64,000 nucleotides of DNA from Psammoneis japonica. Its lineage: Eukaryota. Location of the stretch: contig QPGO01000088.1 of NCBI GenBank assembly GCA_008632985.1, forward strand, positions 1-64,000, read 5' to 3'. Below, piece by piece: positions 1-64,000 of this stretch (the first letter of the stretch is position 1; the number at the start of each line of letters is the position of its first letter). The position numbers were made by a program, and so were the translations under genes. The notes under the pieces were generated by a model that saw nothing but the letters and a program-made list of their open reading frames with translations, searched no databases and was not told the DNA's origin.

Positions 1-12
1 TTAAGTGACTTA

Positions 13-834
13 GAGCATCTTCGCCAGTGAGTCGTAAACATAAACCTATGTCCGTACGTCTTCCGATACGAATGAGATTCACAAAAAATCATCATTTTCG
101 GTGGATCGTAAACATATTTTTTGCGCTAATAACCCTTTTCGAATTTACGATTCATGAAAGTGAATCGCAAATCAGGCCTTGGATACGATCCACCTCCAAA
201 ATCGTAAACGAAAATCGTAAATTTCTGGTACAAAAAGGGTGTAGAAATCCTGTAGAAAGTGCGTGTCACCATGACGAAACGACAATCGACGCTTTCTTGA
301 TGAGAGGACCTTACAGAGGCCCAACAATTAAGACTTTGTCGTATCTTATGAACTTACATACGGCCGCATCGAGATATGGGAGGAGAACCGACATATGGGG
401 GGTTTATGGGGTCAGAAGAGAATAAGGCATAAATCGTGTGATAACATTTCGCTTGTTTTCGCGATGTAGAATGACTTTCACAACATAGTAACACATAGAC
501 ATATAATATGAATTATTCTCTATTGATAGACGTCGACATATCTTTGAATAGACGGTGATTTGTGTCGTATATTGCGTTCAAAGCCGCCATGGCGTCATGT
601 AAAATTCAACAAGTCCGTCCTACCATCAGTTAGTTATTGATATACGTGTATGGAGTTGGTTGTTACCTCAACGTCTGCCCAACCATCGGCCGAATGTGAA
701 TACGATTGTGATCGACTGAAAATGATGGTCGCGTGCAGAATCGTAAAATTATACGGGGCAGTCTGTTCGCTTGTCCTTTTAGGTTATGTTCCTATGTTTA
801 TGTTTATGTTTACGACTCACTGGCGAAGATGCTC
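13..834. mobile_element. Non-autonomous PIF/Harbinger (Tourist-like) MITE
   Basis: Perfect 33-bp terminal inverted repeats GAGCATCTTCGCCAGTGAGTCGTAAACATAAAC (13-45 / 802-834), flanked by TTA on both sides (10-12 and 835-837). A TTA/TAA target duplication and GAGCATC termini are typical of PIF/Harbinger. No transposase inside. Confidence 0.9.
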
Positions 835-880
835 TTAGGGCCTACTTACTCATGCATCATGCAGAAAAGCGGCATTGGTG

Positions 881-1902
881 CAGAAAACGTATCCGCGGTA
901 TGGTAAGTGCGGTCATAACGGCGGTATGGAAATCTGATTGGATAAACGACGTCAGCTAAGAACCTTGTTGTTCACAATAAGTAATGATGACATCATCCTT
1001 ACCCCACCATCCGCCCCGCCGCCCGGCCCGCCGCGGCGATTTGCTGCGCCCCAACTTCAAAAGAAACATTCACAAGTCCCCAAGTAGAGACTCAGCAAGA
1101 CAACACATCATGATACACAAACAGCACGAACCGCCCATGACAGCGGAAACTTTCGGACTGGTGAGCATAAAAATAACACCATTAGAACCGCAGCCTTTTT
1201 GTTAGTACGTGTGTGTTGTTTCTCTTTTTGTTCAATGCAAGTGCGACCCTCTTATGGGACAATTTCAGCAACTTTCAAGTAGAAAGTTTTGCACCGTCCT
1301 TCTCGGGCCATTTAGTCTACCTACTCTAAAATCATTTAACTTACAAATAACAACGTTCAATCCGTCATATCTAAATTACTCTGTACGGTAGTTTCTGTGT
1401 CATAGAGATCTAGTTTAGGGACCTTATGCATGGCTTTCTGCGATGCATGAAAAGACCTGAAAATTCTTGCAATACAACAGGTCCATTTTGGAAAGAAGTA
1501 CGCAAAGCGTTACCATTTCCTTCTCTACACATATCATAACTACTTCATATTATCGATTGATCCTACTTCTATAGTCATAAAGTCGAGAGAAGTTGTCCAA
1601 AACAACCACACACCGCCATGGCGACTTGCACAAAAAACCACATCTCATTCCACGTACAATTCTACGTGCGGCTTCAGTACTTGACGTGATGCGTCTGATG
1701 CGAGTGCTACGTGCGCGTAGGGCCATCCGCCGGTACGTACTCGTACCTACATATCGGTAGATACTGGCAGGTGCTGGGGGGCAATAATGATGTCAACATT
1801 ACTTATTGTGAAGAATAAAGTTCATAGCTGACGTCGTTTGTCCAATCAGATTTCCATACCGCCGTTATGACCGCACTTACCATACCGCAGATACGTTTTC
1901 TG
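881..1902. mobile_element. Non-autonomous DNA transposon with long TIRs and 9-bp TSD (Mutator/MULE-like MITE)
   Basis: ~116-bp imperfect inverted repeats (881-996 / 1787-1902, CAGAAAACGTATC...GATACGTTTTCTG) and a 9-bp direct repeat GCATTGGTG at 872-880 and 1903-1911. Superfamily inferred from TSD and TIR length only. Confidence 0.85.
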
Positions 1903-2102
1903 GCATTGGTGATGGTTAAGTTACACAGAGAATTAAGAACAGCAAGAAAGTTGGTGTTAAAAACCTCGGCTGGATTGAAGCGATGCTCTTCTCCACAGCA
2001 CACTAGATGCATTGAATGACCGCTTCAAATTGTTGCTGATGTTGCCATGTGCAAAAGCGCAACTGAAAGAAAAGCTGTGGTTGATGGGGAACCCAATGCA
2101 GT

Positions 2103-2546
2103 GTGGTGTGGATGTGTGCAAATGATTGTTTTAGCCAGAACAGGGTCGGTGATAAGACAGCAACGTTTGATCCTAAACTTGGTCTCTGTCTCATTTTGAC
2201 ACCTCTCCTTGTTCACAATTCTTCTTTGTTTCATGAAGAACTTGCAGAAAAACTGTCTTCACAATGCAGGACACTGGTCTGTCCTGTGGGGTTCAAGCCA
2301 TTGGTTGATTCTCTTGCATCGCAGTTGCCAGATTGTCCTGTTGATGCAAGTCCTGATGAGGCTGCCATTTGCGCAGCTTCAGGAAGTGACTTGCTTCTTG
2401 TCAATGTTCACCTGGCTGGTGCAAACCACCAGCACAATGTGAGCAAGGAGCACTTTGATGAAATCAGAAAGCACCAGCTGATGCAGATTCATGAAATGTG
2501 TCAACCATGCGGGCATTGCATTGTTGCTGGGGACTTTAATTCTTGA
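2103..2546 (+). pseudogene. Endonuclease/exonuclease/phosphatase (EEP) domain remnant
   Basis: Motifs LLLVNVHLAG and CIVAGDFNS are the characteristic EEP core; the frame then ends at a TGA. Confidence 0.6.
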
Positions 2547-3689
2547 CGCAAAATCTGTCTGAATGAAAAAAGTCGTGGTGGACTGGACTTTCAGGCTGTC
2601 CACAAGATTGTCAAGTCAGCTGATTGTGAGGCCATTGGCACCTTGTGTTGCAGGCATGATTGACTTGTTCAGCTCATCCACAGCAATGCCCATGCTGTGA
2701 TCCCTTTGCTTTTGAAGGACACAAGTGATTCCTTTGTTGCAGATTCAAGGAGAATGAGTGCGTCATGCCCACATTCACTTTTGCACAGGATCTGAAGTGA
2801 GAAGAGAAGAGTGGCAAGAATTGCTGATCCCACTCAGATGAGCGCACACCATCATGGACAGATCAAGGTGGATGGACTCAGTTTCAAGTTCCCCTTGTTG
2901 GTTTTCCGTGTCTGCAAGGTCTCACAAATGAGTCACTCTCTTTCTTGTGCATGCCCTCAAACAGCTCTGTTCTTGAACTCATTGCAAGCAACCACATTCT
3001 GAAAACATGGTCTGTTCTCTCACTCAAGAAGCGCTTCAAATTAGCTGGAATGAAGTCAGAGGAGTGGCAGTTCCAGCTGGATGCGGCACACTTTGGACAA
3101 ACAAAAATGCTCCAAGGCCTGAGACTCCATCTGTCAATTGTTGCTGTTCCAATCCTGTTGATTGAACTTGTTGTGCCTTGTTTGGATTTCCTCCTCTTTG
3201 CCACTTGCTGTGGTGTTCTGCACCTTGTCAATGCCAACAGCCAAAACACTTGTGTTCACCAATGTTTCATCAACATGTCAATCAAACTGCAGGGACCATG
3301 ATTCTTGCAGGATGGCAGAGCTCAAATGCAAGTTCTCTCAGTGTTCAGGTGTCATGTGGAGGCAAGTGCTTCTAAAAGAAAGCTCAGCAAGAAGAAGAGG
3401 AAGAGTTCAACTGGAGAATTTTTTGTGCAAGCACTGAAAGTGGCTTTTCCAGGTTGCTGGCTGTGTGAGCAACAACAACAGGACATGGCAGTGGCAGTTG
3501 TCACCAGTCTGATGAAACCCAAGAACATTGTGGCATTTTCACAGGATGGATGATGTCGACTCACAATGGGGCAAGATGGATTGAGAAGAGGCTTTTTGAC
3601 TTGCAAAGTGGAAAATGGGGTGCCAACATCAAAGCTCATCAAGAGAGCAGATGTGATGGTGGGCTGCTGCATCTGTGAATCGGTGTGCT

Positions 3690-4330
3690 GGTGAATGCGG
3701 AAGATGTGGTTTGGTGCATGGGTTTCCCAACAATCACTCTTGCACCTCTCACACAGATTGTAAGATGCACAACTCACACACTCAAATTGAACTTTCTGCT
3801 CTGCTTTTGAAGTTGCTGACATTTTTGCTTTTGATCTGACCTTTTGTGCTCAGCAGGGGGCTTTGCTTTGTTCCAGTCAAATCTTTGCCCACAACCATTT
3901 TGCATGTTTGCCTTGGCAGTTGTGTCACAGCCACAGCGCATGATGCTGCAGCCTGCCAATTGGCTCACAATGTGATCACAATGCAGGCAGTGATGGCAGT
4001 TTTGAGCTTTCCATTCTTTGTCTTGCCTCTCTGCACACACAACATTGTCTGCCCACATCTTTTCCACAGCAGTGGCCTGTTCAGCTTTCCTTCTCATTTC
4101 AATGTCAGCATGCCAGCAGGTGCAGCTCTTCTGGACGTGATCCAATCATGCCGTTGATGGTTCAGGATGCACCTTTTGGAGCAAGTGCTTCTGCAATGAC
4201 AAGCAGCAAGGCAGTTGGTGCAAAAGTCAAAGCTGCAGTCACTGCAAGTTGCCTTTTCTGCAGCTCCCTTTTGCTGTGAGCAACTGTCCAATTGCAGGTT
4301 TCATTTGGGCATCATGCACATTCTGACGGG
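3690..4330 (-). pseudogene. RBR-type E3 ligase remnant (IBR + RING2) followed by ZZ zinc finger
   Basis: ATCSDCSFDFCTNCLAACH (IBR), WKAQNCHHCLHCDHIVSQLAGCSIMRCG...GCGQRFDWNKAKP (RING2/Rcat) and FECVSCASYNLCERC...HAPNHIF (ZZ), spread over three frameshifted ORFs. Confidence 0.7.
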
Positions 4331-5119
4331 TCCTTGCCAAGAGCTTGGTCATGCTTTGACACATCAATCTCAACAAAAAGGGGGTGGCTGTTGCCAATGT
4401 GAACATTTGATGTTTCTCAGCATTCAAGCTCCAACTCCTCTCTTGTGCTGTTGGAGGTTGTGGATGACAACCACTGGTGGCTTTTGGTGGATGAGGTTCA
4501 ACTGTGTGCCTCATTTGGCTGCATGATGTGCCCACTCCTGCTTTCTTTGGCTTTCAACATGATTCTGAATTTGTGTGTGGCTTTGAAGTGTGAGTGCACC
4601 ACAGTTGCTGGCCAAGCATCATGAACTCCTGTTCATGCATTGACAGTTGTTGGCATTTTAGTGTGGGGTCATCTGCAGCTGGCTCTAGAGAGTGGAAGAG
4701 ATTTGACACGTTGACCATCTGCGGATGCACAAATTCCCAATCGTGCATCTGCAAATTCCCATTCATGCATCTCAATCATGCTGCACCTCAAGAATTCCCC
4801 ATTCTTGCACCACAACAAATTGAATCACCACACAACAACACAACTGCAGTGGCATTTTAAGCCTTGCAGAAAATGCAATGGAAGAATGTGTGCTGACCGG
4901 TGGATGTGGAGAAGAGACAGTGACAGCTGCAGGCATTCATCAGGAACTTCAACAAGAAATGGCGCATGCTGTGATGTTCTGTGGAGTGGACTGCACAGCC
5001 CTGCACTCCTCAGAAAGGTTTGTGGCATGGGCTTTCAAAGTGTGGAAGTGCATGCATTGACAGACCACCGTCAAGAAGAGAGCAGTTTGCCACCTCCCTG
5101 TGAGCCATTTTCTTTTGAC

Positions 5120-6270
5120 ATGGCTCCCTTGGTCAAAGAGATGACAGCAGATTGGCTTGGTGCCCAACGAGGCATTCAAGGCAAAAGCAATTCTTGCTTT
5201 CTTGATTCTGTCATCATGGCAATGTTTTGTCACAGTGACAGCTTTGACAACTTGCTGAGATCCCCGAGTGGCAACGTCAGTGCAAGAGAAACAGCGAGAG
5301 CCAATCAAGCCAATTTGGAATGTGCTCAAATGCACTTTGCTCTGCACATTGTCAACAACTTGTGGCACCAAGGTTTTGTCCCTGTAGACATGATGATCAA
5401 ACAGCACCGCATGACAAGCAGGCAGTTTTTGGTGCCCAAGTTGACTTTGATGGCTGTTGCCAACAAGAAGAGCATGCAAATTTGTCAAGTTTCTTCTCCA
5501 GGAGTCCTTTGGGAGTGACAGCACAAGCAGTGAGCTCAATTTCTGCATCAAGCCAGTCAAGAGACCAGAGTTCAGAACAAGCACATTCCAAAAGGCTTGG
5601 GAGAGTTGCACATGAAGGCCAAAGCATGTTGCAGCTGCTGCTGCCCAATGTCAAAAAATCAAGTGCTGATGCTGCGTGAATGCTTGAAGAGTTGCTGTTG
5701 GATGCATTAAAACAGGAAGGCTTGATCTTTGCCAAGTTGGGCCCTTCCATAATTTTGCAGCTGCCATGGCATGGAACGAAAGAGAGAGCATTGGGAAATG
5801 TTGTTCCAAACCCAACTCTGTGCTTGAACTAATTTGGCTGTGGCAACCGTCCACCAACCAAGGCTTGCTGCAAGCTGCAGGCTCTTGTCGTCATTGGGAC
5901 AAGCCATTTTATTTTGCACATGCCGTTCACAATGAGCCATCAGCATCAATGCATGCAAGCACCTTTTTGACTGCCAAGGATGTGGCAACCAGTTGTCAAG
6001 TTGAAGTCCAGTTGTCATTGACCACCAATGATGATCCAACTTTTCTTGGCTTTTTTGTGACAGCATGAATGGCCAGATCAACAATGAAAACATCCATTGC
6101 TTGGTTGATGTGATGAAGAACTGAGTGCTCTTGAAAGTGAGAATGCCTTGTGGAATGTCAACAAGTTGCTCCTGCAGTGTTCTAGAAACATTGGTGGAGA
6201 CCATCTCTGCTGCGTTGTGCAGGACATGTCAACGGCTTTTTATGATCACAGCAAGTCTTTTAAGGTCACT
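5120..6270 (+). pseudogene. CYLD-like ubiquitin-specific protease remnant
   Basis: RGIQGKSNSCFLDSVIMAMF resembles the CYLD Cys box (GIQGHYNSCYLDS). A possible His box NIGGDHLCCVV lies near 6190-6225. Multiple frameshifts and stops. Confidence 0.65.
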
Positions 6271-6354
6271 GCCAATGCAGCCACAGATGTGCAGGAGGTG
6301 ATTGATGACAAAGCAATGTGTGTGCTTCTCCCTCTAGCCAGAGAGTTCAAAGAG

Positions 6355-6506
6355 CAATGCAAGGCCAAAGATGGACATTTTGTGGGCAGTCTTGTCATGA
6401 TCAGGAGGCAATGAGAAAATGCAGACTGCACCCAATGCAAGGCCAAAGACGGACTTTTATGGGCAGTCTTGTCATGATCAGGAGGCAATGAGAAAATGCA
6501 GACTGC
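6355..6506. repeat. Tandem duplication, ~75-bp copies x2
   Basis: Copies at 6355-6429 and 6433-6506 (caatgcaaggccaaaga...gaaaatgcagactgc). Confidence 0.95.
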
Positions 6507-9500
6507 CACGCCCACCAACTCCTTGATGCCACACTTGTTTCTCCATGACAGATGCTTGGATGAACGCAAAGAAAACCCTTGTCAACCTGACTGAACCCCT
6601 TGCATTCTTGCAAATGATGTGGGATGACCACATTGATGTGAGCCATGAGAATGCTGCTGTCTTGTCAACATCACTGGCAACCACAGATGCAACTGCACAT
6701 GTGGCTTCTCCTTGTTGCCTTTCTCCACTCACATTTGTCTGTCAAAAATGGAAATCAAAATCTGAAAAAGAGTGCAAGTTATGAAGTTGTGACTCAGCCA
6801 GCAGATCAATGCAAATGATTGATGCAAAAACAGATCTTCAAATGCTGTGGGACATGGAGAATGTGGCTGACACAATGAACCAGCAACCCACAGGAGCATT
6901 GAACCTGCAGGGGATCAGATGTGAGATGCTCAGTGAGCAACTCAAGCAGTCTGAACCACCTTGCAACCTTTGCAAAAAAGGCTGCCCTTTGGGGTGTCAG
7001 GCACACTGTCTTGGTCCATGACATCTGCAGGTGTTCAGTGTGCATTGAAAAAAAAGGAGCAGGGGCTGACCCTCCTCTGATGGAGCTGACACAATGCAGT
7101 GCACACAAAAGTGTGCTGGTTGGCTCTCAGCACTGCTGCCGCATTGGACCTGTGCAAGCATTCAGCACACACACAAGAAGCAAGTTTGCTGGCAATCATG
7201 GTGTGTCTCTGTTGGAACCACGGGCTGCTTTGACTGGCAATTGTCATTTCAGCTTGAATCAACTTCCAAAGACACACTCAATCAAATGCATGGAGGAAAA
7301 CCATCAAGGACCCAAGCCTTTGGGTCCACATGACAATTGTGTGCAGATGACATTCAATGACTTAACTCCAGCAGATCTGTTTTGCTGCAGTGAGATCGAG
7401 ACAATCGACTTGCCTTTGGCACAGAACTGATGGAGCCATGGCAGTCAAGCAAGTGATGTGTTTCAAAGAGTCAAACGGGAATTTTTTTGTGCTTTGTGCA
7501 ACAATGAGAAAAGTGATTCAGATTTCACTGTCCAGGGCTGTGTGCCTTGGGAAACATCGCCATTGCACACATGACATTTTTGTGCAGTTGTGCCTTGCAA
7601 TGGGCACTTGGCAAAGAGGTCAAGGCAACCTTGCAAAACACTGTGCCTTGCTGAAAAATGGTGAAAGCCACACTTGAAAGTGCACAGATTTGTCAATGTG
7701 AGAGTGAGTGTGTTGTGACAGTGTGAACGCAACCCATCTCTTTGTGTGTGAGATTTGGGCAAAACAAATTTGCTGGCAAACCACCCTGCAACAAATGCTG
7801 ACAAACCCACCCATCCAGCCACAACAACCAACCTGCTGCACAAGCTTGCACACTTCTGCACAAGCCGCAGAAAATGTGTGAGAGCCTGTGCACGCAAGGA
7901 AATTGGTTTTGTGGGACAAATCTTCTGCATTTCTGTGCAGGGCAACTCTCCACATCTCAGAGCTCCAAACTCTCCTGATCTGATGTTGTTTGGCACTCTT
8001 GACAGCAGTGCACAAGATGTGATCTCCAAGCGTGCTGTTGTTGACCAAAACAAGCTCAATCTCCAAGAGTGGTGTGAGAGCCTGTCTGCATGCACCACAT
8101 TGTGCAGTCCTGTTTTGGAGTGGAGATGATTCTGCCATGTCAAGGCTTGTTGGAGTTGTGTGGGTTGTTTGTTGGATTTAACACACTTGTCATGCTGTGT
8201 CATGATGTGTCATGTTGTGTCTTGTGGTGTGGCAATGTGTGACAGCCTGGGACAAGAACAAAATTTGCAGTGGCGAAACAAATTGCCACCACATGGGTTT
8301 GCTCATCAAACACATTTTAAAACCAACAAAGATTTGCCAACATGACCACAATTTGTCCAAAGGATTTTATCCAACAAGTTGCCACCCCCCACTCAAGAGA
8401 ATGTTGTTGTTGGGCAGTGACAAAACACAGCATGTCCTGACATTTCAGAGAAATGGAGTCTTGACAAAAACATTTTTTCCTGTGGCTCCCTTTCTCAGCA
8501 GCAACAGCAAGCAATGACAAGATCTAATTTGTGTTCCATGTTGGAGGGAATCCTTTTTGATGCCACACATCACCTCTGCCTCTGGAACAGTGTGGGCAAA
8601 AGCCAACAAGCACCAGCTTTTTTGCTCTTGTGGGGTTTTGCCTGCAACTGGAAACCACATGCAAGGATGTTGTGCCTCACCACATTTGTCAGATGGTGTC
8701 ATTGCCATTGCAGAAGATTGGTCACATTGCAGATGACTTCTGGCATTGACTCAGCAAGATTTTGGCATGTCAGTCTGATGATTGGCAGCATGGCAAGCTG
8801 GTGGGTTCCAGCAGGGGTGTGCTAAAAAAAAGCTGTTTTGCAACTGATGAAAAAAATTGTCTCCTGAGCTGTGCAGGAGAAGATGAGCAGTGCAACCACA
8901 TGGCAAAAAGGGTGGTTGCTCAAGCTGCACATGGTTCCACAAGTGAGTCAGACAAAAAAAATTCTCTGCTCAAGCTGCTCAAGAAGGGCAAAGGGAAAAA
9001 AAGCAAAAAGAGAAAAGGAGAAGGTGACAACAAACAACCCACTGACAATGAGGGCAAGTTTTCTCCTCCTCTTGCAGCTGTTGTTGCCTCCAACAGCAAC
9101 AACTGCAATTCCAGAATTGCCTTGATGAGCAGTGCTTCTCATGCTGGCCCACAGACAAACAGAGCAAGGTCTCAGACAGCAAAAGAGCAAGCTGCTCTTG
9201 CCATTTTCAGAAGGCCTCACTGCTGGGTGCTGCTGCAAAGCTGAGCACTTTCTTGATGCTGAGATGGGAGACAAAAGAAGCTTCTTAATCTGAGGCAAAC
9301 AATGCATCCAACAGCAGGGCTGTGACATGACAAATGAAGAAATTGGAGCAGCTGGTTGCTGTGCTGACCAAGAAGAGCAATCTGGCACTTGACATCAAAA
9401 CCATGAGAGGCAGCTGGAGCAAATCCACAAGATGCTGACTCTTTGGCAGATTGCAGTTGCCAACAGATCACACAACTTTTTGAGAAGCACAAGCACCCTG

Positions 9501-12500
9501 ATGCCTGCTGACACAACACCTGATCCAACAAGGGCTGCTGCTGCTGCTTTGACTGCTGTTGTGTGCATGCTTGCCTGGCTCAACAGATGAGCAACCTTCT
9601 GGCCATCAGCAACAAAAAGGTGTCAAAGCAGCTGGGGTTGGGGGGTCCATTTGAATTTTAAAAAAGGAGGGAATGGAGTGGCTGTGTCTGTGATGAAGCA
9701 CAGCTTTTTGTGTCTCAAGGTCTGCCATTTGTGGAAGGATCTGGAATTGATGCTGAGGCAACAGAGCTCATGAGCTCAAAGATCCAGCAACAGGGGAAAT
9801 CACTTCTCAACCAGAAGCCACTGGAGTGCATGGTGACATGACTGTTGAGAGTCAGTGCAGTGCACTCCAACACCCCAACATCTGCAAGGCTTTTCAAAGA
9901 GATTTTTGGTGGCACAACAGGCAAGACGAGGAGCAACTTTGAGGTTGCATTTGCAGGTGTGCCAACAAAGATCTGTCTGATTTGCCAAAGAGTTGTGAGC
10001 TGGAAGAGCACAGCCATGAGCAATCCAATCATTTTTGTGAAAAAAGCAAACAACTGTGTTTGTGACTTGAGCTGCATGTGCAAATGAGGGAGGATGGAGA
10101 TGATGGATCTGGCACAGACAACATTCTTTCACTGCCAAGAAAGGGCTGCAAGTCCATGGGTCAAGAGCTTTGTGCTGCCCAGCAAAGGAGCAGCCAATGC
10201 TTTGCAAGGTGGGGGCAGCTTCCCAAAGCTGCCAATCTCTTCTTGGAAATGCACATGCAGGGGCTGCCAAAGTTGTGGATTTGGCAAGCTGAAGCTTCAA
10301 GAATGCACAACAATCACTCCCAGCAGAGTGCAGCATCAACAGCTCTGTGAAAGAGAGAAGTTTGTTGTGCACTGAGAGTGGGGGGTAACACAAAAGAGGA
10401 ACAGAACATGCAGATGGAGTTGAGGGGTGTCAAGCATCAAGCTTTTTTGAAAACCGCAGTTAAAAGGCTGGCAATGCAGCTGCAGAAGTGTGAAAAACTC
10501 TTCAATGAGACTGAACTTGTCAATCTCACACAAGTTGTGCACACTTCTTCTTGTGCAATGCCCAGCTTTTTCTCAGTTGCTGAGATGCCAAGGCAGCTGG
10601 CTCACCAGCAGAGAAAAAACCCATTTTGCACACTGGAAGACTGGCCATGCAGCTGTCCTCTGCACACGAGCTTTTGATGGGTGCTGTCATTGTCCCTGAT
10701 GAGGGTGAGGTCAAGATCTTCTCTGGCCCATGTCTGCAGGTTTGGTGCAACTTAAATGGGCATCTGCAACACAGGATGATGCTGTGGGAGTGAGCGATGA
10801 TGTGTGTCAAGCTGAGTCTGACAAGAGCACAGCTCACCAAACAAGAGGGATGAACTGATGCTCACATGCAGCAACAAATCCTCAGTGCCTTTTGCTGCAG
10901 CTGTGATGGAGGGCCCACACTGCAGAGCATTTTCAGTGTTTTGATGATCTGCAAGGTGAGGCAAAGGGCACATTCATGGCCAGTTGTGCCAGAAAGTGTG
11001 CAGCCAGACACTCCTGCTCTCCTGCAACCAGCCACACTGTCCCAACACATCAAAACTCCAGCATGGCATATGGCAAAATTTACACTCAAAGAGAAGGAGT
11101 GATTTGACATCCGGTGGTGGCAATGCTGTTGTTTCATTGCTGCTGTCAAGAATGGTCAATTCACCATTTCCCACTCCAGAAAGAATGCCAAGTTTTTTGT
11201 TGGTCCTGTGATCAGAGCTGTTTGTGCACAGGCACACAAATTGGTGCTGGGCAAGTGGACAGACAGAGCAGGCTTTGTTGTCCCTTGGCTGTGAATGTCA
11301 CACTCAGTGAGTGCAATTTTGCACACCACAAGTCAGCATCATTTGCAAAACAATGTTGGGTGCTGTTGATGAGATGCTGCAATGCTGATCTGCATCAGGT
11401 GCTGCAGCTTTGGAGCTGTGTTGGCATTTGAAATTGACAGATGCCCCCTGCCAATGAAGGTGTCACTCACACTTGATGGCATGACATGAGTGACAAGCAA
11501 GAAAAGTGGTGTGTGCTGGCCACAAACACAGCATTGCTGTCTGTGACTCCTCTCTTTGCCGACTGGAGGCTCTTGCAAATGCAAGATGGATGATGTGTCA
11601 GGGATGCATGCAGGCACCAAGCATTCCTCTGCACCACACTGATTGTTGCAACACAGGAGGTGCCATGTGCAGCTTGTTTTTGTGTCAAAATGTGGCAGAG
11701 GCTGGCTCATGTGGCCGCTCTTTTTACACAACATTTTCAAAGCTGGTGTGGTGCCATCTCATCTGGTCCATTTTTTTGCAACTCTGAGAAGAGCTGAAGT
11801 GCACAAGAACAACTCTGCGAGAGAATGAATCTCTCTGCAGGGAAAATTCCTGAAGAAGAGTGGCACCATCAGATGAGTGTGTGGCAAATGCCATGCTGGC
11901 ACTGATGGCATTGGTGCTTGTCTGCTTCTCTGCAGCACATGTTTGTGCAGCATTTGCTGGCTGTTGCATGACACGCTGCCTTTCTCTGATGCAAGTGCAT
12001 GCAAAGTCACATGTGAATTTCAGGAAAAAATGTCAGAGTCAGCTGCAGCATGCACCAGCCACCAGCACTCAACCCCAGAGCCAGCCCACAGAGAGCTGGG
12101 TTTGCCCTTTCCCTTTTTGAATTTGGGAGGGGGCAAGACAGTCAAAAACCAGCACACATGAGGTGCAAATGCAGGGCTTCACATCCCGCTGTGTGCAAAA
12201 ATTGTGCACCAAAGAAGCTCAGCGACAATCTGTCTGTGATGTGAGCTCATGCCATGTGTGTGATGTTCCATCTGCTGACATCACTGTGGCATCATCATGA
12301 GCCACAAGCTCTGTTTCTGGTGGCAGGCCACAAGGCTCATGCATTTGTCAGCCCCCCCACCATTGCACAAAACCAGAGGAGTGCCCCCTCTTTTGTGGTG
12401 CACATGCACCAGCCTCATGGTTGAACAAAAAACAAATGCCTTTCTTGCACATGACTTCTGTGCCAAACCATGCATGTGCAGAAAAATGGGCAAGACATGC

Positions 12501-13232
12501 ACAGCACCACATTCAAGCCCCTTTTCTCATGACTTTCATCATGGTGCCATTCAGTGCAGTCAACAACATTGATTGGATGTGCAATCAATGGCACAAAAGA
12601 CAAGATGAGACAATGCAGCTTGTGTGCAAAACTCTGGTGCAGCATTTTTCATGTGAAACATTGTTCTTGCATCTTGTTGTCACAAACACACAAGCCACAA
12701 GGCATCTGGAAAGAAGGCCAGGGCAATGGCATGGCTGCAAATGGCCAGAGCAAATGTGGCAAATTTGGCAGTCACATTTGCACCCACCCCCACTTGTCTC
12801 ATGCACAGATTGTGCAGTGAGTCATTTGTCATGCAAAAAATTGTTCTTGTGTTGTCACACCAAGTGCAAACCACAAAGCATCTGGAGGAAAGGCCAAGGC
12901 CAAAGCAGAGCCACACAGACCATGACTGTGGTGCCAAAGTTTGTTCTTCCTTTTTTCTGCCACACCATTGTTTGGAGCGGGTTTGCATTTGGCAAGACAC
13001 ATGGGGGCACTTTTGTGAGCTTTTTTGTTTCCACAAAAATGTGGCATTTTTTTGTTCATGAGTGCTCCCACATGAACAAAAACAAGAGTGTCAGTCAAAT
13101 GAGTCAAAGTGCAGCTGAGCAGCAGGTCAAGAAAGCTCTTTTTGATTTTTGATTTTGTGCAATGACAAGAGAGGGGCAAATGCAGCAATGCAAGCAATGA
13201 CACATGTCTGAGCTCTGACATTCTTGGAGCTC

Positions 13233-13262
13233 TTTTGTTTGTTTGTTTGTTTGTTTGTTGTT
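13233..13262. repeat. (TTTG)n microsatellite
   Basis: ttttgtttgtttgtttgtttgtttgttgtt seen directly. Confidence 0.85.
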
Positions 13263-15329
13263 CTAGGTTCCTGTCACATGCCCCAAGAAAAAGCTTGCTC
13301 AAAACTGCTTCTTCTCTTGCTTGAGTTTCTGCTGCCATCAATGAAGCACTTGGAGCAGCCAGCACAAGTGATGCAGGTTTGTGATTCTTCCAAATGCTGC
13401 TGCCTTGGCCAACCATGGGAAACAACAGTGGACATTTGCTGCCCCCTCCTGCCAACAGTGCCCCACTGGGCATTCCTGGTGGTGTTGAATTGTCCAGCTG
13501 TTCAGCCACAAAACATCTGTTGTTGGGCCACCGCTCCAATGTGTCAGCTGGTGTGTGGCATTGTCCAACTTGGAAGCCATTGTGTCCACGAGCTTCCCAA
13601 AGTCCAGTGATTTTTGTTTGGTCCAACCAACTTGTTTCACTTGACTTGGGGAGGTCATGCTCTGTGCCTCAAGCTGGAAGGTAAGAACAATGCCAGAGAT
13701 CATTGCAACACAACAACCAGAGTTTGGTCAACACATCCACTGGCTTGCCCCTCTGTCAATTTCAAAAACAGACTTTTTCTGCCTTGCTCTGTTGAAAGAT
13801 TGCCAGAGAGTCATTCTGTTGCAGAAGATTGTCGCCATCCAGGCCTGGAGTTTGTGCCTGGGTCATCATGATGTTGTTGGCCTCACAGCACAAACATGTG
13901 GTGGAATGACTGCTTTTGCTGCATGCAGAGAGGGCTGGAACAAAGCTTTGAGGACACGCTCCAGCCCCAGGTGGGGCTGCATGTGACATTGGCCTGCAGA
14001 ACTCTGCATGCAAGCTCCACAGAACCACACATTGGCCAATGGATGATGAGGAGCAAGTGGCTGTTCCTGAACCCAAGCCAGAGCCAAAACCTGCAAAGGA
14101 AGAGACAAAAGAGAAAAAGAAAGATGAGGAGTCTGGTGGAGAATGGGTGACGAATCGTCCGGTGCCAAGCGGGGTGTGGATTTGGATGACGAGGGTGACA
14201 AATCTCAAAATGGCAGAAATGGAAAACAAGGATGAGAACAACATGATCTCAATGGAAAAGAAGAAAAAGCAAAAGCAACTTCATCAAATGGGAGTCAAAT
14301 GCAAAATGTGAAGCTGAAGAAGCCGAACGGCTTTCTAAATTCAGGCAGAACAAGAAGAGGTGAACTGCAGCAACGTGAGGAGGGACAAAAGACGCGATTG
14401 GAATGAGAAAAGGCCAACTTGATGGCCCAATCCCAGGATGATTGCACTGCCCAATTGTTGTTGTCATGGGTCACATCCGCTGGACAAAATTCGAAAGACC
14501 AATGCACAATGTGGCAAAGCTGGTGGTGTCACTCAGCAATCTGGAGCAACACACTTTGAGCACTCGACTCTCATCCGCCAAATTGCCTGGCTCTCTGTGA
14601 AATGGAAAGTTTGACAATTGACTTCTGGGAATGCTGGTGATTGACACCAACACTCAACATTCCAGACCATGGACTCCAAACCATGGGTCGCTCACCAATC
14701 CTTTCCCGCGGATCATCCCTTTGTGATGTTTCTGTTCTGGTTGTGATCACATGCACAGTTTGGAGCAGCAGACCATCACAAGTCTCGCCATGTTGTGCAG
14801 GCAAAACAGTTTTTGGTTGCAGCATTGAACAAGGTGGACAGGTGTCATGCTTGGAAACCATGCAAAGATGTGTCAGACAGTGCAGAGACCACTGGGTTCA
14901 CTTTACTTGAGACAGGATGTCATTTACATCGACGTTGTCGAATGCCACACTAAATTGGGTTTGGCATGCCTTGTGCAACATTTGGCATGAATGACCTGTT
15001 AAAAAAGGCAGATCCAAAATGTTGTTCCTGCGGAATTCCACATGTTTTCCAGCACAAATCATGGTCTCACATGTCTGAGGCCAGGGTCACATTTAGACCC
15101 AAATGCCTCTCCCTCTTCCGGATGTGTCATGGAAAGCCGCTTCAGGTTGTTTGAATGATTTCACCACCAGACACTTTCATTTGAGCATGTTTTGGCTCCT
15201 TGTCTGCTCAGGTGCAAAATGACTGGTTCCATGCATTGTTGCGGGTCACTGAAAACCTGGTCTCACTGTGTGCGCCGATGCTGTCAAGCCGAGGGTGCGA
15301 TTTGCAGTCATTCTGCAAAGCAAACAAGT

Positions 15330-16450
15330 TCAGCTGCAGGAAGAGCAAACATCAACTCAAAGTTGCACTGGAAAACCCTTCCACCCCTTCCATCTTTGCT
15401 GACAAGCCTTTGTCTTCACTCTCTCTCCCAATCTTCTCCACCAACCGACTTCCATCACACCTTTTCGCACTCCTTCTCCTCCACAAGCTCCGCCTCTCCC
15501 AACAATCTCCTCCACTTTGCTCCAACACAACTGCCCGTGGTCATGCCTGCCCCAACCCTCTTGCAGAGAGCACGCCTTTGCATGCTCCAAAATGCATGAA
15601 AGTCCACTGTCCAACTGCACCCCCGCGACACCGTTTGTGCCATCATCAAAACTCTGGGCCCCCTTTGTGGCCTGTGTCTCTCCCGCCAACAAGTCTGCCT
15701 TGACCAGCTGGACTCCTGGCTGACCAACCCCTCAAATGCCCTGCCAATGTTGGCGTGCAACTCACTCCTGGCTCTGCACCACCCAACACTCCATCTGCTC
15801 ACCACTTCTTGGCCATTGACATCACCGCACCACCAGCTCCCCGCTTCCTGCACCTGGTTTGCCTGTCCCTAAAACCCATCAGACAAGGTTTGCCTCAGCA
15901 GCACATGGGACAAGCTTCTTGGTTGCTCTGCACCATCTGCCCCCAGCTCTGATGTCATCAACCATCAGCCAAGCTGGGCTCTTCCTCCTCCCTTTTGCAC
16001 TCGACCACCTCCTCTCAGCGGCATTGGGCGCCATTTTCACGTCTTTTTTTTCAACACCTCCGCTGCAACATCTGCCTCCGTTCCCACCCCTTCCTCCCAA
16101 ACTCCCTGGACAAACCCATTCTCCTTCTCCAACTCTCAACAAGCACCCTTCTCTGCTTTCGCCAACTCGCTGCTCGCCCCTTCGACCTCCTCGCCGCTCC
16201 AACACGGCCTGGAAACAACTTTCCCCGGACCGCTTTGGCTCCTCTCATCACACCGCCACACCTCAACTTTGGGCCTCTCAAATCCCTAGCCTCAACTTCA
16301 GCTGTGCTCTCTCCATCATCTCTCCACATGCCGAGCTCTGCTGGCTACTTCACCATCCTGCCCTTGCTGACAACTCCTCACTTCGACCGTCTGTCCGCAC
16401 TTTGGGCCCACCCTTTTTCTCTCCATCCCCAAGCGCGCTTGCCGTGCTCT
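15330..16450 (+). mobile_element. 3-prime remnant of a non-LTR retrotransposon with restriction-like endonuclease (CRE-like)
   Basis: C-rich strand; CCHC-like segment (..HAFACSK..LSNC); tgc cct gcc aat gtt ggc gtg caa reverts by CpG restoration to RPADVGVR, followed by HFLAIDIT (PD..D core) and LLPFALDH. Clade is an inference from remembered motifs. Confidence 0.55.
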
Positions 16451-16453
16451 CTA

Positions 16454-16484
16454 CCGAGAGAGCCGAGAGCCGAGAGCCGAGAGC
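16454..16484. repeat. Heptamer tandem array (CCGAGAG)~4
   Basis: ccgagagagccgagagccgagagccgagagc seen directly. Confidence 0.85.
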
Positions 16485-16564
16485 ATGACTCTATGCATTC
16501 TAAAAAATAAAGAAAATGGGAGACAGTATGTAGTGGGAGACGAGGATTGCCCACAAATTCAGAC

Positions 16565-17800
16565 TTTGTCCCGCTCGTACCAGCATCGGCCGTGACGAGA
16601 TAGCGAGTTAAAGATTCCTGACGCTACTTTGTTAAACTGCTCAACGCAAGCTACTGAAGAAAATCAATGTGGTGCGCCAACTTGCAGCCTGCCGTATTGG
16701 AAGTAAAAGCAATCGACGGATTATGTATGACTGTAGATGCTCTGGTGTTGAATGGTTGCGTACTACAGGAGGGCGACAAGGCCTTGTTTCGTACCCTGGA
16801 CGGTCCGATTGTTACCGAAATCCGAGGCGTGCGGACGCCACCACCAAGCTGAGAAATGAGGATAAAAATTGATTACATTGATCATGAAGAAATCAAGGGG
16901 GTGTTTGGTGTCAAGATTATTGAAAATGGACTCGAGAAGGTCATGGCCGGAACCCGGTAATGGTAAGTTATCGATAGTCCTGCGCGTCGGACTCATCGAT
17001 TGTTCTTTCAATTGTTGGAGAAGATTACGAGGAGGAAATATCAAGGTGGAGGTCAAATCTTATTTGACTGCACTCGAAGACAAGTTGAGTACAGACCGAA
17101 AGGGAGTGACGGTCCAAGCCTCAAACTTGGGTTCACTCGAAGAGCTCCTGCAGAAACAAACCCGCCACTGTCCCGAGTACTGTAACGATTGAGCGCGAGG
17201 CCCGAGAACTTGCCATTGAGATGAGAGTCCGAATTGTAACCGCCGACATTATCTCCCACTTGTTTGATCAATTCACAAGGTTCATTGACGAACTAGCGGG
17301 CCGTAGACGGGAAGAGGCAGCAGCGTAAGTGGCAGCCACGTGCTTTGTTGTGTAAGAGTTGTTGCAGGTAGGTCTGTACTTGATTGGCTCACTTGCTTTG
17401 TCTTTCTTTCCCTAATCGTGCCGCCGTGTTTCCCAACATTATCAAGGTTCTGCCTCAACACATTTTCAACCAAAAGGATCCAATCATTGTTGGTGTTGAA
17501 GTTACGGAAGGTATTCTGAAGTCTGTTCTCCATTGTGTATCCTAGCCTTGGGAGGACTACAAATCGGAAAAGTAACCTCCATTGAGAGCAACGGCAAGGA
17601 ACAAGATACCGCTCGCAAGGGATCGTCCGTGCGTGGCCATTAAGATTGTCAATGAAGAAAATCCCAATGTTCAATACGGGCGTCAATTCGATTCGTCTCA
17701 CAGCCTCTATTCGACCCTGACACGTGTATCAATCGACGCGCTCAAGGCCAACTCCAAGACAAGCTTGAGAATTCAGATTGAAGACTTGTTGTTCAGCTGA
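16565..17800 (+). pseudogene. eIF5B: Translation initiation factor eIF5B C-terminal pseudogene
   Basis: LQPAVLEVKAIDGLCMTVDALVLNG...GPIVTEIR, GVTVQASNLGSLEELL, HIFNQKDPIIVGVEV and VAIKI..YGRQFD..LYSTLTRVSIDALK match eIF5B domains II-IV. Contains in-frame stops and frameshifts and lacks the N-terminus. Confidence 0.85.
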
Positions 17801-19140
17801 AAAAATGCATTCGTCATTATCTAGCCAGTTGAGGATAAACGGAGCTTGGTACCGTCACATAAAGAATAAACCTACGAATTTCGATCTATTTTAGTATTGA
17901 GATGGCTCGAACAACCCCCCAGTGGCTTTGTCGACGGCGTTCTTCTCTCGCTCCGCCAGTATGGCAGAGCACTCGTAACTCCCTAACAACAAGTGAACAC
18001 GACAAATCCATAAAGTAGGCGATCAGCGCCGGAATATCGGTAGTCCATCACACATCGACGACAAGCCTTGGGGCATACCGAAACGAATACCCCCAGCGTG
18101 GACCCCAGAGGCTAGGAAGTATGCAACGACATCGCATGCGCCACTACCGTCGTAGTAGTCCATTGACATACGTACGGAATAAATTACACGCAAATAAAGA
18201 TTGCTATAATGTACTTTTAGTCTTTCTATTTCTATTATAAAGGTTCAAAGTGTGTTTCGAATATTTGAAACACGCCAATATCAGAAGTTGATAGAATCGG
18301 TCGCGTAGGATAACATTGCCTCAAGAGCGCCATCAAAAGATGGCGTTCAAGCTTTTTCTTATTTTCGGGGTGGAAAACCATCCCAAAAAAAAAGAAAAAG
18401 GGGGGACGTACTACGGAGACAACAAGAGAACTTGCGAGTCAACCGCGTTCTAAATCAACACTCCCTACGAGTGAAGACTTACCGTATCATGTCATACTGA
18501 TACGACGGAACCCCAAACCCGCGTTCCGTCAACGGTATGATCTGCTTGGCGAGCTTTTGCTGCTTCACAGACGAACGCTGCTGTCTGTTTCAACAGCCGT
18601 GACCTGACGGGTCAAGCGAACAGGCAACTTCCTACGCTCAAAGACACGAGAGTGACATGGACTCAAGGCCGGAGAGACGCATTCGATTTGCCCCGACCTC
18701 TGGACTTAACTGGCAACACCTACGCCACCTAGAGACAACAAGCCATCAAGCAAAATGAGTTGTGGAATGCCAAACGAGAGCGAGTGCTCAATCCAGAGGA
18801 AGGGCGAGCCATCCTTGGCGATTACGGCATTCAGGCTTGGCAAACCACAAGCACATCGTGCGAGACGACGAGTTGTGAGCGAAAATCGAGCGCGAAAGAA
18901 TTTCCGAGAGATTTTGTTTGTGTCATGACCGTTGCTAAATTTCTCAATCACTATCACTTTTGTGTACCTTTGTAGAATTAATACCATGACTCCGTATGTA
19001 GAACATTGGTTGGAAGTTGGTACTTTCAAGATCATTACTAATTCCAACGTGCGCTTTACGGCCGCCATCCATACAAAACGCAAAAAAACTGCCGCCTCGG
19101 CTGACGTCTTCGTTGTCGAGGTCCGAGCTCCATAATTCCG

Positions 19141-19181
19141 CCGAGTGCCGAGTGCCGAGTGCCGAGTGCCGAGTGCCGAGT
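19141..19181. repeat. Heptamer tandem array (CCGAGTG)~6
   Basis: ccgagtg repeated from 19141 to 19181. Confidence 0.95.
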
Positions 19182-19234
19182 CGAGACCGAGACAACAACA
19201 GCCTCAAGCCAACATACGGCAAGCGGTGTTGACC

Positions 19235-20099
19235 ATGGAAACTCCACTGCTTGCTCCAGACGACGGAGAAACGCAGCATTCTCTTTCCAATGGCCATCTA
19301 AGTCAAAAGAGTGGCGAAAATGAAGGCCTCCTGTCCCGTATTTCAGGTCGTTGCGACACAGACATTCCAGTGCAACAACCAGAACAACTCGTGACTGAGG
19401 CAGGTGAAGATCCAGGCAGCAAGTCCTTCTTCATATTTGCCTCAGGGTCGCTTATAGAAGTAGTGATTCACGTTGGCTTTGTTTTGGGCTCCTATCTGGT
19501 CTCGTCATGGTCGGATACGTATGTGTTTGTGTAAAGGTATCGTGGTTGGTTTCAACGGTCGAGTCTTTGGTGCAGTCGATTGATCTGGGCACGTGCATGT
19601 CTGTCCTTTTTCAGGCGAAGCAGTACTTGCATGTTCCTTTATTTGCGTTCGCCGGTCTGATATTTCCAGTATTAGCAATGACGGTTCACTCGGCTCGTAT
19701 TATTCAACACCAGTTGGACTTGAATGTCAAAACGGGGGAAGACAGTTTCGATGGTTGGAACTCAGCTTGAGATTCTCGCTCCTTGCGGCGTATGCCCTGT
19801 CTTTCTTGGACTTGTCAACTACGTTTGAGTTGCCGTGGACAGGTGTCAATATTGCTGTCGCAAGTCGTTGGAGGGGTGGACTTGTAGCATTCATGGGAGG
19901 CACGAGTGCTTCAATTCTAGTGGTTACGCTGTTTCGGAGGCGGGAAGCTCTCGGTTTTCAGAATCATCGTTCAGGCGATGAGAATGATGGAAGGAATCGG
20001 AAGAGTACTCCAAGCAAGAGGCGACGTTTCTTAGCATGGGAGCTTGGGGTGATGGCCTTGTTCTTGTTGGCACCAGCAGCTACGCACGGACACGATTGA
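19235..20099 (+). pseudogene. Frameshifted multi-pass membrane protein remnant (possibly PqiA-like)
   Basis: METPLLAP... start, then hydrophobic helices spread over three frames (19145-19534, 19507-19770, 19593-20099). Family guess is weak. Confidence 0.35.
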
Positions 20100-20859
20100 G
20101 TCGTACCATGCGATCTACCCCCACTCCATTCATCATGAATACTGCATCGACCGACTCAGACGCGTCGTTGTTGTAAATACGTGCTGTGATTGGGGTCACC
20201 TCTTTGTGGAAACACATTGATAGTAACATACTCGTTCCTTCAGTTTATCGAAAGGCTGATTGTACGCAAGTCTCGAAAGACACGGGACGCTAAGAACGGT
20301 TGAACCCAGTACCGTGAGGTGTTAGCAGGTGTGCTGGATAATGGTTGGCGGCCCCGCCTGTGTGATCTGTTTGTTTCAGCGGACACCTTGCAGCTACTAT
20401 CATAGACTATGGAGGTAAATCCCGACACATGCGATTGGTCTCGCGCTGCTTTGGAATCGGCGGCTCAGGCGAAAGAAGCTCTCAAGGCGTCTTTGGGCAT
20501 GAACGGCGCTAGTGACTCGCTACTTACTCAGGAGTAAAAGAAACCACCTCCAGTGAACCGAACAGATCTACGCCAAGCCAAAACGGTCCCAGCAACATGG
20601 CTAAAATTATAGAGACAGCGAACCGAGTAAGTGGCACTAACAACCATCACGAGAAGTGTCTATCCGCCGTGCCCATCACGACATCAACACATCGAGGCGT
20701 ACTGTCGACACAAAGGTAGTACGCGAATCGCAGTCTTTGGATCAGGCGCATTGCGAGAGGAAAACATATAAGTATGGGTTCATCATCAACATGGGTGATC
20801 AGGGAAATCAGTTTGACGACATGGAATCGGAACGGATTCCCACGTTTGCAGAAGCGCAC

Positions 20860-21510
20860 AGAACCGAGCGCCGGAAACAAATATGGAATGACTTACTCTC
20901 GTCTTGGAATAAGAAGACAATAAAAAGGGAAAATAACGACCGAAGCGTCTTCGCAAGGGAGTACCAGACAGTTTGAGGGGAACAGTGTGGTATCATCTGG
21001 CCAATGTTCCACACAAGATCAACGTAGAGAAGAAGGGGTATTATGATAAGTTGGTGCTCGAGGCAACGAGACACTCGTTTGGCGAAGAGGAAGACTATGG
21101 AAATGAGCAAACGAGTGAGCTGGAGGATGCCAATGCGACCATCCAAAAGAGCTTTAGGGCCACGCATCATACGATTGAACGGGACATACACCGGACATTC
21201 CCACGCCATCACCTATTTCAACAAGATGCAGATGCCGAGGACTCTGACGATGATATTCTTTCGGGCTTGTGCGATGCTGAAGTATTATCTTCTTGGATTG
21301 CTAAACTCGAAAAGCATGACGCTGTAGAAGAGCTAAGGAATTACGACGTCACGCCGATCAACGCCGCTCTAGTAGCACGTGGTGGACAAACATAACTGCG
21401 CGAGTCCTTACACGACACCGAGGTGGGGTTTTTCAAGGAATAAACTTTATTGCTGCCACTTTTCACACCTCTTTGTCCGAAGAGGAAGCATTCTGGTTAT
21501 TAGTCGGTAT
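20860..21510 (+). pseudogene. Rab-GAP TBC-domain pseudogene
   Basis: LRGTVW, IERDIHRTFPRH (IxxDxxRT), GGQ*LR, then after a frameshift QGINFIAA..SEEEAFWLLV. Internal stop and deletions. Confidence 0.8.
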
Positions 21511-23092
21511 ATCAGTGTTCGTTACTTTGCGCTGTTTCCGACGCGTTGTTTCTTACTACATATGTTTTTTCCTTCTCAAACCAACTCGTGGAGGATCATA
21601 GTTTTTGTCTGCACGAACCGATTGCCACCGACAAGTTGGCCAAGTTGCAGATGGCGTGTGCTGGGGCCTATTATCAAGAGACATCATTAGGAAGCATTGT
21701 CGATGGAAAAGTGGTGAAGAAATTGGCAGAAGAGTTGTTAGGCTATTGGAACCGCAAGGGACTGTCAGTATTTGGCAAGTGGTTCGAGGATAATTTTCCG
21801 CTCTTGCCTGCCACCATGTCCACCTTTTGTCATAAACTGCACTTTCACAGCCACCCGTATCCTGAGCCAGGACTATATATGTCCCTTCTTGGAGCATCAC
21901 AGTTACATTTTCGTGGATTAGACTAGTAGGCTCCACTCTTGTTTGCCTTGTCTTGTACGTCCCTCCATGTCATGGTAAGTTTACTACCGGTACCGAAGCG
22001 AGCCGTGGACGATGCGGCTTTCACGTGTACCGTACGCGGAAATACGGAGATGATGCGATCCCGCAGTCAGCATGACGGGACGACTCGGCTTCACCTTTCC
22101 CTTTGGATTCTTTGAAAAACACCATGAGAGCCGCGGTTTTGCTAGAGGGTCGAAGAATGTGATCCGTGACAAAGTTGATCAGATTTGCATCTTCTGGCTT
22201 CTACCTGGGCAGCTGCGCAGACTGAGAAGACAATGTCAGAGTTTCTGTAGTCCAATTGAGTTTACCGGTATTGCTCGCACTTGACACTTTGTTTTAGATT
22301 GGAGAGCTACTGGTTTTGGGAATACCTCTTATGCAAGAAAATGGATTCGCACTAACAATCCTTGGCTCCTACTATGCATGCTGATTTTGCAAGTCCGGGA
22401 GAGAGAGCTGATCTTGGAGTCGTTCACTTCTTTCTGAGCGTATCAACCGCACGCTTTGGTGTTCAAAATAACTTCTGGCAACTCTGGGTACTTTTCACTT
22501 TGGTTCGTCGCGTGGCTTTTTCGGGTTGCATCTGGAGAGCAACCGTGAACTATCTATCTGCTTTATCTGCTTTCTGGTGCTGTTTTAAGTGGTGCGACTC
22601 GTTGCTCAGGTTCGTCAAAAGAGAAGGCGACAAATCATGTTTTTGAGTAGTACCCAATCTTAAGGGAACAAATGATATGGGTTTATTTATCATTGAGTTT
22701 TTGATTGAACCAGCGGTAATAACCAAGGTTTGCGAACTCGTTGACGAAGACGAAACAGCCGCTTTCGACGAGACAAAGTGTCTACGGTGTTCAAGTATCC
22801 CCTGTTTTCATGAGCTCGTTGTCCGCTTGAAAGGGGTCGAAAAGTTCCCTCGTCCCCGTCACTGATCGTCGAGGCGAAGCTAACTACTGTAGGTATTTGT
22901 TTCAAGAACGAAAAAAAGTAATTGCCATTCGATAGGCATGAACGAATATCAGTAGTAACGGATTTTTGAACCAACAAGGAAAACCTGCAAAGTTGATATC
23001 TAGAGTAGTAAGCTGAACGTAAGTTATTTTGCGTTTCCATCAGTCACGGCACCGATACTAGACACTTCCTTTAAAAGGCTAGAAATGAGTTG

Positions 23093-25033
23093 CTACGATT
23101 CATGCTGTAGCAACACTTCGCCTCGTAGGAGAAGCTTTGGAACGCTTCGAACCTCATCTCCTGCGTGTGGACAAGAATGGGGGAAAACCAGCAGCCGGCC
23201 ACGACGTGGCACTACCTTGGCTAGAATTTTCTCCCTCCCAGACAGTTCTTCTAGCAGTGTCGTTGCACCTCCATGTTTGCAGTCGTGGAGGTAGAGAATG
23301 AAAGTGTGTGAACTCCGTTTTGCATTGTGATTGACTCGAAATAGATCCACATGAGGAGCCAGAACCCCGCCTGCATGAGCGTAATTCAAGAACCTCATGT
23401 GTACAAAAACTACCGGATGCGTGTCGCTTTTACATTTAATTGCACTTGCAATCAAGCGGCATATTGTACCCTCTGAATCACAAAAGTATGACCTTGTTGA
23501 ACATTCCAGAATCCCTTTCTTCTTCCTTTTGTCGGTTTGCGCAACGGGAATGGTCCGAAACAAACCAATCAAACTATCAATAGCCAAGGATGATAGAGCA
23601 TTGTCAATATAAAAGGCGCCAGCCCCAGGGTGGTCTCGAGCTGGATCAATTAACGTTGTAAGTACCATATGGTTGGCGAGGTCGCCTTCGTCTTGCAGCA
23701 AGTGTGGGAAATTCATAGTATTTTCATTCGTGTCCTCCGGAAACACCTGGTGTTGTTCCAAGAGTTCAGTCACTCTGACATGTCCCTGTCGTTTGGCTAT
23801 CCTCAGTGCGGTGGATCCGCCATTAGCTCCAACAGTGGTGGCAGCACCGTAATGAAGCAGCACTTCAAGCAGTTGAACGTACCCTCGCCAGGCTGCAATG
23901 TACAAGGCAGTTTGTCCGTATTCATTTTTCATGTTGATATCAATACCAGCGACAAGGCATCCACGAACATGATGTAGGGCGTTTCTTTCCGCAAACGTAA
24001 ACCACTTGTCGCGACGCACATCTTGTGAATTCCCCAAGCTCGATAACACGGCCTCGCTCCAACTGGAGCACAAAGCTCCATTCTTGGTCCTTTTCTTCTT
24101 TGGTCGCGCCTTCAATTCTTTGGAGTTGAGTGGAAGTGATTCGAACCTATCCAACGAAGCTTGACGGCGACAAGCTGGAGAATCTTCAACTAAAGCTGGG
24201 GCTCCAAGCCGAGAGCAAGGAGATGCATGGCACACTGGACACAAGACAACGTCTCCTTGCCGCTCGTCAACATTATCGAGAATATCCTCCCATAGGCAAG
24301 ACTCGCAAAAGACATGATTGCAGTCTTCGTGATACGACATGTATGACATGGAAGTACAGTGACAAAGTGGGCATTCACCGGCATTGACCTGACTATAGCT
24401 TCGATGCATCAGTAGTCCGCATCGTCTCATGTCTACAACCCGTTTGAAAATATAACTTGACAATGATAGAGGGAAAACGTCAAAGAATCTCTTGAGTAGT
24501 CGGGACGTGATATTTTGTGAACGGCAACTCCTGTGTTCCTGTTGCCTTGATTCTTCTTGCGACAGCGTCCCTCGTATGGTTGGATCCAAGCCTCCCATCA
24601 AAAGAGACCCTATGATTCGATATTCGCCCAAAAAAGCCGCATATTCCATGAATGTGCAACTCTCCAAGGTATTGACACATTTCAACACGTCAATAGCTTC
24701 TTGCTTCCCAAAACGGGAAGTACAAAGCGTTGTAATTTTGTAAGTTGATAGCAAGTCTGTTGGAACGGGTCGCCGCAGCAGATCGTAATTGTTTTCAAGC
24801 ACAGAGAGCGAAAAGGAAGATCCTGAGCCAGCTTCGATACGACGAAGGAAATACTTGATTTTCTCGACCTCATGTGGTGCAAGTTGGTCATTAGCTGACA
24901 AACGCTCATTCTCGTCTTCCGGTGAAGACTCATCTCCAACAGTGAGCGCAGCTACGCGCTCGCGAATCGAGAAACGAGCCTTTAGACGCTCACGCCCTCG
25001 AGCTGTATTCCAGCAGCTATTACTACTACTCAT
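23093..25033 (-). CDS. RING finger + ankyrin repeats + 2OG-Fe(II) oxygenase protein
   Basis: Intact ORF of ~646 aa from the ATG at 25033. RING: CPLC..CNHVFCESC..CPVC. Ankyrin: NEYGQTALYIAAWRGY, GGSTALRIA. P4H-like 2OG core: PHVD..HTFILYL..GGAT..PRRGRLLVFPH..HAG..KLLLRGE. Confidence 0.85.
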   Translation of the reverse strand: MSSSNSCWNTARGRERLKARFSIRERVAALTVGDESSPEDENERLSANDQLAPHEVEKIKYFLRRIEAGSGSSFSLSVLENNYDLLRRPVPTDLLSTYKITTLCTSRFGKQEAIDVLKCVNTLESCTFMEYAAFLGEYRIIGSLLMGGLDPTIRGTLSQEESRQQEHRSCRSQNITSRLLKRFFDVFPLSLSSYIFKRVVDMRRCGLLMHRSYSQVNAGECPLCHCTSMSYMSYHEDCNHVFCESCLWEDILDNVDERQGDVVLCPVCHASPCSRLGAPALVEDSPACRRQASLDRFESLPLNSKELKARPKKKRTKNGALCSSWSEAVLSSLGNSQDVRRDKWFTFAERNALHHVRGCLVAGIDINMKNEYGQTALYIAAWRGYVQLLEVLLHYGAATTVGANGGSTALRIAKRQGHVRVTELLEQHQVFPEDTNENTMNFPHLLQDEGDLANHMVLTTLIDPARDHPGAGAFYIDNALSSLAIDSLIGLFRTIPVAQTDKRKKKGILECSTRSYFCDSEGTICRLIASAIKCKSDTHPVVFVHMRFLNYAHAGGVLAPHVDLFRVNHNAKRSSHTFILYLHDCKHGGATTLLEELSGREKILAKVVPRRGRLLVFPHSCPHAGDEVRSVPKLLLRGEVLLQHES

Positions 25034-25207
25034 TCTTGAAGTGAGCACTCATCCGATTGACAGGGTTCAATCCGGTGTTGATAAATCTCTCTTGAGTTAG
25101 CAGTTTGGGCAGGATTCAGGCTCTACTACGGTACTAGAGCTAGGCAAGAAAAAAGAAACATTGCTCAATACATACACTGTACACAGTAACGAAGCTGATG
25201 TGAAGAG

Positions 25208-25278
25208 TGCGACACCCGGAAATCGAATCCGGGGCTCGTGCTTGGGAAGCACGAATTTTACCACTAAACTAGTGTCGC
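25208..25278 (-). tRNA. tRNA-Gly (anticodon CCC)
   Basis: GCGACAC/GTGTCGC acceptor stem, D-loop AGTGGTA, anticodon arm CGTGC-TTCCCAA-GCACG, T arm CCGGA-TTCGATT-TCCGG. Confidence 0.92.
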
Positions 25279-25740
25279 TCAATCACATTAGGGTCAAAAA
25301 ATAGATATAAAAACTCAAATGATTTCCAGAGACTTGCGAGAGTAGCGGCAACTGGTTCTCTCTCAATGAAAAGAGAGCATCCTGTACCGTACTCTGCAAT
25401 GGCTCCCTACTTTGCGGTACTGTAGCTAAAAGGTTGCTAAAGTAGTCTAGTAGTCTCTCTCTAGAGAGTCTATTCATACCGGCAACCTACAGTACTTACT
25501 GAGTACCATACATTGTGGGCCCCTAAAAAGCAGAAGATACCGTAGATGGCACAGGCAGCACCAACGCTTTATTCCATGTATTCAGTCATTAGAAAGTAAT
25601 AAATCTCAGAATCGTTATGTAGTTTAACGCCTCATCATAAACATTATCCACCTATTTTATATATATAAAAAATATATCAGAATAAGTTGTCACGGTCACT
25701 GCCGAGCGGCACTTTTTGCCAAGTTCTGTTTCGGTTCACC

Positions 25741-28155
25741 ATGGCGCCTTCTCCTCCCGGCGACAGGACCGCGCTGCTGCTTTCGTCACTGCAGGTTGCT
25801 TCCCAATCATGGACGAGCTTTGATTGGAACAACCGCCGTCAGCAGTGGGACCAGACGATAGCGCAGTCGAAGGAGCAGAAGGATCAGTCATTGACTGCAC
25901 GCAAACAGCTGGCTGATACCACAAAGCAATTCAAGCGCTCCGTGAAGGGTACTGAGCAGGCTTCGTTGGCGCTCGCAGAAAACCCATCATCTCAGCAACA
26001 TGTAGATGCTTCGGTGAAAGCTGTAGATGGATTGACCAAGGAGTGCCGAAAGACCGTGAAAGCCTACCAGGAGGAAATCGATAATTTGACGCGACGATGC
26101 AAGTCGAGCGATGCGGCCTTTGGTTCGTTGTACCAGGCCTTGTCAGAAGTTCCTGATCCAGCCTCTCTCATGGTGGCGTCCATGGAACAGATGCACGGTC
26201 AGCAGTCACAGATCTCGCAGTTGCTTCGTACTGTGGACGAATGCAATCGGGAAATGCAAACGATGGAGAGAAACATGGCTCAGCAAGCTGAAACTTATCA
26301 AAAGGAAATTACGCAGCTCAAGGAGAGCAAAAAGGCAAATGACACTGGAGTAGGACAGGGTATGAGCAAGGCAGATCGTGAAGAGTTGGTGCAGCTGCGT
26401 CGCGAAGTTGCCGAGTACGAAGTAGAGTTTCGGGGACTCAAGAATCAAGATATTACGATTCGTAAGCTCGAAGCCAAGATTGCCGAGTTGGAAAAGAGTG
26501 GTCAAGAAGAGTTACAGAAGGAGCTCAAGAAGGCGCAAGAGGATCTGGCAGAAACCGAAGGGCGCCGTGCTGCGGAAGCGTTGGAGCGCGAAGCGTTAAT
26601 GGAGAGGAAGGTGCAGGACCTTGAACTACAACTCAAGGCGGAAAGGGCCGGAAGAGAGGCCACGCAAGCGCATCTGTTAAAAGCGGATGAAGGAGCTGGA
26701 GAACGTGAGGCTGCTTGGGAGGCTCAGAGACAGATTCTGGTTGACGATGCCGCTAGACTCCGGGAGACGCTTCATGAAGCCACAAGGGAGAGGGACGCAC
26801 TTCGCCTGCGCGTGGCTGCTCTGGACGGAGACGCCGACTCCCGCCCACCGTCGGCTCCGGCATCTGGATCGCTAGGAATGGCGGATATGATACTTGAACG
26901 AAAGGCCTATGAAGCAGAAGTCAGTGAACTTTCCCACACGGCGAATACTCTCAGAGAGGAGTTGCGAGCGAAAGAGGCTGAACTAGCAGAGGATAAGCAC
27001 TCGTCCATGATGACAATTGAAGCCTTGGAACACGAGCGCGCCATGCTACTGTCCTCGGTGTCTGCGCTTGAGTCGAAATTGGCCGCCACACCTTCTCAAG
27101 AACGCATGGATAATATGAAGCGAGAATTGCGAATCCTGAAGAGGCTGGAGTACAATGCTGACGACGTTGATGCAGAAAGGGATCCCGAAATGACTACAGG
27201 TGGTGGTACAATGGATGGCGAAGATGCCGATTTGGAGTCTGTGCTGGTGTCGAAGCTGCGTCGAGTGGAATCAGAGCTTGTCAAGGAGCGTAATCAGAAA
27301 TCAGAAACTTACAAGGAATGTGAAGAACTCAATCGGAAGCTAGCTTCTGCTGAGCAGGCGCAGGCGTCCGCCGAGAAGTTGGTTGCATCGCTCGAAGCAG
27401 ACTTGGAAAAAGCCATTGCTACGCCCGCCATGGCTCCCTCTGCTAGCAAGAAATCCTCCTCCTCCTCTTTGGAGACGTCCGTAGTGGAGAATCCTGCCAC
27501 TCTGCAACGTATCTTGGACCCTGATGCCCCACCTCCTTCTGGTGGAGTTCCGGTACCGGCACCTATCGTATCCACCACTGCGGCCGAAAAGGCAAGTGAC
27601 GACCATTCGGTCGCTACAATTATCATGGCACAACGTGATCGCCTTCGGGCGCGTTGTGAAGCTCTAGAGGCAGAACGTGACAGCTTCAAGAAGGAACTTC
27701 AGATCCAGGTGCAGTCGGCTGAGTCTCTCAAGACCGACAATACGAAATTGTATGAAAAGGTTCGCTATCTTCAGAACTTTAGCAGCCAGTCGTCTCGTGG
27801 CGGTATGATTGCCCGCAAAAGCGATCGCGACCTAGATCTTGAAGCGCTTGAACAGCGCTACGAAGCATCTGTTGATCCTTTCCGTCAGTTTAGTCGCTCA
27901 GAACGCCAACGGAAAATGAACGAGATGTCTCCCGTGGAGCGCGCCGTTTTCATCGTGGCCAAGACTGTATTGGGAAGCAAGGAGATGCGGACAGCCTTAT
28001 TCGTCTATGTTGTAGCGATGCACATGCTTGTATTTATTACGACCTACCATTGGTCACATGAAAGTGGGTGTCACAATAGCATTCATGATAACGAGCATCT
28101 TTCTCATTTGCCTCCAAACATGCAGCTGGACACGGTGGTGGCAAAAGTCGGGTAG
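25741..28155 (+). CDS. CASP: CASP/Coy1 golgin (Cux1 N-terminal coiled coil + CASP C-terminal domain)
   Basis: SLTARKQLADTTKQFK..YQEEIDNLTRR..PDP, LKNQDITIRKLE, QRDRLRARCEALE, DNTKLYEKVRYLQ, YEASVDPFRQF and a C-terminal TM helix containing His. Confidence 0.92.
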   Translation: MAPSPPGDRTALLLSSLQVASQSWTSFDWNNRRQQWDQTIAQSKEQKDQSLTARKQLADTTKQFKRSVKGTEQASLALAENPSSQQHVDASVKAVDGLTKECRKTVKAYQEEIDNLTRRCKSSDAAFGSLYQALSEVPDPASLMVASMEQMHGQQSQISQLLRTVDECNREMQTMERNMAQQAETYQKEITQLKESKKANDTGVGQGMSKADREELVQLRREVAEYEVEFRGLKNQDITIRKLEAKIAELEKSGQEELQKELKKAQEDLAETEGRRAAEALEREALMERKVQDLELQLKAERAGREATQAHLLKADEGAGEREAAWEAQRQILVDDAARLRETLHEATRERDALRLRVAALDGDADSRPPSAPASGSLGMADMILERKAYEAEVSELSHTANTLREELRAKEAELAEDKHSSMMTIEALEHERAMLLSSVSALESKLAATPSQERMDNMKRELRILKRLEYNADDVDAERDPEMTTGGGTMDGEDADLESVLVSKLRRVESELVKERNQKSETYKECEELNRKLASAEQAQASAEKLVASLEADLEKAIATPAMAPSASKKSSSSSLETSVVENPATLQRILDPDAPPPSGGVPVPAPIVSTTAAEKASDDHSVATIIMAQRDRLRARCEALEAERDSFKKELQIQVQSAESLKTDNTKLYEKVRYLQNFSSQSSRGGMIARKSDRDLDLEALEQRYEASVDPFRQFSRSERQRKMNEMSPVERAVFIVAKTVLGSKEMRTALFVYVVAMHMLVFITTYHWSHESGCHNSIHDNEHLSHLPPNMQLDTVVAKVG

Positions 28156-28668
28156 AATGCTCGTTCCAGCAGAGGATCATGACTTTCGAGCTTTGGATAA
28201 TAAGAAGCTTGAGCATCAGATAACAGTTGAAATCGAAACTGCTCTACAACTACAGTGTCGTGTTTGCACTTAGGTTCTCTATTCTGGCAGAACTTCAAAG
28301 ACGAAGAATCATCACGATAGAATCTAGAGTAGACAGTTTGATACCGTTATTGCCGTCCTGTACATCATACTAGATTTGACTGACCACCGATGACGTGGAG
28401 ACTGGCGTCAACAACAATCTTCTCATTGAGATTCCATTGCACACAGTCGGACACCATAATAAAGCTACTAAATAAAGGAATTACTCCTGTCCGTTTCCTC
28501 GGCGGGTCTCATTTTTGATCAAGCTTCAAGAGGTTCCTCACTGATGCAGTGATGCATGTTTTCTAAGAACGACAACGACTTACTCAGTTGTTGCGGTATG
28601 GGCGATGGGTGCTGAGGCAAGAAAAAGGTGAAAGCAGTAGAGCTAGAAGTATTGAAAAAATATCGACC

Positions 28669-31600
28669 ATGTCGGAAACAAAAGGTCTTCCCGACAAACC
28701 AGGCCGACCTTGGCCTCTCTTGTCAATGGTGATTCTGCTCGGGTTACCCTTTGCTTCTCCCTTTGTAGTGGGTACATCAGCAGGAGCTGGCTCAAACTCT
28801 CCGGTCCCACCAACGTTGCCAAATTTACCATCAGGATCCATAGCTTCTTCTCACAGCCGCACCCGGAACGCCGCCGGTGTATCTGTCGAAATGTCTGCCG
28901 CCGTCTCTGGCCGAAAGAGAAGGCTTTTGTCAAGACTGACACCATCGTCAGGTTCAAACATCGACAGCTGGAGAGGCGGAGACCATAATTCAACACTATT
29001 TAACCGATTATTGTTCCGGTACACTTCGCCCCTTCTTGATTTGGCAAAGGAAAGACAGTTAGACGTGAACGATGCGTTTGAGGTACCCAAGTCGAGACAA
29101 ATGGGTTCTGCTGTACCGGATCTTGCACGTATTTATGATAAATGCAGGTCAAAGGCGCGGAGACGCGTTGAGAAACTCAAACAAGAAGGCGATGCTACCA
29201 AAGTCAAATCTAAGAAGACACTCACCCTGGCCAAAGCTCTGCTTTTGCAGCAAAGAAGAATACTAATCACAACCGGTATACTTCGCTTGGTCAACACCGC
29301 TGTTCAGGCCTTTCCGGCAGTCCTTGTTGCCAGGTTGCTGAGGTTGATCGAAGCGGGAGACGAGAACCCTCCATCCAAGGCCGTGGGTGCTGCTGCGTCA
29401 TTAATAGCAGTTCTCTTGATAAAGATGATCGTAGAGAACCAGTATTTTCATCATGTGGTCAATTGCGCAACCCAAGTTCGGGGATCACTTGCAGGACTAA
29501 TATTCGACAAAAGCCTTCGCCTACCGAGTGGAAGTGCCGAAAGTTCAGTCTCTCCTCCTGGCAACAGCAGCAAGAAGGAAAAGAAGACGAGAAAGAAGGT
29601 CTTGGGTGCCGGAGAAGTCATGAATTTGATGCAGTCTGACGCTTCATTGTTGGAATCAGCAGCAATGCAGCTACATACAATTTGGGACGGTCCATTGCAG
29701 GTACGCACAGCCTCTTTGCAAAATATGGTTTTCTTTAATGCGCAGAAGTCTCACTCACGCAATACGCATAACAGATCGCAGTATACACGACGTTACTGTT
29801 TAAGTATCTGGGAAAAAGTGTGTTGTGGGGGCTCGGAGTGTTGCTGCTGACAATACCTCTCAACAGCGTCACTCTAAGATTTCTGAATCGTTTGACGAAG
29901 CTCGAAAATAAAGCGAAGGACGCAAGAACAAAACGGACAGCTGAAGCAATTTCTCACTTGAAATTGCTGAAGCTGCAGGTGAGCTTCTTTCCCTGCTGTT
30001 TTCTTCTGTTGCGGTTTCGATTCCCTTACCCCAACTCTCGTCCTTATTGACAGGGATGGGAAGAAACATTTGCGGACGACATAAGAGGCCATCGTTCAGA
30101 AGAGCTTCGTCGGCATGTCAACCGAGGGCTAGTTCGGGCACTGAATTCTGCTATCTCTAATGCAGTGCCAGCATTGACTCTGGTTGTTACGCTCACCGCA
30201 TACGCGAAAACGGGAAGACCGATAGTGGCAAGTACCATCTTCACTGCCATAAGTTTGTTCAATCAGTTGCGGTTTCCTCTCTTCTTCTACCCCATGCTAC
30301 TAGACTCCCTTGCCAACGGAACGAACGCTCTTAAAAGAGTATCCTCGTATCTCTCTTCGGAAGAGATCACGCCTTATGTCCAGAAGCTGCCACTGATTGA
30401 TGGAAATGGAGGGGGCGTATCTCTCAAGAAAGGTAACTTCTTGTGGTCTGCATCCTCCAGGCCTCTGCGCGACGGAGAAGATTCTGTTCCGACCACTCCG
30501 GCGTTATGTGATGTGGACTTGCAGGTCAGGCCTGGGGAAGTTGTTGCTATTGTTGGCCCAGTTGGATCCGGCAAAACAGCTCTCGTTAAGAGTATCCTCG
30601 GTGAGTTAGCTCCAGTACCTAGAATGGTGGTCGATCAATCGCGTCAGTCCTCAACCGAGGACAGCGGATCGCCTGGTTACACCGGTATTATGGACGTTGC
30701 TTCCGTTGCCACACACGGAGACATTGCATATTTCTCACAGGATGCATGGCTACCAAAAGGCACGATAAGAGACGCCGTTGTGTTTGGGAGGGAGTATGAC
30801 GAAGATCGCTACATGGCTGCGCTACGAGATGCTGGCCTTGATTCTGACATTGTCGATGACATCGGTGATGCTGGTGACAAAGAAGCAGCGTCGAGCGGCG
30901 TTCTCAGCCATGAGACGGATGTTGGAGAAGGAGGATCTTCGCTGTCTGGTGGGCAACGGGCACGTGTTGCTCTCGCAAGAGCGTTGTATGCATCCGACTC
31001 ATCAAAAGTTTTTTTGCTCGATGATCCGCTTGCCGCTTTGGATGCGTCGGTGGGTTCAACTGTTTTTGAACGGATGACAAAACGCCTTCGAAGCGCTAAT
31101 GCTGCAACCCTCCTTGTTACAAATGACCCTTCTATACCGAGGAGATGCGATCGCGTGGTATTAATGGGCAAGTATCACCCTTCTTCGCCATCATGTTCTA
31201 CGATTATTGACGTAGGTACATACGACGAACTGCTCGAACGAGGTCATGACCTTAGCAGCCTTGCTTCTCCCACCTCCGACGCAGAAGATGTCGACGACAT
31301 GGAATCGGAAGAAGATATTGAGAATGCAGAAGATGAGGACGCCTTTGTCGATGAAACCACTTTTATTACCAACAGACGGAGGGAAACAATACGAGTCGCA
31401 GGAGGTTATGAAATTCCGACAAACAAGACGAGCCTTGAATACTGCCACGCCGATCCCGACAGTGAGGCATGTAGTATGGAGCATTTTCCTGATTACGTTG
31501 CTGAACATGTTACTGAAGTTTCTCTGCAGACGACAAAGAAGAAATGGAACGTGTGTCCACGAAAGGCCTTCACACCGTCGCTGCCAGCAATGTTACTGAC

Positions 31601-33910
31601 ACTGTACTAGAGCATGCACACAATCATGCGACCAACGCTGCGCCAAACAAACGAGCAGCGAAGAAACTTGCGTCGGCAGACGATGCGATGTCTTCTGGAG
31701 CCGTACCGCGCTCTACTTACTTGACGTACATCAAGTCCGTTGGAAGTCCATGGCTAATCGCGGCAATGATATCGTCGTACCTATTTGCAAACGGAGCACA
31801 GTTCTATCAGCAGTGTGAGTCAAAGTTGTTTATCACAGCTGCCGCGTACTAATTGGCGACGTGTTCGAAACTAACGGGTACTTTTACTTTTTTGGTTTTC
31901 TCTACGCATAAAGACATCGTTGCAAAATGGACAGAGATTGGAAGAGGGGACGCTATGGCAGCTGCTCTGGGAGGAAAATATCTGAGATCTTTGGTTAACG
32001 CGGCTGGTGTCGTTTCTGTATTCATGTGGCTAAGGAGTTACTTTACGATGCATGTAGGAGTTCGAGCGTCCAAGGCACTCCACAACCGAATGTTATCATC
32101 TGTTTTTCGGGCATCCATCGCTTTTTTTGATTCGACCCCTTCAGGTCAACTGCTATCACGTTTTGGGAAAGAAATGGAAACTGTCGATCGTGCTCTACCA
32201 GATGGGATTGGATCTGTTTTCTTTTGTTTTCTGCAGATTGCACTTTCGGGGATGGCCCTGACTGGGGTCATTACACCCGTAATGCTGTTGCCCCTGATGG
32301 TAATTGGGTATGTTTACTATGGGACTATGACGCGGTTCCGCCCTGCAGCTCGCGACCTAAAAAGATCAGAATCAAAGACTCGATCGCCAATATACACTCA
32401 CTTTGGTGAGGCGTTGCGGGGTACAGAGACCATCCGGTCCATTCCGAATGCTAAAGCAAATTGGTCAACTCAGCACCGCTCTCTGACAGATGAAAATCTG
32501 TCTGTGTTTTACGCCGTAAAGGCATTAGATCGGTGGTTGTCTATCCGTCTGGAAACACTAGGGAATGCTGTTGTCTTTGCATCTGCCGTCGCGTCGGTTT
32601 TCCTGACAAGAGTTGGAAAGCTCAAAGCAGGGTCCGCTGGATGGGGGCTGACGCAGGCCCTTTCAATTACGGGACTATTGACATGGGCTGTCCGAGTATT
32701 GACAGACCTCGAGACACAGATGATGAGTGTTTCTAGAGTGAAGGAGTTGACGGATTTGGATTCAGAGGAGATAGAAGGTCTACCAGATGCTGAAGAAAGT
32801 CATGAGCAACAAGAGAGAATGCCGAAAGAAAAGGCAGCAGCGGGAGAGGCATTAGAAGTTTTGTTTTCCAACGCGACAGCTCTAAATATTACTGTGTCGC
32901 CAGTGAATGATACGGCGTTGGCGCAAGACGGTTGGCCTTGGAACGGCGGTATCAAATTCAACAATGTGTCGATGAGATACAACGCTATCTCACCGCTTGT
33001 CCTTAATGGCGTCAGCATCGCTGTACCTCCGGGTACAACACTCGGTGTCGTTGGCAGGTAAGTGCTCTGCACCTTCACTCAGATTGTGCTTTCGCCTTTT
33101 TCTTACGACATTTTGTCTTTGTTGCCAGAACGGGGAGTGGAAAGTCATCACTTCTCCTTACTCTGTTTCGACTTGTCGAACTAGAACCTGGTGGAAGTAT
33201 AGAAATTGACGGCGTGGATATTCGATCAGTTTCACTGCAAACGCTTCGCGAGTCACTTTCAATTATCCCGCAAGACCCTGTTTTGTTTGCTGGGACCGTA
33301 ATGTATAACCTGGACGCCACAGGGAGAGCAACAGAAGAAGCAGCCTGGGAAGCGCTCGATGCGGCATCACCAGACTTGGCGCAACAATTCCGCAACGCTG
33401 GCACTGGGCTTAACACGCTAGTGAGCGAGGGCGGAAAGAATTTGAGCTCCGGACAGCGCCAGCTTCTTTGCTTGGCTCGAGCTCTTCTGAGGAAAAGCAA
33501 GATTCTCGTGCTGGACGAGGTGAGTCATAATGTTTTTTACTTCGAGTGACTTTCGCATCGTTCCACTTATCGTATGAAACCTGCCATCACCGCTCTACTA
33601 GGCAACTTCGAGCATTGATTACAAGACGGATGCGCAAGTGCAAGCCACGATCAAACGTGAATTTGTGGACAAGGGCGTGACAGTCGTAACTGTTGCGCAT
33701 CGGCTCGACACAGTGCTTGGATACGATCGCATTGCGGTTCTCGGCAATGGCGAGCTGTTGGAATACGGTACACCTGGTGAGCTGCTTCAGGACAAAAATG
33801 GAGAGCTGCGACGTCTTGTCGAGGCGTACCGGGAAAACAAGAAGGGAGGTTCGCAGACAAAAAAGAGCGATAGCAACGTCACGAGTAGCACACCAATGAT
33901 TGCGGCTTAG
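28669..33910 (+). CDS. ABC transporter subfamily C (MRP-like), 7 exons
   Basis: TMD1-NBD1 (GPVGSGKT, LSGGQRAR, LLDD) and TMD2-NBD2 (GRTGSGKS, LSSGQRQL, LDEAT). In-frame exons: 28669-29700, 29775-29978, 30054-31461, 31530-31814, 31914-33057, 33129-33519, 33602-33910, all with GT-AG introns. Confidence 0.9.
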
Positions 33911-33982
33911 CTATTTATACTCTAACCTGGACACCGTATTGCTGCTATACATGTTTGTAACTTCTCGCCTCCCCATTTCTTA

Positions 33983-35819
33983 TTATTCTTTGAAAGTCGG
34001 ATCCCAAATCCCTGTAACAAAAGAGCATTTTGTGAGTGTCAATTTCACCGACAATTAGATCTCGCTGAATCGAAAATAGACAGTACTCACAGAGATTCGT
34101 TAGCCACTTCTCGCCTTTTTCCACCGGAAGGGCAGCGTGGTGGGAGAAGTCGTCCATATTTCCGTCCGGTAGCTGTGAATAGAACAAAACCGCCTTCAAC
34201 ACGAAATGAATGAACAAGACTGAGAAATCAGGAACACGAGAAAACAACAGCACTATGTGTCTTACCTTGCCCACCTCAGGTGTGACCTTCAGCGCTTTGA
34301 ACGTCTCGGCGTTTACCCATCGCGGAAATGAAGTTTCACCGCCCACCATGCCTGTATTATTGCATACAGTTCAAGGATGAGAATGACGGAAAATGGACAA
34401 AGCGTAGCTCCAACCCACGCATTCTTACCTTCGTTCAAATACAAAAGCAACGTCAAGTAGCGCTGAGGTTGGTCTTCGCTGGACGCATCGTTGAAACCAA
34501 AGTCATGGTGCGCCGTGTACTCTTGAGTCTGTACAAACAGTACATGGATGGTGGTCGAGGTGAGAGTGGAGAACTTTCTAGAGACTAATGGACGAGGCAA
34601 TTCGTATCTTCGATCACGCCCTTACCTTGTCGTAGTGTACCAACTGCAGAGACTCTGCGATACTGGCCGAACCGGGCCAATCGGGACGTTCAGACTTGTC
34701 ACGCTTTCTCAAGAGTGCCTCGTCAATGCGTGTAACATCCGCCGCTCGCCTGAAGATCGCGTCAATGACGGGAGTGCGTTCCCGGTCGAGCCATGAATTG
34801 TACGATGTACGCGTGCGATGCTCTCGGTCAGGCTCATTTTCGTAATGTTCCATTCCAACGCCAGACAACTGCAGGTCAATACCAGCGGCAATATTCAAAA
34901 TATGCGCAACTTCAACCCGGCTTAGAAAGTTTTTGATCTCAAAGGCTCGAGGAGAACACGATATGACCTTGAGCGTCATGTTCATGATTTCTTTGTCGGG
35001 CTCTCGATACTCAGCCAGAAGCCTTGGATCTGTTTCTTCCAAAACTCGATTGCGTCCCATGGTCTTGATTGGATCCGAATCCTCTCCGTCATTAAGCTCT
35101 GGTGGCAAGTCCACAAAGTGTGTCTCTCTCGTTGTGGCCCAATGGGTTTGACCAAAGTAATCCGCAGGCCACATGAAATGCTTGGTGGGCTGCCGCGGGA
35201 AATTGACAAGGTAGGATCGACCAGTCCATTCCAGGTAGTGATTATTAAAGATGACAGTACGCCGCAAAACCTTGTACAATTCCACTTCTTCTGCGGTCAG
35301 GACTTTAAGGTTCTCTTTGGTGGCCTCGTCGTCCCCTTCCACCGTAAATGGATCATACACGTAGACATTGTTCGGATAATTACCGACCTCGAAGCGCTTG
35401 ATTATGTTCGATTCGTCGTTGGAAAGCGTGTAGTAGAACTTATGCGTGGGAAAACTGGCAGTGCCACCGCAGCTAAAAGGTTTCGCTCGCCACATCGGAG
35501 ATCCTTTCCGTCCTCCTTCAGGGTCCCAATAAATCTGCAAGTCCTTATTGCTCAAATTGATGAACTTAGCGGAGAACCCGTTGTGTTTGGGAGTCACAGC
35601 AGTGCTTGCGGGTGGCTTCTCAAGCTGATAAAAGGTCGTCACATTCGGAGGTATGAAAACATCAACAGTATATTCGCCGCCAAGCAACTCGCCAAAATTG
35701 ATCGTCTTTTCCACCAAGTTCGGATCTCTTTCACTGTATACAGCGGAGCATGACTGTTCCTCTGCATAAGCAGTAACTCCGCAAACCCATAGGAGCGCAA
35801 TGCTGTTGAATAATCTCAT
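33983..35819 (-). CDS. Prolyl 4-hydroxylase alpha-like protein with signal peptide (multi-exon)
   Basis: Signal peptide MRLFNSIALLWVCG; SCSPRAFEIKNFLS, RTSYNSWL, ESLQLVHY, YTAHHDF, TLLLYLN, GGETSFP, HHAALPV..GEKWLTNL; last exon IWDPTFKE* ends at 33983. Confidence 0.88.
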
Positions 35820-36141
35820 GGTGCAAGCGATTGATGCGGCGATGTTCGCACTTCAAAAAAAAAAAGAAAAATGACTGTCGGAAGTCGAATTAGTCGATTG
35901 TGTGACTCTGCGCGATCGCGCATGGAAAATCGATCTCAGATCCTCAAGCGCGCTTTTTCTGTGATCACCGCACCGCGCACCGCAGACGGCACCATAACCA
36001 CAACCCAAACCACAGACCACAGAAACAGGATCACATTGATCATCTTCACATTGAGCTGTGAGACAGACGCAGCAAGACGAGAGTGAAGAGCGAAAAAGCA
36101 GTAGGTTCTGCGCTGACAGCTGACAGCACTCTTTTCACTGC

Positions 36142-37986
36142 ATGCAACAGATCCGTTTGCTGCTTTATTCTTCATGGTTGTGTTCGTGTTGTCTGTCGTT
36201 TTCTGAAGACGCGATTACTACGAGAAAGATCCGAGAACTTCAAACGGTTCCGTCGAGATCTATCAGCATGCAAAAGAAGATGGGTTTGACCAAGGGCTCA
36301 GAGCAAGAAACTGGTAAAGCCGATGAAGAGGATAATCAGGTTCAACAATGTGATGTTGTGGTTGTTGGTGCCGGTGCAACGGGATTGTCGTGCGCTCATG
36401 ATTTGCTGCATCACCAATCTGGTGTCGGTGAGAAAGAGCTTTCCGTCGTGGTTTTGGAAGCAAGAAATCGCTTCGGCGGACGAATTTATTCATCCCCGGA
36501 AGAGAGAACACATGTGGATGGGAAAACAAAGGTATCGTTCGTGATGGATCACGGCGCAGCATGGGTACATGGGACGGGCTTTGACTGGCCGAAAGAAATG
36601 ACCACCGAGGAGAAAAAGTCAGAAGTCCCGTTGTCATACGACAACCCCATGATGACACTGCTACAGAAAATAACGCGGTCTGACCAAGACCTGTGTCAAA
36701 CTCACTTGAACCCAGTCTTTCCTGTCGGAAACCCTTGGATCAGGCCCCAAGCCGCGGTCCATGCTCACGAGAACATGGTGCTATACGTCGATGGTAAACG
36801 CATTCCAACCTCTTGCTTTGCAATCGACCAAGCGGTGAAGCGGCATTTCTCAATCATGCAAAACGTATCTAGAGTTGGTCAAGACATGTATAATGCTGGA
36901 AATGGTATGGATACGGCCAAAGTCAGTTTGGAACAGACTGTACAGAAAGTCTTGTCTAGCCCAGAATACGCTGCCAAGACTCTCAAAAACGGCGAGTCGG
37001 ACAGCGATCCGCTCATTGAACGAATCGTCCCCTTTTATCGATACATGATTGAATGTTGGTATGCTTGTCCTGCAAGTAGTTTGCCCCTCTCCACGTTTGT
37101 GGCCAGCGATTCGGAAACAGATGACGAGCAATCTGGATGTAGTGATTGGGATGCTGAATATTTCTCTGACGGAGATTTTTACGGACCACACTGTACGGTG
37201 CCAAACGGAATGACAACATTGTTAGAGCCTTTAGTAAGCGAGAAAGTGAGAGAATGCATTCATTTCAATCAAGAGGTTGTGGCCATTCGTGATGAGGGTG
37301 ATTCGGTGTTTGTCGAGACAAGAACGGGCTTTCGAGTGAGGGCCAATGTTTGTGTTGTGACCATGTCTGTTGGCTGTCTTCAGCATGCGATAAAAGAGAG
37401 TTCTTTATTTGAGCCACCCTTAAGCTCTTGTATACAAGAGGCTGTCTTTTCTCGAAGCATGGGAGGATACAAGAAAGTATTCTTGACTTTTGATCGAATA
37501 TTCTGGCCTATCAATGAACCCCTGATTGGTTTGATTCGACGTACAAAAGAAAACAGCCATTCTTCTGGTATTGGGGATTACTTGCTATTAGATAACTTGT
37601 GGGCAAAAGACGGAATTCCGTGCCTTGAAGCAATTCTGATCGGATCCGCCGCCACCGAGTTCAGTCACAAGACGGACGATGAAATCAAGAGGGCCGTTTT
37701 GAAATTTCTCGAGGACGCAATGGGCGAGGAACATCTTCATGAATACTGCGTCGGCTGCCATGTGACAAGGTGGGAAGAAGACCCCTTTAGCCTTGGAGCT
37801 TACTCGTCATACAAGATTGGGACTATGGAACGACAAGCGCAAGAAATTACAAAGCCCGAGTGGAACAGAAAACTGATGTTGGCTGGCGAAGCGTGCAACC
37901 CCGAGCATGAAGGAAGTTTTCATGGGGCTCTCTTTAGCGGACTCGAAACAGCAGAGAAAATACGAAACTTCTTGAACACATTATAA
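36142..37986 (+). CDS. Flavin-containing amine oxidase (polyamine oxidase / LSD1-like family)
   Basis: VVVVGAGATGL..VVLEARNRFGGRI, DHGAAWVHG, TRWEEDPFSLGAYS, LAGEA..GSFHGALFSG. The start could be a later ATG. Confidence 0.9.
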   Translation: MQQIRLLLYSSWLCSCCLSFSEDAITTRKIRELQTVPSRSISMQKKMGLTKGSEQETGKADEEDNQVQQCDVVVVGAGATGLSCAHDLLHHQSGVGEKELSVVVLEARNRFGGRIYSSPEERTHVDGKTKVSFVMDHGAAWVHGTGFDWPKEMTTEEKKSEVPLSYDNPMMTLLQKITRSDQDLCQTHLNPVFPVGNPWIRPQAAVHAHENMVLYVDGKRIPTSCFAIDQAVKRHFSIMQNVSRVGQDMYNAGNGMDTAKVSLEQTVQKVLSSPEYAAKTLKNGESDSDPLIERIVPFYRYMIECWYACPASSLPLSTFVASDSETDDEQSGCSDWDAEYFSDGDFYGPHCTVPNGMTTLLEPLVSEKVRECIHFNQEVVAIRDEGDSVFVETRTGFRVRANVCVVTMSVGCLQHAIKESSLFEPPLSSCIQEAVFSRSMGGYKKVFLTFDRIFWPINEPLIGLIRRTKENSHSSGIGDYLLLDNLWAKDGIPCLEAILIGSAATEFSHKTDDEIKRAVLKFLEDAMGEEHLHEYCVGCHVTRWEEDPFSLGAYSSYKIGTMERQAQEITKPEWNRKLMLAGEACNPEHEGSFHGALFSGLETAEKIRNFLNTL

Positions 37987-38048
37987 TACTAAGCTAGCCA
38001 ATAATAATCCGTTTTATCCAACTGTAAGAGAAGCATTGAACAGCATCG

Positions 38049-39161
38049 TCAAGACTTCGGTCCTGTGCTGTCGTCAACTTTGATATCTGCTCCACATGTT
38101 GGACACGAGTCGGCGGGTCTGTTCTTGAAGGTACTGAGACATTGGTTGCAGACGTACGCCATATCTACACTTTCGCCAGTTTCAAAGCATCGAGCCCGGA
38201 AGTCAACCTTGTTGAGAGCTGGTAGATTCATTCTCGGTCGCGTTGACGGCGGTGACAAAAAGACAGATACCAAAACTTCCGTCAGCGCCCCACTCACTTG
38301 GGCTGTGCCTGATGGAGCCAGAAAAACGCCACCCGTTCGATCACAAGCCTGTTCCAAAAAGGCACTGCTCTTCTCATCAGTCTTGATTCCGGAAGGAATG
38401 AAGCACCCATCCAATACAATATTGTGCTTCGATGCTGCAAACGTGCAATTCATGAATGCATTATAGTCAGAAGTGATATCATTGGAAGCTTGCACCATTA
38501 GAACGCGTGGTGACCAGGTCCTAGATGAGCCAGAGTGCTTATTCTTGTCATTGCTCCCATTTAGCAGCGATAAAACTCCCTCGTCATTCTGACGGTTCCA
38601 AGCAGCCGACGTGTCGGAAGCAAGAGCTGAGACTCCGCCACCGGTGGACACTAAGAATCTATTGATACAACAAAGGGCCAACGACAATGCTGCTGCCATG
38701 GATGCAGAACTAGTATCTGCAGCTGTTTGCTTTCCTGATTGAGATGTGGCTGCTTTCTCTGCTTGGGTGGCTGCAATCGTGACTAACTCCGCTACCCCGA
38801 CAGTCAAATCATTTTTCAACTTCCTGATATCGACTTTTCCTCCTTCCTCAAAGACCTTTTCCTGCAAGTCATTTTTCCTCGGGAACACGACAGCCGATTC
38901 ATTTCCCGCTACAGCGACAACCATGAGCACAGAATCACGCGAGAGACTATCAAAGGCACCCGCAAAGGCGTGCACCGCAAAGAGCGTTTCCTGAATCGTA
39001 GCAGGGCCCACCGATCGCTTTCCAGCTGCCAGACGCGCCTTGTCTGAGGCTTTGCGTTTCAATTCGCGTTCTTCCCAAACAACGGGAGATACATCGAGTA
39101 TTATAACAAGCAGTGACCGCTCATTGGAAGGCGATGGCCGCTTGTTTCCTCGACCCGACAT
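38049..39161 (-). CDS. GTF2H3: TFIIH subunit p34 / Tfb4
   Basis: SLLVIILD, ALSLALCCINR, YNAFMNCTFAA, FLEQACDRTGG, VDFRARCF..AYVCNQCLSTF..CPTCG. Confidence 0.93.
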   Translation of the reverse strand: MSGRGNKRPSPSNERSLLVIILDVSPVVWEERELKRKASDKARLAAGKRSVGPATIQETLFAVHAFAGAFDSLSRDSVLMVVAVAGNESAVVFPRKNDLQEKVFEEGGKVDIRKLKNDLTVGVAELVTIAATQAEKAATSQSGKQTAADTSSASMAAALSLALCCINRFLVSTGGGVSALASDTSAAWNRQNDEGVLSLLNGSNDKNKHSGSSRTWSPRVLMVQASNDITSDYNAFMNCTFAASKHNIVLDGCFIPSGIKTDEKSSAFLEQACDRTGGVFLAPSGTAQVSGALTEVLVSVFLSPPSTRPRMNLPALNKVDFRARCFETGESVDMAYVCNQCLSTFKNRPADSCPTCGADIKVDDSTGPKS

Positions 39162-40399
39162 GTTGTTGTTGTTGTTTTATATGGTTTAAATGGTTGTGCG
39201 TTCGTGCTCATAGTTTCAAGTTGGGGGACGTCTTCGGAAGTGAGACTGTCGAAGAAAGTTACGTAGATTTTGTACTAAAACAGTCTGTCAATCAGTGCGA
39301 TTGGGTATTTGGGACCTCTGGACAGATCCTACGTGTTTTTTTTTGCGTACAAATTGTACTGGGAAAACCCCAAACGCACTGGCGATCAGACCGCCTTCGA
39401 CGATCTCACTTCCAAAGACGCCCCCCAAAGTTGTTGAAATATGTTATGTATAATATGGCTCTCTCTCTCTACTTCGTGTCGGCGTCGATCCGGGGCTCCC
39501 ATCTACTGTATGTATGTAGGTATAATACCGGTACCGGTAGGGCCCTAGGACCCTACAGTAAGTACGTGCGTTTCGTGTGTGATCACTGCTTATGGAACCC
39601 GGATCCAAGGTTTTTTTGAAAAAGAGAAAAAAACCGTGGGCTCTTCGTCTCATTTCTAAATCATAGGAGTAGACTACTAGACATTTAAAAGCACACTAAC
39701 ACATCCGCTGAATGTTGGTGGTGTAGCCCTCTGTCGGCTAACAAACCCTAGCCGAAAGCTCGGCCACCAGCAAGGCTAGAACCCCAGTTGGATTCGGTTG
39801 CATTGGCCCATCGAGAACAGGCACCAGTGATTTGCATGGAACCCGGGCCCATGCCGCATGAGTTCGAATCACCAGCCTCTGTGGCTCCAGCCGATACAAT
39901 GGCATAGAAGAGCAACAGAGTTGCTCAAAGAGCTGAGATGCAACCGACGAGGTCCAAGCACGAGCCACTGGCCACGACACCCTTGCATCTGTGGCATCTC
40001 AACTGGGTGGGTGGGAGGGAAAGAAAAAACAACCAAAGGCTTGAATCCTTCAAAAGCCGTGACAAGACAATGCACAATTGCAGATGTTGTGGAGGATCTT
40101 CGTGCAGTTTCAAAGGTGCAACTTTTTATGAGACGATGTCAGAGTGAAACGGAGGGAGAGCGAACAAGTGTTTCTGAAACGAGAAACGAGCCACTTTTGC
40201 AATGAGAAGAGTGATTCGAACCCCAATGGTTGTTGACACCTTGACATTCTCGTTTTCCAAAAAGGGCTCTCCCTTTGCTTCTCATCTCAAATCACTGTAA
40301 AGTGTTGTGCTTGTCATTTGACAAGAGAATTCAACAAAAACAATTGCCGCAACAAACCGCACGACTGAGACACGAGTCAGTGACAAATGTCCAGTCGCA

Positions 40400-43300
40400 G
40401 TCCGCGACCAAGACACTCGACTCAGTGCCTGGTGAACCCGAAGGTGCAGATTGATCCAGGCCCCTGCACGCAGAAGGGAAGCAATGGGAGTGGTGGGTGC
40501 TTGCACAGTGGGTGGAGCTGTTTCACAAGTTCTGCGCGGTTGGGAGCGAGGGATGCAATGGGAAGGGAGGAAGCAACTCAAGCACAGGTGGTGGAGAGGT
40601 TGTTGACACTGGCAGCAATTTGGGCGGAGTGAATGCAGGATGGGTTGTCGAAGTCAAGGGGTTCACCAGATGCATCTGGGATGGGAGCAGAGCATGATTT
40701 GTCACAGAGGGTGTGTGCATGGAGCCGCTGCAGAAGAGAAAAAGGCAATGTGTGGTGGTGGTTGAAATCGGGATGCTGGAGTCCTCAGGGCATGGGTGGA
40801 GGACGAGGTGTTCAAAAAAAAAGAGGGTTGAAGGGTTGGGAAGCATCAACAGTGCACTGGACAATGTGGTGAAAAGCAAGGGTGACTTGAGGTTGGGAGG
40901 AGGGAGGCATTTGTGCCAAATGGAGGTGCAGAAAGGTGGCGGTGAAAAAGGGCTGGTGAGTTGAGTCACTGAAAGGAAGCTGCCCATTCAGGCAGCTCTT
41001 GGCATGGGCAGGATGATGCAATGAGTTGGATGTTGGTGGTTGTGCAAGGTTGATGGTGGGTGTTGCAAGTGCGGGTGTGCAGACAGGTGTCTTGAAGGCA
41101 CATCTTGCCGGTGCGTGGACAGCGACGACATGGGTGTAAATTGTGTTGCTGGAAGAAAGAGTCAGGTGTGGATCACAAGCTGCAATGTTCGTGCATGGAG
41201 GACAGATGTGTGCACACCAGCTTGGGGACTTGGGTCAGAGAGGCATCTGTTGGAATGCAAAAAGAGCAGTGTGCAAAGGGGCACGACCAATTGGCAGCCC
41301 CTGGCGGGGTGCGTGTGCCAACGGGCTCCATTTCTGGATGGTTGGAGAGTGCGGTGGGGTCTTGATTTTGTTTGGCAGCATTGCAGGCCAGTTCATTTCC
41401 CACATTGAGGTGTGCAGGTGTGGACCCATTGATCAAAGATGTTGAGGAGTTCACAGTCCCGCTGAGAGTGTTCAAAGTCCTTGTCAGATGGATCGGGTTG
41501 TTTTGTGTCATCAACAATGGCTGCAACTGTGGGGGGTGGGTTGGGATCATGGGTTTGGTTTCAGTGGTGTCGGCTTGGCCCATGGTGGTGTTGGATGAGT
41601 GTGTGGAGCCATCAAAGTCATGTGGGTGAGAGCATTTTTTGGTTGTTGGAGAGGGGAGGGGGGGCAGTCGGCAATGTGTGGAAACTGGCGTGGGTGCAGA
41701 TTGCCAGGAGGCTTCGAGAAAAGAGAGAGCTGTTTCCAAGAGAGTGCTGCAAGGTGGTTTTTCAGCTGCTTGTGCAAAGGATGCAGATGTGTGAGTGGGG
41801 GGGGGGGACAACAAAGGGGTGGGTTCTTGAGCAGTTCTTTGGGAAGGCCAGGGCAGAGATGAAGGGTGGAGCTCACAATGTCAACAATGGAAGGGGTGGG
41901 CAAGAAAAAGAGTTTGTGTTTGAATGGGGTGTTGTCATGGACAAGAAACATGGGGACAACACTGTGGAGGTCTGGAGCAGAGATGAGTTGGACACAATCA
42001 AAGGGTGTTGTGATGTCAAGGCAGCTGGCGAGGATGACGCACATGTGTTGGCTGTGTGTGCAGCAAGGAGGCAGACACCTGATTTGGGGAGGTTGGAAGT
42101 TTGTCTGGTGGGGGAGAAGCTGGGGAATTGCAGTGGCGCCAGATTCCAACATGGTCAAGAAAGGTGTCATGTTTGGAGAAGAGAGAAAGGTTGGGGTCTG
42201 AGTGGTTGGTCAGCAGGAGGGGTTTGATGTGGTTGTGAAGTTTTTTCAGGAGAAATTGGCGTGTGTGTCTGGATTGGCTGCATGTCTTGGGATCAGCACC
42301 GGCAAGGATTCTGCGGGCTTGTTTGGTGAAGGAGTTGCAACCCAGTGCAAGGAAGGAAATGCATCAAGTCTAAGGGTTGGGAGAAGCTGGGAGTTCTTTG
42401 GCATTTGGGGAGAGGAAATCTGAGCAGGAAGAGGTGGCGGAGTGAGGTTTGAAGTGATCAGGAGGGTGGAGGTGCCATTTTTGCATGGCTGATTGAAGGA
42501 CTTGATCACAGAAGAGATGGAAATCGAGTGGCTCATTGGAGGTGGCGGCAGTGAAAGACAGCTTCAAAGCAGGATGCCGCTGATTGTGGCGAGAACAGGA
42601 GCAGTGTTTGGTTTCAGAGAAGGTGATGTTGGCCACTTCACAGAGAATGAAAAGCTCACAAGTGGTGCGGTGCAGAGAGCAACATGAAGGATGGATCAAA
42701 CCCTTTGACATCAACAGCGGGCCCAGGTTTGTTGTGGGGTTGGCAGGATGGAGGAGCTGAAGGAGAAGTTTGATGGCAGTGGGAGATGGTGTGAAGTCAT
42801 CAGAAATGTGGGGAGCGTCAGTCTGCATCTTGGAGTGGGAGTCAGGCTGTGGGTTGGCATCTGAGTTGAGGGGCTTGGTGTTGAGAAAATGGTGGGTTTG
42901 GTGGAAGCAAAAGTGGAGGCAGAGACAGAGGAAGAGTTGAGGGAAGGCAGGTTTGAAAGGGAGGTGTGTGCACATGGGCAGAGATTTGGGTGGAGACTTG
43001 AGCAGAGACTCAGATGGGGACTTGGGCAGAGATTTAGAGCCAGGTGGTGATTTGAGGTCCAGCAAGGTGGCAGGGGTTGCAAGCAGGGGTTGCAAGAAGG
43101 GGCTGGGAGTCTTGGGAATCTTGGGTGCCATCCTGAAGAGATGGCCAGCTGGATTCATTGGAAAGGGAGGACACAGTGGAGAAGGGTGCAGAAAGCAAAG
43201 TTGAAATTGACGTCTTGGTGGATGCGTTGGGTTGGTTTTTTGTAAGTCATTGAAAAGAGAAGGCCATTTGGGAGCACAACTGGGTGGGTGTCAGTTTGGG

Positions 43301-43700
43301 CAGATGTTTGCAGGGGTGGGAAATTGGGGTTGTCAAGAGAGGGTGCAACTTGGAAGAAAAGGCTGTTGAGGGAGGGCCATTTGAGGTGTCACATTTGCAA
43401 TCGTGAGGGCCACAGCAGGTGTGTGGAAGGGGATCATGGGAGGAGGATGGTGACATGGGGCTGTTGCTTGTGTCACAACAGCTGTTGGGGGAATGACCAT
43501 GAGAAGGGTGTCGGGGCAGAGGAATTCGGAAGGGGCTGTTGATGGCATCAAGCAGGAGCGGTGCAGGGCCACACAAGTGTCGTGCATGATTGGATTGAAA
43601 ATGACTGAGTGGGTGGGCATGGTGTGTGTGGGGCTGCATTGCTGTTTGAGGGCAATTGAAGAAAGGAAAGAAAGTGAAGGGTTGGCACTTGAGGGCAGAA
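40400..43700 (-). mobile_element. Degenerate retroelement-like remnant with RNase H-like motifs
   Basis: Strong C-rich minus strand; FDGS near 41600 and PAHLNVGNELACNAAK near 41370-41420 resemble RNase H (DGS...GNELADxxAK). No RT core recognised; may be more than one element. Confidence 0.4.
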
Positions 43701-45384
43701 AGGATCAAAGAAAAGGGGGAGTTGTGAAGCCGTGCTGAGGTTGGAAATGATGAGGAAGATGGTGAAAACCAAAACAATGCAAAGGAACTGCCATGAGAAA
43801 AATGGTCCAAGGTGTGGCAGTGGGCAGGGAGGTCATTTTGGTGAGTGCAGTGAAGCACTGTTTGGCTGGGGAGCAAACCCCGTCGATGTTGTTTCAAGGC
43901 CATTGTTCTCATGTTTGCTGTTGGATCAGCCAGCTCATCAGTTGTTGTTGTGCGGTCCACTCTCTGCTGGTGCCGCACCACAGAGAAGAGGAAAAAAGAG
44001 GATGGGAGAGCAAGAGACAATGCAGTGCTCATGTTCTGCTGAGCATGCACAACACCCAGATGAAAATTTCTCAGGGACATTGCCAACAGATCCAATGACT
44101 CAATTTGGTCATTTCAAGTGTTCGTGCCAAGTCAAGATTGTGAGCATGACCGGAGCTGTGTGACGTGCAAAACCATTTGAGACACTCTTTCTTTGAAAAA
44201 CTTGCAATGTCCAAATGATGTCTTTTGGACATTTTGCTCATTTCCCACTCTGAGGTGGCACTGCGAGGGTGCAAAAGTGGGCCAGATTCTGCGCACGTGG
44301 GGACTGGCATCATGTTTTCTACACCAACTTGAGCCCTCTCCCAGATGATGGAAACTTGAACATTTCACATGACAAAGTGTCCGGGCCACTCAACTGCACT
44401 TCCCTCTGCTTGTTCTTTGAGAAAAACTGCAAGTTTTCATGCATTTTTGAAGAAATGCACTGAGTCCAATTAGAAAGGTGCCAAAATTGGGACGTTTGAG
44501 TTTTGCAGAGCTGCAGCAAACAACAAACTCATTCGTTTTGGTGCCAGCGTGGGATGCCATCTTTGTCAGTGGCTTTTTTGCTTTTAGTTTGGGTGGTGGG
44601 GGTGAGTTTTTTGGTGGCTCACTGGGTGGGGCATCAGGATCAGAGTTGCTCTCTGCCTCATCCTTGCTGGACAAAGACAATTTGCAGTCTCTGCACTTTC
44701 CTCTTGAAGCTGACATTGCTGTGCCCAAGCTTGCAAGCAGTTGAAAGCATTTTTTAACACTGAGCTTCTGCCACACATGAACCTTGTTTGTGGTCTGTCA
44801 CCTGCACTGATGTGCTCCCGCATCTTCTTTGTCACTGGAGCCCCAGAGTTCTGGCTTGCTGTCATGGATCCAATGGGTGGAGGCATGTCTGAGGGCCTTC
44901 AACCCACTGGCTTCCTTGGCATGTTTTCTGGCACTTGGAAGCCCTGCTTTGTTGCTGTGGGAGGGGCTCTTCTTGCAAGCTGATGGTGGCAATGGCAATG
45001 GTGAGAAGGCCTTCTTCTCCTTGCTTCATTTCAATCAAAGCTCCATTGTGCCATTTCAATTTGCTCTGTGTTTGTGCATGGTTTTTTGAAGAAGCAATGC
45101 CGGCCACAGCAACCATGGAAAATTCAATTTTAAAATTAGATCATGAGCAATTCTTGACAATTGTTCCCATTAAAAAGAAGAACATGCAATGAAAATGTGT
45201 GCTCATTTCAAAGTCATTCAGTGACTTGTAATTTCAAATGATTCTTCACAATCAATCCTGCCAAGCACAAGATTTAAAAAAGCACATGCTGGCAGCTGGA
45301 GTTTTCACACATGACACACTTCCCCCACAACAAGAGCGAAGACAACAAAAGAGAAATGAAAGCCTTGACAGAAGCAAGGTGCCA

Positions 45385-45600
45385 ATGATGCCTCCAAGGA
45401 AGAAGAAACTGCTGCAGTGGAAGGACAATCATGCTGGCACATTGCTCAAACAAGACCTGAAAAGTGGCGAAAATCCACTTTTAGAACAGGAGATGATGAG
45501 CACTGAGGACACACACCAATGATGACCCAAGTTTTGATGGATTGATTTTGAGAAATTCAAGGATCAGCTGGAAAAGGCCCAAGAGAAGGCAGATGCCAGA
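45385..45600 (+). pseudogene. Transposon-associated small protein remnant
   Basis: W..NHAGTLLKQDLKSGENPL....M..EDTHQ**PKF*WIDFEKFKDQL reverts to ..IYQRRPEFR..FKDRL by restoring only TA and CG dinucleotides. Resembles a repeat family I recall from diatom genomes. Confidence 0.4.
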
Positions 45601-46553
45601 GGCACACAAACAGTGGTGAAGTTGTTTTTGCTGTTAAGAAATCTTGACACTGAAAAGACTCATCAAAAATTGGCTTGTGTCAGTCACTAAAACACACCTA
45701 GTTGAAGTGACTGATGAAAGCCTGTTTTTGACACAATCAGTTGCAACAGCTGCAGAGCAAGAGCAAAGTCCTGAAACATTGGGTTCTTCAAGTGTTTTGC
45801 ATGACATGCATGGGCAAACCTCTCAACAGAAATCGGCAAATCATTTGAAAGATTTTCACATGCTTTTTGGCGGTGTGTCTTTGAGCAAATCCAAAGATCA
45901 ACACACACAGCCATTCTGATGACATTCAACTCCAATTCCATCTGCCCCCTTGTTCAAAACAAAAACAACAAATTGATGCGCGCACTGCAGCTGTTGATGA
46001 CAGTGAACCACAACCCAATTCTGCCAAAAGAAAGCAAGCTCATCTGCATGAGAAAGCCAGCAAGTCTCACAAGAAGCACAAGCAACCTTCTGAAGAGATC
46101 ATGCTTCATTCCAGGGTTCTTTCTGCTGACTGAACCTAAAGAACCAGAAGAAGCCATCAACACACCAGTGCTTCAAGGAATGATGGCATCATCTGTCCTT
46201 GAGAGAATGAGATCAAGGTCATGGAAGACAACATCTTGCTTCTTGATGAAGCTCTTTGCAGTGATGACCACAAAGGTGTCATCAACATGAACAAAGCTCA
46301 GTGGCATGCCACAGCTTGTGTGTTTGTTGAGCTTTGTTTTGACATGCCTCCTGAGGAGGAATGAGATGGTCAGAATGGAGCGACACCTGCAATGAAAACA
46401 AACCTTGGCATCTCCCCAACTTTGCACATCAAAGACATCTTGTGCAATGTCACCACCACCACAAAAATCACATTGAGTGCAATGGTGGCAGGATCATAAC
46501 AGTGCCATTGGCTGACCTTCAATTTTGTCTCTTGATTTGCCAGAAGCCAAGGT

Positions 46554-47048
46554 CATTGGCAACAATGTTGAAAGCAGACTTTCAATGCCCCAGACAGTTC
46601 AACTTTGTGATGAGCATTGGTGTGAGCAAGGGGAAACTGCGCCACAAGGGCTCCTGTTGACAACTTGACACAGCAGATGGGTGCCAAGGTGCAGAAAGTT
46701 AAGCTGCACAAAACAAGGGAGCAGAAATCCTGATTCTCCCTGGTCACATGAGTGCAATGCAATTGGACTTGCCAGTTGTTGGTCTGGTTGGAAATGGTTG
46801 ACATTGGCAACAATGTTGAAAGTGGCTTTTGGCACCCCAGACAGCTCAACTTTGTGAGACAAGCATCAGCGTGAGCAAGGGGAAACTGTGCCACAAGGGC
46901 TCCCATTGACAACTTGATGCAGTGGATGGGTGCCAAGGTGCAGAAAGTCAAGCCAACAAAACAAGGGAGCAGATGTCCTGATTTTTCTGGTCACATGAGG
47001 GCAGTGCAATTGGACTTGCCAGTTGTTGGTTTGGTTGGAAATGATTGA
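46554..47048. repeat. Tandem duplication, 248-bp unit x2
   Basis: Copies start at 46554 and 46802 (cattggcaacaatgttgaaag...ttggaaatg). Confidence 0.9.
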
Positions 47049-47539
47049 AGCACAAAAGAGAGCCAGCGGGAAATCCCAGACTGCTGGAATCCAGACAAGA
47101 TGCCCAAATTGAAACCAGAACAAATCGCACATTGGGACAAGATGCACAAAAAGTGCAGGTGTTCAGTTTCCACATGATGAAAATGGAAAAATTGATGTTG
47201 GTGATCATTGCATTGTTTTTGTGTTGCACTGTGCTGTGCAGTGTTGTGTTGCAATCCAACTGCACATTGATGTGTTGCTGTTGTCAAATGGGCAACACAG
47301 TGATGAACAAATCAAAGTTCCAAATGTCAGCACAAAAAAAGAGGCGCAACTGTGCTGTGGGAGCACCATCAAGAAGAGAGGAGATGGGCAAGATGGGCAT
47401 GTCGAATCTGCCTTGGAGCCATTTGCATGCTCAGGTTGCATCCCAATGTCCATCCCTGACACAAAGTCAAAAATTTGAAGTGAGACATGGTGAGTCAAGA
47501 GCTCAAAGCCTGATCCATTCTGGGCACACTTAACACACG

Positions 47540-48460
47540 AGGCTGGAGTGCTTTGTTGCGACAACAAACTTGCCAAGATCAACAAACTCGGTGACTCCAT
47601 AGAAAAAAGATTAAAAATCATGGCATTTCTTGTGTCAAGGATCTTGTGAATGCAGGTGAGCCTGCTCCTGCTTCTGTTGTTGCAAATGAAGACCAACTCT
47701 CCCTTCAATCTTTGTGCAAGTTCTGCAAAAAAACTGTCAACTGCATTGACAAAGATGCGCCACCTGAGTTTGACCATCACAAAGCCAAGAACCCACACCA
47801 GGCCAAATGCAGTGACAAGTGGGAGGACAAGACAATGAAGTCATTGGCTCTCTCCCCCTGCATCTGCACAACTGTCATGATTGGGCACATTGTGAAAGAG
47901 TGTGAGGAACATTGCAAAGGCAGACAGCACAAGGATGACTGGAACTTCTGTCATGATGCATTGTCATTGATGATGGCTGGGAAAACAATCAAGTGGAGAT
48001 GAAGGAGAAGGGCTGTCACAAGAGGTGCCTCTTGCCTGTGGATGGCCTCCAAATGGATGCGAGTGATGCAAGAAATGCACCTTGCACCCACTTGGAGATT
48101 TGCCAAAAATGATGACTTGGGACACATTGTTGAACAACGATCTCCACACCACAGTGGCTCGTCACATCATCTTCACATCAGACCAATGTGTGGGTCTTGG
48201 GATCTGTGAGGCAATCTTGAAAATAACTCAGTTGCCATTGACATGCCTCCAGCAAGTTGAAGAGCAGTGCTGTGTTTGATCTTGCGGCTCTTGAGCACAA
48301 TCATTGAATTTTCCCCAAGAAGACCACCAACAAACATGGCAAGAAATGGTGGGAAGGGTTGGAGGCAGAAGCTCTTCTGAAAGCGGACCTTGCAGATGGC
48401 ATCCATGAAATGATGAAACTGAAAGAGCTGTGGAATTCCGAGATGAGTGCAAAGAGTTCA
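47540..48460 (+). mobile_element. DDE transposase remnant (IS630/Tc1-like)
   Basis: WNFCHDALSLM..TIKW and PLGDLPKMMTWDTLLNNDLH resemble the HD and SPDxxPxD regions of Tc1/IS630-like transposases. Many stops. Confidence 0.5.
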
Positions 48461-48829
48461 AGCGGACATTTTTTGGGGACACTTTAATCAAGAAGTGCGT
48501 TGGTGAGTTTGTCAACTTTCAGAAGGAGAAGCAGAAGAAAAAGGATGTAAAACGAGCTGGGTTGAATGCCATTGACAACTGACAAGAAGGCTGCTTCATG
48601 TCCACCATGGGGAATGATGATGCCACAAGGAACACAACAAGGAGAAAACTGGAAGAGAGGATGAATTGGGAGATTTTCGGTGCAGTCCAATGAGAGGTCC
48701 AACCGCAACTGCAACAAATGGACAGCATCATGGTCATGGACCAAGAATGACCCTTTTCCTTCTCCAATTCGGGTGCCATGCCGAACCTCTTCAATGCTTC
48801 CTTTGACTGCAATCCAAGCATGTGGTGAA

Positions 48830-49720
48830 ACTCAGTTCACCATGCCTTCCTCCCACACCACTTTGGTGGAGCAAACTTGAAACAACCGCCACACACACAG
48901 TTGCAAGTCACATTGATGCTCTTGTTGCAGGAGAGAGAGAAGGAATCCACAGCAGAGTTCCCTTGAATTGTTGGCAACGTCCATTCCACCAACGGCTGCT
49001 GCTCCACAAGCCCTCACACGAACGAGATCAAGATTGCCATTGCTCATGCCAATGACGCTGAAAGCACTGCCATCAAACTTTTTCACGTTGGACACGTGGA
49101 GTCTTGAACAATGAGCTTGACAGGGTCGTTCCCGACCCTCGTCCCATTTCCTGCAACAGAATTGCCAAAACCGACATTGTTGACAATGGAGAGCATTCAA
49201 TGACTCCCTTGGTGGGATCACCATTGCCGCAAGTGAGAGTTCCACCTCCTCTGTTCCCCTCAATGGTCAAACCTGAAAAGAAAAACCCGTTGACCTGTCC
49301 ACAAAGATGCCGTGATGTCGCCGTTCTTGACAACAGAGTTGAAAATGCTGAGTTCTCCAAAATCGGATTCTGCAACAATGCTGGCCTGCTTTGTGTTCTC
49401 AATGGTGACAACCTTGAGCTTGGCTGCGCAGCCCCAACACCCAAAATCCATCCCTTCCTGCTCAACATCCTTGATGGTGGCATGTGAGATTTGGACCCAA
49501 TTGTCATAACCCTCTGGATCAATCCCTTCTCTTCTGGCACCATTGATGGTGACATGCTCCATCATGCACTTTGAAATTGCACCTTGAAGTTTCATCCCAT
49601 CATCTGCAGCTCCATCAATGGTGACATGCTCCATGACATGTGTTGTCTGAAAGGAACGAAACCTTGTCCCATCACCACCAGCTCCATGGATTTCAACATG
49701 GGAAAAGAAAAGAGGCAAAA
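48830..49720 (-). pseudogene. Right-handed parallel beta-helix repeat protein remnant
   Basis: Repeats HVEIHGAGGDG, HVTIDGAADDGM, HVTINGARREGI, HATIKDVEQEGM; frameshifted. Confidence 0.55.
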
Positions 49721-50243
49721 TGATGTCATCTGCGTTAAAACCAGTGATGCCATCATCTTTGACATTTTGGATGATTGCATGGGAGACAAAGACACCCTCT
49801 TCAGAGAAACTTGCAATGGCGATCCCATCATCAACGCAGTTCTCGATGATGCAGTTTTCAACTGCACAAGTGACAAATCAAGTGAAGACAACAATGAGGC
49901 TGAATCAGTTGCAGTCATTGTCATCATGAAAAGGACCGGACATGTTCATCAGAGTGCACGAAATGTTAAAAATGTGCAGATTCACATGATGACAATTTGT
50001 TGAAACATTGCAAAATGTTGTTGTCATGTGATGACAGGCCAACCTCTGGTTGCAAGTTTGGTGTGCCAATGTTGCAACAACTTGTTGAGAATTGTGCGTG
50101 CTGTTTTTCACCACATCCACATCACCATTTCTGCCTCCACCTTGTTGCCATGTGCCAATGCGTGATTGCATTGCCACACAAACCTTGGTTTGTTAATTTT
50201 CGTAAACATCATTTTAAACGAGAAAAACATTTCATCAGTTGGG

Positions 50244-51560
50244 TCAATTCCTTGTTGCATCTGCAGTGCAATGACCGAGTGCCATGTCAACTGTGTGCAC
50301 ATTTTCTTGCTGCAACTCTCTTAAACCAAGCTGACAATCATCATTGGACTCGTCTTCATTGGACTCGTCTTCATCGGATTCGTCTCCTCCGTCGTTCGTT
50401 TTTCCTTTTGCGCCTTCCTCCTGCTCATCGTCATTGCCATTGTCGTCCCTGCTGCTCTCCACCATCAGGCTGTTCATTGCCTTCACCTTCTCCGCATCAC
50501 CGGTTGGTGCTGTCTTCTTCTTCTTTTTTGCTTCTCTGGACTTCTTGTGCTCGCTTTTCTTGATCTCCGCATGCCACTTTTCAAACTCCTTGCCCTCCTT
50601 GGAGTCTCTGTCTTTCGTCACCTCTTTGCACAAATCGTTGAACCGAATGATTCCGTCATCTCCCCAAGACTCTTGTTGTTTCTTTGGCTTTGTGCACCGA
50701 GGGGCAGGCCTTGTTTCTTCGGGCTCCATTTCCTCACCCAATTCTTCCACCGCCTCCTCCTTGTTCCTGCATGCCCACACCTGCCAACAATTCTCCATGG
50801 CTGACAGTGCCAAAGCTTCGTCACCTGCCGCAAACAACTGTGAGACCTGTGCATTCCCAGTTTTGATGGTGCAACTCCATGCCTGCTTTTGCTTGGTTTG
50901 AGGTGGGATGTGATCACAGAACCACTTGCATGCCTGCTTGTTCCTTTGTTTGCCGCCAGTGACAGTGTCCAGGCTGAACGGTTCCCACGTCGGCACAAAC
51001 GGGACATCATTCTCTTCATTCTTGTCACGGCTTGACTTTTTCCTGTTTTGCTTTTTCCTCCTGACTGCCGCCTTGAGTTTCTTTTCTTTTCCTTTCCCTC
51101 TTCCTCAGTGACAATGCCTGTGTAGACAAAGCATCACCGTCATCTTCTTGTGAGATGCGTGCAACTCTCGAATCACACACATTGGTCACTTGACTTACGG
51201 GCCATTGCCTCCGCCCCAATGGCCGAACACACCGTGTTTCTGCAATTGTTGGTTTGCCTTTTTACCGCCTTTCATGCCCATTCCTCCCAAGTTCCTGACC
51301 AATTTGAAGTGTCCATGTTGCCACCAGCAATCTGTTTCTTGACAAACATTGAGATGCTCCCATTGCTTGCCAATTCTGACGGACTGAGAAACTTCACCTG
51401 TGGAAAGAGATCATTTCTAGCCACCTTCTCTGCTTCTGATTTCAATGCACCATGCGCTGCCTGCACACCTGTTCTCTTCAACACTGCCTGAAGTCTCGGG
51501 CTCATTGGCTTGACAGTCTCATTTTTCTTTCTCTTCTTTGCCGGTGGTGCTGGAGACGAC
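50244..51560 (-). pseudogene. Transposon accessory protein remnant (acidic tail; WxxDGIxRFNxL..V..DR motif)
   Basis: NLS-like PPAKKRKK, LFPQVKFL, DEALALSAMENCW, PRCTK..WGDDGIIRFNDLCKEVTKDR and an E/D-rich tail; split by TGA stops. Family recalled as associated with Plavaka-like elements (inference). Confidence 0.45.
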
Positions 51561-51974
51561 ATCTTGATCTTTGCACGGCAACAATGAGAGCAGTGTTGCT
51601 GTTTGACAGTGCAACCGTCATCTGGGTCATGTTGAGACAGCCAGCCACTCTGTTTTTCTCTGTGACATTGCATGGGTTGTTGTCAGCAACATTGAAATTT
51701 GAAAATGCATTTGCACATGACAATGAACAGTCCAACTTGTTTTTTGACATGGCTGTCATTGCGTTCCAACGGAGATGATGTCCTTCATTTTGACAGCAAA
51801 TAAAAAAGAACAATGTTCACTGTAAATGCCAGATAAAAAATCAAAATGCAGACACGTCATGCCTGCAAGAATCATCCAAATCTGGAAGACAATGTAATGT
51901 TTGCCATTTTCCCACCATTTTTTGTGTGTTGTTCTTCTTTTCCCTTCTCATCCACAAAGACCAGGACGACGAGC

Positions 51975-52275
51975 ATGAGTCTTGATGAAGGCCCTGTCAA
52001 CATTGACCAGAGAACCATTGGGCAACGGCATCAGCATGCAGACTTGGTCAGTTGCTGGCAGCTTGATCACAAACGAAACAACTGGCTTTCAATGCCTGAG
52101 AAGACCCAGCACTCACCCAAGTTGCGGGTTGTCCCTGTCAAAGCAATTGGGGACAATGTTTTGGTTTATGAAGAATGTCCAGGAGCAGTGGAAGCGCAAG
52201 AAAAGGCCCCATTTGTTTGGGCTGCACAGGACAGAAGGAAGTGTTGGTCAGATTTGTTTCTAAAATGGGGCGCAC
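51975..52275 (+). mobile_element. C-terminal fragment of a Plavaka-like transposase
   Basis: PKLRVVPVKAIGDNVLVYEECPG..VWAAQDRRKCWSDLF resembles remembered C-termini of Plavaka-type ORFs; catalytic part absent. Confidence 0.4.
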
Positions 52276-53404
52276 ATGTCAATCTGTCACTCACTCACAG
52301 TGATGTCACCTGACTCTTTCTTGCAAACATGATGAATTTGATCCTTTCAGAATCAGCAAAGTCATTGCGGTGCACGTGAAGCAGTGCGGCACGAGCACCT
52401 TCCGTTGCTTTTGTTCTGATGTCTTCTTCGGAAACTCCAAGACAAGCTTCTTCCTGATCGGAAGGCTTTCCCAACCACTGTTCTCGTTGTTCTTGGGTCA
52501 TGAGGTTGCTTGCAAAGAACACACTTGCACGGCTCTTTGCAGCATCCTTGTCCATTGTGCACATGTTGAACACAGCCAACAATTTCTTCCATTGTTTGAC
52601 AACCTGGAAGAAGGTTGCAAGAGTGGAGGGAATCACTGTGTCCCTCCCTTCTTCGTTTTTGGAGAGCAAGGCCCGAAGATCAGTTGGATTTTGGAAAAAT
52701 TGAGTCATCCAAAATGACTGTCGCACCACTCTCCATCTGGCATCCAGCAGCAGTCCAACATGATTTGGTCGAACCCATGATTGTCAAAATCAACAAGTTT
52801 CTCAAACTGCTGCTTGACTCTCTTGACGAAATCTCTTGCTTTCACATTGCAATTTAAGTGCAGATCATGATGTCCACCTTGGAGAACAACTGTTGGAACG
52901 ACGTTTGTGACTGTTTTGTTAGATTCCTCAAATGCCATTGCGCGGGCCTCATCTCACCTGTGTTGGTCGGACGACACCAAGGCCACCCCCTTCTCAGAGC
53001 ACAATTCTTGAGAAGACAGTTGCCTTGCATTGAGCGGACGGGTCATCCCCAACCACAGCACATTGTGTGTTTCCCCGTCAGTTTCGTTGCTTGTGAAACA
53101 ATCTCCCAAGTTGCCATGGTCCTCTTCACCCTCGGAGCAATGTGCAACTTGGTTGTGCTCATCGTCAATGGGCTCTTCGCTTTTGTCCTCTTCACCCATG
53201 CAAGTGGTTGGAAGTTCACTTGTTTTCTCGTCAATTGACTCCTCCTCGCAATCGTCACTTTTGTTCATTGTGAATGACAACAAATCACCGGCAGCCTTCT
53301 TCCTGTTAGAACGAGAAATCAATGTGACAATGTTGGCACAATCAGACAAAAAACAAATGTGATTGCCATGAAAAAGCAACCTCTCTTTGCCATTCCAGTT
53401 CGGC

Positions 53405-55708
53405 TCAAACTTCATCAATCGACACGAACGGGACTGGCTCCCATTCACACCTTCCAAACCACTTGATCATTGATTGCCCATCAGAGAACAAGAGCAACAG
53501 ATGCTGTCCACAACAAAAGACATTGCAGATTCCCATCTTTTCACGAGCCACACTCAGGTCACACAGCAAAGACTCTGGGCCATTCTTTCCACAGTCTTCC
53601 AAATCAAAATCACCCTCCATCCGTTCCAAGAGCAAATCGCGCTCCTCCACCGGGACCTTCATTTCCTCCATTTGCTTCGCCGCTCCCAACTTGGCTGCCG
53701 GATGGACAAGATTACGAAGGTCAGGGTGAGGATGGATCCCCGTGCCACACAGCATCAACATCTGCGTGGAGTTCATGCATCTGAACTCTCCACAATCAGC
53801 ACCTGCATGATCCCATGTTTGGACCACGGTTTGAAACATGTCCTCGATCACCTTGTGGTCAAACGTTGGCATGCCAACATTGTCATTGATCCAGTCGATG
53901 ACAACAACCAGTCCGCCAACAAGCAAATCCATCAAACCGTTGAGTTTCGTCCCACACTCTGCCGCGTGAACCTCCTCGAAATCGAGTCCCGGGCTCTGCA
54001 TGCATCGGTTGTTGCGATCCCCCGCAATGCTGCCGAATGGCCTCGCAGCTTCTCTGAAGCAATGAAGGACACAATCGCCAGCCATGAAAGGACGCTTCAC
54101 AGCATCTGTGTTGCACAACAAGCAGCAAAAATGGGAGAATCCGGTTTGACACCCAGCCACAACGGCGCAACGAAAGCAATCGTGTGCACCAACCTCATCG
54201 AGGTTGTCGATGATTGCCGAACAACCGCGCGAGAAATTAAAGTCCTTCACGATGGCAAAAGGATGACGTTTCCTTGGCATGACAATGACGGGGTGCTTGA
54301 CTGTGTTGGACGGAAGATTTGGCTTGCCAATTTCCTCTTCCACCCACACAGAGTGAGGGTCAAGGAAAAAATCTTTGATGTTTCTGTGGGTTGGCTTGCC
54401 CAACGGAGGACGACAAGGGCCGCGGCATCTCATCATTTCTGCAGCATGTGACAGATCAAGTTTTGCGAAATGACCATGCACACGCAATCAGAACTCGGCA
54501 CACCCATGCACTGAACTGACACAGTTTCCAGCATTGCCTTTGGATGCAGTGACAACCTTCAACGACCAAGAGCGACCAACAGCGTCTCGCAGTGACGAGC
54601 AAAGAGCACCAGTCTTGGTGCACCCATCCATGCCACAATCCTCTTTGTCAATGTGCAGCTCGGTTTTCGAACCAACGGATTTTTTGCGGGACGACGAGAT
54701 GCACTTAACTTGAATTTCCATGCCTTCCCTTCTAACATGCTTGGCTCCAACCATCTTACGGAGCTCAGCCGCGAAAAGACCATCGCGGCATGGGTCATGG
54801 AAGGAACGCATTTCTTTCAATGCAACAAGATTAATTTCGTCCTCGCAGAGTTGCACGGCGTCCAAGATTGAGGCTGTCATCAACTGCACATCCTTTGGAA
54901 GCTTCTCCCACTTGTCCCTGCCAAAGACAGCACCAGGCTTGTGAGTGGGTCCCACTTCAGCTGACTCACCGTCTGCGACTTCGTAATTCTGGCCGCAACA
55001 ACCAAAACAGATCCAACAGCGCAACTTGCATTCTGGTCCATCCCTTTTTTCGTTCGGCTCGCCATGTTCCAACACTGCACGGAGTGTTGACGACACACTG
55101 AATTGCAATCCAAAAAAGCATTTCTGATGCATCTTGTCCGTGTGTCGCAAATGAGTGACAACGTCGGAAAAATGAGAGGTTGACTGGGTTGGGTGAGCAA
55201 TCGCAACCATCAATTCTTGCGTCGGATCATTGGGAGCCATGCTGTTTTCAAATCCATGCACAAACTTGCGGAGGTGATTCACCAAGTGGAAATCAGAGAT
55301 GCTGTGGAGTGACTGGTGCTTGACACAGTTCCCCCCAAAGGAACCGGAAATGGGGGTTTCCTCAAAGATGACAAGGTGAGAATGTTGTGACTTCACCTCA
55401 CCCGGAATCGCAAATGGAGATGGTTCAGGAAACACTTTCACAAGCTCTTCTTTTGTGAAGTTGTCTGGCGGAGGAGGAGGCGGCTGACAAGTTGCACCGA
55501 GGGTCGGCCACTTTGTTTGGGAATGTTCAAATTGTTCCTTGAGAGTCGGCACATCTTGGAGAATCAGCGATTTGTTCTGAGAAACATCAGAAGGTTCACC
55601 ATCTTTGGGGTTTTTGAGACTGGGGCTTGAGGAGCAAAGGGAGGCGGCTAAAGAGGTGGCAAGAAGAACAGAAGAATTGGAGACAAGAAGAGGAGCACAA
55701 ACAATCAA
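53405..55708 (-). pseudogene. Large element-borne ORF (~766 codons, one in-frame TGA) with HxD and ExxLC motifs
   Basis: ORFs 54488-55708 and 53405-54487 abut in frame, separated only by TGA at 54488-54490. Only one Tyr in 766 codons. Confidence 0.6.
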
Positions 55709-55745
55709 TCAAACAATGTGATGGATTCATGCCATTTGGATTTTT

Positions 55746-56828
55746 TCATTTCCGAGCATTTTTCACAACGGATGGAATTGCACCGCCGATTTCTTTCTTC
55801 TTGTGCTGAGCGGCAAAGTCACGAAGCCTGGCTTTCCACATGGCCTCAAAACGATCCCTTGCAGCCTTGCTTTCACCGGAATCGTCAGCGGCAGAAACCA
55901 CACGATCAATTTTCACACATCTTAAAAGAGTCTCATCGACATGTGTTGCACGCATTTGTTCTCGCTTGACATCGAGCATGGCCAGTCGCATGGGCTTTTC
56001 CCAAGAATGTTTGTGTTGGTGGAACAACGACTTTACGAATTCAGGGAAGGACACAGGGCATTCGTCTTTGGTCGTCTCACAGTGACCAAGAGCCAGGAAA
56101 TTCTCCAAAAAGTTGATGTAAGTCGATGTCTCGTCACATTCGCTGAACAGGGAGTGCAGCCAACAATCGCAATCACCATTCCTTTCAGGTGCGCATGGCA
56201 GAATCTTGTCACAAAGAATCAAAAAACCAATGTGAGGGCATTGCGCGTAACGCAAAACCTTCCCTTCAAAACTTCTCAGCTCAATGTGCTTGACAAGTGG
56301 CTCTCCCTTTGGGTCGCACAATCCGGGATCATGGAGAAGCTTGTGCAACATGGATGTCTTTGCCATCATGTTGGTTGCAATGTCTGTTGATTTTGCCGTG
56401 TCACCGACGACTTTCATGTCCTCCACTTTGGGAGCACAGCGATGCTCCAACGCATGAGGATGTTTGGCGCCTTGACTGGAACAACTCCATCCTTTTGCAG
56501 AAAGAAAGTGCAGCAAGCTCTTGCACCCAAGTTCCTTTGCAACAATGCAGTTCACAGCCATCAGCTCTACAAAAAAATGAGGTCTGCCCTTTGACTTTTG
56601 CCACACATGGGCAAGCGCGATCCAATTCGGAGAGGGATCATAAGTGGAATCGCGGTGAAACTGAACCTTGGATTTCACTGTCTTGATTGTCGCTTTGACG
56701 CAGCTCCGCTCATTGCTGTCCATCACTCCAAAACCATTGGCAAAGAGAGATTCAAGTGCGGCCTCCTCGAGGCAGGAATCATTGTTGTCTTGCGACAGAG
56801 AGGCGACCGACAGGTCACGCGGCGCCAT
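55746..56828 (-). pseudogene. Element-borne hypothetical protein
   Basis: Open frame from MAPRDLS.. (~360 aa) with protein-like composition, same strand as the downstream ORFs; no family recognised. Confidence 0.4.
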
Positions 56829-56886
56829 GGTTGCTGTTCCAACACCAAAAAATCTGGTTTCTGTAGAAATGTGCCAGAGTGGTGTG

Positions 56887-57022
56887 TGGGAGAAGTCACA
56901 TGCACGCCTGGTGCGATTTGGAGTTTTAAACACAAAAACCTGCCAGACGCGCATGTGACTTCTCCCAGGGAAATCCCACAACCTGCCAGACGCGCGTGTG
57001 ACTTCTCCCAGGGAAATCCCAC
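56887..57022. repeat. 43-bp direct repeat x2 plus a 25-bp inverted partial copy
   Basis: aacctgccagacgcgc(a/g)tgtgacttctcccagggaaatcccac at 56937-56979 and 56980-57022; tgggagaagtcacatgcacgcctgg at 56887-56911 is its reverse complement with 2 mismatches. Confidence 0.9.
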
Positions 57023-58204
57023 GTGAGACCACACCGGGAAAGGGCAATGCGGAGTGTAGAATTGATGGAAGAAAATGTTGTGCGGAACAGCATCAGGAGA
57101 AAGGGTGCATGTGCTGGAAAACAACATGGATTTCTACATGCGCGCCAAGGTGCGTGAAAAACACATGGGTGCCTTCAAGTGATGCATGCAAACAACAATG
57201 AAGAAACATTCGGAAATGGAGACAGCACAGAGAGAAGTCAGAAACATGGATCCAAAACAAAGTGACACAACAGAAAAAAAAACAACAACAACAAGAGATG
57301 AAGGCGACGGCGACGGGATCAATGAAAAAGAAGGATTCAGATGGAAAGACGCCAGAGACGGTGAAAAGAGGCGGCGCCAAGACGAGGAAGGAAGAGAAAA
57401 ATGGGACGGGCAAAATGAAGAAAGACAAAAAGAAGCCGACAACATGACGTCAAGAGGGGAGCAGCGATGCGATTCAGCGTTTCGAGGGACCTCTTCCTCT
57501 TGATGATGTTCACCCAAATGCAAGAAATGCAGTGTGGCTTTTTTGGAACGGTGACGAGGAAACATCCAACGCGGCAGCGGCACATTTGAAATTCTTGCAA
57601 GAGAGCGGACAAGACACATGGAATGAAGAGGACGATGCGGACGACTGGGCAAATTGGAGCACAGTTGTTGATCAAATGATCAGTGCACACTTTGCATGAT
57701 GAAAATTTCATTGCATGCAATTGCAATGTTTGGCTTGTCGTCAAAGATCGTCAGTTGTTGTGAAAAAGGCAGAGCACAAAAATTAAAAAACATCTGTGTT
57801 CAAACATGAAGAACAGCAGGAGATTGATGATCAGCTAAATGACAAAAACCGTCATGTGCAGACAAGCAGATTTTACAATGTGGCAACATGTTTTTGTCAT
57901 GTGTGCAGACATTGCAACATCGTGCACTCTGATGTTGCAGCCACCGCACCTTTGTTTCCACCTTGAAGCCCAAGGCAATCAGCACCTGACCCAGGCACAT
58001 CAGAACCATTCCAGTTTCCCAACATCTTGAAACCCTTGCAATCGACGTTCGCTCCCGGCATGAACTCGAAGGCAGCCCCATCATCCACCTTGAGGTCAAC
58101 GCAGTCAATGTTTGATTTCAAAATGCAGTTTCCAGCCAGCAGGGTTGCAGTCTTTGGCCATTGTCACAGTTGGCTCTGCATTGCAAACGGGCAATGAATG
58201 CTTT

Positions 58205-58294
58205 GAACTCTTCAAAGTCTTTGAAATCTTTTTTCCACTGGATTTGCCAGAACTCTTCAAAGTCTTTGAAATCTTTTTTCCTCTAGATTTGCCA
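58205..58294. repeat. Tandem duplication, 45-bp unit x2
   Basis: gaactcttcaaagtctttgaaatcttttttcc..gatttgcca at 58205 and 58250. Confidence 0.95.
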
Positions 58295-61099
58295 GACTTG
58301 AGCTTGAGATTTCTGTGATGTTGCCATCCAGCTTTTGCGGTGCCGTGCTCTTCTTTGGGTGATTCTTCGTGACGCTCATCGCCCTTGCAACTCTCAACCT
58401 TGGTTGACACCCATTCTCCAAACTCAGCCTGTCAAACAACAAAACGATCGACCGGCATTTTTTCAAAAGACAACAGCAAGAATGTAATGGATGAGACGCT
58501 TTGCTTTGGTTGTTTGGCCATTCACGCATTGGATGAGTCCTTTCATTGGATTTTCCGATTTGATGACAGCAGACTGGACTCTGCTGCAACAAGGTTGGCC
58601 TGATCCAGTGCTTCAGAGATGCTGGGCTTTGTCTTGTCCTTCCTTTTTTCACAGCAAGTGCTTGTGAACATCAGCAAGAATGTGAGTTTTCAGTCCATTG
58701 ACAATGACAGCATCAAGTTGCAACTTTGCAGCCACAGAGAACTTGAGCTTGTTGTCCAATTCACACTCGGTGTCCTCCCCATGCATTTGAAGCAAGCATC
58801 ATCACACACTTCCACGGTCTTGCTTGCAAAGCACCACACAAAAAGCTGGAACTCTCTTTTGCGAATGTCTCCTTGTTCTTGCCTGAGATGGCAATGATTG
58901 GTGGGTGCAATGGAAACAATGCTCAACATGTCTGGTTGTCGACTGAACGAGAACCAGCTCTGTCTGTGAAACAAAGAACCGGACAGTCAGCAAAGTGGCA
59001 CATGGATCCGCAAGCGTTGGAGATGCAACTTCAACAGTTGCACACAATCAGCAGCATGCCACGTGGGGATCCAAGATGATCAATTTTGCTCTGCTTGAAA
59101 GTTCAAGATGTGGAGCCAGTCACAACCTTGAATTTGAAAAGGCTCTTGTGCATCATCCCTGAAGACCCAGCAAGTCTCATGGCTCACCAGAAGAAAAGGA
59201 CATGAAAAAAACCTGTGGTGCACATGGCCATGGCGCAACGTCTGCCACGCCGTGTCATGCACGTCTTGCTTGATCAACTGTGCTGGTGCAGCAGACTGAG
59301 CACATTGCAACACTCTCTGCCGGGGGGCAACTTTGTTGTCCATCTCATTGTGGCAGTGCAAAAGCAGTCGTGGATGATGCCAAAATAAAGAACAAAAAGG
59401 TTTGGTGGCAAATTAAGATGTGGAGGCCACACTCCAGCAGACAAGACAAAGCACAAAGTGCAGCTCTTGCGTGTGTCAGTGAAACGATCTAAAATGTGCG
59501 AGCATTTTTGAAAGACACCAGGAGAGAAGATGGAGGACCAGAACAAAAAGAAGATCTGCTCATCTTTGATCATAAAAAATTCAAGAAACAGGCAGCCCCT
59601 GCATTGAGCCCCCATTGGCTGTAACAAGAATGGTGTGGAGCTTGTGGCAACAGAGTGTGGGTCAGGGATGGCACACCTCACAAACTGTTCTTGATGGGTT
59701 TGTTCTCTTTGCAAATCTTTCACACCACTGCAGACAACAACAGCAGGCAAAAACTGCCAGGCAAAAGACAGCAGCAGTGAGCCCCCCTCCCCAGCAGGTG
59801 TTTGTTCAAGCTGCCCAGGTGTGGAGTGTGATGAAGGCAACCCAGTCAGCGGGATCAACCAAGGTGTGCACCTGGCAACTGCGCCTCTGCTTCAGAAATG
59901 CAGCTCTCACATGCTGGCATTTGCCTCACATTTTTTTCTGCACCCTCACATGCCATGGTGGGGAGCCAGCCTGGCATGCATGACACCTCTGAGCTGAGAG
60001 TGAAATGCGCTGTGGTGCTGAGCAAAAAATTGTTTGAATTCTCACCCGCGTCCATTGTTTTCTTGCTGTCTTGAGTTGCACTTTGGGTGCCAGAGACTCC
60101 CTTGAGCTGAATCACCCCCCAAGGATGAGAGACAGCATGTGGCACATGACACAACCAGCAATCTATCCACACATGGGATGGTGTCTCAGACAGAGTGCTC
60201 AGCAAAGAGTCTCTTCTTGCAAGTGCAAGAAGAGACTCTCTGCGGTGTGTGGCAATGCTGCACTTTTTTAAAAGTCTTTCACAAGCTGGCTGCCCAGGCC
60301 AAAATCTGGTGAGAAAATGAGAGTGCAGACGGGGCTGCAGGAGAGGTCGCGCTCAGCTCACAGAGTGGAGTTTTGCGCTGGCTGTTGCTGGCAGTGGTGG
60401 TGGTGGTGCCTGGGCCATTGTGCTGGATCGAGGTGATGCCAACCACACAACAACTGGTCCTGCACTCAGAAACCAAAGTGATGGCTCCAAGACATGTGTG
60501 GTGCACAGCCGTCATTGGGCATGCCAAGCTCTGAAAAAAGCCAGGGTGCCATCAACGCAGCAGGGTCATCTCCAAGCAAATGCTTGCGCAGACAAACAGA
60601 AAGTCAAACAGATTGCTGGTCAGACACTCCTTGACTTTTTTAATCTTGCTTGCTTGTTTTGTTTCCCTTGCCTACAAAATCTCTGCCTGCCCAGGAGAAA
60701 TCAGAGAAAAATCGCCATGATTTGGACGGGACAATGAAACCCGAGGTGTAAGTCGTGAGGTTGGTGGTGCACCGGTGCTGTAGGAATAGCGGCCAGACGG
60801 CGAGACTCCAGAAGGAATCTATGGGCACAACATCGTACGAGCGATGGTGGTGTTCGCATAACATAAATTTATATTAATCCCGAATATAGAAGATAAATCA
60901 TAAATTTCAGAAAAATTCAGAAAGAACCAACACCACACAACAACGCCGCTCGCCAATGGCAGCATGTCGACGACGTCGTCCGGAACTGCCGACGACTGTT
61001 TCAGGAGAGCCACTTATCGATGTCCATATTAATAGACTTGGGAATTCTCTCACCCTTTTCGTTGGCATTTGGATCGGGCGTTTCACCACAGACATGGAC

Positions 61100-61560
61100 A
61101 GGTTCTGATCCATGTGCTCCGGCACCGAGATACCAAGCTACCGTAGAGCCGACCGGCCCATTCGATCCAGTATCACCTTTGACTTCGGGTACAGTTGCAA
61201 AAGTGACTTGACCACTTTGTTGGATGCTCCACAAGTGGCTGTGTAGTGCAGTGGGAGTGCTCCATGCTTCGCGTCGTGCACAATCACGGCACGGGGTGGA
61301 ACTTGTTGAGGAATGTCTGGAGAAGGCATTTCAGGAAGTAAGAATTCAGATGCAATAAACCCTGGGGATAGGTGGATACCAGAATATCAAAAATCCGATC
61401 AACTTTCTTGCCGGGTGGCCTCTGACACGCCCAGTGAAGAGGCAGACGTCCTTTGGAATCCGCAACACGAGCAGCCTGCAGCCTCTGGACCCAAATGACA
61501 AAGAGCCGCAATGACTAAATATGGTGCAGAGAGGATAGCAATTCGATACAGCAAGTGGGT
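61100..61560 (-). pseudogene. Ankyrin-like (LPLH) repeat gene remnant
   Basis: ADSKGRLPLHWACQR, HGALPLHYTATCGASNKVVKSLLQLYP and DRMGRSAL lie in different frames. Confidence 0.55.
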
Positions 61561-62100
61561 TCAACAATATGCTCAAGGAATCCACCCAGTACTTCCTTTT
61601 GAAGAAGCGAGTAGAACTTAGAAATGTCGATTTGCCTCTGATGAGTTTTTGAGAAACATGAGCCTGCAGTTGTCCAGGACAATATCTTCTTCAATTTGCT
61701 CCTGTAGCTAAATTATTTTTGACATGTGCTCAATGATAGTGTTATCAACTAGTACGCAAAATTAATTTAGCTACTGACTTGCAGTTTTCAAGAACGGGGC
61801 CGCATCGGCTCTTTGCCATCGTCGTTTGTCGTCTTGTCTCGTGTTTCAGTGCGTGGGCGAGCGGGCAAAAACGATCAGTCGAACTAGTCAAGTTTCTGCG
61901 AACACCAAATTTATTAATTTTTTCAATTCTATATAAAGTTGATTATGGAACGGTTTCTACGGGATGTTGTGCCCATAGAATCGCGTTTCGCGATACATAC
62001 GATTCATTCACGATTTCCAGATTTCGCGATATTCGCCAATCGCCATAAGCAGCAGCACACAAACCACAAACAGCATTCGACATTCGACCACAGTTCGACC

Positions 62101-63189
62101 ATGACGATAAACGTGTATCCATCCATTGTCCATGAGGCTGACCTGGCCCCACCAGCCTTTGGTCCCGACATTGAAGACTCCGCGAACAAGATTGAAGAAG
62201 CCTGCAAAGGGTGGGGCGCTGATTACAAGAAGGTGATCTCGGAGCTCGCAACGAAAGACCCGACCGAGCGGTACAAACTGGCGTGGCGATACAAGGAGCT
62301 TCACGGCAAGCCTCTCTCGGAGCTCATGAAAAAGGAGTTCTCGGGAGACTTTGGTACCGCGATGGAGTTCTTAGCGCTTCCATCAGACGAGGCCGAGTGT
62401 GCCATGATTATGAAAGCTACGAAAGGGATTGGTTGCAACATACACGTCGTGTATTCTATTTGCTGCGGACGAACCAACGATGAAATGGAACGTCTCAAGA
62501 AGACGTTCTTTAAGATGTACACCAAAGATCTGGGGAAGCTCATGGCAAAGGAGTTGCATGGAAACATGGAACGTCTCGTGTTCAATTGTCTTCAGGCTGG
62601 CGAGGAGCCCTACGACCCCCAGTACCACACCAAAGAGCTTGCTGAAGAAGAGGCAAAACAAATCTATGAGAAAGGTCAGGGTCGCTGGTTTACGGATGAA
62701 AAGGGGATCTTTAAACTTTTGTGCAAGGCGCCCCCGCAGCACATCGAGAACGTGAATCAGGCATATGCGGAGAAGTACGGCTACACGCTCAGCAAGGCAT
62801 TTGAGAAGGAATTGAGCGGAAACCTCGCGGACGCCGCAGTTTTCACCGTGGGCATGAAGCTCAAGCCGTTTGAGACCGTTGCTCACATGATCAAGAAGGC
62901 ATGTGCAGGTCTCGGTACCGATGAGCTGCTCCTCACGTGTTGTTGCATTCGTTACCAATTCATCATGCGTGATGTTATGGCTTCTCACGTAGAAAATTTT
63001 TCCAAGGTGAGACGAACATCAACAATCCATACGAATGATTGATAGAGAACGTACAAGCTCATTGATATTGTTGCTTGCACCTTTTATATTTTGCCGCAGA
63101 CTATACACGATCGTGTGAGAGAGGAGTGTTCTGGAAAATACATGGAAGTACTCTTGGAGGTCTTAAACACAGCTTGGCCTGAAAGCTAG
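62101..63189 (+). CDS. Annexin
   Basis: Four annexin repeats (ACKGWGAD..EFSGDF, ATKGIG..ELHGN, GQGRWFTDE..ELSGN, ACAGLGTDE..ECSGKY). Exons 62101-63006 and 63100-63189 with a GT-AG intron. Confidence 0.93.
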
Positions 63190-63392
63190 GCTAAGCTCGC
63201 TGGGTTCGGTATGTACCGGTACTGTAGGATAATTTGATTGGTACTGCATAGTTTCTCTGTGTGGTTGTAATTTAGTTTTACGTTGTTCTTGGATAGTTCA
63301 TGCCCGCCGCGTAGTCTATGCGTAGGATCGTACTGTATACACCACGACTACGCGTAGTCTGTGATCAAAGACCGAACCATTCTATTCCATTA

Positions 63393-64000
63393 CTAATTCT
63401 CACGTGTGTCAATATCCACAAGACTTGCTTCACTTGTTCTCGTCGAACTGAGTTGCATATTCCACATGTCGGCATACTGCCCTCCCAGAGCTAGCAAATC
63501 GTCATGGGTACCTTCTTCGGCAACCTTGCCATCGTCCAATACAATGATATTGTCAGCATTTCTAATCGTTCCCAAACGGTGAGCAATCACTAGCACAGTC
63601 CGATGGTCCCCCAACTTGTCAAGAGCCGCTTGGACCGACTTTTCCGTGATTGTATCCAATGCTGACGTTGCCTCATCTAATATGACAATTGGTGGGTTCT
63701 TAAGCAAACATCGGGCAATGGCAGTGCGTTGCTTCTCGCCGCCACTGAGCTTCAGTCCTCTATCCCCGACCATCGTGTCCCACCCATCCGGGAGAGACTT
63801 GATGAAGTTTGTCAGTTGGGCCGCTTCGGCAACTTCATCCAACTCCTCTTGTGTGGCATCTCGCCTTCCGTAGCGGATGTTTTCCCCGATAGTATCATTG
63901 AACAATGTAGTTGTCTGTGGCACGACGCCAATCATGTCTCTGACAGACTTCTGTTTCGCCATTCTTACGTCCACGCCATTAACTTTAACGGCACCACCAA
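63393..64000 (-). CDS. ABC transporter subfamily B (ATM1/HMT1-like) C-terminal NBD, partial
   Basis: IGVVPQ..LFNDTI.ENIRYG, VGDRGLKLSGGEKQR, ILDEATSALD, IAHRLGTI. Runs off the window edge. Confidence 0.9.
   Translation of the reverse strand, partial: GGAVKVNGVDVRMAKQKSVRDMIGVVPQTTTLFNDTIGENIRYGRRDATQEELDEVAEAAQLTNFIKSLPDGWDTMVGDRGLKLSGGEKQRTAIARCLLKNPPIVILDEATSALDTITEKSVQAALDKLGDHRTVLVIAHRLGTIRNADNIIVLDDGKVAEEGTHDDLLALGGQYADMWNMQLSSTRTSEASLVDIDTREN

Follow-up and report, generated by a model that had tools for sequence, protein, structure and literature searches.

The question raised by this locus is why a stretch of eukaryotic DNA (positions 45385-54660 of the window, the window being the whole 64,000 nucleotides analysed) should be nearly devoid of tyrosine codons and of TAA and TAG stops while bearing a dense set of Cys- and His-rich reading frames. 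A sequence-only reading had proposed that TAY codons were turned into TGY or CAY and ATA into ACA, which would kill proteins by removing Tyr and lengthen junk ORFs. The best explanation, with a probability of roughly 0.8, is an in-situ, TpA-specific A:T>G:C hypermutation of DNA, accompanied by CpG decay; that the process acted on DNA and in place is in itself highly probable.

Dinucleotide counts across 45385-54660 give O/E values of 0.05 for TpA, 1.76 for TpG, 1.60 for CpA and 0.41 for CpG. The plus strand contains 24 TAA (175 expected), 7 TAG (144 expected) and 270 TGA (144 expected), and the six frames together hold 43 TAA and 12 TAG, or 55 in all, against 505 TGA among 18,548 codons. Six-frame Tyr is 0.08%, with Cys at 5.64% and His at 4.98%; in the comparison stretch 16001-40000 the values are 2.40%, 3.62% and 3.20%. 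A single Tyr in 766 codons, as had been reported, is found across two ORFs (53408-54487, 360 aa, with none; 54491-55708, 406 aa, with one). Open runs of at least 100 codons number 39, about eight times the 4.7 averaged over 20 mononucleotide shuffles. This depletion of TpA, Tyr and stops is far beyond chance, and both the erasure of TAA and TAG and the lengthening of junk ORFs are borne out.

The signature is present throughout the region first described, but it is not confined to it. In 1-kb bins, the same state extends over about 2001-16000 and 40001-60300 (TpA O/E 0.00-0.11), and the remaining window lies at 0.38-0.92. These two blocks (Table 1) were delimited by the positions of surviving TAs, and their edges are sharp, with TpA O/E passing between about 0.05 and 0.5-0.9 over a few hundred bases. 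The bins flanking block 2 have values of 0.77 before and 0.63 after (61001-62000), and the bin containing its right edge (60001-61000) has 0.29. Block 2 has lost about 95% of its expected TpA, and in it CpG O/E ranges over 0.05-0.82, TpG over 1.29-2.10 and CpA over 1.48-2.51. Block 1 carries the same signature with stronger CpG loss and a six-frame Tyr content of 0.06%; a Pfam scan of 25 ORFs of at least 120 aa within it returned no match. G+C content is equal inside and outside both blocks. CpG decay (CG>TG/CA) in the blocks is a separable, slower process, and at 53-58 kb the losses do not go together: CpG O/E is 0.68-0.82 there and TpA O/E 0.03-0.11.

Table 1. Coordinates of the features discussed, in window positions.
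Feature	Position	Strand	Evidence or remarks
TpA-erased block 1	2005..16286	.	TpA O/E 0.00-0.08, CpG O/E 0.02-0.38
TpA-erased block 2	39906..60640 (20.7 kb)	.	TpA O/E 0.02-0.11 in 1-kb bins; encloses all of 45385-54660
Tandem duplication, 247 bp	46552..47048	.	TRF period 247, 2.0 copies, 85% matches
Low-copy ORF, right-handed beta-helix domain	49263..49877	-	Pfam PF13229, E 1.1e-8
One copy of the ~7.7-kb many-copy unit	49999..57708	-	Contig depth, junction contigs, shared gene order
Relic of the unit's third gene	50772..50981	-	Match to L009:7649-7975:+; includes the ENCW string
Relic, final ~80 residues of a large convergent ORF	52008..52259	+	tblastn, hmmsearch, Atlas features
C-terminal domain, unit's large gene	53438..55708	-	Family P0001, P0003, P0047-P0051; includes the DGCTK site
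In-frame TGA splitting the C-terminal domain into two ORFs	54488..54490	-	Contig comparison
N-terminal domain, unit's large gene	55749..56828	-	P0002/P0003 family, no Pfam; 39 homologues

The direction of the change is seen most clearly in the large gene of a repeated unit within block 2. In its N-terminal domain, which is 61% identical to P0002 (360 positions aligned in 363 columns) and to which residues 71-400 of P0003 also align (56774-55740), the 19 aligned Tyr of P0002, a protein with 5.2% Tyr, correspond to 6 His, 5 Cys, 3 Phe, 3 Tyr, 1 Arg and 1 Ile. The 11 His and Cys replacements are encoded by CAY and TGY, and all three Tyr of this domain in the window pair with Tyr in P0002. Four Arg (CGY) to Cys (TGY) changes separate the same two sequences, and both Ile to Thr changes relative to the closest relative are ACA codons, in line with the proposed ATA>ACA conversion. 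Residues 503-1133 of P0003 align to the C-terminal domain at 55411-53438 (E 1e-83). Aligned Tyr number 24 in P0003, facing 8 His, 4 Cys, 6 Phe and no Tyr, and 19 in P0001, facing 6 His, 3 Cys, 5 Phe and no Tyr. In the C-terminal domain none of 11 conserved Tyr columns is kept (the window has His in 3, Cys in 3, Phe in 3, Pro in 1 and Ile in 1), and Trp is kept in 5 of 5 and Gly in 22 of 32. A leave-one-out control gives 0 of 11 Tyr columns versus 152 of 284 other conserved columns (Fisher p=0.0003); under the same leave-one-out scheme, the seven homologues of this domain keep 7-11 of 11-13. The N-terminal domain gives 0 of 5 Tyr columns versus 65 of 132 others (p=0.06). The DNA of 12 relatives (L001-L012) has a TpA O/E of 0.47-0.69, with 2.5-4.7% Tyr in the match-bearing ORFs and 0.0-6.3% over all listed ORFs. 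Intact homologues have Tyr at positions that are Cys or His in the window, as the sequence-only reading had anticipated. Four database 'proteins' of the same family (P0006, P0027, P0011 and P0013) show this Tyr>Cys/His pattern too.

Codon counts agree: the large gene (1215 codons) has 4 TAY, no ATA, 59 TGY and 59 CAY, and host ORFs (2716 codons) have 60, 22, 54 and 65, respectively. Converted Tyr sites comprise 14 Tyr>Cys and 13 Tyr>His, an equality which means that both DNA strands were hit. The density of trinucleotides in the blocks relative to that outside is 0.03 for TAT, 0.04 for TAC, 0.08 for TAG and 0.22 for TAA, with non-block DNA used as a proxy for ancestral composition; the two Tyr codons are thus the most depleted and TAA is the most resistant context. 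Among 123 surviving TAs, 35 lie in TTAA and none in ATAC, GTAT or GTAC, and where an A follows the changed A, the products are 2-3 times less frequent than those of the other strand. This 3'-neighbour rule is not fully consistent, as the nine converted Tyr codons preceded by T gave 5 Cys and 4 His where mostly Cys is predicted.

The five peptide strings that first drew attention are all present: DTHQ, followed by TGA TGA, at 45508-45519 (+), FCHDALSLM at 47946-47972 (+), PRCTK at 50688-50702 (-), ENCW at 50784-50795 (-) and DGCTK at 54614-54628 (-). The intact motifs remembered for them fared less well, with one of five verified: DGCTK corresponds to a GYTKT family consensus, the supposed ENYW ancestor of ENCW is not confirmed, the only homologue found having His (NHW against the window's NCW), and homologue searches with FCHD, PRCTK and DTHQ followed by two stops and PKF detected none. 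The gene relic containing ENCW matches its homologue with E values of 2.8e-6 (tblastn) and 5e-8 (blastp) and does include a Tyr>Cys change, ACKW in the window against LYTW. The process originally inferred, with Tyr loss, stop erasure and a lengthening of junk ORFs that can mislead gene predictors, is strongly supported, and the interpretation as a whole is partly so; the 20.7-kb extent, the CpG loss, the resistance of TAA and the many-copy, transposon-like unit go beyond it.

That unit was delimited with sequencing run X1, from which 6136 contigs aligned to 44000-62900. Word depth sums to 3,900-26,500 over 49.7-57.9 kb, against 60-110 in the majority of flanking bins. Positions 57708 and 50036 are linked in two contigs by 37 letters resembling window positions ~50000-50035 with TG/CA swaps, and the gene order is shared with three metagenome loci (L004, L009 and L010). 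The relic on the opposite strand has a full-length counterpart of 1296 aa in L009; it is detected by tblastn (E 2.6e-7, 2.5e-5 and 1e-3) and by hmmsearch with a profile built from three relatives (E 1.6e-10), and Atlas feature scores to clusters with PF18759 are 0.98-0.96. The 1296-aa ORF looks like a Plavaka-type transposase, an assignment for which Pfam hmmscan gives no confirmation. The unit probably represents what remains of a Plavaka/CACTA-like DNA transposon and its accessory genes; no viral relatives were found. The list of sites in the unit at which every contig departs from the window has 13 entries; CpG is involved in at least 7 of them and TpA in none. Position 54490 is G in 16 of 16 aligned contigs and A in the window, so that other copies have CGA (Arg), and the in-frame TGA arose by a CpG>TpG nonsense change found in this copy alone.

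Block 2 also contains sequences outside the unit. The beta-helix ORF, at about single-copy level (bin depth 74 in X1), is TpA-erased as well, with 1 Tyr in 205 aa (0.5%). The 247-bp tandem copies differ at 32 of 247 aligned positions, 26 of the differences being transitions, with CA facing TG at 7 dinucleotide sites, CG/TG at 2 and CA/TA at 1. The copies have mutated independently, with the TpA process acting after duplication, and CA/TG differences could also come from ancestral CpG.

The process proposed here would convert TpA to TpG or CpA by A:T>G:C transitions on either strand, within sharply bounded, gene-free blocks of a eukaryotic genome. In dead genes Tyr would become Cys (TGY) or His (CAY), ATA would become ACA or ATG, TAG would become TGG or CAG, and TAA would become CAA or TGA. 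Both the turnover of Tyr to Cys or His and the lack of TAA and TAG would be by-products of this conversion at the DNA level, and because it creates almost no new stops, reading frames would stay open. The agent may be a DNA adenine deaminase producing inosine that is read as G, one that would need a 5' T, disfavour a 3' A and perhaps act as a genome defence targeted at silenced or repeat chromatin, although block 2 also holds low-copy DNA. Adenine deamination as the chemistry of TpA loss is a tentative proposal, given somewhat less than even odds.

Least probable among the other accounts is that the blocks are native or foreign DNA in which selection or a donor-genome bias had kept TA away from the start, with no conversion. 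TpA is mildly depleted in most genomes, and the host part of the window (O/E 0.4-0.9) is no exception, but the window copy is the only one in which nearly invariant Tyr columns have turned to Cys or His, the relatives' DNA is ordinary in TpA and Tyr content, the unit's large gene is broken, and the same sites went different ways in the two halves of the local duplication. Base modifications give systematic miscalls in some long-read chemistries, and modified bases in silent chromatin might have been misread while the TAs were present in the cell. Such a sequencing or base-calling artefact is very improbable: the k-mer (Logan) contigs of X1, whose depth is even at about 55, match the low-copy TpA-free DNA at 98.6-99.3% (differences: 5 in 748 letters, 4 in 575 and 19 in 1398), and therefore are TpA-free too, which argues against an assembly quirk. 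X1, the only run found, is from the assembly's likely source sample; it represents one sample of one study, may be the source data itself, and as independent support is weak. An artefact would also not yield frame breaks, the private CGA>TGA stop or pseudogene decay; two metagenome contigs of other studies (L013 and L014) show partial TpA loss, and a study of Bigelowiella natans describes the signature as real de novo mutations measured by Illumina (bioRxiv 10.64898/2026.01.13.699255).

A-to-I editing of transposon RNA by an ADAR- or ADAT-type enzyme, fixed by reverse transcription and re-insertion, might be suggested by the partly mobile-looking, many-copy content of block 2 and by the 5' U that RNA editing enzymes favour (bioRxiv 10.64898/2026.01.13.699255). 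It hardly accounts for the equal change of one gene on both strands, for an unbroken, sharp-edged 20.7 kb over unrelated sequences that include low-copy DNA and a beta-helix pseudogene, or for tandem copies that diverged in place, and a Pfam scan of 187 ORFs of the two blocks found no reverse transcriptase or integrase; this route is a very long shot. Thymine chemistry at TpA, such as oxidation or another T modification that mispairs with G and gives T>C, would replace adenine deamination within the same in-situ process, and is unlikely. No sequence feature favours it, and the sole published proposal for the signature is adenine deamination, itself a hypothesis there (bioRxiv 10.64898/2026.01.13.699255). 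However, T>C on one strand reads as A>G on its complement, and the context rule can be restated as protection of a T preceded by T. As TpA is its own reverse complement, a T-changing process leaves an identical footprint, every count fits both equally, and sequence alone cannot separate the two chemistries.

TpA-specific hypermutation can be set beside several known systems. CpG decay results from deamination of 5-methylcytosine, which cannot remove TpA; it is present in the TpA-erased blocks (in the low CpG of 45385-54660 and one CGA>TGA stop), but its losses are uncoupled from those of TpA at 53-58 kb. Repeat-induced point mutation, known as RIP, in Neurospora and other ascomycetes changes C:G to T:A mainly at CpA, which creates TpA and many stops and lowers G+C. 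It resembles the present case as a host-side transition hypermutation with a dinucleotide context that kills genes in non-genic or repeated DNA within sharply delimited domains. The direction here is opposite, with TpA destroyed, G+C unchanged, stops erased and ORFs longer, and the block includes low-copy DNA besides repeats (for RIP, see PMC7296669). ADAR and APOBEC footprints on retroelements are likewise clustered transitions in mobile elements attributed to defence deaminases (PMC4866542, PMC3197674), but they are strand-specific and linked to RNA or cDNA, whereas the changes here fall equally on both strands and involve no retroelement; such footprints are not known to cut a dinucleotide to 5% of expectation.

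The closest parallel is found in mutation-accumulation lines of B. natans, where de novo TpA>TpG/CpA changes are confined to integrated viral DNA, of giant-virus and virophage origin, and an ADAT2-type deaminase is proposed as the agent (Mettrop et al., bioRxiv 10.64898/2026.01.13.699255). The two cases share A:T>G:C changes only, at TpA only, giving TpG or CpA by strand, discrete affected regions in an otherwise normal genome, long-term TpA depletion with CpA and TpG enrichment, and many affected ORFs lacking annotation. They differ in that the process was seen live there and is known here from its footprint; in that the main target there has a TpA Rho of 0.45, compared to near saturation here (O/E 0.05); and in that viral insertions are replaced here by a transposon-like many-copy unit and low-copy DNA, with CpG depleted too and a visible 3'-neighbour effect. 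The present host belongs to another lineage, and mutation that rewrites TA has a single earlier description, the one in that unrelated alga.

The region 45385-54660 is almost devoid of TpA, with observed/expected ratios (O/E) of 0.05 for TpA, 1.76 for TpG, 1.60 for CpA, 0.41 for CpG, 0.89 for ApT and 1.24 for ApA. TpG and CpA are enriched alike, and ApT, ApA and TpT are ordinary. Its six frames contain 43 TAA and 12 TAG codons against 505 TGA, and their translation has 0.08% tyrosine compared with 2.40% in the gene-bearing stretch 16001-40000; the corresponding values are 5.64% and 3.62% for cysteine and 4.98% and 3.20% for histidine. The depletion of tyrosine and of TAA and TAG codons is confirmed, and is far beyond chance. 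Open stretches 100 or more codons long number 39, against a mean of 4.7 in 20 shuffles, in keeping with the suggestion of the sequence-only reading that erased TAA and TAG codons lengthen junk ORFs. TAG is changed to TGG or CAG, and TAA to CAA or to TGA, which is still a stop; with almost no new stops, reading frames stay open, and the dense track of Cys/His-rich ORFs follows, as that reading had inferred.

The region is part of a larger block. In 1-kb bins, ~2001-16000 and ~40001-60300 have TpA O/E of 0.00-0.11, whereas the remaining window, including the host genes between the sharp-edged blocks, has 0.38-0.92. G+C is 0.45-0.53 in the blocks and about equal outside. A stretch of strand asymmetry lies inside block 2, with 38-39% G against 13-15% C (GC skew +0.4 to +0.5), 124-139 TG per kb against 69-83 CA, and A approximately equal to T, which may represent a G-rich element or one-sided mutation. 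Adjoining the left edge of block 1 from outside is a pair of inverted repeats with ordinary, high TpA, which may be an unmutated small element beside erased DNA. No further internal repeats emerged when the window was compared with itself after RY collapse.

Features of the window. P0001-P0003 are database protein homologues of the unit's large gene, L004 and L009 are metagenome contigs with relatives of that gene, and X1 is a sequencing run with Logan contigs matching the window
Feature	Position	Strand	Basis or remark
TpA-erased block 1	~2005-16286		edges placed from surviving TA positions
TpA-erased block 2	~39906-60640		edges placed from surviving TA positions
Strand-asymmetric stretch	41001-44000		inside block 2
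Transposon-like unit, ~7.7 kb	49999-57708	-	
ORF of the unit's large gene	55749-57092	-	39 homologues, best P0002 at 61% identity (exhaustive protein search)
ORF of the unit's large gene	54491-55708	-	matches P0001
ORF of the unit's large gene	53408-54487	-	matches P0001
P0003 residues 71-400	56774-55740	-	alignment
P0003 residues 503-1133	55411-53438	-	alignment
Short frame break	~55709-55748	-	alignment; similar break in relative L004
In-frame TGA in the unit's gene	54488-54490	-	CGA in all 16 other X1 contigs
Relic of L009 1296-aa ORF, last ~80 residues	52008-52259	+	sequence and profile match
ORF	50247-51104	-	homologue search found none
ORF	47595-47999		no relative in IMG/VR scan
Inverted repeats, 125 nt, 92% complementary	881-1005 / 1778-1902		
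Inverted repeats	9-48 / 799-838		
Host gene between the blocks	23096-25048	-	ankyrin repeats and 2OG-Fe(II) oxygenase domain (Pfam E 1.5e-10)
Ordinary eukaryotic genes between or beside the blocks (CASP/CUX1, ABC transporter, amine oxidase, TFIIH Tfb4, annexin)			Pfam

The three ORFs of the unit's large gene are parts of a single gene of ~3.4 kb, from an unnamed family, since P0003 (1135 aa) spans all three. The frame break between the first two may be a small intron, given the similar break in L004. Searches beyond the family were without result: PHROGs gave no match, Pfam found nothing relevant on 13 family members or on 30 members at E up to 1, PDB sequence profiles for the gene's domains gave 0 matches, and an IMG/VR scan with the C-terminal domain alignment found no relative. 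A model of the N-terminal domain (pLDDT 79) had no Foldseek match in the PDB at E<=0.001 and a best Z of only 3.7 in a wide VIA search, and the C-terminal domain model (pLDDT 72) was without a Foldseek match. An ADDT identity for the gene was rejected, with an Atlas score of 0.76, under the lead threshold, and no backing from Pfam. The family is not natively TA-poor, because the DNA of twelve metagenome relatives (L001-L012) has TpA O/E of 0.47-0.69 and their match-bearing ORFs contain 2.5-4.7% tyrosine (0.0-6.3% in all listed ORFs).

These homologues establish the direction of change. All five peptide strings on which the sequence-only reading relied are present, FCHDALSLM near 47950, ENCW and PRCTK at ~50.7-50.8 kb, DGCTK near 54620, and, near 45510, DTHQ followed by two stops (TGA TGA) and PKF; a single tyrosine in 766 codons is likewise found across the second and third ORFs of the gene. 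Where the window has cysteine or histidine, intact homologues carry tyrosine in the P0001, P0002 and P0003 alignments, and do not share the cysteine or histidine. The 19 tyrosines of P0002 (5.2% Tyr) that align to the window are matched by 6 His, 5 Cys, 3 Phe, 3 Tyr, 1 Arg and 1 Ile; the 24 of P0003 by 8 His, 4 Cys, 6 Phe and 0 Tyr among others; and the 19 of P0001 by 6 His, 3 Cys and 5 Phe, again with 0 Tyr. The window codons at the changed P0002 sites are CAY and TGY, and all three window tyrosines align to tyrosine. Both Ile>Thr changes relative to P0002 are ACA codons, as expected from the proposed ATA to ACA change, and GCA is the codon in two of the three Val>Ala changes.

In a leave-one-out comparison of the C-terminal domain, the window keeps 0/11 conserved Tyr columns against 152/284 other columns (Fisher p=0.0003), while seven homologues keep 7-11 of 11-13. 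The N-terminal domain shows 0/5 conserved Tyr kept against 65/132 others (p=0.06). Conserved Trp (5/5) and Gly (22/32) columns are retained. The mechanism proposed in the sequence-only reading is therefore right in substance, with the remembered consensus motifs faring less well: only DGCTK, one of the five, could be verified, corresponding to the family motif GYTKT, whose tyrosine column reads YYWYYYY in homologues and C in the window. A derivation of ENCW from ENYW is not borne out, as the sole covering homologue reads NHW; eight columns upstream in the same alignment, the homologue reads LYTW and the window ACKW. No homologues of FCHD, PRCTK or the DTHQ string were found by Pfam on block 2 ORFs, by protein search or in IMG/VR.

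Several public predicted proteins of the N-terminal domain family (P0006, P0027, P0011 and P0013) carry His or Cys in place of conserved tyrosines; of the conserved Tyr columns, P0006 keeps 1/5 (H, H and C instead) and P0027 2/6 (C, C, C and H). It appears that gene calls in public protein sets include mutated copies. Two distant metagenome relatives (L013:1-4723 and L014:1-5582) have TpA O/E of 0.31 and 0.27 (0.07-0.52 in 500-bp bins), TpG and CpA of 1.2-1.7, and tyrosine contents of 0.0-2.7% in ORFs and 0.6-2.1% in matched ORFs. Judged by composition, they resemble copies from other organisms in which TpA has been partly erased, and suggest a wider taxonomic range of TpA erasure.

X1 is the sole run found with this stretch, and no matching RNA run was listed. 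Its contigs over low-copy parts of the block disagree with the window at 5/748, 4/575 and 19/1398 letters, and an ancestral density of ~42 TA/kb would give far more differences, so the X1 reads are TpA-free too. This agreement gives modest support to real TpA-free DNA, as X1 is one sample of unrecorded library type and may be the assembly's own source. The broken frames, private stop codon and diverged tandem copies also argue for real DNA. Low-copy X1 contigs on block DNA (44000-48400) differ at 45/3,890 letters (~1.2%), mostly by transitions, and a contig on the annexin gene region (62000-62900) at 0/901; the erased block may be more polymorphic than gene DNA, and this contrast is the one hint here of an elevated mutation rate.

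A total of 6136 Logan contigs of X1 fall on 44000-62900, and summed word depth, which is not equivalent to copy number, is 3,900-26,500 across 49.7-57.9 kb, whereas most flanking bins have 60-110. Many diverged copies of the unit exist. Two X1 contigs connect 57708 to 50036, indicating that the ~7.7-kb unit stands head to tail elsewhere; its ends are known roughly, from this joint, and no long inverted repeat was seen at them. In metagenome relatives, a large ORF in convergent orientation comes after the unit's gene; in L009 it has 1296 aa. By language-model features this ORF scores 0.98-0.96 to Atlas clusters with PF18759 in 29-100% of members and 0.92 to a PF02992 cluster, a lead to Plavaka-type (CACTA-like) transposases that Pfam does not confirm, as hmmscan gave no PF18759 or PF02992 match at E up to 10 and nothing on the relatives' neighbor ORFs. 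A profile of three Plavaka-like ORFs matches the window only at the 80-residue C-terminal relic and does not reach the FCHD region. The unit is thus a candidate DNA-transposon relic with accessory genes; no relatives of it were found in IMG/VR or PHROGs. A conserved three-gene order occurs in L004:71-3823, L009:145-6944 and L010:358-6054, eukaryote-like metagenome contigs with G+C of 0.49-0.50, in which the N/C-domain gene, an accessory gene without a known fold, precedes a convergent ~1300-aa ORF that is Plavaka-like by Atlas features only.

The mutation process acts in place and after duplication. Between its two halves, a 247-bp tandem duplication shows 32 differences, of which 26 are transitions; seven dinucleotides are CA on one side and TG on the other, and another is TA against CA. 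The process is also sensitive to its neighbors. Relative to outside, trinucleotide densities in the blocks are 0.03 for TAT, 0.04 for TAC, 0.08 for TAG and 0.22 for TAA; 35 of the 123 surviving TAs are in TTAA (8-fold over-represented), 100 are in TTAN or NTAA, and none is in ATAC, GTAT or GTAC. With one A/T flank, the product with the changed A before A is 2-3 times rarer than the other-strand product (excess per kb of +3.3 for ATGA vs +7.6 for TTGT, +1.6 for CTGA vs +5.1 for TTGG and +3.2 for GTGA vs +8.5 for TTGC), and an A before A is therefore largely spared. Tyrosine codons are the best substrate and TAA is the worst. The four surviving Tyr codons in the unit's gene are all preceded by T, which fits this 3'-neighbor rule, and the nine converted codons preceded by T gave 5 Cys and 4 His, less skewed than the rule predicts.

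Three known processes do not fit this composition. Repeat-induced point mutation (RIP) makes C:G>T:A transitions (CpA>TpA) in duplicated sequence, raising TpA, lowering G+C and creating stops. The unit is many-copy, yet the low-copy stretches 44.6-49.7 and 58.5-60.4 kb, a beta-helix pseudogene among them, are equally TpA-free, and the window is the reverse of a RIP product, with TpA at 0.05 of expectation and unchanged G+C. RNA hyper-editing fixed by retrotransposition would also produce A>G changes, confined to the transcribed strand, in an element that uses reverse transcription. In the unit's gene, tyrosine became cysteine at 14 sites (coding-strand A>G) and histidine at 13 (other-strand A>G), so that both strands were hit. 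Pfam scans of 187 ORFs from the two blocks found no reverse transcriptase, RNase H or integrase domain, although mutated proteins may evade HMMs; the single match among these 187 was to Beta_helix (the scanned sets included 48 and 72 ORFs from block 2 and 27 from block 1). G+C-biased gene conversion was rejected on two grounds: TpA is depleted where ApT, ApA and TpT are not, and G+C has not shifted.

Decay of CpG by 5mC deamination has occurred alongside, as seen in the low CpG of 45385-54660, in four Arg>Cys changes (TGY codons) relative to P0002 and in the CGA>TGA stop private to the window copy. However, CpG O/E is still 0.68-0.82 at 53-58 kb while TpA is 0.03-0.11; CpG loss is separate and slower, and accounts for none of the TpA loss. 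The best explanation, with a probability of about 0.85, is that DNA in silent or repeat blocks underwent in-situ, TpA-specific A:T>G:C hypermutation. As read from this footprint, adenine deamination is tentatively the most likely chemistry. More doubtfully, a chromatin- or repeat-guided DNA adenine deaminase may serve as a defense in this eukaryote, shared with Bigelowiella (Rhizaria) and the source of the L013 and L014 footprints. Such a defense would rewrite TpA to TpG or CpA to saturation, and mobile and silent DNA would be disabled through missense, above all by loss of tyrosine, without stop codons being made.

If true, this defense would represent an ancient, widespread equivalent of RIP in the SAR clade, with opposite chemistry, and its enzyme might be recognizable from the context rule (TAY > TAG >> TAA). 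The base-editing field would take an interest in a natural adenine editor of DNA that works on chromatin, if it is real. A real process of this kind also has a cost for annotation: because TAA and TAG are erased and no new stops are made, long Cys/His-rich ORFs free of tyrosine persist in dead DNA and pass as genes with gene callers, and TpA-mutated proteins evade Pfam. TpA O/E per 1-kb bin would then be an easy way to chart silent chromatin in genomes of this type.

TpA hypermutation of this kind has so far been described in one preprint, on Bigelowiella natans, the sole relevant report found in full-text literature, where the diatom papers that came up do not concern it; more taxa or contexts may appear in the supplementary tables of the preprint. 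Of the 231 mutations that mutation-accumulation lines gained in an integrated giant virus and a virophage, 230 were A>G or T>C, at a rate ~1000 times background, and the GC-biased changes are stated to fall all on TpA; clusters depleted in TpA and enriched in CpA and TpG occur elsewhere in the genome, and an ADAT2-like deaminase was proposed for the signature (bioRxiv 10.64898/2026.01.13.699255). As a footprint, the same A:T>G:C change at TpA (bioRxiv 10.64898/2026.01.13.699255) is found here, with TpA lost, TpG and CpA gained, and TAY changed to CAY (13) or TGY (14). If real, this would be a second lineage with natural targeted A:T>G:C hypermutation of DNA, here run to completion, and would strengthen the case for such editing as genome defense outside animals and fungi. 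The two systems share the signature and its restriction to discrete regions, with the present one known from its footprint alone. The window differs from what the B. natans preprint describes in its organism, its near saturation, the CpG decay alongside and the visible 3'-neighbor rule, and in its target, which is a transposon-like unit with its low-copy surroundings where that of B. natans is viral DNA.

Follow-up and report, generated by a model that had tools for sequence, protein, structure and literature searches.

Near-complete TpA loss and probably slower CpG loss in two blocks of a Psammoneis japonica contig

The window, which is the whole 64,000-nt stretch of Psammoneis japonica DNA analyzed here, contains two sharp-edged blocks that are nearly free of the dinucleotide TpA, at about 2005–16280 and 39900–60640, with genes between them. 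The blocks are probably mobile or repeat-derived DNA in which almost every TA step has been rewritten to TG or CA. The features that were found in and at the edges of the blocks are listed in Table 1.

Table 1. Features of the TpA-free DNA in the window (o/e, observed/expected ratio).
Feature	Position	Strand	Evidence
Old TpA-free block 1 (14.3 kb)	2005–16280	.	TpA o/e 0.05, CpG 0.15, CpA 1.80, TpG 1.89
Block 1 edge zone	16002–16286	.	0 TpA, 16 CpG in 285 bp
Block 2 edge zone	39780–40550	.	4 TpA, about 33 CpG in about 770 bp
Old TpA-free DNA left of young element	39900–49946	.	TpA o/e 0.05, CpG about 0.25
Tandem duplication in old DNA	46554–47048	+	two units of about 247 bp, 85.6% identical
Right-handed beta-helix protein remnant	49263–49877	-	PF13229, E 1.1e-8
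High-copy repeat element (7.7 kb) nested in old TpA-free DNA	50036–57708	-	contig depth, counts
Gene remnant, about 1,200 codons, nearly intact	53408–57092	-	127 homologues, best E 1.2e-79
300-bp example, C-terminal domain of gene remnant	53881–54180	-	0 TpA, 20 CpG
Old TpA-free DNA right of young element	57709–60640	.	TpA o/e 0.06, CpG 0.36

The TpA o/e is 0.05–0.07 in all sub-blocks versus 0.61 in the genic stretch (16500–39700), where CpG o/e is 1.00. TpA is mildly avoided in genic DNA as well. Windows of 500 bp are bimodal for TpA o/e: 70 of 128 are below 0.2, 57 are at least 0.4, and the only one at 0.2–0.4 is genic, no intermediate-TpA stretch being seen within the window. TpA loss is saturated wherever it is present, and every affected stretch is at the TpA floor. 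CpA and TpG are both raised in every TpA-free block (o/e 1.5–1.9 for each in the sub-blocks), and G+C is unchanged at about 0.48. In block 1, 548 TpA and 692 CpG are missing and the surplus of CpA and TpG is 1279; the corresponding balances of missing TpA plus CpG versus surplus in the four sub-blocks are 1240/1279, 799/722, 434/383, and 222/225. The surplus accounts for the missing TpA and CpG within about 10%. CpG decay accounts for about half of it and cannot remove TpA. The TpA steps that survive are found in TTA/TAA contexts in 83–87% of cases versus 38% in genic DNA; ATAC/GTAT and GTAC are absent from each of the four sub-blocks and ATAT occurs 0–2 times in each. Such steps might just as well have arisen anew from TTG/CAA words, which are very abundant. 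What is preserved is the saturated state, and kinetics are therefore bounded by the end states of one window, from which the process is read throughout.

The older parts are poor in both dinucleotides, as the sequence-only reading had stated. Block 1 is described in Table 1, and 39900–50199 has TpA o/e 0.05 and CpG o/e 0.25. At the edge of block 1, the TpA-free state extends beyond the CpG-poor state, and the edge zone of block 2 is near normal in CpG though TpA-free. At the right edge of block 2, TpA and CpG recover within about 70 bp of each other (60641–60713). The two units of the tandem duplication differ mainly at YpR steps (seven TG/CA doublets, two CG versus TG/CA, and one TA versus CA), the remaining differences being nine other transitions, five transversions, and five indels. 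A TG/CA doublet is non-specific, as ancestral CpG and ancestral TpA both yield it.

Coding remnants are few in the old DNA. None was recognizable in block 1, where 0 of 68 open reading frames (ORFs) of at least 90 aa had Pfam matches. The PF13229 remnant was the sole match among 150 ORFs scanned against Pfam, nine further block ORFs gave none, and no transposon or viral genes were recognizable in the old blocks in these same scans. The longest old-block ORFs, 283 and 306 codons, are inside the simulated chance range (95th percentile 295–313). Copy number was explored through 6229 contigs assembled from the exact 31-mers of a public sequencing run, in which single-copy contigs have a depth of about 44–66. 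The old DNA left of the young element is low-copy, with a summed contig depth of 57–180 in 11 of 13 bins and of 356 and 656 in the others. Its composition and modest copy number suggest that the old blocks are of foreign or mobile origin.

The element itself possesses 35 TpA versus 312 expected and 289 CpG versus 446 expected. The region 50200–57500, to which the sequence-only reading had drawn attention, has 34 TpA (o/e 0.07) and 278 CpG (o/e 0.65). Summed contig depth is 4,000–24,000 over bins 49471–58141 versus 49–180 in most flanking bins, and 1352 of the 6229 contigs are at least 99% alike to the window’s copy. There is a head-to-tail joint from 57708 to 50036, and loose ends were found at 49947 and 50031. 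The head-to-tail linker has two variants, which differ by three CA/TG doublets and one TA/TG difference and keep their shared CpG. Differences among copies comprise 873 transitions versus 165 transversions. For the window’s copy, 15 private differences were listed, six of them CpG versus CpA/TpG and none with TpA. Part of the element’s TpA resolution may have been inherited from a copy that was converted and then amplified, not made in place. The CpG o/e is 0.44–0.57 in non-coding DNA (50–53 kb) versus 0.68–0.82 in the gene (53–58 kb). ORFs of 448, 406, and 360 codons are present, whereas no ORF exceeded 324 codons when the element was simulated 100 times with a first-order Markov model. Thus, they are not an artefact of missing TAA/TAG stops, and the claim that the longest ORFs lie here is borne out.

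The gene remnant has two defects, an in-frame TGA at 54488–54490 and a frame change between about 55411 and 55749; residues 71–400 and 503–1133 of homologue P0001 align with it in two frames. The TGA, its sole in-frame stop, is a private CpG-to-CpA change, and other contigs read G at 54490. Because the element is high-copy, its gene keeps 75–82% of conserved residues, and its only stop is private, it is demonstrably a recent high-copy insertion, younger than the DNA around it, as had been proposed for this CpG-rich part. A recount of the 300-bp example gave the same figures as before, and the chance of its lack of TpA is 4.7e-6 at the genic density of 0.0409 per bp.

The loss of TpA can be followed in the tyrosine codons of this gene. 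At 13 consensus-Tyr columns of 18 homologues, the remnant has Cys (6), His (4), and Phe (3), and no Tyr. With stricter columns, Tyr is kept at none of six (His 3, Cys 2, Phe 1) versus 121 of 148 other conserved columns. In an HMM alignment, it is kept at none of seven (Cys 3, His 3, Phe 1) versus 89 of 119 others (Fisher p 1.2e-4). Of 17 Arg columns, two read His, one Trp, and one Cys in the remnant. At the Tyr columns, changes to Cys (TAY to TGY) and to His (TAY to CAY) are similar in number, and therefore both DNA strands were changed. Median Tyr content is 3.0% in the 127 homologous proteins versus 0.1% in the window’s copy. Relatives of the element do not already lack TpA: three metagenome loci of homologues (L001, L002, and L003) have TpA o/e of 0.61, 0.58, and 0.50, and the relatives’ CpG o/e is 0.96, 0.98, and 0.51. 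Tyr loss was also found in two homologues: P0123, where two of four Tyr columns read Cys and the other two His, and P0092, which keeps Tyr at one of four.

The two dinucleotides are not lost proportionally. In the 70 windows low in TpA, CpG o/e takes values between 0.00 and 0.89, with TpA constantly at the floor (Spearman rho 0.23, p 0.06). TpA loss is a DNA-level A:T-to-G:C process, opposite in direction to CpG decay. It is not a by-product of methyl-C decay because the change is from A:T to G:C (Tyr to Cys/His), versus G:C to A:T at CpG, and the independence that had been claimed is thus supported by direction. In the element, TpA erasure has run to completion, whereas about 35% of the composition-expected CpG has been lost. 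Within the window this supports the order that had been put forward, TpA first and CpG later, and one arm of the predicted L-shaped trajectory is seen. The “faster” loss of TpA could reflect a burst and not a steady rate above that of CpG. As for the suggestion that both ratios could date insertions, TpA is at its floor in every affected stretch, and CpG is the one ratio of practical use for dating here.

It appears, with a probability of about 0.65, that these blocks record host hypermutation of mobile or repeat insertions that took TpA to saturation, plus a slower and independent loss of CpG. Two chromosomal insertions derived from mobile elements or repeats would have been rewritten by their diatom host. 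Hypermutation would be regionally confined and act on DNA, changing A:T to G:C at TpA on either strand to give TpG or CpA until about 5–7% of the expected TpA was left. As has been proposed for the alga Bigelowiella natans, the chemistry is most likely adenine deamination by a host deaminase; adenine in a 5'-TA context would be deaminated to hypoxanthine by a putative enzyme aimed at silenced or repeated DNA. The second, slower process on the same DNA would be deamination of methylated cytosine at CpG, which would feed the CpA/TpG pool. In this reading, the element at 50036–57708, a recent insertion, has lost essentially all TpA but only about a third of its CpG, and its older surroundings have lost both.

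The same outcome could come from another chemistry, one suggested by the gene itself. Its family is unannotated, with no match in Pfam (TET/JBP included) or by PDB profile search and a best Foldseek E of 0.14, and no transposase gene was recognized in the element. In the family's model, a fold like that of TET/JBP dioxygenases precedes an AGOG-like domain. The AlphaFold model has a double-stranded beta-helix at residues about 520–790, and the best structural neighbors of this domain are, without exception, oxidases of nucleic-acid bases: TET2-DNA (Z 9.2, rmsd 3.9 Å, 197 aligned), NgTET1 (Z 8.8, 3.5 Å, 164), CcTet (Z 7.4), FTO (Z 7.0), and CMD1 (Z 6.5). The next domain is AGOG/5-PmdU-transferase-like (Z 6.6–7.4). 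Thus, a TET/JBP-type dioxygenase, possibly supplied by the element family, could oxidize T at TpA to 5-hydroxymethyl- or 5-formyl-uracil. 5-Formyluracil mispairs with G, and oxidized T would give T-to-C changes on either strand; TpA is self-complementary, so that T-directed and A-directed activity leave one end state. Fifteen homologues share an invariant H-x-D motif, but the second His of the iron triad was not seen among their invariant columns, and Z scores of 7–9 are in the comparison tool’s grey zone. Moreover, the window’s gene copy is dead, the old blocks are without the gene, and in the alga Bigelowiella natans a similar measured process is explained by its authors by an ADAT2-like deaminase (Mettrop et al., 2026 preprint, 10.64898/2026.01.13.699255). 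Oxidation of T is therefore considered quite unlikely. A reading in which CpG does not indicate age is also unlikely, though somewhat less so. Here the element would have been unmethylated or CpG-rich at the start, or the old blocks CpG-poor, and the order TpA first, CpG later would not follow. The spread of CpG among the relatives and the partly compositional variation within the element fit this, and the two TpA-free edge zones with normal CpG could be unmethylated, not young. However, the many near-identical contigs, the over-chance ORFs, and the conserved residues are independent signs of youth, CpG-type differences, including the stop, are private to single copies, and TpA loss remains independent of CpG loss even so.

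The remaining alternatives are further from the evidence. ADAR-type enzymes favor U before the edited A (Mettrop et al., 2026), and A-to-I editing of retroelement transcripts, fixed in DNA by reverse transcription, would agree with the dominance of transitions among copies. It is very improbable, since template-strand His is as frequent as sense-strand Cys at the Tyr columns (4 vs 6, 3 vs 3), every block has a surplus of CpA as well as of TpG, and non-coding DNA and the 285–770-bp edge zones are affected too. Reverse transcriptase and integrase were not found in the 159 scanned of 171 block ORFs of at least 90 aa. Equally improbable is a base-calling artefact, in which dense TpA modification makes a long-read base-caller write TG/CA where the true DNA keeps TpA. 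If miscalls depended on the strand, a palindromic step would be written randomly as TG or CA; small indels separate the window from the run’s contigs (for example 5 gaps in 1093 bp), as expected of a long-read assembly, and the public run may be the sample behind the assembly. Against the single-copy old block, however, the 31-mer contigs show (other letters + gaps/bp) 11+5/1093, 5+3/748, 19+2/1398, and 9+1/659, and therefore the run’s reads do not contain TpA at genic density. The agreement is ~99% in single-copy parts, where genic TpA would add ~4% mismatch, and a depth of about 55 in exact words requires accurate reads. In addition, the Tyr-poor, Cys/His-rich P0123 and P0092 are among proteins predicted from other public data, and the Bigelowiella natans signature was obtained with Illumina data (Mettrop et al., 2026). 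Least probable of all is selection or intrinsic composition, with elements avoiding TpA because of a TA-specific nuclease, TA-targeting insertions, or RNA stability. Mild avoidance of TpA everywhere is in its favor, but selection for function would not allow the replacement of the family’s invariant Tyr, the relatives’ TpA is normal, old non-coding DNA is equally affected, and copies resolve one step differently, as TG or CA.

Host hypermutation with separate CpG loss has partial parallels. The decay of CpG in methylated transposons, through deamination of 5-methylcytosine, shares the CpG o/e of 0.15–0.65, the TpG/CpA surplus, and the copy-private CpG differences, and CpG-context methylation of a diatom retrotransposon has been reported (PMC2806351); unlike it, the blocks also lose TpA, and CpG decay covers only about half the surplus. 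ADAR and APOBEC/AID of animals also produce clustered transitions against selfish nucleic acids, a deaminase being probable in the diatom too. They act on RNA or single-stranded DNA in strand-biased tracks, whereas here both strands are changed about equally and non-transcribed-looking DNA is also affected. Fungal DNA transposons have been described that carry TET/JBP dioxygenase genes (PMC12730594), and the diatom element is likewise mobile and multi-copy, with a largest gene modeled as a TET/JBP-like double-stranded beta-helix; its likeness is structural only (Z 7.4–9.2), and it has the extra AGOG-like C-terminal domain.

The closest parallel is Bigelowiella natans, for which a preprint describes TpA-directed hypermutation of integrated viral or foreign DNA; 230 of 231 de novo mutations in two integrated viral regions were TpA-to-TpG/CpA, at a rate about 1000 times background (Mettrop et al., 2026). 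As reported there, TpA becomes TpG or CpA on either strand in discrete regions of chromosomes that are normal elsewhere, the depletion of TpA goes together with enrichment of CpA + TpG, the changes run against the usual GC-to-AT bias, and the DNA concerned is non-host or mobile and for the most part cannot be annotated. Psammoneis japonica is a diatom (Stramenopiles), unlike that chlorarachniophyte rhizarian, and TpA o/e is 0.05–0.07 in its blocks versus 0.45 in the active NCLDV region of Bigelowiella natans. De novo events were measured there, while the diatom window contains the saturated end state alone, and one target here is a high-copy 7.7-kb element where the NCLDV region is single-copy. 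CpG does not occur in that preprint (0 occurrences), hence the ordering of TpA and CpG loss is not in it. A literature search found no report of TpA-directed hypermutation in diatoms.

In ascomycete fungi, repeat-induced point mutation (RIP) changes CpA/TpG to TpA in repeated DNA on both strands and lowers G+C. RIP and the diatom process are both dinucleotide-context transition hypermutation of repeats or mobile DNA, regional and on both strands, which destroys coding capacity. In Psammoneis japonica, a member of another lineage, the direction is exactly reversed, from TpA to CpA/TpG, G+C stays at 0.48, and stop codons are removed, not created. So far, a TpA-erasing process had been reported only in one unrelated alga, Bigelowiella natans. 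In this diatom it appears to be the mirror image of RIP, and it runs to completion well ahead of the loss of CpG, which is slower.

Two compositional states are found in this stretch of the Psammoneis japonica genome. At 1-kb resolution, the genic DNA has TpA observed/expected ratios (o/e) of 0.4-0.9 and CpG o/e of about 1. In two blocks, at ~2005-16280 (block 1) and ~39900-60640 (block 2), 1-kb windows have TpA o/e of 0.00-0.11, low CpG, and CpA/TpG o/e of 1.5-2.5. Taken block-wide, CpA and TpG are each at 1.5-1.9 and TpA is at 0.05. The block edges are sharp (100-200 bp), and G+C is 0.48 in every compartment. When measured in 500-bp windows (n = 128), TpA o/e is bimodal, with 70 windows below 0.2, one at 0.2-0.4, and 57 at 0.4 or above. 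The genic DNA (16.5-39.7 kb and after 61 kb) encodes ordinary eukaryotic proteins in uninterrupted ORFs, among them an ankyrin/2OG-oxygenase protein, a CASP protein, ABC transporters, an amine oxidase, Tfb4, and an annexin. The CASP protein has 237 relatives, with identities of 52-63% for the named matches and 79% for the best unnamed one. Those with names are all from diatoms (Cylindrotheca, Nitzschia, Seminavis, Amphora, Epithemia, Thalassiosira, and others). Thus, the host is a diatom. In the 2-kb flank to the left of block 1, TpA is normal (o/e 0.87) and CpG is high (1.22). This flank has a repeat-like structure with nested inverted repeats and is not hypermutated.

Coordinates of repeats, block edges and a gene remnant in the window
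Feature	Position	Details
Inverted-repeat pair	9-48 / 799-838	95% complementary, nested
Inverted-repeat pair	881-1005 / 1778-1902	92% complementary, nested
Block edge, TpA-free/CpG-normal	16002-16286	0 TpA, 16 CpG
Block edge, TpA-free/CpG-normal	~39780-40550	4 TpA, ~33 CpG
Remnant with right-handed beta-helix	49263-49877 (-)	PF13229, E 1.1e-8; 72-nt periodicity (family D3)

The missing TpA and CpG were balanced against the surplus of CpA and TpG, with genic o/e taken as the start. Block 1 lacks 548 TpA and 692 CpG (1240 in all) and has a surplus of 1279. Inside block 2 there is a 7.7-kb repeat element (50036-57708, minus strand) with older DNA on either side. The old DNA to the left of the element lacks 375 and 424 (799; surplus 722), the element itself 277 and 157 (434; surplus 383), and the old DNA to the right 107 and 115 (222; surplus 225). 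The surplus matches the losses within about 10%, which indicates that both dinucleotides were turned into CpA/TpG by transitions. The conversions run in opposite directions, from A:T to G:C at TpA and from G:C to A:T at CpG, and therefore G+C has not moved. Biased gene conversion was dropped as an explanation since G+C is not raised. Loss of TpA as a by-product of C-to-T decay was also dropped, since C-to-T change creates TpA instead of removing it. In the old TpA-free DNA at 40500-44200, G is at 37.8% and C at 14.3%, A (24.8%) is close to T (23.2%), and there are more TpG (473) than CpA (291). This strand asymmetry needs more than transitions to account for it.

The element is present in many copies. 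Contigs of a public sequencing run were placed on 40800-60799 at a likeness of at least 80% (6229 contigs in all); other runs, X2 and X3, gave two contigs and none. Summed contig depth was 4,000-24,000 over bins 49471-58141, compared with 49-180 for most other bins (two were at 356 and 656) and 44-66 for single-copy contigs. The old blocks are now at about 1-3 copies. By likeness, 1352 contigs were at 99% or above, 1795 at 95-99%, 2248 at 90-95%, and 834 below 90%. Transitions dominate the differences between copies (A>G 214, G>A 243, C>T 199, and T>C 217, with 14-27 for each kind of transversion). The element is bounded by loose ends at 49947 and 50031 and by a head-to-tail joint, 57708 to 50036. 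At this joint, seen in run X1, some 37 other letters separate the end of the element from its start, a hint that elsewhere in the genome the 7.7-kb element is arranged in head-to-tail arrays or exists as a circle. Comparison of the window with itself, including in purine/pyrimidine space, did not reveal a large duplicate common to both blocks.

The minus strand of the element contains ORFs of 448, 406, and 360 codons. Long chance ORFs are to be expected because TAA and TAG are impossible in TpA-free DNA. In 100 first-order Markov simulations, the mean longest ORF was 218-236 codons, the 95th percentile was about 300, and the maximum for the element was 324. The old blocks, with longest ORFs of 283 and 306 codons, stay inside the simulated range. 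The sequence-only reading had the impression that the ORFs of the element are the least broken, and this proved real, as they are above all 100 simulations.

One gene of the element could be followed as a remnant. Its frame at 53408-55708 (minus strand, 767 residues) is read through one TGA and has 127 homologous cluster representatives, 60 of them at E ≤ 1e-10 (best E 1.2e-79, 34% identity). Residues 71-400 of the best homologue, P0001, also align to 56774-55740 in another frame, and thus the remnant covers ~57.0-53.4 kb (53408-57092, minus strand), interrupted by one stop and by one shift of frame. Other copies have CGA (Arg) at position 54490, where the window has the TGA, so that the sole in-frame stop is a private CpG decay event. 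Tyrosine makes up 2.3-5.0% of the homologues (29 of the 30 best), with a median of 3.0% over all 127. The window copy contains 0.1% Tyr, 5.2% Cys, and 4.7% His. In a MAFFT alignment with 18 homologues, the 13 Tyr columns are read by the window copy as Cys (6), His (4), and Phe (3) and never as Tyr, and most of the conserved Cys, His, Trp, Gly, and Gln positions are retained. Columns derived from pairwise alignments (consensus of at least 60%) keep Tyr at 0 of 6 positions (His 3, Cys 2, Phe 1) and other residues at 121 of 148. The HMM alignment retains Tyr in 0 of 7 columns (Cys 3, His 3, Phe 1) and other residues in 89 of 119 (Fisher p = 1.2e-4).

Judged from end states and not from observed mutations, the changes at TpA are A-to-G and T-to-C transitions that give TpG and CpA. 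TAY to TGY is A-to-G on the sense strand, and TAY to CAY is A-to-G on the other strand. Cys and His outcomes are about equal (6:4 with MAFFT and 3:3 in the HMM alignment), which argues for a process that acts on duplex DNA or hits one strand after the other.

Relatives of the gene were sought in metagenomes. The window's own protein gave 36 pattern matches and no relatives, and an alignment (A2) gave three related loci, L001-L003, at 39-44% identity. These are not TpA-poor (TpA o/e of 0.61, 0.58, and 0.50), in keeping with the earlier claim of erasure; their CpG o/e is 0.96, 0.98, and 0.51. The third locus, at L003:9-894, has CpG o/e of 0.51, TpG o/e of 1.65, and normal TpA (0.50). At this locus CpG has decayed and TpA has not been erased, the reverse of what the window element shows. 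Among the protein homologues, P0123 keeps Tyr in 0 of 4 columns and P0092 in 1 of 4, with Cys/His instead. Thus, other public data also contain converted copies of the family. P0050, P0040, and P0117 are likewise poor in Tyr.

It had been claimed from the sequence alone that TpA erasure is independent of, and faster than, CpG decay. Within the window, the results support an erasure that is distinct from the decay of CpG and runs to completion earlier. The segment 53881-54180 does have 0 TpA and 20 CpG (p = 4.7e-6 at genic TpA density). The two dinucleotides do not fall in proportion, as CpG o/e ranges from 0.00 to 0.89 among the 70 low-TpA windows (rho 0.23, p = 0.06). In these windows, CpG o/e has a strong inverse relation to the CpA/TpG level (rho -0.69). 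Decay of CpG in the element is partial, copy-specific, and still going on, and its deficit has a matching gain of TpG/CpA. The CpG o/e is 0.65 at 50200-57500 and 0.15-0.65 in the affected DNA overall. Of the 15 best-supported positions within the element at which every placed contig differs from the window, six are CpG vs CpA/TpG and none is at TpA. Conserved Arg columns are kept in 9 of 17 cases, and another four read His, Trp, or Cys, the decay products of CGN. In the element gene, TpA-bearing codons are 100% converted, vs a CpG loss of about one third. If both are first-order decays from genic starts, the TpA:CpG rate ratio is at least ~5; TpA has already reached its floor, so the true value may be larger.

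In space (INDEPENDENCE), two block edges have a TpA-free state that extends past the CpG-poor state. At the other two edges, the TpA and CpG signals shift within 100 bp of each other. The edge zones could be the TpA process spreading beyond a CpG-depleted, presumably methylated domain, or they could be small younger pieces. CpG-context methylation of a Phaeodactylum retrotransposon is reported in PMC2806351. The CpG gradient might also reflect methylation state or starting composition and not age. This seems rather improbable, and if true it would weaken "faster" and not "independent".

The TpA that survives may indicate what the process prefers. TTA/TAA contexts account for 83-87% of it in all four sub-blocks (block 1, the element, and the old DNA on its two sides) vs 38% in genic DNA. 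Among the TpA tetramers, TTAA is the scarcest in genes (genic o/e 0.28) and the one that survives most often in the sub-blocks. Per sub-block, the count is 0 for ATAC/GTAT, 0 for GTAC, and 0-2 for ATAT. This fits a flank-sensitive, enzyme-like activity. Surviving TTA/TAA could also be TpA regenerated from the abundant words TTG/CAA, a reading that is not separable from the flank-sensitive one.

Repeated sequences carry traces of the same steps. The 247-bp tandem units at 46554-47048 differ by seven TG/CA doublets, two CG vs TG/CA, and one TA vs CA, in addition to nine other transitions, five transversions, and five indels. A 75-bp duplicate at 6355-6506 has one TG/CG difference, one TG/TA difference, and one indel between its units. 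The head-to-tail linker (~37 nt) occurs in two variants, which are told apart by three CA/TG doublets and one TA/TG and have an intact CpG in common. The doublets can be read as the independent resolution of one ancestral YpR step, CpG or TpA. These differences support, and do not prove, separate hits on separate copies. The 1352 contigs at least 99% alike indicate that copies already converted were also propagated, unless short contigs simply miss variable sites.

The gene family, with its 127 cluster representatives, has no match in Pfam, and a PDB profile search gave only chance matches to designed helical proteins. The best homologue (1135 residues) was modelled as a whole with AlphaFold2, with a mean pLDDT of 68 and ~88 over residues 490-1135. 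Residues 520-790 were compared with 48,161 chains by VIA-align and gave grey-zone Z scores of 9.2 for TET2-DNA (rmsd 3.9 Å, 197 aligned), 8.8 for NgTET1 (3.5 Å, 164 aligned), 7.0 for FTO, and 6.5 for CMD1. CcTet scored 7.4, and 8.0-8.2 from Foldseek's own list; Foldseek alone gave E 0.14. For residues 790-1110, matches were found to a phage 5-PmdU glycinyltransferase (Z 7.4) and to archaeal 8-oxoguanine glycosylases (Z 5.7-6.6). Across 15 sequences, H741-x-D743 and several Arg do not vary, and a second invariant His for the iron triad was not found among them. The predicted fold is probably a TET/JBP-like double-stranded beta-helix followed by an AGOG/5-PmdU-transferase-like C-terminal domain.

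Among the ORFs and homologues scanned, Pfam gave no match to a transposase, a reverse transcriptase, an integrase, or any viral hallmark. For the element, these were its three large ORFs, six others, and 12 homologues. For the blocks, 150 of the 171 ORFs of at least 90 aa were covered, and later nine window ORFs and five ORFs of the related loci; the 12 block ORFs outside the scan mostly overlap or are antisense to the element gene. PHROGs gave nothing useful for seven proteins. As to the origin of the old blocks, one of the 150 ORFs had a Pfam match, and viral contigs scanned with alignment A2 yielded no relative. The sole recognisable domain in the old TpA-free DNA is the right-handed beta-helix remnant.

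That a directed mutational process from TpA to TpG/CpA made the blocks, and not artefact or selection, appears very probable. The main reading combines two processes, and its probability as a whole is put at about 0.65. A hypermutation specific to TpA, directed by the host and acting at the DNA level, would turn A:T to G:C in silenced or repeated DNA, and methyl-CpG decay would act alongside at a slower rate. Given a directed TpA process, adenine deamination is slightly favoured as its chemistry. To our knowledge, ADAT2 is universal in eukaryotes, and therefore its presence alone does not discriminate. The main chemical rival is oxidation of thymine at TpA. It is kept in view because, by coincidence, the gene that the element carries is itself modelled as a TET/JBP-like dioxygenase; against oxidation stand the Foldseek E value, the empty Pfam and PDB sequence searches, and the fact that only the H-x-D half of the triad is invariant. 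Editing of RNA is very unlikely, and editing of the sense transcript is disfavoured because Cys and His outcomes are about equally frequent. An intrinsic composition poor in TpA is just as improbable, and related loci in metagenomes do contain TpA. A base-calling artefact is given the same very small chance.

Directed A:T-to-G:C DNA hypermutation at TpA has been described once before, in a 2026 preprint on a chlorarachniophyte (10.64898/2026.01.13.699255). Mutation-accumulation lines of Bigelowiella natans yielded 302 nuclear single-nucleotide mutations, of which 231 fell in an integrated giant-virus region and a virophage region, and 230 of these 231 were A-to-G or T-to-C, reported on TpA. 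Rates were ~6e-7 in the viral regions vs 3.5e-10 elsewhere (~1000-fold), and 124 TpA-depleted, CpA+TpG-enriched clusters were found genome-wide. The authors proposed an ADAT2-like deaminase, and CpG, diatom, and stramenopile are never mentioned in the text. As in Bigelowiella natans, both strands are hit in the window blocks (Cys/His ratio; CpA and TpG both raised). The regions are discrete, one being a high-copy repeat element. Fungal RIP, in contrast, turns C to T at CpA and leaves excess TpA and AT-rich repeats, the reverse of these blocks. RIP acts on duplicated sequences; in this one window, the element is high-copy and the old blocks are at ~1-3 copies. No report of TpA erasure in diatoms was found in the literature searched, and the available text of diatom transposon papers (including PMC2806351) does not mention TpA, dinucleotide, or hypermutation. 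The window is a diatom example of TpA-directed hypermutation, at saturation, on a high-copy element that carries a TET/JBP-like gene and on older unidentifiable DNA. The kind of process is already known; the lineage and the ordering of TpA vs CpG are new.

A wider reading is that diatoms possess a mirror image of RIP that serves to defend the genome, and as a whole it is doubtful. Newly inserted or duplicated DNA would be recognised and nearly every TpA converted to TpG/CpA in a burst, complete before methyl-CpG decay is far along. The system would be ancient in SAR, since the signature is produced today in the rhizarian Bigelowiella, and it would be widespread in marine phytoplankton. The putative TET/JBP-like gene of the commonest target family would then serve as a counter-defence against methylation, or else itself supply the thymine- or adenine-directed chemistry.

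Host-directed TpA hypermutation would have several consequences. Annotation of repeats and viruses fails in such genomes because Tyr codons have vanished along with every TAA/TAG stop, and spurious long ORFs arise. TpA o/e is a cheap marker of silenced foreign DNA. Transgenes integrated in diatoms may suffer the same erosion, and a natural TpA-specific DNA A-to-G activity would interest builders of base editors. The order of TpA and CpG loss is a two-stage clock, TpA for very recent arrivals and CpG for older ones, that could be calibrated genome-wide. Diatoms are among the most important primary producers, and a footprint in this separate SAR lineage would mean that the process is a general eukaryotic genome-defence strategy and not the curiosity of one species.
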